The notes under the pieces were generated by a model, which searched no databases, was not told the DNA's origin, and saw only the letters and a list, made by a program, of their open reading frames with translations. Shown here in pieces: positions 1 to 64,000 of a DNA stretch of 64,000 nucleotides. The position numbers were made by a program, and so were the translations under genes. The DNA is taken from contig CAVZOG010000004.1 of assembly GCA_963776865.1 (NCBI GenBank), positions 588,642-652,641 of the forward strand, written 5' to 3'. Numbering within the stretch: position 1 is the first letter of the stretch; every line of letters begins with the position of its first letter. This stretch comes from an uncultured Chloroflexia bacterium. GTDB lineage: Bacteria; Chloroflexota; Limnocylindria; Limnocylindrales; CSP1-4.

Positions 1-177
1 GTGGCCGCTCGATCCGCAGTGCCACTCGCGGCCATCCTGATGCCGGCGGGCTTCTTCCTGTCGTCGATGGGAGCCGGTCGCACCGCGCCGAATCGCCTGG
101 TCTGGCTGCTCTTCGCGGGCGCCGCCTCGCTTGCAGTCGGAGTCACCGCCCTTGGGCTGGGCCTGCTCCTGTTCTGA
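1..177 (+). CDS. integral membrane protein, C-terminal fragment (gene starts before the window)
   Basis: Frame +1 is open from base 1 to TGA 175-177. The tail NRLVWLLFAGAASLAVGVTALGLGLLLF is a hydrophobic helix. No start codon lies in the window. Confidence 0.35.
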   Translation: MAARSAVPLAAILMPAGFFLSSMGAGRTAPNRLVWLLFAGAASLAVGVTALGLGLLLF

Positions 178-205
178 GCGACTGGGAGACTCCGGGCCTC
201 GCGTC

Positions 206-1540
206 TTACGGGGTGAGGCTCCGGAACGTCAGTGTCCCGAGTCGCAGAGCCGTGATCTTCACGTACTCCACATCGCCCGCAGGCTGCCCGATCTGCGACG
301 CATAGTCTGGGTCGCGGCATTGAAGCGACATTGTGCGGCGTGTGCCGGACGAGGCGATCTGCATCGCCATCGTGCGTCCGTAGTCGGGGTACTCCTCGAT
401 TGACTGGTCGGTGTCGAGGCCGTCACGCAATCGGCACTGAACCGTTGCGCCATCGACAGCCGTGACTTTGGCAGAGGCGATCCACTTGCCCCCCAAGCCG
501 AAATCGCCAAGCGTCACATAGGCAGTTTCCAAGTCGGGAACACTGAGTCGCTGGCCGTGAATGGCGACAGGCTTGCCCTCGCCGCTGGTGGTGGTCGATC
601 CACCGGCCAAGTCGACCCGGGTCAGGGTGCCCAGCTTGATCGCGGTGATACTGATTTGTCCCGCTTCGAATGCGCCGCCGGACCCTCCCTTGCATCTCAC
701 TCGCACGTCGTCGAGCGTCGTGCGCGGTGTGATGGTGGCGGCGATGTTGAAGGTCACCATCGTTGCGTCGCCGGGATCCAGGATGCCATCCACGGCGTCG
801 GTTTGACCGCCCACGGTCACCTGGCACCCGTAGCCGATCGGCGCTCCGAAATTCTCGGTTTCGACCACGGACAAACTGGCTTGAATCCACCACCGGCCGT
901 CCGGCAGCGGCACTGTGGCGACCGATGTGAAATTGTCGGTCTCGACCGAGACGGCTGACTGGGTATGTGCGTGGATCACCTCAGGCTTCGCCGAGCCCGT
1001 CGTCGTCATGATTCCGTGCTCAAGAGAGTACTCGCGAAGCGTTCCGACGCGCATCGCCATGATCCGTATGTTTCGCGCGGTAACGCCGGAATGCTCGGCC
1101 CCGCAGCGCAGCCGGAACTTCCCGGGCTGTTCGGTGAATGTGTGGACTATGTTCAGAGACACGTTGGCAGAACCTGGGGCCTCGTGAAATGCGGCCCCTG
1201 CTCGTGTACGAACCTGCTGGTACGCACCGGGGGAGGTCAGCTCACATTTGATGTCCCGGGCAATTTCCTCGACGTGGGCGTCCATCTTGGCGAATGCGAC
1301 CCAGGTCCCGACGGGGACCGTCAGCGAGGCGATAGTCGCGATGTTGGAACCTCCGGATATCGCGATCGGTCCCGCCCTCTCGCCCGCGTAGACCGAGGGA
1401 CCATTCCAGGGCCCTGGGTTTGGCTCCGCTGAAGCGGCTACGCCCGAGACGAGAAGGAGCGCGACGCTCAGGGCGATTGCACGGGATCGATAGGCGAAAC
1501 GCAGCACGGCCGAGCACCTCCGGCGGACTCCTCGCGGCAT
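206..1540 (-). CDS. secreted three-repeat protein, family not recognised (paralog of 19188-20504)
   Basis: The ORF runs 206-1624. ATG 1540 gives MPRGVRRR..AIALSVALLLVSGVAASA, a signal peptide matching the start of the paralog. There are three ~135-aa internal repeats, each ending in a conserved strand (IRIMAMRVGTL, ISITAIKLGTL, VKITALRLGTL). Confidence 0.7.
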   Translation of the reverse strand: MPRGVRRRCSAVLRFAYRSRAIALSVALLLVSGVAASAEPNPGPWNGPSVYAGERAGPIAISGGSNIATIASLTVPVGTWVAFAKMDAHVEEIARDIKCELTSPGAYQQVRTRAGAAFHEAPGSANVSLNIVHTFTEQPGKFRLRCGAEHSGVTARNIRIMAMRVGTLREYSLEHGIMTTTGSAKPEVIHAHTQSAVSVETDNFTSVATVPLPDGRWWIQASLSVVETENFGAPIGYGCQVTVGGQTDAVDGILDPGDATMVTFNIAATITPRTTLDDVRVRCKGGSGGAFEAGQISITAIKLGTLTRVDLAGGSTTTSGEGKPVAIHGQRLSVPDLETAYVTLGDFGLGGKWIASAKVTAVDGATVQCRLRDGLDTDQSIEEYPDYGRTMAMQIASSGTRRTMSLQCRDPDYASQIGQPAGDVEYVKITALRLGTLTFRSLTP

Positions 1541-1627
1541 ACGGCGCGCCGCGGTTTCGTTCGGCCGATCTTGCGCCCCCGTTCGTACTCCGCGCAAGGC
1601 GTACGAATCGGTGCCCTGATGCACTGA

Positions 1628-1651
1628 GTCCCGGGCTCGGACGCCCGGGAC
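1628..1651 (-). terminator. GC-rich hairpin downstream of the 1683-2462 gene
   Basis: GTCCCGGGC-tcggac-GCCCGGGAC forms a perfect 9-bp stem. It lies about 32 nt past the TAG at 1683-1685. There is no U-tract. Confidence 0.4.
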
Positions 1652-1682
1652 TCCGTTGCGATGCCTTTCCGTTGGTCGCCCG

Positions 1683-2462
1683 CTAGGCGGGCTCGCCCGA
1701 AGCGCGCGGGGGCGGGGGAGTGGCCGGGGTGTCGGTCCGTGGTCGGGTCGGCTCGGTCGCAGCCTTCTCCATCCGGGCCGCCGCGAGGGCCGAGACCTCC
1801 TTGGATCGGGTGTACCAATCCTGCGTCACCTGGGCGGCAACCTCACGGCCGCCGAGGCCGAAGGACAGACCCAGCGCGATCGCCAGCGCGGCGACCACGC
1901 CGATGAACAGGATGTTGACGAGGTCGGTGGCGATACCGACCTGGTTGACCGCGATGAGGACCGCGAAGGCGATCACCGCGATCTCGGCAATGCGTCCGAG
2001 CATCCGCCCGTTGGACATTCCCATCTGTGCCGATCCGCCCTCGATTGCGCGGCGCACGATGCGTCCCACGACGGGCGCTGCGACAAGAATGATCACGGCG
2101 ACGATCAGGTTGGGCAGCCAGGCCAGGAAGTCGTTGATCAGCTGGCTGACCTGCGGCCAGCCGAGGAAGTTGGCGGCCGCGACGATGAAGACCAGCATGA
2201 TGATCCAGTAGACGACCGTGCCGGCGGCAGTGCTGGGCTTGATGGCCGTGGCCGAGCTGCCATAGACGTCTGAGCTTCGCTCGGCGAACGCTCGGTCGGC
2301 GCCGGCGCGATCGACGACGCGGCGCACGATGCCGCTCACGACCTTGGCCACGATGTAGCCGATGAGCAGGATGATCAGCGCGCCGATGATCGCCGGCAGC
2401 GCCGTCACCAAGTCGTTGACGACCTCATTGAAGGCCGCGACGAGGGTGTCGCCCAAGTTCAT
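1683..2462 (-). CDS. membrane protein with conserved TM-helix repeats (MscS-associated TM_helix type)
   Basis: 259-aa ORF. It has repeated units MNLGDTLVAAFNEVVNDLVTALPAIIGALIILLIGYIVAKVV and LINDFLAWLPNLIVAVIILVAAPVVGRIV, and a Pro/Thr-rich tail. The family is assigned from memory of the motif. Confidence 0.6.
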   Translation of the reverse strand: MNLGDTLVAAFNEVVNDLVTALPAIIGALIILLIGYIVAKVVSGIVRRVVDRAGADRAFAERSSDVYGSSATAIKPSTAAGTVVYWIIMLVFIVAAANFLGWPQVSQLINDFLAWLPNLIVAVIILVAAPVVGRIVRRAIEGGSAQMGMSNGRMLGRIAEIAVIAFAVLIAVNQVGIATDLVNILFIGVVAALAIALGLSFGLGGREVAAQVTQDWYTRSKEVSALAAARMEKAATEPTRPRTDTPATPPPPRASGEPA

Positions 2463-2704
2463 TCCGTTCTCCTCTCCACTGGACGTCCACGCAGCGCGAA
2501 CCCGCTAGGCAAGGAGCTCGGTGCGGACGGGCTTGATTTGGTGCCCCAACGCTATGGAGCGGCCGTGCGGCCATACGCGGCCGCCATCACGCGACGTGCC
2601 AATGCCGTTGCAGCAAACGCTCAGCCCTCGAGCCTTGTCGTGAGCTGCGGCGGACTAGATTCATTGCCTTACAGGCCCCACCCGACGGGAAAGGAGGCAA
2701 TCGA

Positions 2705-3277
2705 ATGGTCCGACGACGGCCCTCAGTGGCCGACGAGGTCGGCAAGCTGGACCCGCAATTCAGCAGCCCGGATGCCACCGCATTGCGCTGGGAGACTGCG
2801 CGCGAGATGCTCGAGAACGCGATGACGTACTGGCTGACGACCGTCCGGCCCGACGGCCAACCCAATACCGCAACGATCGCTGGCTACTGGCTCGACGGGG
2901 CCTTCTACTTCACGACCGGCCCTGGCGAGCAGAAGGAACGAAACCTCGCCCACGGCAATCTGCAGGTCACTATCGCCACCGGCACGAATGGCTGGGATGG
3001 ATTGGATGTCGTGCTCGAGGGAAAGGCCTTGCGCGTGACTGACGCCGACCTGCTCGGCCGCATCGCTGAGGTCTTTACTACCAAGTACGACGACTTCTTC
3101 CGGCTGCGACTAGTCGATGGCCGACTCGGCTGGGCAGACACAGCTACCGAGGAGAAGATCGAAAGCCGCAAGGACGCAGCTGATGAGGGCGGGCCGCTCG
3201 CCTTCCAAGTGCGGCCCGAGAAGGCGTTTGCCTTTGGCAAGGGCGACAATTTCAGCCAGACCCGCTGGAGGTTCTGA
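2705..3277 (+). CDS. pyridoxamine 5'-phosphate oxidase-like (split-barrel, possibly F420/FMN-binding) protein
   Basis: AAGGAGG lies 7 nt upstream of the ATG. The core TYWLTTVRPDGQPNTATIAGYWLDGAFYFTTGPGEQKERNL is the PNPOx-like signature. Confidence 0.7.
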   Translation: MVRRRPSVADEVGKLDPQFSSPDATALRWETAREMLENAMTYWLTTVRPDGQPNTATIAGYWLDGAFYFTTGPGEQKERNLAHGNLQVTIATGTNGWDGLDVVLEGKALRVTDADLLGRIAEVFTTKYDDFFRLRLVDGRLGWADTATEEKIESRKDAADEGGPLAFQVRPEKAFAFGKGDNFSQTRWRF

Positions 3278-3299
3278 CTGAAGTCGGTCGATCCCCGTG

Positions 3300-3815
3300 C
3301 TATCGGGCTGTGCCGAACACCGATAGCAACAGCGTCGCGACGCTGAGAAAGCCCGTGCCAAACGCCAGCAGGATCGACAAGGTGAGGTCCTCGCGACTCG
3401 GCGACAGCCCTCCAAGCAGCCACGGCAGCACGACGATTGCGACCACGGCGACCGTACTTATCAGCTCATTGATCAGGTACAGGCGAGAACGAGTCGCGCT
3501 CGTAACGCGCCGTATCCGGCGGACGGTGCCGATGTTTGTCACGACCAGCAACACCGACAGCACGGCGAACAAGCCGGTCGCCCACGGCGGCTCGAGGGCA
3601 ACGAGCGCGAGAGGAACGAGCAGCGGGACGGCGAACAGGACGAGGACGATCGTTGTTCCCGCACGGACATAGGGCTCGACTACCGCGCGGACCCGCCCGT
3701 GTAGCTGTCGGAAACCACTGTCAGCGTAGAAAAAGACACCAACCACGAACAGCCCGACAAGCGTTGCCGAGATCTCGCTGATGCTGAGCAGGAAGGTGTC
3801 GCTAATCGGCCGCAT
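3300..3815 (-). CDS. polytopic membrane protein, unknown family
   Basis: 171-aa ORF with about five hydrophobic helices and G/C-rich third codon positions. No motif recognised. Confidence 0.5.
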   Translation of the reverse strand: MRPISDTFLLSISEISATLVGLFVVGVFFYADSGFRQLHGRVRAVVEPYVRAGTTIVLVLFAVPLLVPLALVALEPPWATGLFAVLSVLLVVTNIGTVRRIRRVTSATRSRLYLINELISTVAVVAIVVLPWLLGGLSPSREDLTLSILLAFGTGFLSVATLLLSVFGTAR

Positions 3816-4124
3816 TGGTCCGTATTCTCACCTCCACGCACGGTCCCGAACTGCCAATTCCTGCGAGCATGCCGCTAGGGCGGCGGAATCGGCGGGTGTA
3901 GGCTCGTCTCGCTAACTTCCCGCCGACCGGAGGCCAAATGCCGCGGCTGCGAGCGATGGTCGCGTTCTTCGGGGGATTCCTGATTGCGCTGCTGGTCGGA
4001 CTGGTTCCACCCGAGGTAATCGGGTGGCTGCGCGACTGGGGTACCCGCCCAGATTCCGAGGCGGACTCCCCGAGGCCCGCTCGACGGCGACGTCGAAGCC
4101 GCCGCAAGTGACGGTACGCGCCGA

Positions 4125-4781
4125 TTGAGTGACCCGAATCGCAGCTGGAGCGGCCGACTTACGAGACTCGTGGCGGGAGCGCTCGGAGGAGAACCCAACT
4201 CGTTGTCTCATCGGTCCAATCAGCCATTGCTCTTCGTCCAGGGCGCCGGCGACATGTGGGCGCCGGACGGTAGCGGCGTGCTCGTCAGGTATCTCGAGAA
4301 AGCGCTTGGCCCCGACTTCGACGTCAAGGCGCCGGAGATGCCCGACGCCGAAACGGATCCGCACTATCTCCCGTGGCGCGACCGGATCGACGCGGAGCTC
4401 CGTGCGATGGATGGGGCTGCCGTCCTGGTCGGCCATTCGTTCGGCGGCTCGGTGCTGTTGAAGTACCTCGCCGAGGGCTCTCCACCACGACCGATCAGCG
4501 GACTCTTCCTGCTATCGACGCCTTGGTGGGGTCCCGAGGGATGGGCATACGACGAATACGCAGTGTCGGACGACTTCGCATCCAGATTGCCGGATATCCC
4601 GACTTTTCTCTACCACAGCCGCGAAGACCCAGAGGTGCCGTTCACCCACCTGGCGCTCTACGAAGAGCGGCTCCCGACCGCGACGTCACGCCCCATCGAC
4701 GGCTCGAACCATTCCTTCACAGATGGACTGCCCGAACTGGTCGCCGACATTCGACAGGTGGTATCAGCCGACGTTCCCTAG
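4125..4781 (+). CDS. small alpha/beta serine hydrolase (YdeN/RBBP9-like)
   Basis: Nucleophile elbow VLVGHSFGG, with a late Asp (SREDPEV) and His (DGSNHSF). The true start may be downstream of 4125. Confidence 0.65.
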   Translation: MSDPNRSWSGRLTRLVAGALGGEPNSLSHRSNQPLLFVQGAGDMWAPDGSGVLVRYLEKALGPDFDVKAPEMPDAETDPHYLPWRDRIDAELRAMDGAAVLVGHSFGGSVLLKYLAEGSPPRPISGLFLLSTPWWGPEGWAYDEYAVSDDFASRLPDIPTFLYHSREDPEVPFTHLALYEERLPTATSRPIDGSNHSFTDGLPELVADIRQVVSADVP

Positions 4782-4799
4782 ACCGCCGCATGCCGAACG

Positions 4800-5912
4800 T
4801 CAGCGCTCGTACGACCCGATATCGGGAACAAAGTTCTGCGGCCTGAGCACACCCCGTTGATCGGTCGGCGGGAAGATGTCGCCGCCGGCATCGATCGCAG
4901 GACTGCTCGCCAGTAGTCGGTGCGTCTTGGTCGGGCCACCATAGAAGCCAAGCGTGTCGAGGCGCGGCTTGGCGTGCACGTCTGAGGTCAGGTCCATCTC
5001 GCATGTGTCGCCGTTCTCGAGGTTGTGGCCCTGTGAGATGACCGGCCCGCTGCAGTTGCGCCCGCCGGCGAATTCAGCCGTGTTCTTGGCGATGATCGAA
5101 CCCTGGACCGTCACGTCGCCCGAGTTGAGGTAGATGCCTCCCCCGAAATTCGTCCCGATGTTGAAGACGATGGTGCTGTACTCGATGGTGGTCGAGCCCT
5201 GATGGTTCATCAGGCCGCCGCCGTGCTTGGTCTTGTTGCCGCTGATGGTGCTGTTGATGATCGTCAGCGTGCCGACGTTCTGAATACCGCCACCCTGGCC
5301 TTTGGGCGCTTTGTTCCCGCTGATCGTGCTGCGGTCGATGATCATCGTCGTCTCGAACGGGAAGCCGTTCTCGATTCCGCCGCCCTGGTTGGCTCGGTTG
5401 CCACGGACGGTGCTCTTGAGCAGGTGGAATGTGGCAGTGGGCTGGAGATGCGCGATTCCTCCACCGGGCTCATTGGGACTGACGCCGCCCGTGATCGTGA
5501 CGTTTTCGATCCACACGTGAAATTGTGTCGAGGTGCCGGTGTACGGCACGTGGAACACCCGGTCGATCCCGTCGCCATCAATGATCGTCCTGCGCGCGCC
5601 GGCGCCGTGAATGTCCACGCCGCCCAGGATGTCGAGGTCGCCGGTAGCTGAGGCCTGTTCGCCACGGCCGGAGATCGTCAGGACGTAGCGACCCGCGGGC
5701 ACCTCGATGGTGTTGAAGTCGGTGGACGCGTTCGAGGCGATGATCGCCTCGCGCAACGAGCAGTCCTGGGCCGTGCACGACCCATCGGCCGTGTCGGCCG
5801 TCTTGGTCACATTGAAGGACGGTGTTCCGCCCGCCATCGCTGCCGCTGGCATCAATACAGCCAAGAGGCCTACAACGACCACCGCCAGCGCGAGGCGTCG
5901 ACGACTGCTCAT
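4800..5912 (-). CDS. secreted CSLREA-motif / right-handed parallel beta-helix repeat protein
   Basis: The ORF runs 4800-5993. ATG 5912 gives the signal peptide MSSRRRLALAVVVVGLLAVLMPAAAMA. DGSCTAQDCSLREAI follows, then Gly/Asn-rich ~22-aa repeats (GGGIxNxGxLxIxxSTISGN). Confidence 0.7.
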   Translation of the reverse strand: MSSRRRLALAVVVVGLLAVLMPAAAMAGGTPSFNVTKTADTADGSCTAQDCSLREAIIASNASTDFNTIEVPAGRYVLTISGRGEQASATGDLDILGGVDIHGAGARRTIIDGDGIDRVFHVPYTGTSTQFHVWIENVTITGGVSPNEPGGGIAHLQPTATFHLLKSTVRGNRANQGGGIENGFPFETTMIIDRSTISGNKAPKGQGGGIQNVGTLTIINSTISGNKTKHGGGLMNHQGSTTIEYSTIVFNIGTNFGGGIYLNSGDVTVQGSIIAKNTAEFAGGRNCSGPVISQGHNLENGDTCEMDLTSDVHAKPRLDTLGFYGGPTKTHRLLASSPAIDAGGDIFPPTDQRGVLRPQNFVPDIGSYER

Positions 5913-6042
5913 CCCGCAATTCATCCCGGCACCACCCCTTACACGCACGGCCGAGTCACGGCGCCGGCCGGTGGCGAGACAGTACTCCTTCAACCGCGGG
6001 ACCCTTCCGCGGAGAGGCCCTTGAGCATTGCGTTTCGCTCGG

Positions 6043-6507
6043 TCAGAACGGCTTCAGGACCATGTCAGCGATGATCGCCACCACCAAGGCGACGTCTACG
6101 ACGTACCAGAGGAGTACGCGACTCGAGCCCATCTCGCTGGCGAGCTCATCCGTCGGGCCGCCGGTGTCCGCTGTATCTGCAGCTGCCTGGCCGAAGCGCA
6201 GCGCTGGGCGCAGGAACAAGGTGCTGGTAACTAGGAACATCGCGACCAGCACGTAGGCTGCGATCAGCCAACCGTCAAGGAAATCAAAGCCGCCGGTTGC
6301 AGCCGTCAGCAGACCGAAGCCGATGCCTGACACGAGGGCAGCGATCGCGATCGGACCGGCACGAAGCCGTTTTTCGAGCCGATAGATCGCCGCGAGGGCA
6401 CGAACGTCGCGTCGGGAGATGGCGGCGGCAAAGAGGGTCTCCAAGCCGATCTCGATCGTCACCATGACGAACATCGACAGGATGTGCAGGAACTTGAAGA
6501 TCAGCAT
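6043..6507 (-). CDS. integral membrane protein (DUF2269-like)
   Basis: 154-aa ORF with four helices. The start MLIFKFLHILSMFVMVTIEIG is typical of that family as I remember it. Confidence 0.5.
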   Translation of the reverse strand: MLIFKFLHILSMFVMVTIEIGLETLFAAAISRRDVRALAAIYRLEKRLRAGPIAIAALVSGIGFGLLTAATGGFDFLDGWLIAAYVLVAMFLVTSTLFLRPALRFGQAAADTADTGGPTDELASEMGSSRVLLWYVVDVALVVAIIADMVLKPF

Positions 6508-6727
6508 CGAATGCTCCTATCCGTCCTGCTCCCAAACCGGCATTCTCATTTCGCTGGTGTGAGCTCCCCCTTAGCCTACGCTCGGCCGTCCACCTTTCCT
6601 CGTGAGTCGTTTCCAATCCTGTGACTCGACGCCGCTGATTTCTTGTAGGCAGCACGTCACCTCGCGAACGACGATTTCGCAGTCGACGCCATCGCTTGCG
6701 TGATGACGCGGGGCGTACGCTGATCGC

Positions 6728-9630
6728 ATGAGGCCAGCCGTGGCCCGTGCTCCGTTGATCGGGCGTAGCCGGGAAATGGCGATCCTGCAGTCCGCGCTGC
6801 GCCAGGCACGCGGCGGGCGCGGTAGTGCCGTCATGCTGGAAGGTGAGCCGGGCATCGGGAAGACGCGGCTGGCGCGCGAGCTCGCCGAGTCGGCCGATAC
6901 CGACTTCCTCGTCGTGCAGGCATCGCCCTATGACACCGAATGGACGCCACCGTTCGCGCTCTGGTCGCAAGCCCTTCGCCAGCTCGGTGACCGCCCGATC
7001 GACGATCTTCCCGGCGCGCAACGGGCTGTTCTTCTGGAGGTGATGCCCGACTTGGGGGATCCCGATGCCTCTGAGGCACCGCCCAGGCTGCCCGAGGAGA
7101 GGGTCAATTCCGGGCGATCGACGCTGTCGCGCGAGTGCTGCTCGATTCGGCCGAGCGACAGCCATTGCTGGCGGTTCTCGATGACCTCCAATGGGCGGAT
7201 CCGCAATCGCTCGATGTGGTCGCGTATGTCGCACGGTTTCTACCGACTGCTCGACTGGTTCTCGTCGCGGCGTATCGGAGTGGGAGCATCGGCCTCGATC
7301 ACCCACTCGCGCGGTCGCTCGCCGAGCTCGACCGACACGGGGCTGGCACCCACATCGCGCTCGGACCCCTGCCCGACGACGCCGCGCGCGAGCTCGTAGA
7401 CGCGCTTGCCACGGACGTTGAACCCGGCCTCGCCCAAGAGATCGTTCTCGAGGCGCGTGGTCACCCGTTCTTCATCACCGAGGTCGTGCGACATCTCGGC
7501 GAAGTCGCCGCTCCCAATGCTCCCGGGACTGGCCTGCCCGTGCCGCAGAGCGTCCGTAACGCCGTCGCCCGCCGGCTTGCCCACCTGTCACCGAATACCA
7601 GGCGTGTGCTCGCAGTGGCCGCGGCCTTCACCGGGCCGTTCGACTTTTCTGTTCTGGCGGCGATGGTGGATCTCGACGAGGACAAGCTGTTGGCCGCGAT
7701 CGATGAGGCGCTCCAGGCCCAGATCCTGAGTAGCGCAGGGGAGGACCAGTACGAGTTCTCTCACGCCTTGATCCGCCGCGCTCTTTACGACGAGATGAGC
7801 CCGAGCCGACGCGCCCGCCTCCACCGACGCATCGCCCAGGCGCTGGAGCAGGTGTTCGCAGGACACGAGCTTGAGCATGCCGGCGAGCTCGCCGCTCAAT
7901 ACCGGGCCTCGATTTCGTTGCCCGGTGCCGCGCATGGCGTCCGCTACGCAATGGCCGCCGCCGAGACTGCGCGCGCCACGCACGCGTGGGAGCAGGCAGT
8001 CGGGTCACTAAAGGTTGCCAGCGAGCTTGCCGTTGATGCCGGGATCCAGGTCCAATGTGACGTTGCCTGCCGTCTGGCCGTTGCCGAGGCAGAGGCGCTT
8101 CAGCTTGATGAGGCAGCGCGCTCGGCGGATAAAGCGCTCGAGCTGCTCGACGCGGCCGGTGCGAGCGGGGTGCGCGTTGCCGAATTTGTTGCTGCGGTCG
8201 CCCGACCCCTTCAGCGGGCCAGCACTACGGCCTGGTCACTCTATGCGGGCAGCGGACACGGCGAGGTTATCGACGGCCTGCTCGCGCGCGGGCTGAACGC
8301 CTTGGGCGACCAGCGTGACATCCATTGGGCGCGCCTCAAGCTACTGGAGCGTCGAATGGAACCCGACGATGCAGGCCCGATCAACAGCGGTCGATGGCTC
8401 ACGTTCGACCCATTGGCAGTGGCGATTGCCAGGGCTGATGGCGATGAAGACGACTACAGCTCGACCTTGGCCTCGGAAGACCCGCACTCGCTCGATGAGA
8501 CGCGGCAAATCCTGAAGCTCGCCGACACCTGGACGTCACCAAGCGCAACGACGAGCGCGCACAGTATGGTGTTGGAGACCCTGGTTTACCAACACGGTGC
8601 GCTGCGAGAGGCACTCGACGTGGCCACCAAATGCTGGCCTTCAGCGAAAAGGTCGGGTCTTTGCTCGGGCAGGCCAGAGCGCTCAGTTCACTCGCCTACA
8701 ACCGGGCGCGGCTCGGCCAGTTCGACGCGGCCGTCAAGGACGCCCGACGTTCCGATGAACTGCTCTCCCGACTGACAATCGGGGCGGCCCAGGCAAACCC
8801 CGACGTAAATACGGAGGCTCGTGCCCTTCGTGTGCAGCACGCCGACTGGCCAGTCCTGGCGCGGTTCTATCGCGATTCAGCGTTGGATCAACGGGGATCG
8901 CCATCGCAGTCGGCCCTGCTAGAGGCCGCGGTGGCGGCGGAAGCGTTCGTCCTCGCAGGCGAGCCTGAAGAAGCGATCCCGCTTCTCGGATGGGCGCTGC
9001 CGGCGATCATAGCCTCGGAGCCGACGCGCCAACTTCAAAACGGCGCCGTTGCCTTCTCCGGCGGCGCGATCTGGGCACTGGGCAAGCACGACATGGCACC
9101 AGCGGTGCGGGATGCCGCGTGGAAGGTCATTGAAGCGGGCGTCGGAGATTGCTGGCATTCGTCGAACGAGCTAACTGTGGCGCGAATGTCGTCAGTGCTG
9201 GGCGATCTGGCCGTCGCCGAGGACTGGTTCGATCGCGCCCGCGCATGCGCTCGACGCCTCCGGCCAGCGGCCGCTCCGTGCCATCGTGGATCTGGACGAG
9301 GCGAGGCATCGACTGCGGCACTCCCTGCCGGGGGCGCCGCACCTGCTCGCAACGGCACGGCAGCAGTTCGTCGGCCTCGAGATGTCCGAATGGGTGGCAC
9401 GCACCGACGCCCTGATCGCGGAATCGGGAAAATCCTATCCGGCGCACCTGACCGCTCGGGAAGTGGAGGTGCTGCGCCTGGTCGCGGCGGGACTGACGAA
9501 CGCGGAGATTGCGGCCGACTTCGTGATCAGCTCTCACACCGTGGAACGCCACCTCGCGAATGCCTATCGAAAGATAGGCGCCCGAAACCGAGCCGAGGCT
9601 GCCGCGTACGTCCTGCAGGCGGGGCTGTAG
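6728..9630 (+). pseudogene. large LuxR-family ATP-binding regulator (LAL/MalT-like), frame interrupted as assembled
   Basis: Walker A GEPGIGKTRLA is in 6728-7399. LLAVLDDLQWADPQSL and the helical body are in 7135-8775 in another frame. More TPR-like helices are in 8631-~9290 in a third frame. The LuxR HTH LTAREVEVLRLVAAGLTNAEIAADFVISSHTVERHL runs in 9286-9630 to the TAG. There are at least 3 frame changes. Confidence 0.8.
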
Positions 9631-9720
9631 CGGACGACGGGCGAACTACATAGTCCCGTCGGCGCGAAATACATGGTTTCCGGGATGATGCCCGCCCGCT
9701 CGCTCCTAGCGTCGTGTGCG

Positions 9721-10059
9721 ATGCATGGACTACTCATCGAGTACGAGCTGAATGGGACGACGGCAGTTGAGCACGCCGAGCTTTCCACTGCGCTGACACC
9801 AGCCCTGGCGGCGGTGCGTGGCCTCGTCTCGCTCACCTGGCTGAGCAACGAGACCACCGGCTGCTACGGCGCCTTCTACGTCTTCGAGCAGAAGCCTGCC
9901 TTCGACGCATTCGTGGCCGGTGAGCTGTACGAGGCGCTCCGCAGCCGGAATCCATTCGCGGGCTTGTGGCTCATGACTTTTCGGTCCAGCAGGTTCTGGG
10001 GCACCCACGGCGGCGCAAATTGCGACGCCATGACCCCCGCATCGCGAAAGGAGAGGTGA
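9721..10059 (+). CDS. YdhR-like small dimeric alpha/beta-barrel (putative monooxygenase) protein
   Basis: ATG 9721. MHGLLIEYELNG..LVSLTWLSNETTGCYGAFYVFEQKPAFDAFV follows the YdhR pattern. The C-terminus (after about 9965) may be frameshifted, since the alternative frame reads AGLVAHDFSVQQVLG. Confidence 0.5.
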   Translation: MHGLLIEYELNGTTAVEHAELSTALTPALAAVRGLVSLTWLSNETTGCYGAFYVFEQKPAFDAFVAGELYEALRSRNPFAGLWLMTFRSSRFWGTHGGANCDAMTPASRKER

Positions 10060-10060
10060 G

Positions 10061-10512
10061 ATGGACCGCCCAGGACTCAGGTTTCGAAATCAGATTGGCC
10101 CGATAGCACTCGCTGTGCTCGCGACACTCATGGCCTTTCCGGCCACGGGCCTCGCAACCGCTCCCGGGCCGCCCGACGTTGAGGTCGTGCCACCGGTGGT
10201 GATCCACACCGAGCGCGGCGACGAGCCGGTGACGTTCGTGCCCGGCCAGATCACCTTCACCTTCACCGACGGCAGCACGAGCGAGTGCGTCATCGACCCG
10301 CCGTGCCGCCCAGCCCGTGCAGCGAGCTGATGACCACCCCCGGTCCGCCGGACGTCGACATCACGCCGCCCAGCCCGATCCTCGGCGAGGACGGTGGCCT
10401 GGTCGGCTTCGAACCGGGCCTGATCCTGATCACGTTCGACGACGGCAGCCAGCGCTCGTGCGTCATCGATCCGGCCCTGCCGCCGAACCCGTGCACCGAG
10501 GGCGTGCGCTGA
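10061..10512 (+). pseudogene. small secreted protein with two tandem ~50-aa Cys-containing repeats, one frameshift
   Basis: Signal peptide MDRPGLRFRNQIGPIALAVLATLMAFPATGLA. Repeat 1 is PGPPDVEVVPP..TFTDGSTSECVIDPPCRP and repeat 2 is PGPPDVDITPP..TFDDGSQRSCVIDPALPPNPC. The frame changes near 10305 (ORFs 10061-10330 and 10285-10512). Confidence 0.5.
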
Positions 10513-10557
10513 TCGGCCACGAACTATCGAAGCCACCAAGCCGTGACGCGAGAGGAG

Positions 10558-11453
10558 ATGCAGAAAATGAAGCGAATGCTGTTGACCGTGGCATTTGTCG
10601 CGGCAATTCTTGTGACTACTGCAGGCACCGCGAGTGCGATCACCTGGGGGGAGAGTGATGGTGACGGCCATCCGCACGTCGTGGCGATGGCGCTGTTCCA
10701 GAACGGACAGGGTCCTTTCCTATGCTCGGGGACCCTGCTCACTCCCGACTTGGTTCTCACCGCCGGACACTGCGCCGGCTTACCTCGATGAGAACGGCGG
10801 CCTTCACGCCAACGACGCGACCTATGTCACGAACGTTCCGGACATCGCGCCGCTGTTCGCGGAGGTGCTCGGGACCGATATACGGCGGGAACCTATTGGC
10901 TTTCTTTGAAGGCGAGTTTGTGAAGGGCGAGGCCATCCCTCATCCCGAATTCGCAGAGTTCACGGGCTATCCGGATCCCGATACGTTCGACATCGGGTTG
11001 GTGAGGCTCAACGAAGAGATCAACGTACCCGAGTACGGAGTCATGCCTGCCCTCGGACACTTCGACTTCCTCTCCACTGCCAAGGGATCGCCCGATGAGC
11101 GCACAGTCGAGGTGGTGGGCTACGGCCTGGTCGGGACCATCCCCGCGTTCTCCGACTCCTCGATCTTCGAGCGTCGGGTGGGCTACTCGACCATCATCAA
11201 CAGTCAGTCCGCCAATGTCGGGACCCAGAACTTCCTCTACACCAACAGCCCTGGAGCTGGCTCCGGATCCGGTGGTACGTGCTCCGGCGACTCCGGAGGA
11301 CCGGCATTTTGGGTCGATCCAGGATCCGGGCCGACCAACTTGATCGTCGGGGTGAACTCGTACGGGATCGCGGCACTCTGCAACGGCAATGACTACCAGC
11401 TCCGAACCGACACCTCGGTAGCACTCGACTTCGTGAACACCTATCTCCCTTAG
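10558..11453 (+). pseudogene. secreted trypsin-like serine protease (S1 family), frame interrupted as assembled
   Basis: GAGAGGA precedes ATG 10558, which gives signal peptide MQKMKRMLLTVAFVAAILVTTAGTASA. His motif LTAGHCAG is in 10543-10791. Ser motif CSGDSGGPAF is in 10722-11453. A middle piece lies in the frame of 10634-10909. There are at least 2 frame changes. Confidence 0.8.
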
Positions 11454-11532
11454 TCGCCATATCCAGGGCGCTCGACTGCTGATCACGCCCGAACCATCGA
11501 TGGGCAGCACCCATCGAGAAGAGAGAACTGAG

Positions 11533-12443
11533 ATGAACCGACTTCGAACCAGAAACTAAAGCTCACTCGAGCAGCCGCCGTAAGCGCGGTCGTCCTTTCA
11601 CTGATCGTCGCCGGCATCGCCTACGCGGCGTTTCCGACCGGCGGCGGCAACCTGCGCGCGTGCGCAAACAACTCGACCGGCGCGCTGCGCCTCCTGAATT
11701 CCGGCCAGACCTGCACCGCCAAGGAGACGGCGATCAGGATCGCCAGCGCCGATGGCACCGGCCGCGTCGCCGACTCACAGAAGCTCGACGGCAAGGACTC
11801 GGCCGCGTTCGTCCAGAACGGCGCAGTTGCGGGTGGTGCCCTCACGGGGACCTACCCCAACCCCGGAGTCGGCAACAACTCCATCTTCGGTGCCCACGTC
11901 AGCGACACAACGTTCAGCGACGGCGACATCGTGCCCAACACCGCCGGTGGCCTGCTCAAGTCGTTCCACATCCCCAATCGGCGCCATCCAGAGTTCTGAG
12001 ATCGCCGACAACACCGTCAGCGCTGCCGACATCGACGAAGCGACGCTGCGCCAGCGCTCGACGGCCACGACGCTTTCAACAAGAAGTGCGACCCGCATCC
12101 CGACAGCGGCTTCATCCCGTGCGCCTCCGTGACGTTCATCACCGGCCGCCAGATGCCGATATTCATGACCGTCGTCTACTCGATCTACCACGAGATCATC
12201 GACCAGAATTCGACATCGGGCGAATGCAAAACCAGGCTCGATGGCGTGGACCAGGGGTCCGTTCCCAGCGGAGATTTGGATCCCAGCGTAGCCATAGCTC
12301 CAGACTCGGGAGTGCCGATGGTCGACGTCGTCTCGGTATCTGCGGGTACACACACGCTCGCATTCCTTTGCAGGCAGCTCGGTCCGATGGACATCGTCTT
12401 CGGCGACATCCGCATGGCGGTGCTCGAACTGGGCATGGACTAG
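11533..12443 (+). pseudogene. N-terminally anchored/secreted protein, unknown family, frame interrupted as assembled
   Basis: ATG 11533 gives MNRLRTR. Adding one A at 11553-11555 joins it to KLKLTRAAAVSAVVLSLIVAGIAYAAFPTGGGNLRACANNSTGALRLL. Later pieces are IGAIQSSEIADNTVSAADIDEATL (frame of 11752) and 12129-12443. The long ORFs 11660-12460 and 11775-12728 look spurious. Confidence 0.45.
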
Positions 12444-13255
12444 TAATTGCCGGCAGCTAGCGGAGTCGAGCGGCCGAGGACGTATACCTCGAGCGGCGCA
12501 CTCTTGCCTTTCAGAGACAGCGTCCGCCGCTCGACCTCCAACGCCAGTAGGCCTGCGTTGGTCGCGGCCGTCTCCGTGACGAGTATTTCGCCCGCCTCTG
12601 CGGCTGATGCCAGGCGGGCAGTCGTATTCACCGTGTCGCCCATGGCAGTGAGTTCGGTGTCGGGTCCTTCGCCTACCGCGCCGACGTACGCCAGCCCCGT
12701 GTTGACCCCGACACCAACCGGCAACCACGGCGTGTCAGTCCCATGGCCGATCCGGCCGAGCAGATCCATCGCCGCATCAATGGCCCGCCGCGCGTGGCGA
12801 GGTCCGGCCATCGACGGAACGAAGATGCCAATGACCTCGTCGCCCACGAACTTGTCGACGATGGCGTCATACCGCACCAGCACATCGGTGGCCGTGTCGT
12901 AGAAGCGGCCCATCAAGCGATTGAACTCGCGTGGCCCCATGCCCTCGGCCAAGGGCGTCGAATCACGTACATCGGCGAAGAGCAGGCTGCATTCCACCTC
13001 CGCCCCACCATGGCTTCGACGCAGCTCACGGAAGCACCCAGTGCAGTACTTGGCGTTCTTTGTCCACGGACCGAGGCCCATGGCCCTCGAGGCCAACCCA
13101 CCCGGGCCGCCGAACGGTCGTGTGCACCACTTGCAGCGGGGCGGGCTGGGCAGCCTGCCCCAGAAGCGCCGCTTGCGCAGCACCGGATTGGGGTCTGTCA
13201 GGAGGGATCGCCATTCCGCTTCGCTCAACACCTGGTCGGACGACTCCGAGGCCAT
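12440..13255 (-). CDS. class III adenylate/guanylate cyclase with N-terminal Cys-rich (zinc-ribbon-like) region
   Basis: CKWC..YCTGC lies at the N-terminus. The catalytic core is ECSLLFADVRDSTPL..VDKFVGDEVIGIF..GVNTGLAYVG..TAMGDTVNTTARL. Confidence 0.8.
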   Translation of the reverse strand: MASESSDQVLSEAEWRSLLTDPNPVLRKRRFWGRLPSPPRCKWCTRPFGGPGGLASRAMGLGPWTKNAKYCTGCFRELRRSHGGAEVECSLLFADVRDSTPLAEGMGPREFNRLMGRFYDTATDVLVRYDAIVDKFVGDEVIGIFVPSMAGPRHARRAIDAAMDLLGRIGHGTDTPWLPVGVGVNTGLAYVGAVGEGPDTELTAMGDTVNTTARLASAAEAGEILVTETAATNAGLLALEVERRTLSLKGKSAPLEVYVLGRSTPLAAGNY

Positions 13256-13528
13256 GGCAAGACCCTACGCCAGCCCGGCAATGCGACGACCTTAGCTGGA
13301 GCGTGAGAGGCGTTCTCCGGCGACGGCTGGTCGGGAGGCCGCTTGAGCCCTGTTGAGTTCGCGAATGCGCGGGCGAACGTGCGTGCGACGGCGCCGACTG
13401 ACGGCGGTCCCGATTCCAGCGCAGGGCCGACTTTCGCTCTGGCTGGCCGACCGCAGGCTAGGCGCGAGAAAGCAGAAGAGCCGCTCGCATCAGTGCGAAC
13501 GGCTCATCGTCTTTGGCGGCCTGGTTAC

Positions 13529-14098
13529 TCAGTCGTTCCAGAACTGTCCGAACTCAAAGGTGCAGGCATTGGACGAGAAGGTCTGAGTCCCCATCTTTTG
13601 CAGGTAGCTGTCGTAGACGAGCAAAGCCTTGCCTTCGACATCCGTCCGGCTACCGGGCGCATAGAAGCGCATCGCCGGCAGGACGTAGTAGGCGCGGTCG
13701 CCGTCGAGGCTCTCGGTCACGGCAAACTGTCGCCGGGCGAAGTCGGACGGAACAGTCTTGCTGGCGAGCTGCCGGGCAATGGGGCTCTTGTACACCAGGC
13801 GTCCTGCCTGGGCCTCGGTTGCCTCGCGGATCTGGAACTGGAAACCGACGGTTGTCAGCTGGTTGTAGCTGCCCTTCAGTCTCAGCGGACGCACGGTGAG
13901 GCTGCTGAGCCGCCCGGCAGCGTCGTAACGGCAGACGACTTCTGGCAGCGGTGGCCCGGCGAAGCTGCCGATCTTGCCTATGAAGGGATCGTTGTTCCAG
14001 CCCAGGGCACTCACCGACGGGGCGACAAGTGCGGACACCACCAGCGCCATGGCGATGCCGGTGCTTAATCGACGGATCATTCGTCCTCCTGCCCCCAC
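13529..14098 (-). CDS. secreted hypothetical protein
   Basis: 189-aa ORF with signal peptide RRLSTGIAMALVVSALVAPSVSA. No family recognised. The antisense ORFs here look spurious. Confidence 0.5.
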   Translation of the reverse strand: MGAGGRMIRRLSTGIAMALVVSALVAPSVSALGWNNDPFIGKIGSFAGPPLPEVVCRYDAAGRLSSLTVRPLRLKGSYNQLTTVGFQFQIREATEAQAGRLVYKSPIARQLASKTVPSDFARRQFAVTESLDGDRAYYVLPAMRFYAPGSRTDVEGKALLVYDSYLQKMGTQTFSSNACTFEFGQFWND

Positions 14099-14202
14099 GT
14101 TGTGCTGGGACCATTAGAGCCCTTCGGTACGCGAAGCACACCCGTGCAGTCACCTAGGCCGCCACTGAACAGCACTAGGTAGCCGGACACGCGACCCCTA
14201 CC

Positions 14203-14350
14203 ATGCCTCGGATGGCTGAGTTGCCCACCGGAACCGTCACGTTCCTGTTCACCGACATCGAGGGGTCGACGGAGCTGTTGGCGACGATGGGAGACAGCTA
14301 CGGGCAGCTGCTCGAGAGGCACAACGAGCTGCTCCGCCGGGCGGCCGCCC
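14203..14350 (+). pseudogene. 5' remnant of a class III cyclase-domain gene
   Basis: MPRMAELPTGTVTFLFTDIEGSTELLATMGDSYGQLLERHNELLRRAAA is the canonical start of a cyclase catalytic domain. Homology stops after about 48 codons. Confidence 0.4.
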
Positions 14351-14483
14351 GACTGGTCGGCAAGGCCGACGAGATGCGTGAACGGCTGGGCGGCGGACCA
14401 CCATCAACTCTGAGTGGGCCTCGACGAGGTCCGCCGCCGGTCGATCGAGGAGCTGGGCGAGTCGCGCTTCGAGGAGCCGCATC

Positions 14484-14687
14484 ATGTACGTCCGCGTCTA
14501 CAGCACGAGCGGCACGATGCTCGCAACGCTCCGGACTTGGTCAAATCGCAATACGCGAAACGTCTGGTCGCTCGACACGCTGAGCCTCGCGGCCTACGCG
14601 GGTCAGACGATCAGGCTTCAGTTCCTGGCCACGACCGACTCATCCCTCGCCTCGGCGTTCTTCCTGGACGACCTCGCGGTGAAGTGA
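14484..14687 (+). CDS. 67-aa ORF resembling the C-terminal beta-domain of secreted proteins (possible gene remnant)
   Basis: VRVYSTSGTMLATLRTWSNRNTRNVWSLDTLSLAAYAGQTIRLQFLATTDSSLASAFFLDDLAVK. There is no signal peptide or upstream domain in frame. Confidence 0.3.
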   Translation: MYVRVYSTSGTMLATLRTWSNRNTRNVWSLDTLSLAAYAGQTIRLQFLATTDSSLASAFFLDDLAVK

Positions 14688-14703
14688 CGTAAGGCACTAA
14701 GAC

Positions 14704-14726
14704 GAGCCGCCGCTCTGCGGCGGCTC
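14704..14726. terminator. hairpin between convergent genes
   Basis: GAGCCGCCG-ctctg-CGGCGGCTC forms a perfect 9-bp stem. It sits between the stop at 14687 (+) and the stop at 14768 (-). Confidence 0.45.
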
Positions 14727-14767
14727 CCGCTCTACGCGCTGGAACCCTTGGGTCTTCGGCGACCCGC

Positions 14768-16244
14768 CTAGCCTCGGGCGAGGCGTTCTCCGGGGAGCGC
14801 GGTGGGGCGATTGCCCAGGCTCTGGCCGGACGGACGGGCCGGCTGCCAACGACGATCAGTTCGATGAGAGCTACCGGCTGACGGCCGACTCGCGCTCTGA
14901 GGGTGACCGGCGCTCTGCGGCCACTCTTCGCGGCGGACGCGACCTTCACGCTGCGGGCCTTGATAAACCCGAGGCGGCTGGCCGCGGTGGCCCGTCTGGG
15001 GCCGACGTCGCCTGCTGGCCACGACCGGCCCGACCGGCTGCTGGCCGCGACCCTGGGGTCGGTGGCCGGCTGAACGGAGCTGGATGGCCTGCGGTCGGAT
15101 CGATTGGTCGGGGGCGAAGCCTTCGATGATCTCGACCTCGACCTTGTAGCCGAGCAGGCGCTCGATTTCGGCCATCAGCGGCCGCTCGTCGACGCAGACC
15201 AGCGAGATCGCGTCGCCGTCGGTGCCTGCCCGGCCGGTGCGACCGATGCGGTGCACGTAGTCGGCCGCAACCATCGGCAGCTCGTAGTTGACGACGTGGG
15301 GGAGGGCATCGATGTCCAGCCCGCGCGCCGCGATGTCGGTCGCGACCAGGATGGCCACCTTGTTTTGCTTGAAGTCGTTGCAGCGCGCGCACGCGCTGCG
15401 GCTGGCTCTTGTTGCCGTGGATGGCCATTGCGCTGATGCCGTCAAGGACCAGCTGCTGGGCGAGTCGGTCGGCGCCGTGCTTGGTGCGCGTGAAAACGAG
15501 CGCCTGGTAGACACGGCCCGACTTGACGAGGTGGCTGAGCAGCTCGCGCTTTCGGCTCCGATCGACCGGAATGACGAGCTGCTTCACGAGCTCGGCGGCG
15601 GTGTTCTTGGGCGTGACCTGCACGAACGCCGGGTCCTTCAGGAAATCTGAGGCCAGTCGGCGGATCTCGGCCGAGAACGTCGCCGAGAAGAGCAGGTTCT
15701 GTCGCGCAACGGGAAGCAGCGCGAGGATCTTGCGGATGTCGTGGATGAAACCCATGTCGAGCATCCGGTCGGCCTCGTCGAGCACGAGCACCTCGACCCG
15801 TGACAGGTCGATCGTGCGCTGCGTGACGTGGTCGAGCAGCCGGCCCGGCGTGGCGACCACGATCTCCGGACCCTGGCGCAGCCGGCGGACCTGCTGGTCG
15901 AAGCCGACGCCGCCGTAGATGGCGGCCGACATGACCGGCCGCTGCCGACCATAGGTTCGGACGCTCTCCTCGACCTGCAGCGCGAGCTCACGCGTAGGGG
16001 TGAGCACGAGCACACGGATCGGGCGACGGCCGTTGCTGTTGCCGTTGCGCTTGTTGAGGTTCTGGAGGATGGGCAGCACGAATGCGGCCGTCTTGCCGGT
16101 GCCCGTCTGGGCGCCCGCGAGCAGGTCGCGACCGGCAAGGACATGGGGAATGGCTTCGCGCTGCACTGGCGTGGGCTCGGTGTAGCCCTGTTGCGCAACA
16201 GCGCGGAGTAGCTCGGGCGTCAGCCCGACTTGATCGAAAGACAC
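14768..16244 (-). pseudogene. rhlE: DEAD-box ATP-dependent RNA helicase (RhlE-like) with Arg/Gly-rich tail, one frame change
   Basis: GTG 16244 with AGGAG upstream. Q motif GYTEPTPVQ, AQTGTGKT, DEAD, SAT and HGNKSQ lie in 14946-16244. [14 protein letters not shown] and [10 protein letters not shown] lie in 14768-15514. The junction is near 15380. Confidence 0.85.
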
Positions 16245-16410
16245 GAGTGAATAGCTCCTGACGAGGCCCTCCCGCCTAGGCGGGGCCCGGTCAGGGCTTA
16301 GTTGATTGGGGTCGAGGTCGAACGGAAGTTACCGGGGCGCAGACCGGAGCGCCTCATCGATCACGAATGTGAGGCTTAAGCCTAGCACACGTCTCGAACA
16401 GGCGTTCTAC
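16245..16410 (-). promoter_or_regulatory. conserved leader/promoter region of the rhlE-like helicase
   Basis: 166-bp intergenic region, duplicated at 21623-21779. It contains TCGAACAGGCGTTCTA (16394-16409), the palindromes AGGCTTAAGCCT and CCCGCCTAGGCGGG, and an 11-mer (16350-16360) shared with the deaD leader. Confidence 0.4.
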
Positions 16411-18174
16411 TCAGCGCTTGCGCTCGCGCTCGCGTTCGAGGCGGACCTCCAGCTTGCGGCCCTTGATCCTCGCCGAACCGAGCGCTCGGGTGATATTTGC
16501 AGCGTCGGACGCGGAAACCTCGACCAGCGCGAAGTTGTCTGCGATCTGGATGGCTCCGATAGCAGACGCAGGCACGCCAGCCTCACCGGTGATGGCACCG
16601 ACCAGGTCGGCGGGGCGGATCCCAAGGCGTCGACCCCCGCCGACGAATAGCTTGGTCCAACGACCATCACCGTCTCGGCCGCCGCCACGCGCTCGTGGGG
16701 CCGTGCGGTTGCTCGATCTGCGCCGCGGTGCCGATTTTGCCGGTCGGTCGTTGGTCGGGCCCAGGGTCATCGGGGCGATGTCGGATAGATCCTCCTCGTC
16801 TTTCCCGGATGCCCGATCGGCAAGGCTGACCGCGGCCAGGGCAACGTCCAGGACGTCAAATTCGGATGCCAGCGGCTCGACGACCACGCGGAAGCGGTCG
16901 AGGCTGTCGTCGAGGAGCATTTCGCGCAGGTTGGCGCGCAGCATGTCCAGCCGGCGCTCGCGCAGGTCGGCCGTTGTCGGGACGTGAGCCAATTCGAGCC
17001 GCGTCTTGACTGTCCGCTCGATGTTCTTCAGGAGCCGGCTCTCGCGCGGCTCGACGAGTGTGATCGCCACGCCTTCGCGGCCGGCGCGACCGGTCCGGCC
17101 GATGCGATGGACGTACGCATCTGGATCGCTTGGCACGTCGTAGTTGACGACGTGCGAAACGTGCTCGATATCCAGCCCGCGCGCCGCTACGTCTGTCGCG
17201 ACGAGCACGTCCAGGTCTCCTTCGCGAAACCTGTTCATGACCCGATCCCGCTGGTGCTGGTCCATCCCGCCGTGGAGTGCGGCAGCGTCGTGGCCGCGGC
17301 CGGTCAACTGCTGGGCAAGCTCCTCGACCTCGCCGCGCGTGCGAGCGAAGACGAGCGCGGACGAAGGGTCCTCGACATCCAGGATCCGACCCAGCGCGGT
17401 CAGCTTGTCCGCCCGACGCACCACGTATGCGACCTGTCGGACGCGGGCGACACCGGCACCCGTCCCACGCTCGGCGTGGATCTGGACGCGTTTCGGGTCG
17501 CGCAGGTGACGCTGCGCGATCTTGGCGATCGGCCCGGCGATCGTGGCCGAGAAGAGCGCCGTCTGGCGCGTCGCCGGCGTCGCTGAAAGCAGCGTTTCGA
17601 GGTCCTCGGCGAAGCCCATGTCGAGCATCTCGTCCGCCTCGTCGAGGATGACCGTGTCGACGCCTTCGAGCTTGATGCTGCCCCGCTTCACGTGGTCCAC
17701 GGCGCGGCCGGGAGTGGCGACGACGATGTCGACGCCGCGCTCCAGCGCTCGGAGCTGCAGGCCGATGGACTGTCCGCCGTAGACGGGCAGTACGCGGACG
17801 GACATCTCCCCGGCGTACCGATGGATCGCCTCGGACACCTGCATCGCCAGCTCTCGCGTCGGCACCAGCACGAGCGCGCAGATCCGCCCGTTCGCGCGAG
17901 CCGTTTTCGTGTCCTGGTGCTTTGCGACAAGGCGATGGAGCAACGGCAACGCGAAGGCGGCAGTCTTGCCCGTGCCCGTCGGCGCCTCGGCGAGCACGTC
18001 CTGGCCGGCGATCAACGGCGGGATCGCCTCGCGCTGGATCGGTGTCGGCTCCTCGTAGCCCAGGGCCGCGAGAGTCGTCAGCAGCCGATCGTCCAACTGG
18101 AGTCGCGTGAACCCGTCGCTGGAGCCGTTTGCTTGGGTCGCGCCAGTCTGGGCGGTATCGAGCCGATCCGTCAT
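16411..18174 (-). CDS. deaD: DEAD-box RNA helicase with C-terminal DbpA-type RNA-binding domain (DeaD/CshA-like)
   Basis: Intact 587-aa ORF. Motifs seen are GYEEPTPIQ, APTGTGKT, DEAD, SAT, VATDVAARGLDI and [10 protein letters not shown]. The C-terminal KLFVGGGRRLGIRPADLVGAI..VEV is the DbpA-type domain. Confidence 0.9.
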   Translation of the reverse strand: MTDRLDTAQTGATQANGSSDGFTRLQLDDRLLTTLAALGYEEPTPIQREAIPPLIAGQDVLAEAPTGTGKTAAFALPLLHRLVAKHQDTKTARANGRICALVLVPTRELAMQVSEAIHRYAGEMSVRVLPVYGGQSIGLQLRALERGVDIVVATPGRAVDHVKRGSIKLEGVDTVILDEADEMLDMGFAEDLETLLSATPATRQTALFSATIAGPIAKIAQRHLRDPKRVQIHAERGTGAGVARVRQVAYVVRRADKLTALGRILDVEDPSSALVFARTRGEVEELAQQLTGRGHDAAALHGGMDQHQRDRVMNRFREGDLDVLVATDVAARGLDIEHVSHVVNYDVPSDPDAYVHRIGRTGRAGREGVAITLVEPRESRLLKNIERTVKTRLELAHVPTTADLRERRLDMLRANLREMLLDDSLDRFRVVVEPLASEFDVLDVALAAVSLADRASGKDEEDLSDIAPMTLGPTNDRPAKSAPRRRSSNRTAPRARGGGRDGDGRWTKLFVGGGRRLGIRPADLVGAITGEAGVPASAIGAIQIADNFALVEVSASDAANITRALGSARIKGRKLEVRLERERERKR

Positions 18175-18399
18175 TGAGCCATTGTCAGGCGTACTGGACG
18201 CGCCGCCCTAGCGTTTTGAGTGCGAGCCCGCGGCTTCGGATCGCCTCATCGAAGGCTGGAGGCCGGTGATCGCATCCTTCCTGATCCCGCAGATCAACCA
18301 GGGTGCGAAGGACTCGCTCGAGCCCTGGATCCGGGCGGCAACGACGCGATCGCCGGCTGTCGTCTCGAACCGTTCGCGAGGTGCGCTGACGGACCGCCT

Positions 18400-18627
18400 T
18401 CATCGTGACTCTCCTTCGGGGTACTGGAAGACCCGGTCGAGCGCGACATTGAACGCTCGAGCGATCTGGAACGCCATCTCGAGCGAGGGTGAGTAGCGGC
18501 CCTGCTCGATCGCAATCACGGTCTGGCGCGTGACGCCAATTCGGTCGGCCAGCTCGGCCTGGGTCATCTCGCCCTGCTCGAACCTGAGGCGCCGAATGTC
18601 GTTGGTCACCCTGGTCGGCTTGACCAC
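18400..18627 (-). CDS. XRE-family helix-turn-helix transcriptional regulator
   Basis: 75 aa. LRFEQGEMTQAELADRIGVTRQTVIAIEQGRYSPSLEMAFQIARAF is a classic Cro/C1 HTH. Its start lies 3 nt after the upstream membrane gene. Confidence 0.85.
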   Translation of the reverse strand: MVKPTRVTNDIRRLRFEQGEMTQAELADRIGVTRQTVIAIEQGRYSPSLEMAFQIARAFNVALDRVFQYPEGESR

Positions 18628-18629
18628 GC

Positions 18630-19049
18630 CTAGAAGCCCCGGCGGTAGGCAACGAGCTTGACGGCCGACACGATGAGCGCCGTCACCAGGAACGCGGCAT
18701 AGAGCGAGTTTGCGATCCAGAACTGCTCGATCTCGGCCATCGCCAGGCCGAGCGGCACGAGCGCAAGGACGCCGAGGACGTTGTACCCGAAGCTGTCGCC
18801 GCGCCGGCCTATCTGCTTGTCACGCTCGTCGGACTTGTCGGCATCCTCGGGCGATGCCATCGCGACGGCTATGTAGCCGACGATGGACAGGCCGATGCCG
18901 AGGACGATGGCCACGATCATCGGCACGATGTAGTCGATCTCGGTGACCGGGGTGGTCGGAACCTGTCCGAGGATGATCACGAAGTAGGCGGCCCCGACCA
19001 CGGTCATGGCGATCGCGACGATCCAGGTGCCCTTCTCCTCGAACGACAT
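18630..19049 (-). CDS. small membrane protein partnered with the XRE regulator (DUF2178-like)
   Basis: The ORF runs 18630-19082. ATG 19049 is preceded by GGGAGAG. There are four hydrophobic helices. The gene pairing is typical of membrane protein plus HTH operons. Confidence 0.6.
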   Translation of the reverse strand: MSFEEKGTWIVAIAMTVVGAAYFVIILGQVPTTPVTEIDYIVPMIVAIVLGIGLSIVGYIAVAMASPEDADKSDERDKQIGRRGDSFGYNVLGVLALVPLGLAMAEIEQFWIANSLYAAFLVTALIVSAVKLVAYRRGF

Positions 19050-19058
19050 TTCGACTCT

Positions 19059-19129
19059 CCCGATGTAAAAGATGCTTGACATCGGGAATGTAAACCGACG
19101 CAGACATCATGTCAAGAGTATTTGACATG
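19059..19129 (-). promoter_or_regulatory. sigma70-like promoter with overlapping palindromic operator, plus leader hairpin
   Basis: The minus strand reads TTGACA (19115-19110), 17 nt, TACATT (19092-19087). The palindrome CATGTCAA-n6-TTGACATG (19108-19129) overlaps the -35. The inverted repeat CCCGATGT-n12-ACATCGGG (19059-19086) abuts the SD. Confidence 0.4.
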
Positions 19130-19187
19130 CGAGCGAACGGCCTGACGCGGGAGGGCAAACGGCACGTAGTCCGAGCTTGTTGCTCGT

Positions 19188-20504
19188 TTACAACGCGCGG
19201 AAGGTCAACGTCGCCAGGCGCAACGCGGTCACCTTCACATACCCGACCTTGGCGGGCTCCGGCTCTTCCGAGTTCGGGCCGAGAGCGTTGCGGCAGGCTA
19301 TGGACAAGGTGTGGCGCGCGCCAACGGATGACGCAAACTGCATCACCAACGTTCGCCCAAAGTCCGGGAACTCCTCGTAGGCTTGGTCCGTATCAGTGCC
19401 GTTCCGTAGCCGGCACGCGACCTGGTTTCCCTCGAGCGTGCTGGCCTTCGACATGACCAGCCATTTGCCAGACCCAAGCCCGATCGTCCCCAGGGTTGCG
19501 AAGGAGCTGGTCAGGTCTGGCGCCAGGAACCTCTGTCCGTGGGCCGCGACCGGTTTCCCGCTGCCGGTAGTCGTCGCCGAACCGTTCGTGAACAGGACCT
19601 GCGTAGTGGTCCCGAGCTTGATCGCCGTGATGTGGATGTCGCGGACCTCGATGCCGCTGATCTCGGCCGAGCAAGTGAGCCGAACGTCGTCGAGCGTGCG
19701 CCGTGGAGTGATGGACGCAACGAGGTTGAAGGCGACCATCTGTGAGTCGCTGTCGATCTCGAACTTACTGGGAAGCGCGTCCACCTGACCACCGGCGGCG
19801 AGCCTGCATGAGAAATCGCATCAGATGGCCAAATCGTCCGGCTCGACGACAGACATATCGGCCCGAATCAGCCACGTGCCGGCCGACAGTGGCATGGCGG
19901 CGATAGGTGAGAACGTGTCCGAGTCGGGAATCGAAACCGGTGTATTTCGGAAGCCGTGGACGACCTCGGGCTTGCCTGACCCCGTAGTCGTGGCCGCGCC
20001 CAAACCCAACGGGCGGCGGGTCAGCGTGCCGACGCGCATCGCGGCGATGCGGATTGAGTGCGCGGTCGCGCCGACGTTGTCGGCCATGCAGCGCAGCCGG
20101 AAGGCACCCACGAGGTTCGTAAAGGTGTGGTCGAGGTTGAACGACAGGTCGGCCGCGCCTTGCTCGTTGTTCTCCGGCATTCCGACGCGTGAATATCCAC
20201 GCTGCCGCGTCTGGCTGGCACCTGTGCCGGCAACGAGGTCACACACGATGTTGATGGAGCCTGAGGGTACGCGAGCTTCGAACTTGGCGAAGGCGACCCA
20301 GCGGCCGACTGGCACGGTCAGCGAGGCGATGGTCGTGAATGTGTCGGACACGGGTATCGAGATGGCGCCGGCCTTTTCGCCGGCGTAGACCTCGGGGCCG
20401 TTCCAGACCCCTGGCGGGGGTGCTGCGGACGCGACGGAGGCCGACGTCAGCAGTAGCGCAACGCTGAACATGACGCCGAAGCGCCGGAGTGGTGATCGCA
20501 GCAT
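19188..20504 (-). pseudogene. paralog of the 206-1540 secreted three-repeat protein, interrupted by one in-frame TGA
   Basis: ATG 20504 gives MLRSPLRRFGVMFSVALLLTSASVASA. ORFs 19821-20714 and 19188-19784 are in the same frame, separated by TGA at 19821-19823. The protein is collinear with the 206-1540 protein and ends VKVTALRLATLTFRAL. Confidence 0.7.
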
Positions 20505-20634
20505 GGCAACTGACCTCTCACGGACGGGCGGTGCCGCGTCGGCGGGCGCTGCAGCGAGCGTCGGCAACCAGCATGCGCTCATTGGCGGTTCCGGCGCAAC
20601 CATTATTAATGACGACTCAATGGCGCCCTCTGCG

Positions 20635-21423
20635 TCAGAGACGGAGCGGCGGGAACGTCTCGTCGGGGTCGGGTGCCACCAGTTGGTAGATGTCGTGCTC
20701 GTCTGGAATGCCACGCAAGCGGTACGCGCCCAGATGCCTCATCTCGTACGGCGCGGACTTCGCCAGGGCGGCGCGCACAGCGCTCGACAGGAGAATCTGG
20801 CCGCCGTGGCCACAGGCACACAGGCGTGAGGCTGCGTTGACGCTGATCCCGTGGTATCCGGAGGGCGTTGCCGTTGGCCGGCCGGTGTGAAGGCCAATTC
20901 GAATGCGCACGCGTCGCCCATCTGGCCAATCGCGTGCCGCCATCGCGCGCTGGATCGCGACCGCGGCCTCGACCGCTGCCGAGGCGGATCGGAAGACGGC
21001 GAAGAACTCGTCGGCGCGCGCATCTACCTCGACGCCATCACCGGCGCGAGTGGCAGCCCGTTGGATGCGTCGGACCGCGTTGATCACCGATCCGTATCGG
21101 TCCCCGAGCTCGGCCAGGTGGCTGCTGGATCCCTCGACATCCGTGAACAGGAGGGTCAGCTGGCCCGTCGGCAGCTTGGGGCGGATCTGTCCGTCGATGA
21201 ACCCGATGGGAACGATGCCGTAGCGTTTGGCTGCCTTGAGCAGCTTCGTCCTGGCCCGATCGCGAGCCGCGTCATCGTCGAAGTCGACCCGGTTGAAGCG
21301 AGCAAGCGCATTGCGGACGTGGGCTTCGTCATGTATCGGCAGACGCCGCTTGCCGGCCGAGTCGACGTAGGCAAAAGCGCTGTCGGGGAGCTTGGCGCGT
21401 TCGCTCTGGCGAAGATCGGGCAT
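20635..21423 (-). CDS. class III nucleotide cyclase with a ~65-aa N-terminal module also found stand-alone at 23532-23735
   Basis: ATG 21423 gives MPDLRQSERAKLPDSAFAYVDSAGKRRLPIHDEAHVRNALARF... The cyclase core follows: GQLTLLFTDVEGSSSHL..ADEFFAVF..IRIGLHTGRP..GISVNAASRL. The longer ORF to 21735 runs through helicase-relic sequence. Confidence 0.75.
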   Translation of the reverse strand: MPDLRQSERAKLPDSAFAYVDSAGKRRLPIHDEAHVRNALARFNRVDFDDDAARDRARTKLLKAAKRYGIVPIGFIDGQIRPKLPTGQLTLLFTDVEGSSSHLAELGDRYGSVINAVRRIQRAATRAGDGVEVDARADEFFAVFRSASAAVEAAVAIQRAMAARDWPDGRRVRIRIGLHTGRPTATPSGYHGISVNAASRLCACGHGGQILLSSAVRAALAKSAPYEMRHLGAYRLRGIPDEHDIYQLVAPDPDETFPPLRL

Positions 21424-21439
21424 CGCCCAGAATGTTCTC
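21229..21439 (-). repeat. left copy of a 211-bp direct repeat (~95% identical to 23541-23751)
   Basis: Base-by-base comparison gives about 9 mismatches and no indels. The copy covers the start codon, 16 nt upstream and the first ~64 codons of the MPDLRQSERAKLPD module. Confidence 0.85.
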
Positions 21440-21479
21440 AGTCGGCGGCCGCTCGCACTTGCGCGCACCGCAGATGCCT

Positions 21480-21779
21480 GTGCCCGTCTGGGCGCCCGCG
21501 AGCAGGTCGCGGCCGCAAGGACATGAGGGATGCCTCGCGCTGCACTGGCGTGGGCTCGGTGTAGCCCTGTTCGGCCACAGCGCGGATAGCTCGGGCGCAA
21601 CCCCACCTTGATCGAAAGACACGAGTGAATAGCTCCTGACGAGGCCCTCCCGCCTGGGCGGGGGCGGTAGGGCTTATCGGTGGGTCGAGGTCGAACGGAT
21701 TTACCGGGCGCAGACCGGAGCGCCTCATCGAACACGAATGTGAGACGCGGTGTAACGCGAAATTCGAACAGGAGTTCTA
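21480..21779 (-). pseudogene. degenerate duplicate of the rhlE-like helicase 5' end (about 50 codons) plus its leader
   Basis: It aligns with 16099-16409. GTG-SFDQ, ..GRDLLAGAQTGTG and the whole leader, including the GAAC-n4-GTTC box, are retained. Mismatches and small indels break the frame, and the copy is truncated at the Walker A motif. Confidence 0.7.
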
Positions 21780-21913
21780 CTGGAGGACAAGGGCTCGCTC
21801 AAGGCTTCGTCCCCCGCCTAACGCTCGGACCGCAAAGCGACGCCAACCACTTGCAGACGCAGGTTAGTGTTGGCGCTAAAGCGCGGAAACCAGGCCAGAA
21901 GAGGGATGCCCAA

Positions 21914-23500
21914 GTGGGAATCATCCGCGCGTCACTGATTCGCTGCCCTGATCTTGACTCTCGTCGCCCCAGCTGCGCAAGCAGCAGATCCTCTACATGT
22001 GACCTTGCCGAGTGGTCAGGCCTTGCAGGGCCTACTAGCAAGCAGTTCCTTGGAATGGCGTGGAATTCCGTACGCAGCTCCGCCGGTGGGGCCGCTTCGC
22101 TGGCGGCGTCCGCAGCCGGCGCTCCCTTGGGTAGGGACTCTCGATGCGACCGAATTCCAGGCGACCTGTTCGCAGCTCGCCTTCGATCCTGATACCGAAA
22201 CCGAGTTCGTCGACGGCAGTGAGGACTGCCTGTATCTGAACGTGTTCGCGCCAATCGACTCGGGGCCAGCGGACCTGCCGTGATGGTTCACCTGCATGGC
22301 GGCAGCAACTGGGGTTTTAGGCCGTATCGCGACGCAACCACCTTCGTAACCAAGGACGTGATCGTGGTGACGATCGGCTATCGCCTGGGCGTCTTCGGGT
22401 TTGTCGGTCATCCCGGCACTGACCGAGGAGGATGGCATAAGTTCGGGCGAATACGGCCTGCTCGACCAGATCGCGGCGCTGGAATGGGTGCGAGACAACA
22501 TCTACGGCCTTCGGTGGTGATGAGGACAACGTGACTCTCTTCGGCGAGTCAGCGGGTTCTTTCGACGGCTGCGGCGCTCGTCGTGTCACCGCTGAGCCAG
22601 GGCCTCTTCCAGAAGGCTGCGCTGCAGACCGAGTGGTACGGCGCCTCCACGGCGAGCCGATCGCTTTCTCGGAGGACATGGGTCTTGACATGTCGGCGGG
22701 CGTGGGCTGCACCGACGCGCCCGATGTCCCCGCGTGTCTGCGTGCCACGCCACGAGATGATCTCGTTTGGTCCATGGGCTTCGACGACGTCGTGCCACGC
22801 GTCGGCGGGGCCGTGTTGCCCGAATCGGTCTTTCCTGATGCTTCTGCCAGACGTGACTATCCCTCTACTGATCGGCTCGAATCGCGAGGAGTGCGTGCAC
22901 TGCCTGGGTGACCACACTTTCGGGGGTGTGCCGTACGGCAATAACTTGTACACGCGCGATACGAACTCGGTGACCGGCCCGCAGAACGGGAAAGAGATTC
23001 GGCGGTTCTATCCGAAATCCGCATTCGACTCCGCCTTGTGGGCAACCGTAGCCGCATTCACCGACGCCTCGTACACATGCCCGATGCGCCAGGTGGGGCT
23101 GGCCACGGACGCTCCTGTCTACAGGTACCTGTACACACACCGGCTCGAGAACAATGAATTCCTCAACAGCCTGCGTGCTGCTCACTTTTTGGACGAGCCG
23201 ATCCTGTGGAACGACTCGCAGTTGCTGGCAGGCTTCGGGGCTGCCGATTACGAGCGCTCTCCAGATGAGGATCTGCTGGCCCACCTCATGTCGACGTACT
23301 GGACGAACTTCGCCAAGACGGGTGACCCGAATGGTGTCGGGCTGCCAGTCTGGCCGGCTTACGTGGCTGCCACCGAAACGATCATGGAGCTCGACACCAC
23401 GCCGACTTCAATTTCGAACTGGCGAGTGGCTCAGTGCAACTTCTTCGACAGCCTTCCCGCGATCTACGCGCCACCGTGGGTATACACGCCGGCACTTTGA
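21914..23500 (+). pseudogene. type-B carboxylesterase (para-nitrobenzyl esterase-like), many frame changes
   Basis: GAGGGA precedes GTG 21914. The signal ends ..ALILTLVAPAAQA. Motifs seen are EWRGIPYAAPPVGPLRW, EDCLYLNVF, VMVHLHGG, active site LFGESAGS, and a C-terminal YWTNFAKTGDPN. The pieces are in 21954-22283, 22280-22534, 22531-22911 and 22583-23500. Confidence 0.8.
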
Positions 23501-23531
23501 GCGGGGGCGGGAGCGGCGCGCAATTCGCAAA

Positions 23532-23735
23532 TCAGCCTATGGCCGCCTTTAGCAGCTTCGTCCTGGCCCGATCGCGGGCCGCGTCATCGTCGAAGTCGAC
23601 CCGGTTGAAGCGAGCCAGCGCATTGCGCACGTGGGCTTCGTCATGTATCGGCAGCCGGCGTTTGCCGGCCGAGTCGACGTAGGCAAAAGCGCTGTCGGGG
23701 AGCTTGGCGCGCTCGCTCTGGCGAAGATCGGGCAT
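23532..23735 (-). CDS. 67-aa stand-alone copy of the MPDLRQSERAKLPDSAFAYVD module
   Basis: ATG 23735, TGA 23532-23534. The protein is nearly identical to residues 1-64 of the 20635-21423 protein. It may belong to a small conserved actinobacterial DUF, but I cannot name it with certainty. Confidence 0.6.
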   Translation of the reverse strand: MPDLRQSERAKLPDSAFAYVDSAGKRRLPIHDEAHVRNALARFNRVDFDDDAARDRARTKLLKAAIG

Positions 23736-23751
23736 CGCCCAGAATGTTCTC
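23541..23751 (-). repeat. right copy of the 211-bp direct repeat
   Basis: See 21229-21439. Confidence 0.85.
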
Positions 23752-23813
23752 TCACCAGGAGTTCGCTCGCGCGTTCGAAGGCGTCGGCCGTAGCGGCACC
23801 CCGGGCACGCAAA

Positions 23814-23840
23814 AGCCGCTCCGGCAAGACCGGAGCGGCT
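23814..23840 (-). terminator. intrinsic terminator of the 23911-24216 gene
   Basis: AGCCGCTCCGG-caaga-CCGGAGCGGCT forms a perfect 11-bp stem. On the minus strand it is followed by TTTTG. Confidence 0.55.
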
Positions 23841-23910
23841 GAAGTGGCTTTGGTGCGCCACAGGCGGGCTGGGGCCTACCTGCCGCGCATCAGGCCAATG
23901 GGGTTGTCGC

Positions 23911-24216
23911 TCAGGCGGCGACGGGTACGCCGTGGAAGAGGGCCAGGTCACCAACGTAGCTGCTGACGAGGCGAACTCGATCAGCGACGTTGTCCTTGGT
24001 CCACGTTGCGGCTGTGGTGGCCGACTGCTGGGCCTCTTCGCGAGTCTCCCAGATGGAGATCGCGACGACCTTGTTGTGGCCGGCATCCACCAGTCCGTAG
24101 TTCACGAAACCGGGCTCCTTGGTGAACATCGGCAGGATGCCCTTCTCGGCGATCCCGGTCAGCTCAGGAAAGGTGCCCTTGATCATGTCGTAGGTGGCAA
24201 ATCGCGTGTATCGCAT
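23911..24216 (-). CDS. ABM-like (dimeric alpha/beta-barrel) small protein
   Basis: ATG 24216 within ORF 23911-24768. The 101-aa protein is MRYTRFATYDMIKGTFPEL..VAISIWETREEAQQSATTAATW. The upstream part of the long ORF has non-coding composition. Confidence 0.6.
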   Translation of the reverse strand: MRYTRFATYDMIKGTFPELTGIAEKGILPMFTKEPGFVNYGLVDAGHNKVVAISIWETREEAQQSATTAATWTKDNVADRVRLVSSYVGDLALFHGVPVAA

Positions 24217-24405
24217 GCTGCTTCTCCTTGGTCTTGACGGTGGCGTATTCGACACGAAGCGGGTTCGCCCGTGGCTCTCCGTCTTTCGATGGGCCAAAGG
24301 ATCAAGCGGTTCGCTGCCTTGCAGTCGATGAACGAAGTGTACCACATGACACAGGCCGTGTAATATTCGTGACAGCCTAATACGAGTGGATACGAGGTCA
24401 AACGA

Positions 24406-24828
24406 GTGCCCAGAATCGAGTTCGAGGCAGATACAGAGGAGCAGCTGCTTGCCCTGGCGTGGCGCTGGGTGATGGGCCCGGAGCAGACATCGGGCGGCTC
24501 CGTCGTAGACGTTGCTGACCAGGCCGAGCTCCACCGTCGCCAGCTTGGCGAGGCGCTGAATGCCATTCGGGGATCCGATAGCAGACGGCTGCTGCGCGAG
24601 GTCGCCGAGCTGTCCCTTCATGGGTCGGCGCTTGTTCTCAACGCAGACCTCGCGGCTCGCTACGGCAAGCGGACGGGCACCGCCTTCGCCGGTATCGTGG
24701 CTGGCCCGAACAAGGTCATGCGTCGCGTCGCGCGACGCGACCTGGTCACCTGGGACGCCGATGCGCACGGCTATCGCATGGATCCCGTCGACGCAGAGAT
24801 CATCCTCCAGCGCTGGCCGGTGGCATAG
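24406..24828 (+). CDS. hypothetical protein
   Basis: 140-aa ORF with a GTG start and balanced amino-acid composition. No motif recognised. Confidence 0.4.
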   Translation: MPRIEFEADTEEQLLALAWRWVMGPEQTSGGSVVDVADQAELHRRQLGEALNAIRGSDSRRLLREVAELSLHGSALVLNADLAARYGKRTGTAFAGIVAGPNKVMRRVARRDLVTWDADAHGYRMDPVDAEIILQRWPVA

Positions 24829-24869
24829 CGGCCCACAGGTGCTCCGGCCGGCCGCCGATCACGCGATCC

Positions 24870-24883
24870 CGAACATCTGTTCG
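24870..24883. promoter_or_regulatory. LexA/Cheo-box-like palindrome CGAACATCTGTTCG
   Basis: A perfect GAAC-n4-GTTC core with flanking C/G. It is intergenic, about 140 nt upstream of the csp start. Confidence 0.3.
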
Positions 24884-25020
24884 ACGGCGGCATCGACAAT
24901 TGGGCCAATAGGGCGTAAGGTGGGTTCACGCCGCGCATCGCGGTGGCACCGTGTGATCGCCTTCTTCCTGAACAGATCGTGCGTAGACATCTGTCGTTCG
25001 GGAAGACTTGGAGGGTCACT

Positions 25021-25224
25021 GTGACCACCGGAACCATCAAGAAGGTCGTCGCTGATCGCGGCTTCGGCTTCATCACCGCGGATGACACGAAGGAATACTT
25101 CTTTCACCGCAACTCGCTGGATTCGTCCCTCGACTTCGACCGCCTGGTCGGTGGCGAGAAGGTCGAGTTCGACATCGAGCAGAGCGACAAGGGCCCGCGC
25201 GCGAACCGAGTTCACTCCGCCTAG
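25021..25224 (+). CDS. cspA: cold-shock protein (CspA family)
   Basis: GGAGGG precedes GTG 25021. GTIKKVVADRGFGFITADDTKEYFFH carries the RNP1 and RNP2 motifs. 67 aa. Confidence 0.9.
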   Translation: MTTGTIKKVVADRGFGFITADDTKEYFFHRNSLDSSLDFDRLVGGEKVEFDIEQSDKGPRANRVHSA

Positions 25225-25378
25225 GCTCCACCGCCCTTCACCAAGAGGCCGTCCGCAGCGATGCGGGCGGCTTTTTGCTGTCTGGCGACGGCTCGAGGGA
25301 CCAGACCGGCGCGACCTGCCAAGCGCTACCCGCGGAAACGTGACGTTCGGCACTGCCGCGCGCCCGCCTGGGCCGCCT

Positions 25379-25774
25379 ATGTTCGATCTCATGATGGGCC
25401 TGGACCGCGATCCGCAAGGCAAGACCAGCTGGGCGACCCTCGGCCGCGACGCGCGACTGTTTCGCGTCGCTCATGGCGTCTGGGGCCTGCTCAACCTGGC
25501 GGCGTTGGGCTGGGTCTGGCTGTCGGCCGCCCGGCGAAGCCGAGATCCGCTCCTGGCCGGCTCAGTCGCATTGCTGACCAGCGAGGGCGTGGCGCTCGTC
25601 GTCGGCCGAGGCAATTGTCCGTTCGGTGGCTTCCAGCGAAGCCTCGGAGACCCGGTGCCGATGTTCGAGTGGGTACTCCCGCCGCGCGCCGCCAAGGCGG
25701 CAATTCCAGCGCTCGCCGCCGTTTCCGTGATCGGCCTGGCAGCCGCCGCGCTCAGAACTCGCCGGCCCTCCTAG
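25379..25774 (+). CDS. membrane protein, unknown family
   Basis: ATG 25379 within ORF 25082-25774. 131 aa with three hydrophobic helices. Confidence 0.45.
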   Translation: MFDLMMGLDRDPQGKTSWATLGRDARLFRVAHGVWGLLNLAALGWVWLSAARRSRDPLLAGSVALLTSEGVALVVGRGNCPFGGFQRSLGDPVPMFEWVLPPRAAKAAIPALAAVSVIGLAAAALRTRRPS

Positions 25775-25879
25775 CCGCGCTGACGCCTCACGCGCACCAT
25801 TTCGCCGCGGTTGCGCGTCTTGTCTAGTAATATCATCGAGTTACTAGGCAATGACCATGAGACGGAGATGCCAGACCAG

Positions 25880-26722
25880 ATGACGACCTACGCTCGACCC
25901 GACGTACTGATCACCACTGACGAGCTCGCGGCCAGCCTGCAGACCGGCAACTACGCGATCGTCGAGGTCGATGAGGACACCGACGCCTACGCCGCGGGCC
26001 ACATCCCCGGCGCGATCAGCATCAACTGGTCGACCGAGCTGCGCTACCCGGCCCGGCGCGACTTCATCGATCGTGCCGCGCTGGCCGAGCTGCTCGGCAG
26101 CAAGGGCGTGTCCAACGACCAGGTGATCGTCCTGTACAGCGGCAACAACAACTGGTTCGCGACCTACGCCTACTGGCTCTTCGCCCTGCGCGGCGTCGAG
26201 AACGTCAAGCTGCTCGACGGCGGCCGCAAGAAGTGGGAGCTCGAAGGCCTTCCGCTGACGCAGGAGACACCGGCCGCCAATCCGACCACGTTCCAGCCGG
26301 GACCGGAGCGGCCCGAGCTGCGCGTCCAGCGCAACGCGGTCCTCGACCTGGTCGCCAAGGGCAGCGGCCGTTTCGTCGACGTGCGCTCGCCTGAGGAGTT
26401 CCGCGGCGAGCGGATCACGCCGCCGCACCTCCCGAATGAGGGTGCCCAGGTGCCCGGCCACATCCCCGGCGCGGCGAACGTGCCGTGGTCCAAGGCCGCC
26501 AACGAGGACGGCACGTTCAAGTCAGCCGACGAGCTGCGCCAGCTGTACTCCGCCGCAGGTGTAGCAGCCAACGGGCCGATCGTCGCCTATTGCCGAATCG
26601 GTGAGCGCGCCAGCCACACCTGGTTCGTGCTCGATCGGTTGCTCGGCCTTCCCAACGTGAGCAACTACGACGGCTCGTGGACCGAGTACGGCAGCCTCGT
26701 CGACGTGCCCGTGGAGCGCTGA
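25880..26722 (+). CDS. sseA: two-domain rhodanese (thiosulfate / 3-mercaptopyruvate sulfurtransferase)
   Basis: GGAG lies 12 nt before ATG 25880. MTTYARPDVLITTDELA..GHIPGAISINW is the first rhodanese domain. The active-site loop is AYCRIGERASHTWF. Confidence 0.85.
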   Translation: MTTYARPDVLITTDELAASLQTGNYAIVEVDEDTDAYAAGHIPGAISINWSTELRYPARRDFIDRAALAELLGSKGVSNDQVIVLYSGNNNWFATYAYWLFALRGVENVKLLDGGRKKWELEGLPLTQETPAANPTTFQPGPERPELRVQRNAVLDLVAKGSGRFVDVRSPEEFRGERITPPHLPNEGAQVPGHIPGAANVPWSKAANEDGTFKSADELRQLYSAAGVAANGPIVAYCRIGERASHTWFVLDRLLGLPNVSNYDGSWTEYGSLVDVPVER

Positions 26723-28092
26723 GTGGCGACCACCATCGCCATCGTCGGCGGCGGTGCGTCGGGCACGATCAGCGCCATCTCGCTGTTGCGCCACCCATCG
26801 CCAGAGCCCAGGCGCGTCGTCGTCATTGAACCGTCAACGCGTCTGGGCGCCGGAGTGGCGTACGGCACCCAATCCGAAGCTCACCTGCTCAACGTCCGTG
26901 CCAGCGGTATGAGCGCACTTGCCGACGATCCCAGCCACTTCCTCGCCTGGGGGCGGGAGTGGGGGATCGCGGCCACCGGGGCGGAGTTCGTGCCGCGCCT
27001 TCACTACGGCCGGTACCTGCGCGACACCCTGGCCACGGCCGAGGCCTACGCTCCGGCGAGCTCCAAGTTTGCGCACCGACCACGCGCCGTCACCGCAATT
27101 CGGCCGACTGTCCCCGGTTCGGACAGCTTCACGCTGTTGCTCGACGACGACACCGAGCTGTCAGCGGATCACGTCGTCCTCGCCACGGGCAACCATTTCT
27201 CGGCGCCGGCGTGGCTGCCGCGGCACCCGTGCGTTGTCGCCGATCCGTGGCAGCCCGGCGCGGTCGAGGCGCTCAGCGGCGCCGGCAGTGTGCTGGTCAT
27301 CGGGACCGGCCTGACGGCAGTCGATGTCGTCCTGACCCTGCGCGACTCCGGCTTTCAGCGGCACGGCGCACCTCGTTTCGAGCCACGGCCTGTTTCCAGC
27401 CACTCACCGTGAAGGGGCGCCTCGTGCCCAGGCGCGCCCGCCGGCGATCAACGCTGGCTACGCGGCTGCCCGCACGGCGCGCGGCCTCGTGCGTGCGCTG
27501 CGTGCGGACGCGCAGCGTGCCGACGACTGGCGTGAATCGGTCGATTCGATCCGTCCCGTGACCACCGATCTGTGGCGTGGACTGCCGCGCGACGAACAGC
27601 AGCGTGCCCTGCGCCACGCCGCGCGTCATTGGGAAGTCAGGCGGCATCGAATGGCGCCGCAGGTCGCCGTCGCGCTCGAGAAGCTCCGCCACGCCGGACG
27701 GCTGACCGCCGAAAAGGGTCGCGTGGTCGACATCGAGCCAATCGGGACCGTGCTTCGCGTGACCTCGGTCCATGGCGGCATCCAGTCGATCCGCGAGGTG
27801 GACGCGGTGATCAGCTGCGTCGGCCCGACCGCTGATCCGAGGCAGACATCCGCTGCTTGCCGGACTGATCGAGGCCGGCAGCGCAACCCGTCATCCGCTC
27901 GGCCTGGGTCTCGACGTGGAGACCGACGGTCGAATTCGGAGACCTGACGGATCGGCCTGGAACACCTTCTGGTCGGTCGGCCCGCTGCGCAAGGGCGCCG
28001 ACTGGGAGTCGACTGCCATTCCGGAGATCCGGCGCCAGGCCCGCGATCTCGCCGCTTCCCTTCTCGAAACCCCCGACCACTCACTCAACTAG
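26723..28092 (+). pseudogene. FAD/NAD(P)-binding oxidoreductase (FAD-NAD(P)-binding domain family), frame interrupted
   Basis: GTG 26723 abuts the rhodanese stop. The dinucleotide fold is IAIVGGGASGTISAISLL. There is a second GXG, VLVIGTGLTAVDVVL. The body continues in 27489-27947 and a third frame, to TAG 28090-28092. Confidence 0.65.
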
Positions 28093-28108
28093 AAGGAGCA
28101 ACGCAGCC

Positions 28109-29504
28109 ATGGACATTGAGACGTTTCTGACGCCGGGGCTCGGCGACTCGACCTACCTCGTCGCGTCGGAAGGGGAGGCGGCGCTGATCGACCCGCAGCG
28201 CGATGCGTGGCGGTTCATCGAGGCCGCCGAGCGCTGGGGCTGGCGGATCACCCATGTGCTCGAGACGCACGTGCACAACGACTACGTGAGCGGCGCCCAG
28301 GAAGTGCGTGCCGCGACCGGCGCGGAGATCGTCGCGCCCGCACGCGGCGGCTACGAGTTCCCGTGGCGCGCCGCGGACGAGGGCTTCTCGGTTCCGATCG
28401 GCGACCTCGAACCTGGTCGGCATGGCGACGCCGGGCCATACGCCCGAGCACCTCGCGTGGCAGATCGTGCCCAGTGGGTCGGACGTGCCGGCGGCCGTGC
28501 TGACCGGTGGCAGCCTGCTGGTCGGCAGCGCCGGCCGGCCGGATCTGCTCGGCGCCGCCAAGATGCCCGCCCTCGCCGGGGAGCAGTTCCGGTCGCTCCA
28601 GCGCCTCGCTGCGCTGCCCGACGACGTGCGCATCCTGCCCACCCACGGCGCCGGATCGTTCTGCGTGTCTGGCGCGGGAGGAACGGAACGCGAGTCGACG
28701 GTTGGGCTCGAGCGCGAGCTGAACCCGTACCTGCAGGTGCCCGACAGCCACTCGTTCCTTCGCCTCGTCGAGCAGCGCCTGGGCCGCTATCCCTCGTACT
28801 ACAACCACGTGGGCGACATCAACCGCCACGGGCCGCTGCTGGGCGATCGCAAGTTCGCGCCGCCCAGGCTGACGCCCGACAAGCTGGTCCAGCTGGTCGA
28901 GGGCGGCGCCCGGGTTGTCGACGCGCGCGATCGATACAGCTTCGCCCGCGGCCACGTCCCCGGTGCGGTCCACGTCGAGCCGACCGACCAGTTCGGGAGC
29001 TGGGTCGGGATCGTGGTGCCGTTCAACGCGCCGATCGTGCTGATGGTCGACACGACCGACGCCACGCTCGTGCCCGAGCTCGTCGTCCAGCTGTGGCGGA
29101 TCGGCTACGAGCGCGTCATCGGCTACGTCTCCGGCGGCATCGCCCCGTGGCTCGAGGCCGGCCGCAGCGAGGTGCGCCACGAGACGCTGTCGAGCGAGCA
29201 GCTCGCTTTGGAGCTTGCCGCCGGCGACGGCCGCGCGATCATCGACGTCCGCCAGCCGACCGAGTGGCGCGAGGGCACGATCCCCGGCTCGCGCATGATC
29301 TTCGCCGGCGACGTCCGCGACGCCGTCGCCGACCTGCCCCGCGACCGAACCTGGACGCTCATCTGTAGAACCGGCGCCCGCGCCTCAATCGCCGCGAGCG
29401 TCCTCATGCGCGCCGGCCACCGCGCCCGCGTCGTCACCGAAGGCGGCGTCCCCGACATCCTCGCCTCCGCCTCGACCGCATCAACCCGTCAGGAAGCGGC
29501 GTAA
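28109..29504 (+). pseudogene. metallo-beta-lactamase-fold persulfide-dioxygenase-like enzyme fused to two rhodanese domains, one frameshift
   Basis: AAGGAG precedes ATG 28109. THVHNDYVSG is the HxHxDH-type motif. Deleting one C at 28412-28413 restores GDLELVGMATPGHTPEH. The rhodanese domains in 28308-29504 include the loop LICRTGARASIAA. Confidence 0.8.
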
Positions 29505-29735
29505 CCGGCGTGCTGACTTGACTAAGAGAACGGCTTGGCGCTGCGTTGTACGGGCTTACACGGGCCCCACGCCGGACTGATCGAAAGAGAACAGTGTGAG
29601 CCCCTGATGACGTAGGCTTGACGCTCACCTTGGTTCCCGATGAAAACTCGGGTGGTCCGACCCATCCGATGCCACTAGCAGCGTCGGCAGCACCAGATCT
29701 TGAAATCCAGAGCCGCCAATTGGCACCTCGCCCTG

Positions 29736-30188
29736 CTACGACACGCCACCTGAGGGCACGATGACTGGCTGCCGGCCGAACTCAATCAAGACAAGTGCCT
29801 CGAGCAACTTCATCTGCTGCACAGAGAACGGCGAAGCGGTCACCAGACCAGGCATCAACGTGAACCCACCTTCCGGGATTGACAACGACCATCGGCGCTG
29901 GATTGTCGCAATGAAGGCCACGCCTACGTCACGGCTTACCGCTAGTTCCAGCATCATGTCCGCGTCACTCGCGCCGGATGCTCCGCTAACCAGAAGCTGT
30001 GACGCGTGAGGCTTTGCCTCAGCCACAAACACAACAGGGCTCTTAATCGCCACGATGTCTGGGGCCTTCCATCTCCCGGTCGACGACCTGAAGCCAACCG
30101 CGACTTGCGTCGGACGAGCAAGCAGTACCCGCCAACTATTCGACCGCAGCCATTGCGCCGCCCAACTCACCAAGTCCCCCTCTGACAC
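29736..30188 (-). CDS. 150-aa PD-(D/E)xK (restriction-endonuclease-like) protein
   Basis: GTG 30188 lies 5 nt after the stop of the 411-aa ORF. The core is ..GRWKAPDIVAIKSPVVFVAEAKPH (D ... E-x-K on consecutive strands) after an N-terminal helix. The sequence context is low-GC. Confidence 0.55.
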   Translation of the reverse strand: MSEGDLVSWAAQWLRSNSWRVLLARPTQVAVGFRSSTGRWKAPDIVAIKSPVVFVAEAKPHASQLLVSGASGASDADMMLELAVSRDVGVAFIATIQRRWSLSIPEGGFTLMPGLVTASPFSVQQMKLLEALVLIEFGRQPVIVPSGGVS

Positions 30189-30193
30189 GTGGG

Positions 30194-31429
30194 TCAGAAA
30201 AACACCACACCATCACGAAACACAATCAGGTCGGCTGCAAACGAGTACAGCCGCACAAAGTTTTTCATTACCTGTGCGAGGCCGCCTCCTAGATGCAGAG
30301 TGTATGTGGGGATTCGGGTCCGAATGTCAGCGAAGTTTGTAGCTTGGAGCGGCGAGCGCTCCCAAGCGTCGCGTACATACTGAGCGAAGTCGGCAAAGTA
30401 CAAGAGCCCTAGGTCTATCACAAGATTGGCGTCGCGTTGCTCAGGCGTTGGACCCGTGCGACAGAAAAGGTAGTCGAAGACCAAAGGCTGCTGCGTGTAT
30501 GGGTCACCTCCCTTCCGGGCGATGCGATCGCGCAGAGTCGCCCTAGCTGCATTGACGGCTCCGGCATCATCAAGGTCGACTAGGACCGGTGTAAACACGA
30601 TGTTGCGGTCCCGTTTTACGATGCGGTCCGGAATCTTGGGCGGTAGTTGCAAACCTCGAGCACCGAGCAAGGCAAGAAGTTCAGCGTGTGTAAGTGGCCG
30701 ACCCGCTGGCATTCGATGCGTAAGCCGCTGAAAATCGCCGATCGCCGGAATTTGACGGTAGGCAACCTGACGCAAGTCATTCCGTAAGTCGACGATCATG
30801 CGTTCCGTCATTAAGTCGCGAAGGCTAAGGCCCTTCACGGCTGCATCGAGCACCATGTCGAAGAATGCGATAGTCCGGGCGATGCTGGGTGCATCGTGCG
30901 GCGGCAGGTCGCCGTAAGTAGCGTCGCCGTCCAAGCTGGCTCCGTCCGTTGACGGCCATTCTGCAATGTAGATTGGTGTTTGATGAATCTCGACCACTCG
31001 ATCGTACGCGAAAAAGAAGAATGGATCCGTGCGACCAGCAAAAGGTCTGCGGGCGGGCATGTCCCGCGGTGCTACGAATGCGCCGGGTATTCCCTCTTGT
31101 GCGCAACCAACGAGATTCGGAAAGCGCTGGATCCAGTGGTCACGCGCCGCGACGTGCTCGGTGACGTCTAGAGCAAAGATTGGTCGTATTGGTCGTCGGC
31201 CGTCGTCCACCGTCACTACGAGATCTGGCTTTGCGAAGAAGAGCAGACGACGGAGGCTTTCCGGTAGCTCGGCAAAGGCTGCGTGGCTGTTTTGTTGCGG
31301 TAGCGTGCCAACGTCCACGGTTACGACACCAGCCGTCTCAAGATCTCGAAGCGATGTGTACGCCGAATGTAGTCCCGCCCAAGCCCGTTCGCGGTGGTGA
31401 AGCAGCTGCACGCCGATCGGCGTGGTCAC
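30194..31429 (-). CDS. 411-aa protein of unknown family, candidate restriction/specificity component
   Basis: Intact ORF. Its GTG overlaps the M2 stop (GTGA at 31426-31429). I saw no ATPase, HNH, GIY-YIG or PLD motif. The only nuclease-like stretch is KPDLVVTVDD..FALDVTEH. Confidence 0.6.
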   Translation of the reverse strand: MTTPIGVQLLHHRERAWAGLHSAYTSLRDLETAGVVTVDVGTLPQQNSHAAFAELPESLRRLLFFAKPDLVVTVDDGRRPIRPIFALDVTEHVAARDHWIQRFPNLVGCAQEGIPGAFVAPRDMPARRPFAGRTDPFFFFAYDRVVEIHQTPIYIAEWPSTDGASLDGDATYGDLPPHDAPSIARTIAFFDMVLDAAVKGLSLRDLMTERMIVDLRNDLRQVAYRQIPAIGDFQRLTHRMPAGRPLTHAELLALLGARGLQLPPKIPDRIVKRDRNIVFTPVLVDLDDAGAVNAARATLRDRIARKGGDPYTQQPLVFDYLFCRTGPTPEQRDANLVIDLGLLYFADFAQYVRDAWERSPLQATNFADIRTRIPTYTLHLGGGLAQVMKNFVRLYSFAADLIVFRDGVVFF

Positions 31430-32642
31430 GGCTTTCTGAGCACCGTCACAGTGTCGTGGCCAATCAAGCCGGCCGTCGAGTGACGAGTCAACTTCAGACG
31501 TTGCCGGAATAACTCGTAGCTAAACGTCAAGGAGACCGAGGCGCCTCGGTCGGTGGCCATACCTACAAGCCGGCCCGAAGTATCTAGTGATACTCCCTTG
31601 ACGCGGTTCGTTCCACATACAAGTACCACATGTCCACCTGGCCGAACAGCGTCCAACATCGCGCCGATAGCAGTATTCATCTGCGTGAAGTACTTGTAGA
31701 CAATGTACGCACGCTTTGGTTCACCTGCGTGTACAGACTCAATCGCTGCGTTCAGATATGCAGCGGATGACCAACTGGCTGGAACACTGTGCACGTCGCG
31801 ATAATCCTGTGCGGACACCCGCTCACTACCGTAGTAAGTTCGTTCGTGTGAATGCATGTCCGCAGGAGGAATCGAACCTAATAGCAGCATTTCGTAACGA
31901 GTAGTCATCGGATAATTCATTGCGTTGATGTAGGGCGGTGACGTAACAATAAGATCAGCCCGTCCCAAGCCTACCCAGTCCATAATTCTGTCGGCCGAAC
32001 CTTGGACAACGGATGCGGTTACATCGTCGGGAAGGCGAGCCAAGGTATGCGCCAGGCGTTCCGTCGCCTTTGGGAGACGCCTCGCCAGGACCTTGGCTGG
32101 GCTGGGGGTTCCTTGGGCGACCTTGACCGGATCACGCTTCACCTTCAACGACCTTCATCCTGGTAGGAGAATGTCCGGATGGCTCCGGCGAGCACGCTCT
32201 TGAAAAACGGCTGCATCTCGATGGGCAAGTCGGTTTCAATAAACGCCCGCAACCGGGCAAACTCAGTCAGATGCCGCGTGTCAAACCAAAAGTCATCGAG
32301 GGCGAAAGTCATTCGTCGAGCGCGAGGAAGTGTATGAGGTCTGCGACAGACTTCGACGAGTGAGGACATGGCGCGCCACAGCAGTTCTTGCCTAACCTTG
32401 GTTGTCTTGGCGGTTGTTAGCAGGCAGGCATACGGGTTGACGTCCATGGCGAGAGTGTTTCTACCTGCAAGCATTGCCTCCAGAGCAGTCGTGCCCGAGC
32501 CAGAGAACGGATCTACCACAAGTGATGCTGGGGTGGAGTACGTTGAGATGGCCCATGCTGGCACGTCCGGAATGAACTTCGATGGAAAGGCAGCGATGGA
32601 ATGGGCTCCTCGGTTGCCATCGTTCGTGCTGGCCAAGGCCAC
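31426..32642 (-). pseudogene. N4/N6 DNA methyltransferase M2, one frameshift
   Basis: 32145-32642 carries FPSKFIPDVP..VVDPFSGSGTT (motif I). 31426-32148 carries DLIVTSPPY (motif IV) and LDAVRPGGHVVLV. Adding one A at 32147-32148 joins ..SYQDEGR to LKVKRDP. Confidence 0.8.
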
Positions 32643-32744
32643 AATCGATCCATTGGATTTGGCTGCGACAGGGATGGATACGGGCGCTAACGACGAGGTT
32701 GGGCGAGCTTCCAGGCGAAGAGCAGCTCCAGCGCGTGCGCGGGT

Positions 32745-33923
32745 CGCTTCGAAGACGAGGACACGCTGCTTTTTGGTGATAGCCGGCCGACCTCCGGCGA
32801 CGGCACGAGTGTCGCGGAACGACCGGCTGATTGACGACAGGTCATAGCTGATTTCGCCGACGAATCGCCAATCAGCTAACGCGCGAGGTCAACGTACAAC
32901 TCGCTCATATCCACGCGGCGACCCTCGAGAATGGAGTCGCCGGCGAACATGTATGCCAATTTGCTGGGCTTGAGAGTGCGGCCCGAAGCGCACCATTACG
33001 GGAGTCATGCGTCGAATGAACACGTCGACCGGCGCCTTTCGGCTCGAATGCTCGTATCGGGAGCCGATCTCGTCGGTCCTCACCTTGTCGAGATCGTATC
33101 CGAGCCAAGCCGCTCGTAGACGGTGGTAGAGGTAATAGTCGAAGCTGTTCGGATATGGTGGGGACGTGACAATGAGATCAACTGAGTCATCGGGTAAGTC
33201 AAGCTCTGACACTCGATCGGTCGAGTCGAAAATGATTTTCGCGAGCTGGCGGCCTTGCAGATCCTGCCGAAGTGACGCCATGCTCGAGACCGCAGCAGTC
33301 AACCGGCGCTTGAAACGACCCAGCGCATAGCCGTCAGGTAGGTTCTTATTGGTGGCTACATAGCGGGTTTCGCTGTCCTGATTGCTGACACTTGTGATCA
33401 CGGAGCTGAGAACGCACTCCAAGAAAACACGTGCCCGAATGTCATCGCAATCACGGATGCGAGCTAGCAGCCAAGCGAGCTCTTTCGACATGTTCGGCTG
33501 AAACCAATGACCCAAGCGATCCAAGGTAGGCAACGGCAGGTCAGGTAGTGACGCCGCATCAGCGTTGCCTATTTCCTCAAGCATGGCGACGACGGCCTCG
33601 AGGCCGTCGTCGCTCAGGGGCGTCGTCTTGGCGCGGCTGATTAGCGTCGCGATCGGATTGGAGTCGACGCCAATGCTTCGGCGGCCTTGGAGTGACGCCT
33701 CGACTAGCGTAGTGCCACTGCCACAGAACGGATCCAGAACGAGATGGCGCTCGTTCGTGTGCTCCTTGATGACATCACGTGGCAGATCGGGAATGAATTT
33801 GGCCGGGTACGGGTGCAGTCTGTGGATCGGGTGAGCGTCCGTTCCGGCCTCACCGACCCTGTAACGAAGCAGTCGGTTCAGCAGGCTGTCGCGAGCCGGC
33901 GCGCTTTTGCGTGGAGTATGCAA
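32745..33923 (-). pseudogene. N4/N6 DNA methyltransferase M1 (paralog of M2), two compensating frameshifts, 3' end uncertain
   Basis: TTG 33923 with GAGG upstream. Motifs seen are HPYPAKFIPDLP..LDPFCGSGTT and DLIVTSPPY. Homopolymer repairs at 32982-32984 and 32878-32879 restore GRTLKPSKLAYMFAGDS..DLARLADWRFVGE..KKQRVLVFE. The called ORF is 32889-33923. Confidence 0.8.
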
Positions 33924-33955
33924 CTCAGCCTCTGGCTGGACCCGATCCGAGAAGG

Positions 33956-37203
<3,248 letters not shown>

Positions 37204-37312
37204 CTCTGCTACTCCCTCTCTACCTCTCTCCGGGGGCCGACTTGGGGCATCTGGGCGATCACCCGCATCCGCCCATTGTGGTTCGGGCCGATGGCCGTGT
37301 CAAGCCACATAA

Positions 37313-37360
37313 CCACAATATCTGGTGGCTCGGCGTGATTTGTAACCCTAGCCCTAGTGT
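37313..37360. promoter_or_regulatory. two tandem NrdR-box-like palindromes upstream of nrdJ
   Basis: CCACAATATCTGGTGG (37313-37328) and ACCCTAGCCCTAGTGT (37345-37360). Each matches 11-12 of 16 positions of the acaCwAtATaTwGtgt consensus. The start-to-start spacing is 32 bp. They lie 110-157 nt upstream of the nrdJ ATG. Confidence 0.45.
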
Positions 37361-37375
37361 TTGGCCAAATTTCGT

Positions 37376-37430
37376 GGTGGACAGCCCGTGGAGCGTTCGT
37401 GGACCGTCTGGGGAACGTGCGTGGACGGCT
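37376..37430 (+). repeat. five consecutive 11-nt direct repeats (cGTGGAc core)
   Basis: The units are GGTGGACAGCC, CGTGGAGCGTT, CGTGGACCGTC, TGGGGAACGTG and CGTGGACGGCT. They lie in the divergent nrdJ / aminopeptidase intergenic region. Confidence 0.5.
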
Positions 37431-37584
37431 CCGGGCGCCTTTTAGGAAAGCTGATCTTGCTGCGATGTCGGCTGCTGCCCCACCCATCCGCCGAAAATTT
37501 CCCATTGCGCAGCGTTTGTGGCGGGCATATCGTCGCGCACAGTGGCGGCGCCCCAGCGCCGCCCGGAGGAAGAAGGAGAGGTAC

Positions 37585-39211
37585 ATGTCTCAATCTTCAA
37601 CTCGGGCGCGCGCGCGCAGGCGGGCCGGCTTATTGGGGCTTGTCACGCTCGTTGCCCTGGCGTCGCTTGCCACGGGGACGGCAGTGGCGGCGCCTTCGAA
37701 CAAAGCCTGTAAGAACCGTGAGAACGACTCCTACACGAAGTTGCTGGAGTGCGTGCGGCTTCAGGGTGTCCGCGGGCACCAGGCCGCGCTTCAGGCGATC
37801 GCCGACGCTAACGACGGCAACCGCTTCTCCGGCTTCGACGGCTACAACGACTCGGTCGACTACGTGGTCGCGCAGCTCGAGGCCGCCGGCTACGACCCGG
37901 ACGTTCAGACGTTCAACTACCTCGCCTACGAGGTCGTCGGCACTCAGAGCTCGAGCAGACGGCACCCAGACCAGGTCACGTACGAGCTGGGCGTCGACTT
38001 CGGCCCGATCACGCAGACCGACCCCGGCGACGTGACGGCAGATGTCACGCCGGTCGACCTGCAGCTCGGTCTGGGCAACACCTCGACGAGTGGCTGCGAA
38101 GCCTCCGACTTTGACGGCTTCCCCGCCGGGAATATCGCACTACTCCAACGCGGTGTACTGCACGTTCGAGATCAAGGCCGAGACGGCCGCGGCGAACGGC
38201 GCCGTTGGCATCGTGATCATGAATCAGGGCAACACAACTGGTGCCGACCGTCAGGGCATTCCAGCCGTGACGCTGACCGCCAACAACACGAGCGGCATCC
38301 CGGTGCTCGGCACCACGTATGCCGCTCGGGGCAGAGCTGGCCGGCATCGCGGGGCTGGAAATGCGCGTGTTTGCGAACACGCTGCGCCAGATCCTCCCGA
38401 CCGCCAACGTGCTCGCCGAGAAGACCGGCGTCAACGACAACAACGTCGTCATGGCCGGCGCGCACCTCGACTCCGTGCTTGCCGGACCGGGCATCAACGA
38501 CAACGGCTCGGGCAGCGCGGCGGTTCTGGAGACCGCCATCCAGATGGCGCACGTACAGCCACAAAACACCCTTCGATTCGCCTGGTGGGGCGCCGAAGAG
38601 AGCGGGCTGGTTGGCTCGACGAACTACGTCAACGGACTCAACCAGGCTCAGAAGGACCGAATTGCTCTGTACCTGAACTTCGACATGATCGGCTCGCCGA
38701 ACTACATCTTCATGGTTTACGACGGCGACGAGTCGGGCTTCACGGCACCGGTTCCGGTTCCGCCGGGCTCGATCGCGATCGAGGACCTCTTCGAGTCGTT
38801 CTATACGCTCTCGGGCGAGCCGTATGACGATGCCGAGTTCAGCGGCCGAAGCGACTACCAGGCGTTCATCCTCAATGGCATTCCGGCGGGCGGCCTCTTC
38901 ACCGGAGCCGAAGTAACCAAGACCGTCGCTCAAGCAGGCGATCTGGGGCGGCACGGTGGGGGCGCAGTACGACCCGTGCTACCACGCCGCCTGTGACACG
39001 TTCGCGAACAACAACACTGCACGCACTTGGCGTCAACGCAGACGCCGTCGCGTTTGCGGTGCTCACGTACTCGCACTCGACCGAGTCGGTGAACGGCGTG
39101 CCGGGCACGGTTGTGCCCGGCAACTTCACCATCCCTGCGCCGGCCGGTCCTGAGGGCACCGTCGGCAGCGGTGGCGGTGGCGCTCCGCTCCCGGCCCTCG
39201 AGCTGAACTAG
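37585..39211 (+). pseudogene. secreted M28-family aminopeptidase with PA domain, at least 4 frame changes
   Basis: GGAGGAAGAAGGAGAGG precedes ATG 37585. The signal ends ..ALASLATGTAVAAP. The PA domain lies in the frame of 38042. The M28 core is in 38319-38996 (MAGAHLDSV..GINDNGSGSAAVLE..FAWWGAEESGLVGS..NFDMIGSPN). The tail lies in 38956 and 38993-39211. Confidence 0.8.
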
Positions 39212-39222
39212 CGTCGACTCGT

Positions 39223-39254
39223 GGATGGGTGGCTCTTCAGGGAGTCACCCATCC
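39223..39254. terminator. hairpin between convergent genes
   Basis: GGATGGGTG-n14-CACCCATCC lies between the stop at 39211 (+) and the stop at 39310 (-). Confidence 0.35.
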
Positions 39255-39309
39255 ATTCTCCCAAGCCGAGGCGCGGCCGGGTGCGAGCCCGGCGTGGCCG
39301 GGTGCCGAG

Positions 39310-40077
39310 CTAGTCGGTGCTCGGCCCGAACTTGTCCAGCAGGATGTGGATCTCGCCGACGCGCTCGAAGCCGACCCGCTCGAGGATCGGCCGCGACATG
39401 GAGCCGCCCTGGGTGAACAGCGTTGGCGTGCCACTCCGCTCCGCCTCTTCCCACCTTGCGTGGAGTAGCGCGCGATAGGCGCCACGGCCGCGGGCGCTCG
39501 GTAGCGTCGCGCCGCCGTAGAGCAGCAGGCCGTGTGAGGTTGGCGCGGCGGTGCCGGCAGCCACCATCTCGCCGTCGAGCCACACGGCGTGCATCAGGTT
39601 GACCGTCTCGCGCCAGCGATCGGGAAGCTCGGCGCGCGCCTCGGCGATCTCGTCCTCGGTCGATCCGAACGCCTCCCACTGCACGGCGTTCGCGGCCGCG
39701 TATTCCTCGAACGTTTCGATGCGGCGCCCGATGAGCCCGGCAGGCGGGCGCGGTGGCTCGCTCGTCAGCACAAGCGCCACGGCCGACGGTTCCTTGTCCG
39801 GAACGAGCCCGCGCGCGAGCAGCTGATCGACGAGGTCCGCGGGCTCGGCCTTGGAGCCGACTTCCCACTGAGTGCTGTCGCGGCCGCGCTCGCGCAGCAG
39901 GCCACGAACTTCTTCGAGCGTGGCATCGATCTGGTCCGCGGCCAGGTGCTGCCGCTGGACGGTGTTCCACGACTTGCCGTGGCCCATCCAGAGCGTGTAG
40001 CGACTGGTCTCGATCCGCACGTCCCTGGGCCCGAGCGGTCCGAACGAGTTCGGGTACTCGGCTATCTCACGCAGCAC
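39310..40077 (-). CDS. GNAT-family N-acetyltransferase
   Basis: Intact 255-aa ORF. The acetyl-CoA loop is TLPSARGRGAYRALLHARWEEAERSG. Confidence 0.8.
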   Translation of the reverse strand: MLREIAEYPNSFGPLGPRDVRIETSRYTLWMGHGKSWNTVQRQHLAADQIDATLEEVRGLLRERGRDSTQWEVGSKAEPADLVDQLLARGLVPDKEPSAVALVLTSEPPRPPAGLIGRRIETFEEYAAANAVQWEAFGSTEDEIAEARAELPDRWRETVNLMHAVWLDGEMVAAGTAAPTSHGLLLYGGATLPSARGRGAYRALLHARWEEAERSGTPTLFTQGGSMSRPILERVGFERVGEIHILLDKFGPSTD

Positions 40078-40081
40078 TTGA

Positions 40082-43000
40082 TCAGCCAGCCGAATTCGGC
40101 GGTCCGGACGTGCCGGCCTGAGCGGCGGCGGCCATCGCTTCCCGCCCGCGGCGCTCGACGAGCTCGATGAGCGGTGAAGTCGGGCCTTGGCGTTCCACGC
40201 TCCCGTGCGCCCGTGCGAGCCACTCGGCGCCCTCGGCGGTGCGACCGCGGCGGAGCAGGAACTCGGCCATCGCCAGCTCCTCCTCCCACGGGTTGAAGTC
40301 GGTCCTGGTTATCACCTCGATCGCCTCGCGGAGCAGCTTCTCGGCCTCCTCGTAGCTGCCCTGTGCCTCGCGCACCCGCCCTATCACCATGCCCGTCGAC
40401 GCGACCGTGGCAAGGTCGTCCTTGCCCGTCAGCCGCGCCGCTTCCTCGGCGTACTCGGCCGCCGCAGCCACGTCGCCTTTCATCAACAGGAGCTGCGCAA
40501 CACGCCGCTGGACCTCGGGCAGGTAGCCGATGTGTTCACGCACCAGATCGAGGGCGTGGTCGTAGTGGGACATCGCCTCGTCGAGCTGGTCTTTGCGCCG
40601 CGCCAGGTCGCCCAGGAACTGGTAGCAGGCAGATGCCTCCTCGCGATCGCCGAACTCCTCCAGGACCGCACCCGCTGCTGTGAGCTGTTCCGTCGCTTCT
40701 TCGTCTTTCCCATCGTTCAGGAGACCGATGCCATAGACCCGGCTCACACGGGCGCGCGCAAGGCGGCTGGGCCCCTGTGCGGCAAGTTCGCGCGCCTCCT
40801 CGACGAGCTTGACTCGTTCATCCCACTCACCGCGATGGCCGGCAACGCCGGCCAGGCGTGCCATCGCCTCGGCTTCGCGGCTCGACCAGCCAAGCTCGTG
40901 AGCCACGAGCCTCATCTCCGTCCATGCGCTTCGGGCAGCGTCGAGGTCGCCATGCCACCAGCCGCCCCAGCCTCTCAGCTCGAGCGCCGCAACCAGGTCG
41001 TGCTTGTCGTTCGCCTCTGTCAGCAGCGTGATGGCGCGCTCGACCTCCGCCAGGGCCACCTCTGCGTCCGACGATTCGAGCCGCAGCCAGATGTCGCCGG
41101 CCTTGATCAGGATCGCCTGACCCTCGATGTCCTTGCGGCCTGCTGCTCGCGCTTCCTGCTCCACCTCGATGGCGACCTCGCCGGCCAGCCGGTATTCGCT
41201 CAGCCGCCACAGCGCATCGGCCAGCAGCACGCGCAGCTCCAGCCGCGCGTCACCGGGTGGCGGCTCGAGCGCGAGGGCTCGGTCGGCGAATGTGCGTGCG
41301 GCGCGGAAGTCGTCGCGCGCCTGCGCCCGTTTGGCGGACGCTCCGAGCGAGGCCACTGCCCGGTCGCGTTCAGCGGGATCGAAGCTGCCCTCCAGCTCGT
41401 GCCGCAGCCGGACGGCCTGCTCGAGGTGGTAGGCCTCGATCTCGACGTACTCGTCGATGCGGTCGCCGAACCAGGCACGCAGCCAGTCCGCCACGCCGCG
41501 ATGCAGCTCGGCCCGGCGCGCCTTTGGCAGCGTCGCGTAGGCGACGTCGCGAATCAGGATGTGGCGGAAGCGGAAGGTTGGCTCGTCCGGGACGCGCTCG
41601 TCCGTGATCAGGTCGCGCAGGATGGCGTCCTCGAGGTGTTGCTGGAGCGGCACGGCCGTCGTCCCTGGCGCTGATCGCTGCCACGGCCGAGCGCTGGAAG
41701 ACCCGACCGACCACCGATGCCGCCTGGAGCGTCGCTCGCTCAGGGGAGGGCAGCGTGTCCAGCCGGGCGCGGATGAGTGCCTCGACACTGTCCGGGACGC
41801 GCACGTCCGCGGCCTCGGCTCGCGCCACCCACCGGTCGTCGCGCCGCTCGACCATGCCCTCCTCGATCAGCATGCGCACCACTTCCTCGACGAAGAGCGG
41901 GTTGCCCTCGGCCCGATCGAGCACGCGCTGGCGCAAGCTCGGCCGGCAGGTCGTCGACCGCCAGCAGCGAGCCGAGCAGGGAGCGCGACTCCTCCTCGGT
42001 CAGTGGCTCGAGGTGGATGCGGCTCGCTTCCATGCGGCCCGATCCCCACGCCGGACGCGATGTCGAGCAGCTCGGCTCGCGACGAGCAGATGACCAGCAG
42101 CGGTGCGTCGCGCGTCCATGTCACGACGTACTCGATCAGGTCGAGCAGCGGCGGCTCGGCCCAGTGGATGTCCTCGAAAACGAGCAGCAAGCGGGCCCCG
42201 CTCGCCGATCACGTGCTCGACCAAGACGCCGGAATCCCCAGGCGATCTCGCGGTCGGCGCCCTCGACCGCTGCCTGCGAAGCGTCGGCCGCGCCGATGAT
42301 GCGGCGAGAGGCGGTCGGCAACATCGGCATCGGGGCTCACCGCGTCGAGTCGGGCGCGAGACTCCTCGGCCGTCGCCTCGGCGCCGATGCTCGGCGAGCT
42401 CGCGCACCATCTCGGCGATCGGCCAGTAGGTGATCCCGTCGCCGTAGGGCAGGCAACGGCCCTTGACGACCGACCAGCCGTCGACGGCCATCCGAGAGGT
42501 TGCCTCACGGACCAGCCGACTCTTGCCCACGCCGGGCACGCCGAGCACGGTGAACAGGGCCGCTTTGCTGCCACTCTGCGCGCGGCGGGCCGAGTCGAGC
42601 AGCATCTGCAGCTCTTCGCCGCGTCCGGTGAGAGGAGCCTCCAGTCCGGGGACGCCGCGCGGGCGGCCAACCTCGGTCGACGACCGAGGTGATGCGCCAA
42701 CCTTCGATGGCGGCCTCGTGGCCGCGCAGGGCCAGCTCGCCGAGCGGCGTGGCGGCGATCACGTCGCGGACCTGGTCATAGGCCGCGGCACCGACCACCA
42801 CATCGCCCGGTTCGGCCTGCTGCTCGAGCCGCGCGGCGAGGTTCATCGCGTCTCCGGTGGCCATCGTGGCGCCACCGAACGGGTCGCCGACGACGACCTC
42901 GCCCGACTCGATCCCGATGCGCGCCTGAACCATCTAGTCCGTGGCGTTCCAGCGCGGCGCCGGCGAGCGCGGCCAGCCCGTCGCGGATTGCCAGCGCCGC

Positions 43001-43324
43001 GCGGACGGCACGCTCGGGGTCGTCCTCGTGTGCCTGGGGCAGGCCGAACACGGCCATCACCGCGTCGCCGCTGAACTTCTCGACCGTGCCGCCGCGGCGC
43101 TCGATCTCGAGTCGCGCGAGCTCGAAGAAGTCGCCCACGACGCCGCGCACGACCTCGGGATCGAGCCGTTCGCCCATTGACGTGGAGCGCGCCAGGTCGG
43201 CGAAGAGTGCCGTCACGATGCGCCGCTCGTGAACACCGACGCGCGTGACCAGGCTCGCTCCGCAGTTGTTACAGAACCGCGAGCCCTCCGCGTTGGGCGT
43301 GCTACAGCGCGGGCAATCGATCAC
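40082..43324 (-). pseudogene. ~1080-aa signalling protein: zinc ribbon - class III cyclase - AAA/NACHT-like ATPase - TPR, at least 6 frame changes
   Basis: 42776-43324 carries MIDCPRCSTPNAEGSRFCNNCG plus the cyclase FADLARST..FSGDAVMAVF. 42505-42933 carries GDAMNLAARL. 42000-42605 carries Walker A GVPGVGKSRL. 41867-42190 carries LLVFEDIHWAEPPLLDLI. 40082-41788 holds the TPR body. Confidence 0.8.
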
Positions 43325-43398
43325 GGCGCCATCGTATGCCGCACAGCGATGAGTTTCGGTCGGTCATGCCGTCTATTCGGACACAAGGAGGAACGCAA

Positions 43399-43791
43399 AT
43401 GCCGAAGTACATCCTGCTGATGGTGGTCGACGAGCGCGGCTGGGAGAACCTCAAGCCCGAGGAGATGCAGCCGATGATCGACGCGATGGAGCGCTACAAC
43501 CAGTCGGTCCGCGACGGGGGTGCGTGGGTCTCCGGCGAGGGCTACGGCTTCTCGTGGGATGCCAGGACCGTGCGCGTGAAGGATGGCCAGCGGAGCGTCA
43601 CCGACGGGCCGGGGATCGAGTCGCCGGTGCAGGTCGGCGGCCATTGGGTGATCGAGACGGGGTCGCTCGACGAGGCGATCGAGTGGGCCAAGAAGGTGCC
43701 GATGCAGAACGGATCGATCGAGGTGCGGCCGCTGGTGGCGGACGATTCGGGACGGAGATTCGGGTCGGACGACTACGGGTCGGAGGACTAG
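43399..43791 (+). CDS. YCII-related domain protein
   Basis: AAGGAGG precedes ATG 43399. The protein reads MPKYILLMVVDE..VTDGPGIESPVQVGGHWVIETGSLDEAIEWAKKVP..GSIEVRP. Confidence 0.75.
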   Translation: MPKYILLMVVDERGWENLKPEEMQPMIDAMERYNQSVRDGGAWVSGEGYGFSWDARTVRVKDGQRSVTDGPGIESPVQVGGHWVIETGSLDEAIEWAKKVPMQNGSIEVRPLVADDSGRRFGSDDYGSED

Positions 43792-44823
43792 CCGCCAGTC
43801 GCCGACGCTCGGATCCGGCTCGCAACCTCGGTCGCGAGCGTCACCGCCTCGTCGGTGGGAAGCGCGGCGCCGTGTGCGAGCAGCCGCGCCATCTCGGCTG
43901 GGCCGAGCCGGCTGCGGACCACCTCCCGCTGCTCGTCGACCGCCGGGTTCGGGTCGGGAACAAGCCCGGCCGTTGTCGCGATCGCCTCGCCGGCGCCGAG
44001 CAGGATCGCGGCCTCCTCGGTCTGTCCGGCCCGGGCGGCCAGCACGGCCAGCGACGGCAGCGTGTTGGCGATCATGTATTGACTGTTCAGTTCGCTGCCG
44101 ATCGTGAGCGCCTCGTCCAGCAATCGCGCCGCTTCCGGAAGGTCGCCCTCCTCGGCCGCCATGTCGCCCAGATTCGCGAGCTCCGCAGCCACCGATAGCT
44201 TGCTGCCGGTTTTGCGGCGGTAGGCGAGGCTCTCTTCAAATCGCCGTCGGGCGAGGGGCATGTCACCGCCCGTGTGTGCCGCCCAGGCGAGCATGTGCAG
44301 TGCTCCGCGGCGCGCCTGCGGGTCGTCACCTGCCAGATCGAGCGCCTTGTTCGGCGTGTTTCTCGGCGTCCTTGGCGTCCCCGTTGCCACACGCGACGCG
44401 CGCCAGATCGACATGCGCGAGCGCCGCCGTGGGCCGGTCCTCGATCAGCATCGCGGCCCGGATTGCGTCCCGCGCTCGCTTCGCCGACCGTTTCCGATCG
44501 CCCTGGCGGAAGGCAAGCTCGGACGCGGCGAGCAGCGCGCGAGAGATTGCCAGGGCTACTGCGCGGTTGGACGAGGCGACTCGCTGGCCCGCCTCGATGG
44601 CGCGCTCCGTCAGCGCTCGACCCTCGTCGACGCGCCCCGTGTCCTGCCAGAAGCCGGGCAGCGTGCCGACCATCTGAAGGGCCAGTGGCAGATCCACGCC
44701 GATTGCCTCGCTCACGGCGGGCGCGACCTCTTCCTGGCGCGCACGCAGCTCGGCCGCGGCGCGTTCGTCGGTCGCGGACGACTCCGCCAGAGCGAGGATC
44801 TCGCCGCTCCGCAGCTCAACCAT
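43788..44823 (-). pseudogene. TPR-repeat protein, one frame change
   Basis: ATG 44823 overlaps the stop of the methyltransferase gene (ATGGTTGA). TPR-like helices lie in 44326-44862 and 43788-44414. Confidence 0.6.
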
Positions 44824-45520
44824 TGCCGCGCTCGTAGACCGCCGTGTGCCACAGGCCGACACGGGCGAAGCGCAATCTGCGGAAGCCCGCGTCGGCCAGG
44901 CGGCGCTCGATCATCGGGATCGGATGGACGTAACCCGGGCAGGGCCGACCACGAAGTCGGTTGGTCGCGTTCTCGACGGTCACGATTGCGCGAGTGATCC
45001 ACGAGCGCCAGCCGTTCGACAGCGGCACGGCAATCACGAATCGCGTCCGCGCCGCGCCGATGGCATTGGCCAGCAGCCGGTCGACATGTGCGTAGCAACA
45101 GATCACCCGATCGAGCACGACCCAGTCGTGTTGCTCCAGCTCGACCACCGATCCGTCGCCGACCCTGAAAGACGCCCGATCCGCCAGGCCTGCCTCGTCG
45201 GCGCGGCGTTGAGCCGTTCCGACGCTGCCCGGTGAGAGGTCGACTCCCTCGGCCGTGGCCGCTCCCCGCTCAAGCAGCGCGACGGAGAGCGCCCCACTGC
45301 CCGAGCCAAGCTCGAGCACGGTCGGTCGCAGCTCGCCGACGTCGGCCAGCAGCTCGAGCAGACCCTGCGACGTTGCGGCCATCGGCGGCAACGTGCCTGT
45401 TGCCTCGTAATGGCGCATGTCACCGTCGAAGTGGCGCGGGATGCGCGGGTCGCAATCGGCGCTGACGGCGCAGCAGTCGTCGCGCTCCTTGTCGGTCGTC
45501 ATCATCGAAAACGTTAGCAT
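44816..45520 (-). CDS. class I SAM-dependent methyltransferase
   Basis: Motif I is VLELGSGSGALSVALLERGA. The post-I acidic residue is in GVDLS. The start is uncertain (45520, 45505 or 45502), and the ORF extends to 45580. Confidence 0.7.
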   Translation of the reverse strand: MLTFSMMTTDKERDDCCAVSADCDPRIPRHFDGDMRHYEATGTLPPMAATSQGLLELLADVGELRPTVLELGSGSGALSVALLERGAATAEGVDLSPGSVGTAQRRADEAGLADRASFRVGDGSVVELEQHDWVVLDRVICCYAHVDRLLANAIGAARTRFVIAVPLSNGWRSWITRAIVTVENATNRLRGRPCPGYVHPIPMIERRLADAGFRRLRFARVGLWHTAVYERGNG

Positions 45521-45550
45521 CGGCCCAAATTCTTTCTTGAGGGAGAAGAG

Positions 45551-45883
45551 ATGGCCGTCTACGTGAAGAGCCTCGATCACCCGGAGGCATCCGAGGAGTA
45601 CGACGGCGATGGCGATGCCGAGGCGGTCCAGATCGGCAATTCAGTCGTCTGGCGCTCGCGCCTGAAGCCCGGCTGGAGCTGGGCCAAGAATGCCAAGCCA
45701 CGCATGGGCGGCGCGGATTACTGTCCCGCGTCTCACCGCGAATACGTCGTGGCCGGGCGGATCCTGTACCGGCTGGAAGATGGCAGCGAGGTCGAAGGCA
45801 AGGCCGGTGACCACCTGGTCATCGAGCCTGGTCATGCCGGCGAGGTGCTCGGCGACGAGGTCTGCATCCTGATCGACTGGTAG
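45551..45883 (+). CDS. cupin-domain protein
   Basis: GAGGGAGAAGAG precedes ATG 45551. 110 aa. The segment HREYVVAGRILYRLEDGSEVEGKAGDHLVIEPGH fits cupin strands. Confidence 0.65.
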   Translation: MAVYVKSLDHPEASEEYDGDGDAEAVQIGNSVVWRSRLKPGWSWAKNAKPRMGGADYCPASHREYVVAGRILYRLEDGSEVEGKAGDHLVIEPGHAGEVLGDEVCILIDW

Positions 45884-45914
45884 CCAGCTGCGGCTGGTTG
45901 CCGCGTCGTTCGCG

Positions 45915-46875
45915 TCAGAGTGTGCCGCTGAACGTGTCGCACGAGGCCGGGTCGCCTGACCGGTAGCCGGTGCTGAACCACTGTTGGCGCATCTCGGACG
46001 AGCCGTGTGTCCATGAAATCTGGGTTCACGCGGCCGGTAGCCTGCTGTTGGAGTCGGTCGTCGCCCACGGCAGCGGCGGCATCCAGCGCCTGGGCGACCT
46101 GGGATTCGGTGAGTGGCTCGAGATATTCAGTGTCGACCGCGTTGGCCGCCCAGACACCGGCGTAGCAGTCGGCCTGCAGCTCGACTCGAACAGCCGAGCT
46201 CTGTGGTCCCGTCGTGCCGTCCTGTGCGCGCGACAGCGTGCCGGTCAGGTTCTGGATGTGGTGGCCGTACTCGTGCGCAATCACGTACGCCTGGGCGAGC
46301 GGCCCGGCCGACGCCCCGTACTGCAATTCGAGAACATCAAAGAAGCCAAGGTCGATGTAAACGAACTGGTCGGCAGGGCAGTAGAACGGCCCGGTCTGCG
46401 AGCTTGCCCCGCCGCAGCCGGTCTCGACGAAGTCGGTGAAAAGAGTCGTCTGCGACTGCTGGTAGGTCTGGCCGGTCGACGCGAACTCATCCTGCCAGTA
46501 GGCCTGGATGCTGTTGACGAAGCCGACGATGCGGCAGTCCATTCGCTCGTTGGCGTCCTCGCCGGTCACGCACTCCGTCTGCAGCGTGCTGCTGCCGGGT
46601 CCGACCGCCTGGTCGCCGCCTGGCCCAACGCCCGACTGGGTGCCCCCGAGGCCGCCGTTGAGCACGACCATCAGGACGATGATGATGACAACCACGACTA
46701 TTGCGCCGATGCCGCCGCCGACGGGGATCGGAATTCCGCCCCCACCGCCTGAGCTGCCACCACCACCCGGCAGGCCGAGGCCACCAGGCAAACCGAGGCC
46801 CCGACCGCTACTGCCCATCCCCCTGAGATCGCGCACCTGACCCGGATCGAGCCGGGCACCACGTTTGAAAGTCAT
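45915..46875 (-). pseudogene. ypfJ: YpfJ-family neutral zinc metallopeptidase, one frameshift near the 3' end
   Basis: A Gly-rich N-terminus and TM helix are followed by GPFYCPADQFVYID and HEYGHHIQ. Removing one A at 46016-46018 restores [32 protein letters not shown], which ends at TGA 45915-45917. Confidence 0.8.
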
Positions 46876-46980
46876 GCCCGGGACGTTAGGTGGGGCCGGC
46901 CTCCCGAGTCACTGCCCGCGGACCCGTCCAACATTGCAGTGTCATCAGCGTTCGGATTTGCAACTTGAACGCAAGCAGGC

Positions 46981-47376
46981 CTATTTGGCGATTTCCCAGA
47001 TGTAGCCCGCCGGGTCACGGAAGCTCGCCGTGCGGATGCCCCACGGTCGGTCCATCGGGCCGTTGAGCAGCTCGACGCCGCGCTTCACGAGCTCCGCACA
47101 CGCCGCGTCGACGTCGTCGACCGGAATCGTGAACTGGAACTGCGACCCTGAATTGGGCGCGGCGACCGTGGCCGGCGCGATCAGCTCCGGAGCAGATGAA
47201 ACGGCCAGCAGGTTGATCAGCGTGTCGCCGAACTTGAAGACTGCCGAGTCGGCCGTCTGGAAATGCACCGGCAGGCCAAAGACGTCGATGTAGAACTGCC
47301 TGGTCGCCGGCAGGTCCTCGACGAAAAGCGTGATCGCGTCGATGCCGCTCGGCCAGTCGGAAGGCAGTCCACTCAT
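46981..47376 (-). CDS. VOC (glyoxalase/bleomycin-resistance) family protein
   Basis: 131 aa. The protein reads IDAITLFVEDLPATRQFYIDVFG..RTASFRDPAGYIWEI. Confidence 0.8.
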   Translation of the reverse strand: MSGLPSDWPSGIDAITLFVEDLPATRQFYIDVFGLPVHFQTADSAVFKFGDTLINLLAVSSAPELIAPATVAAPNSGSQFQFTIPVDDVDAACAELVKRGVELLNGPMDRPWGIRTASFRDPAGYIWEIAK

Positions 47377-47385
47377 TGCGAGCAG

Positions 47386-48621
47386 CTAGGCGAGCGCGCC
47401 GACCGGTTGGCCGATTGCCGCGGAGCCCGCGCCGAGGCTCGCCCCGAGCAGCAGCGGACGGCCGAGGCGGTTGTGATACTGCGGCCGGAAGCGGTCGATG
47501 TCGTACATCGTCTCGACATCGACCTTGCGCGAGTTGCCGGGTTCGGGGATCGGCACGTGGGCGTACTTGCCGTCCTGGATGGCGATCATCCGCCCGGTGA
47601 TGCCGCCGTCGCGAATGAGGTCGACGGCGATGTTGGCGAAGGTGATCGCGACCATCTGGTCGAGCGAGTCGGCCTCGCCCGAGCGGAGGTCGTACGTCAG
47701 CTCGGAGTTGACTGCCTCTTCACCAGATCGTGCCTTGATCTCCTGCGCGAGGGCCGATCCGATGTCCTGCTTGTGGCGGTGGCCGTAGGCATCTGCCTCG
47801 CCGATCTCGGCCAGCGCTCCGCCGCTCCAGATCGCGCCCTCTGACGAGATCACGAACGAGTAACGCGACGGATTGAGGCGCTTGTCCTCGACGAGCACGT
47901 CGACCAGCCGATCGAGGTCGAATGGCGCTTCCGGAATGACGCAGCGTGCCGACGTCACGTACGAGGTGTACAGCGCGGTGAAGCCGCAGTCGCGGCCAAA
48001 GATGCGGAACACGCCGATGCGCTCGTGCGAGCCGAGCGTCGTGCGCTGACGGGTGATGAGCTCCTTGGCCCGAGTGACGGCCGATGAGAAACCGATGCAG
48101 TACTCGGTTCCCTCGACGTCGTTGTCCATCGTCTTGGGGATGGCGATGAGCGGCACGCCGTGGCGGTCGAGCACCTTCGAGTAGGACAGTGTGTCGTCGC
48201 CGCCGATGGTGACCAGGTAGTCGAGGCCGAGATACTCGATGTTGTCGAGCACGATCGGCGTCAGGTCGTACAGGCCGTCGGCGGTCTCATAGCGCGCCGC
48301 ATCGTCGGCGACGTGTGCCGGCAGCCGGCTGGCCTTGGTCTTGGTCGGGTTGGTGCGCGAGGTGTGGAGCACTGTGCCGCCGGTTCGGTCGATCGCGCGC
48401 GTGTTCACCCGATCCAGGGGTCGGATGTAGTCGGCGTCCAGTCGGCCGCCCGCGCTGAGCGCCTTCGCGCGGCGCATGTGGGTCAGACCTTCCCAGCCGC
48501 GGCGAATGCCGATCACCTCGCAGCCCAGCTCGGTCGCGTTGTAGACGACGCTCTTGATGACCGAGTTCAGGCCGGGGACGTCGCCACCGCCGGTGAGGAT
48601 GCCGATTCGTCGTGCTCGCAC
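47386..48621 (-). CDS. pfkA: 6-phosphofructokinase, PfkA family (sequence signature of PPi-dependent type)
   Basis: Intact 411-aa ORF. Motifs seen are RIGILTGGGDVPGLN, TIGGDDT and IPKTMDND. Confidence 0.85.
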   Translation of the reverse strand: MRARRIGILTGGGDVPGLNSVIKSVVYNATELGCEVIGIRRGWEGLTHMRRAKALSAGGRLDADYIRPLDRVNTRAIDRTGGTVLHTSRTNPTKTKASRLPAHVADDAARYETADGLYDLTPIVLDNIEYLGLDYLVTIGGDDTLSYSKVLDRHGVPLIAIPKTMDNDVEGTEYCIGFSSAVTRAKELITRQRTTLGSHERIGVFRIFGRDCGFTALYTSYVTSARCVIPEAPFDLDRLVDVLVEDKRLNPSRYSFVISSEGAIWSGGALAEIGEADAYGHRHKQDIGSALAQEIKARSGEEAVNSELTYDLRSGEADSLDQMVAITFANIAVDLIRDGGITGRMIAIQDGKYAHVPIPEPGNSRKVDVETMYDIDRFRPQYHNRLGRPLLLGASLGAGSAAIGQPVGALA

Positions 48622-48644
48622 GTTCAGATTTCCCTTGAGATGGC

Positions 48645-49559
48645 TCAGAGCCCGCTATAGGTATGAAGGCCGCTGAAGATCAGGTTGCCGCCGAGGAAGG
48701 TGAACATCACCGCCGCGAAGCCGATGACCAGGATCAGCGCGGCGGGTCTGCCTGCCCAGCCGCGCTGGCTGCGCGCGTGGAGGTAGACAGCGTAGATCAG
48801 CCACGTTACGAGGGCCGATGTTTCCTTTGGATCCCAGCCCCAGTAGCGGCCCCACGCGATCGACGCCCACCACGAGCCGAGGATGATCAACGTCGCGAAG
48901 ATGGGGAAGCCGATGATCACCGCCCGATACGCGACCTCGTCGAGCACCTTCGCCGGCGGCAGCCACGAGACGCGGTTCTCCTTGCCCTGGATGAGGTAGC
49001 CCACGGCCGCGGCGAAGCTGACCGCCAGCACCCCGTAGCTGATCACCGCCATGGCGACGTGGATCGTCAGCAGCGGCGGATTGTCGAGCGCGGGAACGAG
49101 CGGGCTGATCGCCTGCGGCAGGGTGAACGCGTAGGCGGTCAGGAAGAAGGCGACGCCGATGGGCAGGAACGCGACCGACTTGAGCGGGTAGCGCCGGCCG
49201 AGATAGAGGTACGAGGCGATGATGCCGAAGGCGAACGCGACGCTGAACTCGTACAGGTTGCCCCACGGGCCGCGGCCGACCAGAAAGGCACGCACCAGCA
49301 GGCCGACGGCGATGAACACCACCGCGGCCCAGGTGAACGCCTGGCCGATCGAGCCGGCCGTGGTGTTGACGTTGCCGTTGCTCGGCGCGTTGCCGGTCAC
49401 GGTGACCGTGGTCGAGCCGCCTCCGGCTCCGGCCGCCACCGCGGTCATCGTCGCGCGGCGACCCATCGCCAGCAGCGTCGTGTGGATGACGAACAACAGG
49501 AAAGCGATCGCCAGGGTGACGGTTCCGATATCGATCGCGTAGTAGGACAGCTTTGCCAA
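48645..49559 (-). CDS. ccsA: cytochrome c biogenesis protein CcsA/ResC
   Basis: The Trp-rich haem-handling motif WGRYWGWDPKETSALVTWL and several TM helices are present. TTG 49559 avoids overlap with the upstream gene, whereas the ORF extends to 49640. Confidence 0.85.
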   Translation of the reverse strand: MAKLSYYAIDIGTVTLAIAFLLFVIHTTLLAMGRRATMTAVAAGAGGGSTTVTVTGNAPSNGNVNTTAGSIGQAFTWAAVVFIAVGLLVRAFLVGRGPWGNLYEFSVAFAFGIIASYLYLGRRYPLKSVAFLPIGVAFFLTAYAFTLPQAISPLVPALDNPPLLTIHVAMAVISYGVLAVSFAAAVGYLIQGKENRVSWLPPAKVLDEVAYRAVIIGFPIFATLIILGSWWASIAWGRYWGWDPKETSALVTWLIYAVYLHARSQRGWAGRPAALILVIGFAAVMFTFLGGNLIFSGLHTYSGL

Positions 49560-49578
49560 GTTCAGTCTTCCAGCTAGC

Positions 49579-50064
49579 TCAGGCGACCGCGGCTCCACCG
49601 GCGGGTGGCGTGCCGCGACCGGCGACGACGACAGGAGCAAGCGACGCGCCGAGCTGGTAGCGGGTTCCGCACGTGCGGCACAGCTGCTGGCCGGCCACGC
49701 GGACCGAGTCGTCGACCGGGCAGCGCACCTCGAGATCCTCGCGGTCGATCTCGCACTGCTGCACGGTCGGCGGGTAGATCAGGTGATGACTCGCGCAGTA
49801 GGGAACGTTGGGCGGGTAGAGGTACGTGCCGTCGGGCTGCGGCTCGACGACGGTCGGCTCGGGCTCGGCGATGCGCACCTTGCCGGGCCGGTTGGTGGCC
49901 CAGACATAGATCCAGTACAGGGCGAGCAGTGAAAATGCCGGTCCGACCACGCCGACGATCAGCAGGATCGGCATCAGCTGGATGAGGCCATTCCAGTCGG
50001 GGATCAGGATCGTCGACAGCCAATCGAGGAACGCGGTCCACGGATCGACAGGCTCTTCTGGCAC
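49579..50064 (-). CDS. membrane protein with C-terminal Cys-rich (zinc-ribbon-like) domain
   Basis: This is the C-terminal part of ORF 49579-50310. The TM helices are LMPILLIVGVVGPAFSLLALYWIYVW, followed by CASHH..C..C..CRTC. The GTG 50064 start is a guess. Confidence 0.4.
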   Translation of the reverse strand: MPEEPVDPWTAFLDWLSTILIPDWNGLIQLMPILLIVGVVGPAFSLLALYWIYVWATNRPGKVRIAEPEPTVVEPQPDGTYLYPPNVPYCASHHLIYPPTVQQCEIDREDLEVRCPVDDSVRVAGQQLCRTCGTRYQLGASLAPVVVAGRGTPPAGGAAVA

Positions 50065-50141
50065 GGTCGAATGATAGATCGGTCCGGTGAGTAGGCGTCG
50101 GTGCAACCGGATTGCAACCGGCAATCCAGACACTCCGGGAG

Positions 50142-53100
50142 ATGAGGTCACCCAAGTCGGCGTTTCTCGGCCTGCTCCTTGGCGTGGCCGTGGCGTGCAC
50201 GTCGAACGTGCCGCCACCGACACCCATGCCGAGCCCTGCCGCCTCCGCATCGCCCGACGCGACGCCCGCCGCGTCACTCTCGGCCACCCCGCAACCGACG
50301 CCACGGCCAACGCCGCCGCCCAAGGTCGTCGGCGATCTCGAGCTCGAGATGTGCGACCCCGAGGGGCTGCTGCCCTGCGAGCACCAGGCGGTGGTGCTAT
50401 ACGAGCCGATCGCCGCGACAGGTGTCTCGCTTACCTACTCAACCGAATGGGCCGACGGCCGCACCGATCGACCGAGCTGGAACGCGGACTCACTCGGCCT
50501 GGGCGGCTGGTCGCTCGACGTTCTCCAGCGCTACGACCCGGAGCACGGCATCCTCCTCGCCGGCGACGGGTCGTGGCGCATCGCAGCTGCCGCCGACATC
50601 GGCGACGGCCAGCGCGCCGTGCCCACGTACGACGGCTTCGAGTACTTCGTCTTCGACGCTGCCTGGCGCCACGTCAGAACGGTTGATTCGATCACGGGAA
50701 CCACCCTTTTGACGCTTGAGCTACGACGATGCCGGGCGGCTTACGGAGGCGGCCGGCCGGATCGGCGGCATTCCCGTCGCGAACGGTCGAGCGCGACCGA
50801 AGGGACCTGCAAGCCCTGCTGGGGATCGGCGAGACCCGGGCCGGGGCGGCGCTCGACGCGGAAGGCCGGCTTGGTGGCGTGGTGCGGCCGGACGGCACCG
50901 TGCTCTACGTGACGTTCCGCGACTTTGGGCTGGTGGCCAACTGGCAGGCCACCGGCCGAGGAGCCGTGGCGTACGAGTGGGACGCAGCCGGCCGACTGAC
51001 AAGGGAAACAGACGCTGACGGCGTCGCGCGCGAGTTGGTGTTCGCGAGTCCCGAAGGGGCGGTGACGGTGAGCGCGACCGATAGCGAACGGCGCGACGGC
51101 CACGTTCCGGTCGGAGCGGGCGACAGATGGGCTGCGGCGAACATTCACCGATGTGGACGGCACCGTCACGCAGCTCGATACGAGCAGCGCCGGGAGCACG
51201 CGATATGTAGAGCCAGACGGCACCGTGACGACAACCGGCGCCGTCGCACACCCCGTCTGGGGCCAGGCCGCACCGGTCCTGACACCCCTCGATCGAGACG
51301 CGTCCGGATGGCACCGAATACCGCGTCGAGACGGCGACGACGATGGGCGCCGGCATGCCCGAGCCGGCCGGCGGCGCCTGGCGGACCGAGACGCGATCAA
51401 CGGGCAGCGATACGTCGGACGAATACGACCCCGCGACAAGAACGGCTACGAGCATCGACCCCGTCGGCCGTGCGGCTCGCAGGTGTTCGACGAGCAGGGC
51501 CGGCTGGTCGAGCAATCGGTGGCCGGCGAACCACGTCTCGCGTTCGCCTACGACGCGGCGGGCCTGGTTGGGTCCGTCACGGTCGGGGAGGGCGGATCGG
51601 CAGCGACCACTACGTACTCGTATGTCCCCGAAGCAGGAGAGGTGATCGAGACTCGCCCGGACGGCGTGACAGTCCACTTTCACCTATGACGCCTACGGAA
51701 ATCTGCACCGTGCCTCGACGGCCAGCGAGAACGTTTCGCTCACGCAGGATGCGGCCGGGGCGGCGCTTCAGGTACGGGCAGGCGCCCATCCGGCGACATC
51801 GATTGGGTATTCCGAGGCGGGCCGTGAAACGGCATACCTGCCTGTGGCTGTTGGCGATGACTCGTCATACGAGACCACTACCTACACGCCGGCCGGCCAA
51901 GTGGCGTCGATCAACGGCCCTGGCCAACGCCACATCCAGATCGGCTATGACGCAGCCGGGCGAGCGCTCAGCTGGAACTTCGACCGCGGCACCTCGAGAG
52001 CCAGCTACGGAGCACAGAACGGGCTGATCGAGTCGAACGAATCGCCAGATGGAGTCACGACCTCGTTCGCGTATGACGGCTGGGTGCCGCTGGGGCTCGC
52101 ATGGTCCGGTCCCGTCGATGGCGACGTGCGACTCACGGTCGATGGCCAGCTGCGGCCGACCGCGGAAAGCGTCAACGGCAGTGACCAGCTGAGTTCGGAT
52201 ACGACGACGCGGGCTTGCTGACTGGCATCGACTCGCTCGCGATCGAGCGCGACCCAGCGACCGGGCTCGCGGTTCAGTCGTCACTCGGCGACGTCGAGAC
52301 GGCTTACGAATACGACGCTAACGGTCTCCTGACTGCCACAGTTGCGACCACCAGCGGCGAACCCGTGCTGGGCGTCCGCTACTCGCGCGACATCATGGGC
52401 CGCGTGACGAGGGTCGAGCGCACGGACTCGCGCGGCGATGCCAGAGCGACCGACTACGCGTATGACGCGAGCGGCCGGCTGGAGAGCGTCGCTAGCGACG
52501 GCAACCTGGACACGTACGGCTACGACGAATCAGGCAACCTCATGACGGTCACTCGCGGAGATGGCGGGGTACTCGTTACCGCCAGGTTCGATGACCGTGA
52601 CCGACTGCTGGCACACGGCGACAGAAGACTTTCGCTACAGCGCCGATGGGACGCTACTTGAGGTGGACGGACCGGACGGAACAACGACGTTCGACGTCGA
52701 TGATCTGGGTGCGCTCCGGAGCGTCCTATTGGCAGAAGGCCGACGCATCGATTACGTGATCGACGCCGGCGGCCGGCGTATTGGGCGAATGGTCGACGGC
52801 GTCCTTACCGATGGCTACCTGTACAGCGTTGACGATTCGATCGTTGCCTGGACTGACGGGTCCGGGCAGGTGATTGCCCGTTTCGCATACGACGACCTTG
52901 GCCGGCTCGCGCTCGTACGGCGCGAGGGCAGGAACTGGCCGTGGTCACCGACCAAATCGGCACGCCCAATAGCGTTGGTTGACAGCCAGACGGGCGAGGT
53001 CAGCGCGTTCACCTACGACGCCTGGGGCAACCCGCTCGACGGCACATCTTCGGCGCTCATCCCGTTCGGGTTTGCCGGCGGCCTGGTCGATCCCGATACC

Positions 53101-53260
53101 GGGCTGCTGCATTTCGGCGCGCGCGACTACGACCCATCAATCGGCAGGTGGACGGCGCCGGATCCACTGCGCTATGCGGGTGGCGATATCAACTTGTACC
53201 GCTATGCGAGCGGCGATCCAGTCAACTTCATCGACCCGACTGGAACCAGCGCCTGTGCGC
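50142..53260 (+). pseudogene. RHS/YD-repeat lipoprotein core, many frame changes
   Basis: ATG 50142 gives the lipobox MRSPKSAFLGLLLGVAVAC. YD repeats occur throughout (YDDAGRLTEA, YEWDAAGRLTRE, YDAAGLVGS, YEYDANGLLT, YAYDASGRLES, YGYDESGNL). The RHS core end is FGARDYDPSIGRWTAPDPLRYAGGDINLYRYASGDPVNFIDPTG near 53240. Confidence 0.8.
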
Positions 53261-53650
53261 CGACAGTTGTCGAGGTACGCGTGGCGATGGGCCGCTGCAT
53301 GCAGGAGTGGGCGGCGGAAAGCGGGGGGCTGGTGCGATCGGCGGCGGCAAGGGCGGTGGAGGCAAGAGCGTTGGTGGTGGCGGCAGCAAGCGGAGCCCCT
53401 ACAACGACACGGGACCGGAAAAGCCATCGTCCGGAGGCGGCCAGCCGTCCAAGCAGATCCGGCCTCGAACCCCTATCGAGCCCTCCTCGTGTGTGGTCGC
53501 CGCCGTCGGGACCGGGGAAACCAACGGGAATGCGTTTCCGCCGACTCTAGTGCCTGGTACCCCGTGTCTCGGCGTACCGATGCGCTGCATCCTCTTGTGC
53601 ATAGGCGACAACCAGGGGACGGATACCTCTGGGTCCTCCTTTATTTTTTC

Positions 53651-54400
53651 GGCGAGCCACATGTTTTCACGGCGGACAGGATGGATCTCGACTTCCAGGC
53701 CGCAGGGGAGTTCATCGTCGCCCGGTCGGCAGACGACGCGCTGGAGCTCCAGGCGAGGTTTGAGCCGCCGAACACGTCGACGACCGTTACTCGCGGACGG
53801 CAGTGGCTCTTCGCTGTTGGTCAACGGACGACCCCGTAGGTTTCTATGCCAATCCGGAACGCCCGCTGATCATCAACGGCGAAGTCATCGTGCGTGCCGA
53901 GTACGCGGCGACCCTCCCGCAGCGGTGCCATCGTCGAGCGTCATGGAACCGAGGCGTTCGTCAGATGGCCGGATGGGACAAATCTTGGCGTGCACCTCTA
54001 TTCGAGCTTCGTCAATATTGCCTTGACGCCCTCGGACGCAGTGGCTCCGTCTCTCGTTGGCATCCTGGGCGGCAGAGACGGTGACAGGTCCAACGACTTG
54101 ACGACGCGCGACGGCGTCGTAATCGATCCGGAGGATCCGAACTTCACCGATCTGCTTTACGGCGACTTCGCTGACAGTTGGCGGATCAGTCAGGAGGAAT
54201 CACTTTTCGACTACCTTCCCGGCGAAACGACGGCCACTTTTCAGAGGCCGGAGATTCCGGGTGAGCCGGCTAGCCTCGATGACCTGGACGAGCAGATGCG
54301 GAGCGAGGCGGAAGCGCTCTGTCGGGCCGCAGGGGTCAGCTCCGATTCGATCTTGGCGGATTGCATCCTCGATTTCGGACTGACCGCCGATCCTGCCTAT
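53651..54400 (+). pseudogene. von Willebrand factor type D (VWD)-like domain, frame interrupted
   Basis: GEPHVFTADRMDLDFQAAGEFIV matches the GDPH..F.G.GEF pattern. Other matches are LVGILGGRDGDRSNDL and FADSWRISQEESLFDY. Changing T6 to T7 at 53644-53649 joins it to the upstream Gly-rich frame. Confidence 0.6.
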
Positions 54401-55679
54401 GTCGGTCGCGGCGGCAGTCGTGCAGGACGCTGTCGAACGCGATTCGGTTGCGGCAGTTGGCGGCGGAACGCCGCTGGTGATCGGTGAGACCGTGACCGGC
54501 GAGCTTGCGCCAGGGGTGACTGACCGGTATGCCCTGACGGTTGATGCGGGGTCGATCGTCTATCTGGACGCCGAGGGCACGTGTGTCGACGGTTTGAGCT
54601 GGCGCTTGATGCGACCGGGCAACGTCCTTGCGGCGTTCGATGTGTCGTGCAATGACCTGGGCCGTCGAGTGCTGGCCGAGGCCGGAAGCTGGACGGTCGA
54701 GATCTATTCCGACTCCGGCGTCGGCGGGGAATACGCGTTCCGAACGATCGACGTCCCGCCGGTAGAGGAGGGGACAGTCGCGCCCGGTCAGTCGGTCAGC
54801 GGCGAGGTCTCGGCAATCGGCGAATGGGACCGATACGCGCTTACGGCTACTGCCGGCCAGGTCGTCTATCTCGACGCGCAGGGCGACTGCGTCGACGGAC
54901 TCTTCTGGCGGCTGTTGCGCCCTGACGGCGTCCTGTCGACGTTTGCGGCGGTCTGCGACGACCTCGGCCGCCGGGTGCTTGACGTGGCTGGAGACTGGGC
55001 ACTCGAGATGTACTCGGATGGCCTCGCAACGGGAGCCTATTCACTGAGCGTCATCGCTGCGCCTTCGCCCGAAGAGGACGCGACCGCACCTGGACAGACG
55101 GTCAGCGGCGAGATCTCGACAATCGGCGAGTGGGACCGCTACACGCTGACGGCGGCCGCGGGGCAGGTCGTCTACCTCGACGGTCAGGGTGACTGCATCG
55201 ACGATCTCTGGTGGCGCCTATTGCGGCCGGACGGGGTATTGAGCACGTTCGCCGCCGCATGCGACGACCTCGGTCGACGAGTGCTCAACGTAGCCGGGGA
55301 CTGGGTGATCGAGGTGTATTCGGACGGACTGGCCACCGGGTCGTACGCGTTCGGGACGATCGCGGTGCCGGCAGTAAGCGAGGCGCCGATCTCCGTCGGC
55401 CAATCGGTGAATGGTGAGATAGCGTCGGTCGGCGAGTGGCACCGCCACACGCTGAATGCGACGGCGGGTCAAGTGGTCAATCTCGACGCGCAGGGTGACT
55501 GCGTCGACGACCTCTGGTGGCGACTGCTTCGTCCGGATGGCGTCCTGTCAACGTTCGCCGCGGTTTGCAACGACCTCGGTCGGCGCGAGCTCGACGTGGC
55601 CGGCCCATGGGTGATCGAGGTTTATTCCGACAGGTTCGCCACCGGGTCGTACACGTTCAGGTTGGACGCCGCCAACTAG
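54399..55679 (+). CDS. four tandem ~100-aa beta-sandwich (PPC-like) repeats, probably the C-terminus of the RHS/VWD protein
   Basis: Intact 426-aa ORF. Each repeat reads G(Q/E)(S/T)V.GE......DRY.LTA.AGQVVYLD.QGDC.D.L.WRLLRPDGVLSTFAA.C.DLGRR.L.VAG.W..E.YSD..ATG.Y. Confidence 0.7.
   Translation: MSVAAAVVQDAVERDSVAAVGGGTPLVIGETVTGELAPGVTDRYALTVDAGSIVYLDAEGTCVDGLSWRLMRPGNVLAAFDVSCNDLGRRVLAEAGSWTVEIYSDSGVGGEYAFRTIDVPPVEEGTVAPGQSVSGEVSAIGEWDRYALTATAGQVVYLDAQGDCVDGLFWRLLRPDGVLSTFAAVCDDLGRRVLDVAGDWALEMYSDGLATGAYSLSVIAAPSPEEDATAPGQTVSGEISTIGEWDRYTLTAAAGQVVYLDGQGDCIDDLWWRLLRPDGVLSTFAAACDDLGRRVLNVAGDWVIEVYSDGLATGSYAFGTIAVPAVSEAPISVGQSVNGEIASVGEWHRHTLNATAGQVVNLDAQGDCVDDLWWRLLRPDGVLSTFAAVCNDLGRRELDVAGPWVIEVYSDRFATGSYTFRLDAAN
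54468..55676 (+). repeat. 4 x ~300-bp coding tandem repeat
   Basis: The repeat units start at about 54468, 54774, 55080 and 55383. Units 2-4 are very similar at the protein level. Confidence 0.8.
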
Positions 55680-55683
55680 ACGA

Positions 55684-56241
55684 TCAGGGCCGACCGCGAC
55701 GCGGATTGCCGCGTTTCTTGGTCGCGCCGCGGCCGGGAGACCACGGCTCACGCTCGGCCTCTGGCTGGGGTGCGCGGGACGACCGATTTGGAGTCCCGAT
55801 ACCGACTCCGGCCTTGGACGCCCCCTTCGTTGCCCCCGGCGTCAGCAGCTCCTCGAGCCAGGCGAGTCGCTGTGTCCGCGCTCCGAGGTGACGGACCCGT
55901 TCGGTGAGTGAGCGGTCGTCGGTCACGATCGTCATCGAGTGGCGGCTGCCGGGCGCCTTGTCGCGCACCTGATTGACCAGCGCGTCATCGGCGGACAGCG
56001 AGCCCGCGTGGTGGATCTCGAGCTGGCGGGTCACCCGTTGTCGGCGGTCGGTGCCCGACGCGGCGTGGCCGTCGAGCATCAGGATCGTCCTGAGCGTGTC
56101 GGGGAGGGCGTTTCTGAGACGCGCGAGGAGCAACCGCTGCGCGCCTACATCGACGCTGCCGCTGGTTCGATGGAGCAGGTTGTTGCCGTCGATCAGGAGC
56201 GTGTCGATCCCGGCAAGTGAAGCGCGGCCGCTCATCCGCAT
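55684..56241 (-). CDS. NYN/PIN-like YacP (Rae1)-family ribonuclease domain protein
   Basis: Motifs seen are DTLLIDGNNLLH, TILMLDGHAASG, SADDALV and MTIVTDDRSL. The tail is basic. Confidence 0.7.
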   Translation of the reverse strand: MRMSGRASLAGIDTLLIDGNNLLHRTSGSVDVGAQRLLLARLRNALPDTLRTILMLDGHAASGTDRRQRVTRQLEIHHAGSLSADDALVNQVRDKAPGSRHSMTIVTDDRSLTERVRHLGARTQRLAWLEELLTPGATKGASKAGVGIGTPNRSSRAPQPEAEREPWSPGRGATKKRGNPRRGRP

Positions 56242-56252
56242 ACCATCCCGAC

Positions 56253-57071
56253 GTGTTGCTGCTGGTCGATCTCGATGGTGTCGTATACCGCGGCGCGCTG
56301 GCCGTGCCCGGCATGGCGGACGTGCTCAATCGGCGCGCCGCGGCCGGCGACCGGATCATCTACGTGACCAACAACTCGCGTTCTCACCGTGATGAGTATC
56401 GCCGCCGGCTGCAGGGCCACGGCGTGCCACTCGGCGGTGAGGGCATGGACAGCATCGTCACCGCGGCGCGGGCGGCGGCCGTGCTGCTCGCCGAATCCGA
56501 GCCGCGCCCGCGCGTGGTGATGGTCATCGGCGGCCCGGGACTCGCGCGCGAGCTGCGCGAGGTTGGCCTGAAAGTCGTGCCGCCGACCACGCGCGGGCTG
56601 GACGCCGCGCCGGACGCCCTGGTCGTCGGCGTTGACTTCTCGCTCAGCTACGAGCGGCTTTCCACCGCGGCCGAGGCAGTCCGGCGCGGCGCCCGCTTCG
56701 TGGCCACGAACCGCGACCCGATCTTCCCGGCCGAGGATCACCTCAAGGCCGGTGCCGGTGCGATCGTCGCGGCCGTCGCCGTAGCCGCCGGCCGCGAGCC
56801 GGACGTGGTCGTGGGCAAGCCCGAGCCGCTCCTGTTCGAAACCGCCGCGGAGCTAGCCGGCACGCACGCGCGCGACGCGATAGTGATCGGCGACGGCCTG
56901 CACACCGACATTCGCGCCGCGAACGCGGTTGGGGCCCGGTCGGTGCTGATGCTGACCGGCGTCACCAGGGCGTCCGAGATCGACTCAACGAACCTCGGCG
57001 CAACGCCGACCAGAATCGCAAAGGACGCGGCCGATCTCGACCGCGTCCTGAGCGAACTGACTTCGGGTTGA
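56253..57071 (+). CDS. HAD-superfamily subfamily IIA hydrolase (NagD-like)
   Basis: GTG 56253 avoids overlap with the NYN gene, whereas the ORF starts at 56217. Motifs seen are LVDLDGVVYRG, YVTNNS and IGDGLHTDI. Confidence 0.8.
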   Translation: MLLLVDLDGVVYRGALAVPGMADVLNRRAAAGDRIIYVTNNSRSHRDEYRRRLQGHGVPLGGEGMDSIVTAARAAAVLLAESEPRPRVVMVIGGPGLARELREVGLKVVPPTTRGLDAAPDALVVGVDFSLSYERLSTAAEAVRRGARFVATNRDPIFPAEDHLKAGAGAIVAAVAVAAGREPDVVVGKPEPLLFETAAELAGTHARDAIVIGDGLHTDIRAANAVGARSVLMLTGVTRASEIDSTNLGATPTRIAKDAADLDRVLSELTSG

Positions 57072-57078
57072 CGCTGGG

Positions 57079-58002
57079 CTACGAGGCCCGATAGAGCAAC
57101 CAGGCGTCGCGCATGCGCTGCGTCTGGCCGTCGCTGAACTCCGTGTAGCAGGTGTCGAACGAGTAGTCCATGTAGTTGTGGATCGGGTCGGTCCCGGGGG
57201 CCGGGCAGGTGTCCTTGCCCACAGGGCATCCGGATGTTGGGGTCTTCTGAGCCGGCGTGTCGTCGACGAAGTCGCCCGTCTCCGAGCAGCCGCCGAAGAA
57301 CGTGTGCTCCAGGTTGATCCAGTGGCCGACCTCGTGGACGAGCGTCTCGCCCAGGTCGTATGCGCCGGCGTATTGGTTCGAGGCGCCGGGTACCGTCGCC
57401 CAGTCGATCACGATGCCGTCCAGGTAGACCTGGTTGCCGTCGGTGATAGACGGCAGGTAGGCCCAACCGAGATAGGCGGCGCCACTCGTCGAATAGACGT
57501 TGAGGTCGCTGTCGTCGCCCGTCTTGAGCGCCTTCTTCATGTCGTGCTCGGCGCCCGGCTTGGCGGCGAACCACTTGGCGTTGTCGGTGCGCGTAACGCC
57601 GGCCAGGTCGAACGAGAAGCCGGTGTCGGAGCCGCCTTCGCCGCCGCCGAACGTCTTGTTGAGCACCGCGATCTGCGAGCTGATCTGGCGGTTGGTGAGG
57701 TTGCCCTCGCCGCCGCTCGTGATCACGTGGAAGTAGACATCGACGGTCGCCGTGAAGTCGGCCGGCGCCTTGCCCTTGGCCGACTTCGGCATGTCGCGCC
57801 TGACCTGACCCAGATCAGGTTCGCGGAGCTTTCCGCCCCTGCCTGCAGCCGTCAGATCTGCGGCGGCGTGTGTGGCCGTGTCCCCGGGACCACAGGCCCA
57901 ATCGGGCAACGGCGATGACGCGGCGGCGACTGTCGAAACCGCAAGCGGCATCGCCACGGCCACCGTCATCAGCGCCGTGAATGTTCGGCGAAGCAGAGTC
58001 AT
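57079..58002 (-). CDS. secreted M43-family (ulilysin/pappalysin-like) zinc metalloprotease
   Basis: A signal peptide is followed by HEVGHWINLEHTF, DDTP and DPIHNYMDY (Met-turn region). Confidence 0.8.
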   Translation of the reverse strand: MTLLRRTFTALMTVAVAMPLAVSTVAAASSPLPDWACGPGDTATHAAADLTAAGRGGKLREPDLGQVRRDMPKSAKGKAPADFTATVDVYFHVITSGGEGNLTNRQISSQIAVLNKTFGGGEGGSDTGFSFDLAGVTRTDNAKWFAAKPGAEHDMKKALKTGDDSDLNVYSTSGAAYLGWAYLPSITDGNQVYLDGIVIDWATVPGASNQYAGAYDLGETLVHEVGHWINLEHTFFGGCSETGDFVDDTPAQKTPTSGCPVGKDTCPAPGTDPIHNYMDYSFDTCYTEFSDGQTQRMRDAWLLYRAS

Positions 58003-58139
58003 CCGGATCCTCCTCCAGCTCGGACCGACCGGCGGCCCCCCAATCGCGCGGAATTTAACTCACGACGCGCGTTCTGGCCGTCATCACACAGGGGAGCTCT
58101 CAGCCAACTTAGGGCCAGTTCACCTGGGGCGCGCTCACA

Positions 58140-59168
58140 TCACCCTGTCGAATCGAAGGCCTCGAACTCGGCGATGAGACGCGCGCGCAGGTCCTCGTCG
58201 TGATGCAGGAACGCGACCTTCAGGGCGTGCATGTTCATCCGCCACAGCTCGGCGAGCGCGAGTCCGTGGACGTCCATCGCGCGCTGGTATTCACGTACAA
58301 GGGTCAGGTCGGAGACCGTCCGATCGTCGGTCGACAGCGTCACCGGAGCTCCATCGCGAATTAGCCGACCGAGTGGAAATTCGGCCAGCGAGGGATAGAT
58401 CGAGGCCTGCACGTTGCTCGTCGGGCACAGGTCGAGCGTGACGCCGCGCGTCTTCAGCTCGGCAATGAGATCAGGGTCGTCCGCCGCCGGCGCGCCGTGG
58501 GCGATGCGCGCCGGGTTGACCGCCAGCGCTCGCCAAACCTGGGCCGCGCCGCCCCACTCGCCGGCATGGATGGTGATGCCCAGGCCACCCGCCCGGGCGG
58601 CCTCGAAGGCGTCGGCGTGGAGCAGCGGATCAGGGAAGGCCGCTTCGGGGCCGGCGAGGTCGAAGCCGGTCAGGCCGTCGGCCACGTAATGCGCGGACTC
58701 GAGTGCGACGGCGAGGTTGAGCTGCGGCAAATGGGAGCGCAGCGCGACCGCGATGAGGCGCACGACGACGCCCGTCGCGGCGGCGCCGCTCCGGGCACCG
58801 GCGACGACGGCCTCGATCGAGGCGCGCAGGTCGAGCCCGCCGGCAATGTGCAGTGCCGGTCCCCAACGGATCTCGACATAGCGCGTGCCGTCCGCGGCAA
58901 CGTCCTCGACAAGCTCGTGGGTGATGCGCTCGATCGCGGCCGCGTCCTGCATCAGCGCGATCGGCAGGTCGAAGGCGGCCAGCAGCTGCGCCTGGTCGGC
59001 GACCTGGGCGGGTGCCTGCAGGCGGCGCGTCATCGCGTCGAGATCCATGCCCTCGTCGAGGCCGCGTTCGCGCGCCAGCTCGAGCGCGGTCATCGGCCGG
59101 AGCGAGCCGTCGAGGTGGAGATGCAGCTCGGCCTTGGGCATGCGCGCGAGAAGGTCGGGCGTGCTCAT
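58140..59168 (-). CDS. add: adenosine deaminase
   Basis: Motifs seen are PKAELHLHLDGS, ITIHAGEWGG and LSTDDRT. Intact 342-aa ORF. Confidence 0.9.
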   Translation of the reverse strand: MSTPDLLARMPKAELHLHLDGSLRPMTALELARERGLDEGMDLDAMTRRLQAPAQVADQAQLLAAFDLPIALMQDAAAIERITHELVEDVAADGTRYVEIRWGPALHIAGGLDLRASIEAVVAGARSGAAATGVVVRLIAVALRSHLPQLNLAVALESAHYVADGLTGFDLAGPEAAFPDPLLHADAFEAARAGGLGITIHAGEWGGAAQVWRALAVNPARIAHGAPAADDPDLIAELKTRGVTLDLCPTSNVQASIYPSLAEFPLGRLIRDGAPVTLSTDDRTVSDLTLVREYQRAMDVHGLALAELWRMNMHALKVAFLHHDEDLRARLIAEFEAFDSTG

Positions 59169-59221
59169 GACCCGATCGTACGGCAGTCAACCGCACCGGA
59201 GCGCACCTAGACTCCGCGCCG

Positions 59222-59422
59222 ATGACCCCTCCGCGTCGGCCCCGATTCCGATTGTGGCCACTGTCGACTGCGATCCTCGTGCTCGTTGCGCTGGGCACTC
59301 CCGGCTTTGCCGTGGCCGTTCTCGCGGTCATCGTCGGTGAGGCGGCCGCTCCGACCTTCGCCACGCATCTGGTCGCAATCGAGCGGGTGCGCGGTGTGGT
59401 TCAAGAGGCGCTCGCGCGGTGA
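59222..59422 (+). CDS. 66-aa membrane peptide translationally coupled to the A24 peptidase-like gene
   Basis: Its stop overlaps the next start (GTGA at 59419-59422). I counted about 50 of 65 third codon positions as G/C. The hydrophobic core is WPLSTAILVLVALGTPGFAVAVLAVIVG. Confidence 0.3.
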   Translation: MTPPRRPRFRLWPLSTAILVLVALGTPGFAVAVLAVIVGEAAAPTFATHLVAIERVRGVVQEALAR

Positions 59423-60057
59423 CGCTCGCCATCCCGCTGCTTATCGTGGGCGCGCTCCTCGGCCTCGCCGCCGACTTCGCGTCCCGTCGCTGGCCGCAGC
59501 ACGAAGAGGACTACGTGCCCGCCCGTGGGATCCGGTGGCAGACCCTCGTGCTCGTGGCCACCGGTGCGGCCGTGTTCGCGATCCTGCCAATCCGCTGGAT
59601 CGAGCCGCGCGACCTGCTCGTCCTGGCTGTCTATTGCGCCGCGCTGCTGATCCTGCTGGCGACCGACCTCGACCAAAAGCTGCTGCCAGATCTGATCACG
59701 CTGCCGCTCATCGTCTTCAGCGGCGCGGTCCTGCTGCTCGGCTGGTCGCCCGTCCTGGCCGGCAAGGAGCTCGGGCTGGTGAGCGGCGTCGCAGCCGGCA
59801 TCGGTCTGCCGGTCCTGCTGTTCATCAGTGATCGCATCCTGCACGGAGAGCTTGGCGGAGGCGACCTCAAACTGGCAGTAAGCATCGGCTCCATGTCCGG
59901 TGTCGCAGCGCTGGTGTTCGGCCTCCTTGTCGCCAGCATCGGTTTCTCGATCGTCCTGATCGCGCTGATGGCCATGCGCCGGCTGAGCCTGAAATCGGCC
60001 GTCCCGTTCGGCCCGGTGCTGATCCTCGGAGCCTTCGCGGCGGTACTGCTGGCCTGA
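59419..60057 (+). CDS. prepilin (type IV leader) peptidase-like A24-family membrane protein
   Basis: There are several TM helices. The two Asp motifs are LATDLDQKLLPDLITLP and GGGDLKLAVSIG. Confidence 0.7.
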   Translation: MTLAIPLLIVGALLGLAADFASRRWPQHEEDYVPARGIRWQTLVLVATGAAVFAILPIRWIEPRDLLVLAVYCAALLILLATDLDQKLLPDLITLPLIVFSGAVLLLGWSPVLAGKELGLVSGVAAGIGLPVLLFISDRILHGELGGGDLKLAVSIGSMSGVAALVFGLLVASIGFSIVLIALMAMRRLSLKSAVPFGPVLILGAFAAVLLA

Positions 60058-60118
60058 TCGCTTAACATTCGCGACGGCATTCTGGTTCGTCCCAGCCGAA
60101 GCCGATCGTGCAGGAGTC

Positions 60119-64000: not shown

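Follow-up and report, generated by a model that had tools for sequence, protein, structure and literature searches.

A likely horizontally acquired, Type IIS-like restriction-modification operon beside nrdJ in an uncultured Chloroflexia bacterium

Composition and gene layout of the block

The window analyzed here, a 64-kb stretch of DNA (64,000 nt) from an uncultured Chloroflexia bacterium, contains a single low-GC block (29505-33955), placed exactly, as a first-pass annotation had it, between the stop codons of an MBL-rhodanese gene (29504) and of nrdJ (33956). Its G+C content is 0.580 compared with 0.664 in the remaining window; among all 4451-bp windows in the 64 kb the lowest in G+C starts at 29501, and the next-lowest elsewhere has a G+C of 0.635. 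Third codon positions follow the same pattern: GC3 is 0.58-0.69 for genes of the island, whereas the genes on either side have values of 0.83-0.92. The low G+C had originally been read from four hand-counted 60-nt samples (30, 26, 46, and 42 G+C), all exact on recount, and is borne out by the sliding-window minimum and the lowered GC3. Judged by its sequence, the block is a compositionally foreign, horizontally acquired restriction-modification cassette. The earlier idea of a foreign methyltransferase/nuclease island thus stands on composition and on the absence of the module from 102 related loci, but its count of four genes does not: the raw sequence presents five ORF pieces, which resolve after indel correction into three predicted genes, all on the minus strand, for a fused M1::M2 methyltransferase followed by one large and one small subunit (table 1).

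The three genes are tightly packed. The methyltransferase stop overlaps the large-subunit start (GTGA, 31426-31429), and this overlap, the TTG start at 33923, and the 5-nt gap before the GTG at 30188 all hold as previously annotated. A promoter scan found no promoter-like site in the 32-nt spacer between nrdJ and the methyltransferase, from which we infer that the island is transcribed by read-through from nrdJ. The candidate terminator is weak evidence for the operon end, since terminator-like hairpins were not more numerous than the shuffled expectation.

Table 1. Features of the island and its two flanking genes
Feature	Position	Strand	Evidence or remarks
MBL-fold/rhodanese gene (synteny anchor)	28070..29504	+	One frame change near 28400
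Terminator-like hairpin and T-run, candidate operon end	29649..29664	-	72 nt downstream of small-subunit stop; consensus scan only
Small restriction subunit, 150 aa, predicted minimal PD-(D/E)XK nuclease, Ct site	29736..30188	-	E3, K41, P43-D44, E57-A-K59
Large restriction subunit (predicted), 411 aa	30194..31429	-	N-terminal EcoRI-like catalytic site (P68-D69 ... D88 ... Q101-R102), then presumed DNA-recognition region (Cb~TRD layout)
Fused M1::M2 N4/N6 amino-DNA-methyltransferase, 832 codons after three single-base corrections	31426..33923	-	Pfam, PADLOC, collinearity
M2 domain	about 31426-32678	-
Third frame change (-1), in M2	32145..32157	-	Creates TGA 32145-32147
M1 domain	about 32736-33923	-
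Out-of-frame stretch in M1	32876..32988	-	+1 indel about 32981-32987, -1 indel about 32877-32881; holds raw-frame TGA 32889-32891
Spacer, nrdJ stop to methyltransferase TTG, 32 nt	33924..33955	-	GAGG 5 nt upstream of TTG
nrdJ, class II ribonucleotide reductase (synteny anchor and indel-noise control)	33956..37439	-	Pfam RNR barrel over three frames; tblastn

The fused methyltransferase and its frame changes

Both halves of the methyltransferase contain the AdoMet motif I (FxGxG) and catalytic motif IV ((D/N/S)PPY) of N4/N6 amino-DNA-methyltransferases (PF01555): DPFCGSGTT followed by TSPPY in M1, and DPFSGSGTT followed by TSPPY in M2. Pfam N6_N4_Mtase matches both halves, as does the PADLOC model MTase_II (E 1.5e-54 for M1; 4e-21 and 2.3e-16 for M2), and among solved structures N4-cytosine and N6-adenine methyltransferases come closest to them. 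M1 and M2 are paralogues with about 35% identity. The two N6_N4_Mtase domains lie directly upstream of the nuclease genes, as is typical of a Type II restriction-modification system in which they are predicted to provide protection.

As assembled, the methyltransferase frame shifts three times (+1 near 32985, -1 near 32880, and -1 near 32152), giving two premature stops, and none of the three changes falls in a long homopolymer. They were mapped by ungapped tblastn with the fused methyltransferase of Xanthomonas melonis, which passes from frame 1 to frame 2 and back to frame 1 within M1, and then by reading the DNA. Were these frameshifts real, with the nuclease genes R and S intact, the module as written would not be a working restriction-modification system. 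Such breaks are what a decaying remnant would display, in which the methyltransferase would be a true pseudogene and both nuclease genes leftovers, either silent or inactive, and the module does decay elsewhere, as one relative (L037) has retained R and S but lost nearly the whole methyltransferase. We nevertheless regard decay as improbable at this locus. Relative to intact orthologues, nrdJ has six frame changes (counted with the unbroken 1165-aa NrdJ of L039 as tblastn query), the FAD-binding gene two, and the MBL-rhodanese gene one, amounting to nine in about 6.3 kb, or about 1 per 700 bp, compared with three in 2.5 kb of the methyltransferase. Because the housekeeping genes next to the island carry such breaks at an equal or higher density, assembly noise is favored over decay. 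Orthologues in short-read metagenome-assembled genomes (MAGs) are intact, including the 1165-aa nrdJ product of L039 and the unbroken genes of L014, whereas related MFD MAGs, which derive from Nanopore sequencing (PMC12313526), show comparable gene breaks. In addition, R and S are full length with all catalytic residues present, a combination that would endanger a host lacking a functional methyltransferase. The three frame changes are therefore probably assembly indels.

After correction the gene is collinear with single fused proteins of 820-833 aa in four relatives (L001, L002, L004, and L006), and a fused single-polypeptide methyltransferase of about 820-860 aa is found in ten relatives. 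The first-pass annotation had M1 and M2 joined with no intervening in-frame stop; the raw M1 frame does stop, at the TGA within the out-of-frame stretch, although the underlying notion of a fusion survives in the 832-codon corrected ORF. A reading with four separate genes, comprising independent M1 and M2 and two effectors of which one is a nuclease, takes the raw ORF list at face value, where the M1 and M2 pieces are separate, and has a precedent in BsrDI and BtsI with their separate M1 and M2 genes (PMC1950550). We consider it very improbable given that each of the ten relatives in which the methyltransferase is intact has it as a fused protein, that the linker (32157-32876) is open in the frame of M1 and aligns with the fused proteins of relatives, that M2 itself would break again at 32150, and that both downstream proteins carry conserved catalytic motifs.

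The predicted large and small nuclease subunits

In a family alignment of 52 sequences, residues P68, D69, Q101, and R102 of the 411-aa protein are invariant and position 88 is always acidic (E in 30 sequences and D in 22, the present copy having D), yielding the catalytic pattern PD-x18-(D/E)-x12-QR. The large subunit thereby displays the Cb motif, (P/A/F)D-x13-18-E-x12-QR, defined for BsrDI, BtsI, BsmI, and BsrI (PMC1950550), with the difference that BtsI and BsrDI have E where this copy has D88. Its AlphaFold2 model (pLDDT 95.4) returned only four significant Foldseek matches in the PDB, all of them entries for BsmI (9ez5, 9ezd, 9f38, and 9ez7; PMC11889245; E 2.7e-7 to 1.1e-6, probability 1.00), at about 10% identity and a query-normalized TM-score of 0.46-0.50; the runners-up were BsaWI and EcoRI (E about 0.1). 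The superfamily profile A4 likewise has BsmI as its sole PDB match (E 2.1e-6) and aligns the family PD, E, and QR with P90-D91, E109, and Q122-R123 in the EcoRI-like N-terminal domain of that enzyme, where mutation of E109 abolishes bottom-strand cutting (PMC11889245). Homology of the large subunit to a characterized member of the BsmI/BsrI/BtsI/BsrDI family was thus found by way of BsmI, a link that depends on the broader profile A4 or on structure prediction, as neither the narrow family profile A1 nor the single 411-aa sequence had a PDB match by sequence. Most members of the family (51/52) also match the PADLOC model "Type II nicking endonuclease" (PDLC03392; best E 6e-8), the founder enzymes of which are unnamed and the match to which spans only about 70 N-terminal residues. 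Searching 5.8 billion proteins for the 411-aa/150-aa family recovered 66 clusters, to which no Pfam, NCBIfam, or PADLOC family extends. By profile and predicted fold, the 411-aa protein is a member of a rare, unannotated family distantly related to BsmI, BtsI, and BsrDI.

The 150-aa protein carries a canonical PD-xn-ExK motif (P43-D44-x12-E57-A-K59), the Ct site, on a separate small polypeptide. E3, K41, P43-D44, and E57-x-K59 do not vary, either among the small ORFs at the syntenic position in ten hosts or among 26 homologues from databases, and the family consensus ExKxK resembles E82/K84/K86 of BsrDI-A. Both proteins downstream of the methyltransferase therefore carry conserved nuclease active-site motifs, where previously a recognizable nuclease core had been credited to only one. 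The AlphaFold2 model of the small subunit (pLDDT 88) adopts a PD-(D/E)XK fold, with Foldseek matches to the R2 endonuclease domain, AF1548, MspJI, the BspD6I small subunit, and Hjc; these are generic PD-(D/E)XK folds, and the C-terminal domain of BsmI was not among the top 50. Pfam Hjc is matched weakly by 26 of the 27 small-subunit members, and a PADLOC search gave no match for this subunit.

These generic resemblances (Hjc, the R2 endonuclease domain, and AF1548), and the lack of any PADLOC or NCBIfam model that recognizes either nuclease as a complete known system, might point away from classical restriction, toward a methyltransferase and site-specific nickase accompanied by an independent small nuclease (e.g., resolvase-like or repair) or another unnamed defense mechanism, but we give this very little credence because the position of the small ORF is strictly conserved in bacterial and archaeal hosts alike, often overlapping the large-subunit gene, and because a Cb site on the large protein with a canonical PD-ExK on a small partner is the exact BtsI/BsrDI design (PMC1950550).

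Distribution, insertion site, and proposed system

The three-gene module occurs in the same order at ten loci, with a fused methyltransferase of 820-860 aa followed by proteins of about 405 aa and about 150-180 aa. Its hosts include Xanthomonas, Oscillospiraceae, Lachnospiraceae, Christensenella, Flavobacterium, a Bathyarchaeota MAG, and metagenome contigs, a distribution that is patchy across phyla, and its G+C content is below that of the flanks in most of the other hosts too. Cultured carriers include Xanthomonas melonis NCPPB 3434 and Christensenella Marseille-P2438. The module is absent from all 102 related loci inspected (22 MBL-rhodanese loci and 80 nrdJ loci). A synteny check had been proposed to see whether nrdJ is directly followed by the MBL-rhodanese gene in close relatives; the two genes adjoin in none of the relatives examined, and no empty site could be reconstructed.

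No tRNA gene was found in the whole 64-kb window, no direct repeat pair bracketing the block, and no integrase-like ORF in 29.5-34 kb, so that the tRNA scan, repeat scan, and ORF/Pfam survey agree with the first inspection. On these grounds an integrase- or tRNA-associated genomic island was rejected. The island lies at the junction of two conserved synteny blocks, immediately 3' of nrdJ. Several relatives have other defense genes 3' of nrdJ, namely a Ppl-like ATPase with a Type I HsdR-like protein, SIR2-STAND, nSTAND3 (PDC-S73), and GajB-like genes, which suggests that this flank is a defense hotspot; a low-GC block occupies it in only 10/60 relatives, and the far flank is not conserved. Defense hotspots flanked by core genes and lacking integrases occur in other bacteria. 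The insertion mechanism, initially described as unexplained, still has no mobility features attached to it, but the site itself fits the pattern of defense genes beside nrdJ in several relatives.

Given the gene content, the fused methyltransferase of relatives, the conserved catalytic residues, the homology to BsmI in fold and profile, the foreign composition, and the patchy occurrence across phyla, we consider it likely that three co-directional genes were gained here by horizontal transfer as a Type IIS-like restriction-modification operon, encoding a split, BtsI/BsrDI-like version of a BsmI-type enzyme. In such a system, each domain of the methyltransferase (one polypeptide of about 832 aa) would modify one strand of an asymmetric site, the large subunit would bind the recognition site and cut one strand, and the small subunit would dock on the large subunit and cut the other. 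Fused double methyltransferases such as M.FokI and M.Mva1269I accompany Type IIS systems, their two domains serving the two strands of an asymmetric site. Compared with M.FokI and M.Mva1269I, both halves of the present protein are N4/N6 amino-methyltransferases with motif I preceding motif IV (SPPY).

The predicted Cb~TRD:Ct arrangement is that of BtsI and BsrDI, experimentally dissected heterodimeric Type IIS restriction endonucleases (Xu et al. 2007, PMC1950550), a likeness drawn from published layout and motifs instead of direct sequence comparison. In both of those systems the large subunit combines a non-canonical N-terminal PD-xn-E-x12-QR site with a recognition region, a canonical PD-xn-ExK site is carried by a small subunit (about 150-220 aa), and two methyltransferase activities, as predicted here, are present as expected for an asymmetric site. 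Subunit sizes are comparable (328 and 164 codons in BtsI, 411 and 150 in the present module). The methyltransferases, however, are separate M1 and M2 genes in BsrDI and BtsI (PMC1950550) and fused here, and the BtsI genes run M1, S, M2, L, the S and L genes pointing in opposite directions, in contrast to the single M-L-S operon. The module would also be a split counterpart of BsmI, Mva1269I, and BsrI, Type IIS enzymes that hold two unlike catalytic domains in a single chain. In BsmI (674-676 aa) a FokI-like top-strand domain is fused at the C-terminus, whereas a separate 150-aa protein would fill that role here. A large and small heterodimer, as predicted here, is also known from enzymes of the BspD6I/BstNBI type, which pair a large nickase with a small subunit, and the small subunit weakly resembles that of BspD6I (2p14, E 0.014), but the large subunit has no Foldseek match to Nt.BspD6I and its catalytic site belongs to the EcoRI-like Cb type instead of to a FokI-like domain. 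A BbvCI-type (Type IIT) heterodimer was rejected, its subunits being similar in size, mutually related, and endowed with one canonical site each, unlike the 411- and 150-aa proteins with their dissimilar folds and site types.

The hallmarks of the BsmI/BsrI/BtsI/BsrDI class are cutting of both strands by the heterodimer, nicking of the bottom strand by the large subunit alone, and a 2-nt 3' overhang beside an ANTG core. By analogy, the two subunits would be expected to form a heterodimer and the large one to nick DNA by itself, and this copy may be active. We are also inclined, with less assurance than for the operon itself, to view the 411-aa and 150-aa proteins as a previously unrecognized, deeply divergent branch of BsmI/BtsI/BsrDI enzymes, which may recognize a new asymmetric site, possess in the large subunit alone a natural strand-specific nickase, and travel with a fused double methyltransferase as a compact cassette moving between bacterial phyla and archaea.

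The low-GC block and its three genes

The block lying between the stop codons of nrdJ and the MBL-rhodanese gene (29505-33955) is confirmed and has sharp boundaries. Within it the G+C content is 0.580 against 0.664 for the remaining window, and in a scan of all 4451-bp windows across the stretch the minimum falls at 29501, the next-lowest value elsewhere being 0.635. GC3 is 0.58-0.69 in the island genes compared with 0.83-0.92 in the flanking genes. Recounting the four 60-nt G+C samples counted by hand in the first-pass annotation gave exact agreement, and its coordinates hold for the methyltransferase TTG (33923), the GTGA overlap (31426-31429), the 5-nt gap ahead of 30188 and both flanking stop codons (29504 and 33956). 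A far weaker dip lies at 10501-11500 (0.608), the kilobase that ranks second-lowest in G+C across the window.

Four genes had been read in this block with no in-frame stop between the methyltransferase domains M1 and M2, whereas the raw sequence has a TGA at 32889-32891, after M1, and comparison with other genomes gives three genes. In ten loci encoding homologues of the 411-aa protein (the large subunit), the homologue lies between a single 820-860 aa protein with two N6_N4_Mtase domains upstream and a small, often overlapping ORF of 150-180 aa downstream. The window is collinear with the fused methyltransferase of Xanthomonas melonis from 33911 to 31435 (ungapped tblastn), and correcting three frame switches restores a single ORF of 832 codons. 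Each half contains DPFxGSGTT and then TSPPY, making this a fused double amino-methyltransferase. An eleventh locus (metagenome contig L037, 6261-8696) has intact large and small genes with the methyltransferase reduced to its last ~43 residues; it represents a copy in decay or else a restriction pair guarded by a methyltransferase encoded elsewhere. The L037 remnant adjoins very large DEAD/Helicase_C/MZB and SNF2-type helicase genes.

Similar breaks are found in the neighboring housekeeping genes. Relative to the intact 1165-aa NrdJ of a related locus (L039), nrdJ has six frame changes in 3.5 kb, and consecutive parts of its single RNR barrel domain (Pfam) are spread over three frames; relative to the intact genes of a second relative (L014), the FAD/NAD-binding gene has two and the MBL-rhodanese gene one. 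Break density is thus ~1 per 700 bp in housekeeping genes versus 1 per 830 bp in the methyltransferase, a rate at which the absence of breaks from the large and small subunit genes (1.7 kb) is not unusual (Poisson P ~0.09). The same kind of break is present in related "MFD" MAGs, which were sequenced by Nanopore (PMC12313526). Given these comparable breaks in housekeeping genes and MFD MAGs, we treat those in the methyltransferase as assembly indels, the most likely explanation here as for the apparent pseudogenes of the genome. True pseudogenisation of the methyltransferase would make the three switches genuine lesions, and is improbable beside the same pattern in its neighbors. Phase variation or programmed frameshifting can be dismissed because the sites are neither repeats nor long homopolymers and the same break type affects nrdJ and its neighbors. 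The window, part of a 786-kb contig, probably derives from an indel-prone long-read assembly, which calls for caution with any "pseudogene" in it.

Features of the window and of comparison loci
Feature	Position or members	Basis or content
Methyltransferase frame switches (three)	+1 near 32985; -1 near 32880; -1 near 32152	tblastn vs Xanthomonas melonis
Housekeeping stretches with single-base frame changes	window 26700-29500 and 33956-37439	vs intact orthologues
Terminator-like hairpin	29649-29664	sequence scan
Three-gene module hosts	Xanthomonas (two loci), Oscillospiraceae, Lachnospiraceae, Christensenella, Flavobacterium, Bathyarchaeota MAG, metagenome contig L036	
Superfamily members of the three length classes	P0142-P0151, P0188, P0222, P0153-P0155, P0216	exhaustive profile search
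Past nrdJ, L058	9090-14463	Ppl-like ATPase + Type I HsdR-like protein
Past nrdJ, L104	7065-9707	SIR2-STAND
Past nrdJ, L052	8053-12298	Ppl-like/AAA ATPase + TCAD9
Past nrdJ, L054	9270-11567	nSTAND3, PADLOC candidate PDC-S73
Past nrdJ, L099	9589-11439	GajB-like helicase
Past nrdJ, L110	6448-8217	MORC-like ATPase

The two putative nuclease subunits

The large subunit is rare: a search of 5.8 billion clustered proteins recovered only 66 homologues at E 0.001 or better, all of them unnamed and none with a Pfam domain, and none of 72,556 plasmids or 50,697 phage genomes gave a tblastn match. Single-sequence searches of PDB, Pfam and NCBIfam with the 411-aa and 150-aa proteins returned nothing significant. 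In an alignment of 52 large-subunit sequences P68, D69, Q101 and R102 are invariant and position 88 is always acidic (E in 30, D in 22), giving PD-x18-(D/E)-x12-QR. This motif is that of the non-canonical "Cb" site, which Xu et al. described in BsrDI, BtsI, BsmI/Mva1269I and BsrI and identified by mutagenesis as the bottom-strand cutter (PMC1950550).

The predicted structure points to BsmI. The AlphaFold2 model of the large subunit is confident (mean pLDDT 95.4) and its only significant Foldseek matches in the PDB are four BsmI entries (E 2.7e-7 to 1.1e-6, probability 1.00, TM-score normalised to the query 0.46-0.50). The next matches, BsaWI and EcoRI (E ~0.1), agree with the EcoRI-like N-terminal domain of BsmI (PMC11889245). 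An exhaustive profile search extended the family to a wider superfamily of 156 cluster representatives, and the profile of this superfamily (A4) matches BsmI alone in the PDB (E 2.1e-6), placing the family PD, E and QR on BsmI P90-D91, E109 and Q122-R123; mutation of E109 kills bottom-strand cutting (PMC11889245). The narrow large-subunit profile (A1) gave only spurious weak PDB matches. The PADLOC "Type II nicking endonuclease" model matches the N-terminal core of 51 of the 52 family members (best E 6e-8) and, weakly (E ~6e-5), two of ten distant superfamily members, a link that is limited to the catalytic core. The wider superfamily falls into length classes of ~315-335, 470-490 and 550-626 aa, all with a PD...E...QR core and a C-terminal R-DPY-G...DY-CR-G motif, and may include BtsI-, BsrDI- and BsrI-like forms.

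Homologues of the 150-aa protein (the small subunit) escaped a word-indexed search with that protein alone, and a profile of the small ORFs found in synteny was needed to recover them. The protein aligns with such ORFs from all module hosts, with E3, K41, P43, D44, E57, K59, L65, S74 and D75 invariant, and these residues include a canonical PD-x12-ExK site preceded, as is typical, by a glutamate. In the AlphaFold2 model (pLDDT 88) the protein adopts a PD-(D/E)XK fold resembling the R2 endonuclease domain, AF1548, MspJI, the BspD6I small subunit and Hjc, and 26 of 27 members weakly match Pfam Hjc. There is no detectable match between the model and the BsmI C-terminal domain; motif, size and strict synteny are the grounds for taking the protein as the putative "Ct" partner, the bearer of the canonical PD-xn-ExK site.

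Acquisition of the module and the nrdJ 3' flank

Horizontal acquisition of the block, proposed in the first-pass annotation, is supported by composition and by the wider distribution of the module. Module G+C is below that of the flanks in most other hosts, as in Xanthomonas (0.47-0.49 vs 0.58-0.64) and L036 (0.62 vs 0.69-0.71); because of this low G+C and the spread over bacterial phyla and an archaeon, the data support horizontal transfer. Cultured carriers include Xanthomonas melonis NCPPB 3434 and Christensenella sp. Marseille-P2438. In two Oscillospiraceae MAGs (L002/L003, 8206-12932) the module adjoins a Mob_Pre relaxase, HTH_17, DUF5906 and a phage-type integrase, which suggests that it is carried there on an integrative mobilisable element. 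This neighborhood also adjoins a ribosomal protein S9 gene. The first-pass annotation had seen no integrase, tRNA or flanking direct repeat, and scans agree, finding no tRNA gene in the whole window, no repeat pair bracketing the block and no integrase.

The host is a Chloroflexota MAG of Limnocylindria type, and the module was not found in 22 MBL-rhodanese loci or 80 nrdJ loci of relatives. L014 and L020 are syntenic with the window over 25.8-29.5 kb, ending at the MBL-rhodanese stop, and L039 is syntenic over 45.9-33.96 kb, its homology ending exactly at the nrdJ stop; the island therefore occupies the precise point at which one conserved block gives way to another. The first-pass annotation had suggested looking among relatives for nrdJ directly before the MBL-rhodanese gene, and an attempt to reconstruct an empty site found no relative that joins the two. 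The gene after MBL-rhodanese in L014 (11261-11695) is a homologue of window 24373-24825, ~4 kb upstream of that cluster, indicating local rearrangement around the left boundary of the island.

In 10 of 60 relatives, G+C over the 3 kb past nrdJ falls at least 4 points below that of the gene itself. The ORFs sampled from this low-GC DNA directly 3' of nrdJ are of defense type (see table), which suggests that defense genes may have landed repeatedly in this flank in this Chloroflexota lineage. The closest syntenic relative, L039, has a low-GC block (9000-13000, 0.57-0.60) directly past its intact nrdJ, encoding unknown proteins and a SHOCT/DUF4429 protein.

Predicted function and relation to BsmI-type enzymes

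The methyltransferase, large subunit and small subunit are, by analogy, predicted to form a system of the BtsI/BsrDI design in function and architecture, a split form of BsmI. The fused methyltransferase stands beside a large protein of Cb~TRD layout and a small Ct-type protein. The three share with this class both site motifs, BsmI homology and paired methyltransferase domains, and the module does not represent a new system type. It departs from the BtsI/BsrDI design in having fused methyltransferases, one operon in the order M-L-S and tolerance of D at the catalytic acidic position; the module is also very distant from the characterised members. Extrapolating from work on BtsI/BsrDI and BsmI, the large subunit would recognise an asymmetric site and cut one strand, the small subunit would be inactive alone but complete the double-strand break when bound to it, and each methyltransferase domain would guard one of the strands. 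Read-through from nrdJ probably accounts for transcription of the module. The nrdJ-methyltransferase spacer is 32 nt with GAGG 5 nt before the TTG, and a promoter scan found no promoter-like site.

The module is useful for both annotation and enzyme discovery. Current defense-annotation models would report only an orphan methyltransferase at the island and thus miss a complete restriction system, and a rare family, "hypothetical" in every source searched, gains a predicted function and named catalytic residues. The commercial nicking enzymes Nb.BtsI and Nb.BsrDI originate from split BsmI-type enzymes, so this divergent branch could supply new specificity.

Follow-up and report, generated by a model that had tools for sequence, protein, structure and literature searches.

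A low-GC stretch in the genome of an uncultured Chloroflexia bacterium (GenBank assembly GCA_963776865.1, contig CAVZOG010000004.1; the 64,000 nucleotides analyzed here are referred to as the window) encodes a 411-aa and a 150-aa protein downstream of methyltransferase sequences, raising the question of what kind of restriction-modification (R-M) system these two proteins serve. An earlier note on this DNA, made from the letters alone, had taken the small protein for a minimal PD-(D/E)xK nuclease and the large one for a noncatalytic scaffold or specificity protein, and could place the arrangement in no described R-M subtype. Both ORFs are present where the note had placed them (see the table), and all of the strings that it quoted are found in their translations: DLVSWAAQWLRSN (residues 5 to 17), APDIVAIK, and VVFVAEAKP in the small ORF, and KPDLVVTVDD and FALDVTEH in the large one. 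Because the large protein has 66 homologues (E values down to 1e-177) and the family of the small one is kept from Bacteria to Archaea, both are, on the strength of sequence conservation, real genes and not chance ORFs. A gap of 5 nt separates them, and the stop codon of the methyltransferase gene overlaps the start of the large gene (GTGA, 31426-31429). The island in which they lie has a GC content of 50 to 62%, against about 70% in the flanks, and is bordered by the 3' ends of a broken nrdZ-like gene and of an MBL/rhodanese gene. We found no direct or inverted repeats at its ends in a repeat search, no integrase or tRNA within it by ORF inspection and tRNA search, no tRNA or Rfam match in the whole window, and no match (0) in a plasmid tblastn search.

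Table. Features of the R-M island in the window (coordinates are those of the window)
Feature	Position	Strand	Basis
Low-GC island with the M1~M2, large, and small operon as its sole cargo	~29550-33950		composition, ORFs
Small-subunit gene, 150 aa, GTG start	29736-30188	minus	ORF listing
Canonical motif P43-D44-X12-E57-A-K59 (PDIVAIKSPVVFVAEAK)	30012..30062	minus	translation, invariant columns
Large-subunit gene, 411 aa, GTG start	30194-31429	minus	ORF listing
Predicted bottom-strand catalytic motif P68-D69-X18-D88-X12-Q101-R102 (PDLVVTVDDGRRPIRPIFALDVTEHVAARDHWIQR)	31124..31228	minus	translation, alignment
Fused M1~M2 DNA methyltransferase gene, two N6_N4 domains (each FxGxG ... SPPY)	31426..33923	minus	Pfam/PADLOC, tblastn
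M1~M2 remnant ORFs	32889-33923 (344 aa), 32145-32642 (165 aa), 31426-32148 (240 aa)	minus	
Third M lesion, -1 frameshift in M2 (CGTTGA), between the FxGxG and SPPY halves	32145..32150	minus	
Out-of-frame M1 segment	32879..32987	minus	three-frame translation versus orthologue

We first consider the large protein. Neither it nor the small protein falls into a significant family in Pfam or NCBIfam, and the note's statement that the 411-aa protein contains no recognizable Walker, HNH, GIY-YIG, PLD, or helicase domain holds. Sequence searches of the PDB with either protein likewise recovered nothing significant. An alignment of 53 family members, however, gives a different picture of the stretch KPD...FALDVTEH...QRF, which had been set aside as nuclease-like but devoid of the lysine: P68, D69, H92, D97, W99, Q101, R102, and F103 are invariant, and residue 88 is acidic in all 53 sequences (31 with E, 22 with D, the window protein being among the latter). 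Conserved motifs are also found in the C-terminal part of the family (DPYxxQ, FDYxFCR, and KNFxR). A noncanonical PD-Xn-E-X12-QR site is described for the BsrDI and BtsI large subunits and for the N-terminal domain of BsmI and BsrI; mutagenesis identified D83, E99, and Q112-R113 in BsrDI-B and D58, E72, and Q85-R86 in BtsI-B, both with the spacing E-X12-QR, and the catalytic-site mutants lost the nicking of one strand (PMC1950550). The site that defines that family is present in the large subunit of the window, with an X12 spacer the same as in BsrDI-B and BtsI-B, and the lysine-less stretch is thus, as far as its sequence goes, a noncanonical nuclease site, PD-Xn-(D/E)-X12-QR, of the type seen in the BsmI/BsrI/BsrDI/BtsI family.

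Profile searches are consistent with this assignment. The PADLOC model PDLC03392 ("Type II nicking endonuclease"), the make-up of which PADLOC does not state, matched 52 of the 53 family members over the motif region (best E value, 6e-8; window protein, 0.005), and these members matched no other restriction endonuclease model. A profile search of 1.84 billion proteins reached proteins of ~312 to 335 aa with the pattern PD-X13-E-X12-QRFAR, an uncharacterized BtsI-B-like family (A4) that aligns with the large-subunit family in hhalign (probability, 99.8; E = 6e-30) with the PD, E, and QR in register. The clusters of ten remote relatives are all named "hypothetical protein"; phmmer searches of the PDB with two remote relatives (P0190 and P0194) gave no match, and HMMER profile searches of the PDB with the profiles of the large-subunit (A1) and A4 families did not reach BsmI.

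The predicted structure does reach it. The AF2 model of the large subunit (pLDDT, 95.1; pTM, 0.91) places the motif on strands 70-75 and 82-89 and helix 96-111, as expected for such a site, and in a Foldseek search of the PDB its only matches below 1e-3 are entries of BsmI (9ez5, 9ezd, 9f38, and 9ez7; E = 1e-7 to 4e-7; probability, 1.0), the next match having an E value of 0.07. The TMq of 0.46 to 0.48 makes these matches partial or domain-wise. The model therefore suggests a Cb~TRD architecture, with an N-terminal EcoRI-like nuclease domain followed by a recognition or central region. Thus, a match of the 411-aa protein to a Type IIS family with a catalytic site of its own, which the note had named as the outcome that would count against its reading, was sought and found in the BsmI fold and the QR motif, and the proposal of a noncatalytic scaffold or specificity protein is not supported.

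A single-sequence database search with the 150-aa protein yielded 0 matches, itself included; its family was gathered with a profile built from the translations of the neighboring genes in other loci. In the resulting alignments (A2 and A3), E3, K41, P43, D44, E57, K59, and D75 are invariant. The AF2 model (pLDDT, 86.8) has an alpha-beta-beta-beta-alpha-beta core, and its top Foldseek matches are all PD-(D/E)xK nucleases, among them the small subunit of BspD6I (2p14; E = 0.018) and, at E = 0.06, the catalytic domain of Nt.BspD6I (5liq); none of the solved structures matches at E <= 0.001, and the FokI-like C-terminal domain of BsmI is absent among the top 50 matches. The invariant D44-X12-E57-x-K59 and the predicted fold bear out the reading of this protein as a minimal PD-(D/E)xK nuclease. 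It carries the second, canonical PD-Xn-ExK site that enzymes of the BsmI/BsrI/BsrDI/BtsI family require (in BtsI-A, D65, E78, and K80; PMC1950550), and we predict it to be the top-strand catalytic subunit (Ct). Seven of nine family members show weak matches to the Hjc family of Pfam; because these are subthreshold and the gene shows strict linkage to the R-M operon, we rejected a Hjc-type resolvase. NERD was likewise rejected as a meaningful name for the protein.

Gene context ties the two proteins together. In 15 of 15 loci examined, across phyla (the window plus 14 foreign ones in Xanthomonas, Clostridia, Flavobacterium, a Bathyarchaeote, and metagenomes), the small gene comes immediately after the large one; in these loci the homologues of the two genes, whose co-occurrence the note had proposed to check, are always neighbors. 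The foreign loci have the order fused M1~M2, large, small, with stop and start codons that overlap or closely abut; M is intact in 13 of the 15 loci, counting the window, and intact operons are carried by, for example, Xanthomonas melonis NCPPB 3434 and Christensenella sp. strain Marseille-P2438. Moreover, a large homologue is naturally fused in frame to a small homologue in P0071 and P0263 (576 aa; hhalign probability, 99.0; E = 2.8e-18), reproducing the Cb~TRD~Ct order of monomeric BsmI and BsrI. This adjacency and fusion support the earlier proposal that the 411-aa and 150-aa proteins form the putative effector pair of an R-M system.

Taken together, motifs, folds, PADLOC and profile matches, gene context, and natural fusion agree, and we therefore consider it probable that the two ORFs specify a Type IIS (IIT) restriction heterodimer like BsrDI and BtsI, in class III as defined by Chan et al. 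The link to the BsrDI/BtsI family in particular is drawn from the motif, its spacing, the PADLOC model of unstated make-up, and the BsmI structure, and is to that extent a prediction. BtsI (GCAGTG 2/0) and BsrDI (GCAATG 2/0) are heterodimeric Type IIS/IIT enzymes (Xu et al. 2007, PMC1950550), placed in class III by Chan et al. 2011 (PMC3017599). As in these enzymes, the large subunit combines an N-terminal PD-Xn-E-X12-QR site with a predicted recognition region, the small subunit is a protein of about 150 to 220 aa with a PD-Xn-ExK site, the D-X12-ExK spacing of which is identical to that of BtsI-A, and two amino-methyltransferase activities would, to judge from the encoded domains, accompany the enzyme. 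The two predicted catalytic sites lie on two polypeptides from neighboring genes, as class III requires, and the two methyltransferase domains that it also requires are present in the relatives and in the split gene of the window. As in BsrDI, the genes of the two subunits sit side by side. Sequence similarity to BtsI and BsrDI is remote, which makes these proteins a separate clade, and neither Pfam nor NCBIfam has a model for it. There are further differences: between the D and the second acid the spacer is X18, versus X13-15 in BtsI and BsrDI and X13-17 among the published sites (1 to 5 residues longer), the second acidic residue is Asp in the 22 members noted above versus Glu in BsrDI-B and BtsI-B, and the large subunit has 398 to 411 aa versus 328 aa in BtsI-B and about 56 kDa in BsrDI-B. 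Further, M1~M2 is fused, upstream, and part of a tightly coupled M-RL-RS operon, in contrast to the M1-S-M2-L order of BtsI, with divergent R genes. BsmI, Mva1269I, and BsrI, all of Type IIS, are monomers that possess two dissimilar catalytic sites (BsmI, 9ez5 and 9f38; PMC11889245). BsmI shares with the large subunit an N-terminal EcoRI-like domain with PD-Xn-E-Xm-QR, its bottom-strand cutter, and a following central recognition domain; it differs in having both sites on a single 676-aa chain, rather than on two proteins, and in a sequence-level similarity undetectable by HMMER.

Two other readings of the pair have to be weighed. That the 411-aa protein has no catalytic role, serving as a scaffold or specificity subunit, and that the sole nuclease of an undescribed R-M subtype is the 150-aa protein, would fit with the lack of a Pfam or NCBIfam domain in the former, the missing lysine of the canonical ExK (D88-V-T90), and the complete E...PD...ExK site of the latter. 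We nevertheless hold it to be highly improbable: the invariant PD...(D/E)-X12-QR equals an active site proven by mutagenesis, it is exactly the QR stretch that the nicking-endonuclease model matches, the sole significant structural match is an enzyme, BsmI, and a lone 150-aa monomer with one site would need a second site to cut both strands. Nor does the arrangement lie outside the described subtypes, as had been thought, since it matches that of class III. A heterodimer of the BspD6I/BstNBI type (GAGTC 4/6), with a large nicking subunit of FokI-like recognition and catalytic domains and a 186-aa small subunit that duplicates the catalytic domain, has the same gene layout, a large gene followed by a small one of about 150 to 190 aa, and the small model weakly resembles both BspD6I structures named above. 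By analogy, a large subunit that recognizes and nicks DNA and a small PD-(D/E)xK subunit active only in the complex would be common to both systems. However, the large subunit of BspD6I is FokI-like and has a C-terminal, canonical PD-ExK domain homologous to its own small subunit, whereas in the Foldseek search of the PDB the large model matched BsmI and neither Nt.BspD6I nor FokI, its QR-type motif lies in the N-terminal part, and the large and small subunits have no similarity to each other; a BspD6I-type origin is accordingly very hard to credit.

Under the heterodimeric Type IIS reading, the enzyme would work as follows. The N-terminal EcoRI-like domain of the large subunit, in which Gln and Arg on the following helix would replace the usual Lys, is the putative catalytic domain, and the remainder of the protein would recognize a DNA site that is asymmetric. 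If Nb.BsrDI and Nb.BtsI are taken as models, the large subunit would, on its own, nick a single strand beside that site. The small subunit, a bare PD-X12-ExK nuclease with no DNA recognition module, would be inactive alone and would cut the other strand only once docked on the DNA-bound large subunit, so that both strands would be broken near the site. The fused M1~M2 would supply two amino-methyltransferases, each acting on a different strand of that site, and M, large, and small subunits would be translationally coupled via their overlapping or abutting stop and start codons. The nicking and cleavage behavior, the assignment of strands, and the asymmetry of the site are what we infer from the characterized enzymes.

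The methyltransferase gene shows a different state of preservation. What the note had counted as two methyltransferases is in fact one fused two-domain M1~M2 gene, split by three indels: the relatives encode a single protein of 820 to 868 aa with two N6_N4_Mtase domains, and tblastn with the intact 833-aa orthologue of Xanthomonas melonis covers the whole M stretch in two frames. In M1, a +1 insertion near 32980-32987 (TTCGGGCC) and a -1 deletion near 32879-32886 (GCGCG) flank the out-of-frame segment, and a premature stop is found at 32889-32891; three-frame translation against the orthologue places RTLKPSKLAYMFAGDS...SELYVDLA in a different frame. The third lesion lies in M2. Because of these three frame-disrupting indels, the R-M system is probably inactive or decaying in this genome. 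The R genes and all of their catalytic residues are intact beside the broken M1~M2. In an R-M system that is active, one would not expect M to be broken and R intact. At a second locus (L017), almost the whole of M is gone, yet both R ORFs are kept. Two apparent in-frame stops elsewhere in the window, at 9628 and 47386, were considered as nonsense mutations and rejected as ordinary gene boundaries.

Whether the M lesions are real bears on how this state is to be read. We put at about even chances that the locus is a decaying relic, in which the indels are genuine and the R genes silent and so far free of lesions: premature termination in M would abolish the translational coupling that the overlapping GTGA implies and, with operon polarity, leave R unexpressed. 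Three independent indels fall within 2.5 kb of M, the neighboring genes are multiply broken (nrdZ-like, 33956-37203; esterase, 21954-23500; oxidoreductase, 26723-27947; MBL/rhodanese, 28109-29504), and genes of up to 1.8 kb are intact elsewhere in the window, so that the lesions are clustered as in true pseudogenes; L017 offers a parallel, and at the ~1.2 lesions per kb of M, 1.7 kb would stay intact by chance with a P of about 0.13. Against this, R is normally lost first in the decay of R-M systems, since a cell that loses M while R is active dies; the number of substitutions at conserved positions is not raised in the large subunit of the window (5 versus a family mean of 4.0); and, of the three indels, at least two fall inside or next to short homopolymer runs, a context of long-read consensus errors. 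That the indels arose as errors of assembly or consensus, the organism itself having an intact, active system, is somewhat unlikely. The many frameshifted genes in the window, the position of two of the M indels within GGG/CC and TT(T) runs, and the biological awkwardness of a dead M beside intact R genes would speak for it; yet the frameshifts are uneven, with several genes of 1.2 to 1.8 kb uninterrupted and 3 to 4 lesions in each broken one, and one indel lies in GCGCG, which is not a homopolymer.

The pair thus represents a distinct, unannotated clade of about 66 sequence clusters within a described heterodimer arrangement, and the kind of defense system is already known. Very few heterodimeric Type IIS enzymes of class III have been characterized, and the commercial strand-specific nickases Nb.BsrDI and Nb.BtsI derive from their large subunits. 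It is conceivable, though we think it doubtful, that the clade brings a new asymmetric specificity with a naturally sequence-specific nicking large subunit and that the survival of R in two independent loci, the window and L017, reflects a built-in fail-safe, whereby translation of R would be coupled to completed translation of M in the order M, RL, RS, so that loss of M would silence R and spare the cell. Since it offers a structural model of high confidence, a methylase with two fused domains, and a specificity that is probably new, the clade would be useful for enzyme discovery; it would also help in learning what activates the small subunit, it presents separate-subunit and fused forms side by side, and two families of "hypothetical proteins" gain names.

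The two open reading frames singled out in the earlier note, separated by 5 nt, are present on the minus strand with the quoted peptide strings in their translations, and neither product could be assigned significantly to a Pfam or NCBIfam family; a PDB sequence search recovered no match to either. The 411-aa (large) protein has 66 clusters of homologs (E down to 1e-177), all "hypothetical" and mostly of about 405 aa. We sampled the gene neighborhoods of 14 distinct foreign loci, the window not being counted, from Xanthomonas melonis, a second Xanthomonas-like assembly, Lachnospiraceae, three Oscillospiraceae, Christensenella, Flavobacterium, a Bathyarchaeote, and five metagenome contigs. In all 14, a gene for a protein of about 150 to 175 aa lies directly 3' of the large gene, its start codon overlapping or closely adjoining the large gene's stop codon, and in 13 a single protein of 820 to 868 aa with two N6_N4 methyltransferase domains is encoded immediately upstream. 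Moreover, a 576-aa metagenome protein found on two contigs (P0071 and P0263) joins a large-subunit homolog in frame to a small-subunit homolog (hhalign prob 99.0, E 2.8e-18). The conserved gene order, the residues shared by the small proteins (see below), and this natural fusion make it well supported that the two proteins are a genuine pair, as had been proposed. The fusion also reproduces the monomeric BsmI/BsrI architecture inside the window protein's own clade.

The large protein had been viewed as a scaffold or specificity protein, a reading that an alignment of 53 family members does not support. In these, P68, D69, H92, D97, W99, Q101, R102, and F103 are invariant and every sequence has an acidic residue at position 88 (E in 31, D in 22), yielding the motif PD-X18-(D/E)-X12-QR. 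The same noncanonical motif was defined as the bottom-strand catalytic site (Cb) and proven through alanine mutants by Xu et al. (2007; PMC1950550); thus, the stretch lacking a Lys is a predicted active site. In the AlphaFold2 model (pLDDT 95.1, pTM 0.91), strand 70-75, strand 82-89, and helix 96-111 form the layout required by the QR motif. The four PDB entries that Foldseek matched significantly to this model (E 1e-7 to 4e-7, prob 1.0, TMq about 0.47) are all 2025 releases of BsmI in complex with DNA (PMC11889245); the next match has E 0.07. The PADLOC "Type II nicking endonuclease" model was matched over the motif region by 52 of the 53 members, and no other PADLOC REase model was matched. 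Searching 1.84 billion representatives with a profile reached 158 proteins, many of them of 312 to 335 aa with PD-X13-E-X12-QRFAR, the length and spacing of BtsI-B. Comparison of this family with that of the window by hhalign (prob 99.8, E 6e-30) aligned PD, E, and QR, and both have a C-terminal DPYxGQ...DYxxCR motif.

The small proteins of the foreign loci are divergent (17 to 34% identity to that of the window), with E3, K41, P43, D44, E57, K59, and D75 invariant. The predicted structure (pLDDT 86.8, pTM 0.85) has an alpha-beta-beta-beta-alpha-beta core that, together with the invariant D44-X12-E57-x-K59, bears out the earlier identification of a PD-(D/E)xK nuclease. This spacing is that of the mutagenized top-strand site (Ct; D65, E78, K80) of BtsI-A. 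No structural match reached E <= 0.001, and the best were all nucleases of the PD-(D/E)xK superfamily (R2 restriction-like endonuclease domains, 3fov, the BspD6I small subunit, McrC, and Hjc). At a locus of the BtsI-B-like kind (L014, 5001-7589), two tandem large-subunit paralogs (330 and 346 aa), both carrying PD-X13-E-X12-QRFAR, precede a single gene for a small-subunit-like protein of 166 aa; no methyltransferase Pfam domain was recognizable in the neighboring genes. The small ORF aligns to the small-subunit profile (prob 83, E 9e-6).

The arrangement, previously held to lie outside described restriction-modification (R-M) subtypes, fits the "Class III" heterodimeric Type IIS/IIT architecture (PMC3017599), and the window system agrees with the BsrDI/BtsI family in motif, architecture, context, and fold. 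By this likeness, it may work as those enzymes do: the large subunit would bind an asymmetric site and use its QR-type site to nick one strand; the small subunit, devoid of a recognition module, would dock on the DNA-bound large subunit and cut the other strand; and each half of a fused methyltransferase (M1~M2) would methylate one strand. It differs from BsrDI/BtsI in its remote, unannotated clade, a longer first spacer (X18), a second acidic position that may be Asp, the fusion of M1 and M2, and a tightly coupled operon in the order methyltransferase-large-small. A BspD6I-like system was rejected, the large-subunit model having no match to Nt.BspD6I or FokI. Published assignments of the motifs to the BsrDI/BtsI subunits are contradictory: the PMC1950550 abstract and the review PMC3017599 state the reverse of the PMC1950550 Results, where mutants [B]-Q112A/R113A and [A]-E82A/K84A place the QR site on the large subunit. 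The window family, with its QR motif on the large subunit, agrees with those mutants.

Coordinates of the restriction-modification genes, their lesions, and split neighboring genes
Feature	Position	Strand	Remark
Small-subunit gene	29736-30188	minus	150 aa
Large-subunit gene	30194-31429	minus	411 aa
M1~M2 gene	31426-33923	minus	fused, three indels
Lesion 1 in M1~M2	near 32980-32987	minus	+1 insertion
Premature stop in M1~M2	32889-32891	minus	between lesions 1 and 2
Lesion 2 in M1~M2	near 32879-32886	minus	-1 deletion
Lesion 3 in M1~M2	near 32147-32150	minus	-1 frameshift
Carboxylesterase-like gene	21954-23500	plus	split across frames
FAD-oxidoreductase-like gene	26723-27947	plus	split across frames
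MBL-fold/rhodanese gene	28109-29504	plus	split across frames

Of the "two methyltransferases" reported upstream, two domains stand, but tblastn with an intact 833-aa Xanthomonas ortholog (spanning 33911-31435) places them in one gene and reveals three lesions, which leave M1 without its C-terminal part and cut M2 between its FxGxG and SPPY halves. The system occupies a low-GC island (about 29550-33950; 50 to 62% GC against about 70% in the flanks) in which no tRNA, integrase, or flanking repeats were found. The island lies directly downstream of a pseudogene, since a class II ribonucleotide reductase gene (NrdJ/NrdZ-like; 33956-37203, minus strand), now scattered over at least five ORF fragments that lie in different frames, has its 3' end 30 nt before M1~M2 begins. 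In three Oscillospiraceae loci (L001, L002, and L013; about 3500-12900), the triad sits within an apparent integrative mobilizable element with a Mob_Pre relaxase, an HTH_17 excisionase-like protein, a DUF5906 primase-like protein, and a tyrosine integrase adjoining rpsI; the cassette in the window, by contrast, lacks mobility genes.

The nrdZ-like, esterase, oxidoreductase, and MBL/rhodanese genes are multiply frameshifted, whereas other parts of the window have unbroken genes as long as 1.8 kb (e.g., 16414-18207, 40085-41866, and 47389-48654). Consensus errors could have produced the lesions, but their clustering in some genes while others stay whole is unlike uniform sequencing error and favors genuine pseudogenes; such a distribution points to a high-GC, actinobacterial-looking genome with many pseudogenes more than to assembly error spread evenly. 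Both restriction genes are nevertheless intact beside the disrupted methyltransferase, which is unexpected and opposite to the course that R-M decay usually takes, and the large subunit is not enriched in changes at conserved positions (5 versus a family mean of 4.0). Chance survival is possible, with P about 0.13 at the lesion density of M1~M2; so is silencing by lost translational coupling, in keeping with the overlap of the restriction start with the methyltransferase stop, or protection by another methylase. A second case of restriction genes without a methyltransferase is a metagenome locus from a high-GC host (L017, 5858-7696), where the genes for the large (407 aa) and small (about 151 aa) subunits are both intact. 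Its methyltransferase is reduced to about the last 44 codons, directly adjoined by a large DEAD/Helicase_C/MZB gene that is encoded on the opposite strand. The window system thus belongs to a known enzyme type as an uncharacterized addition, and in this genome it is probably inactive.
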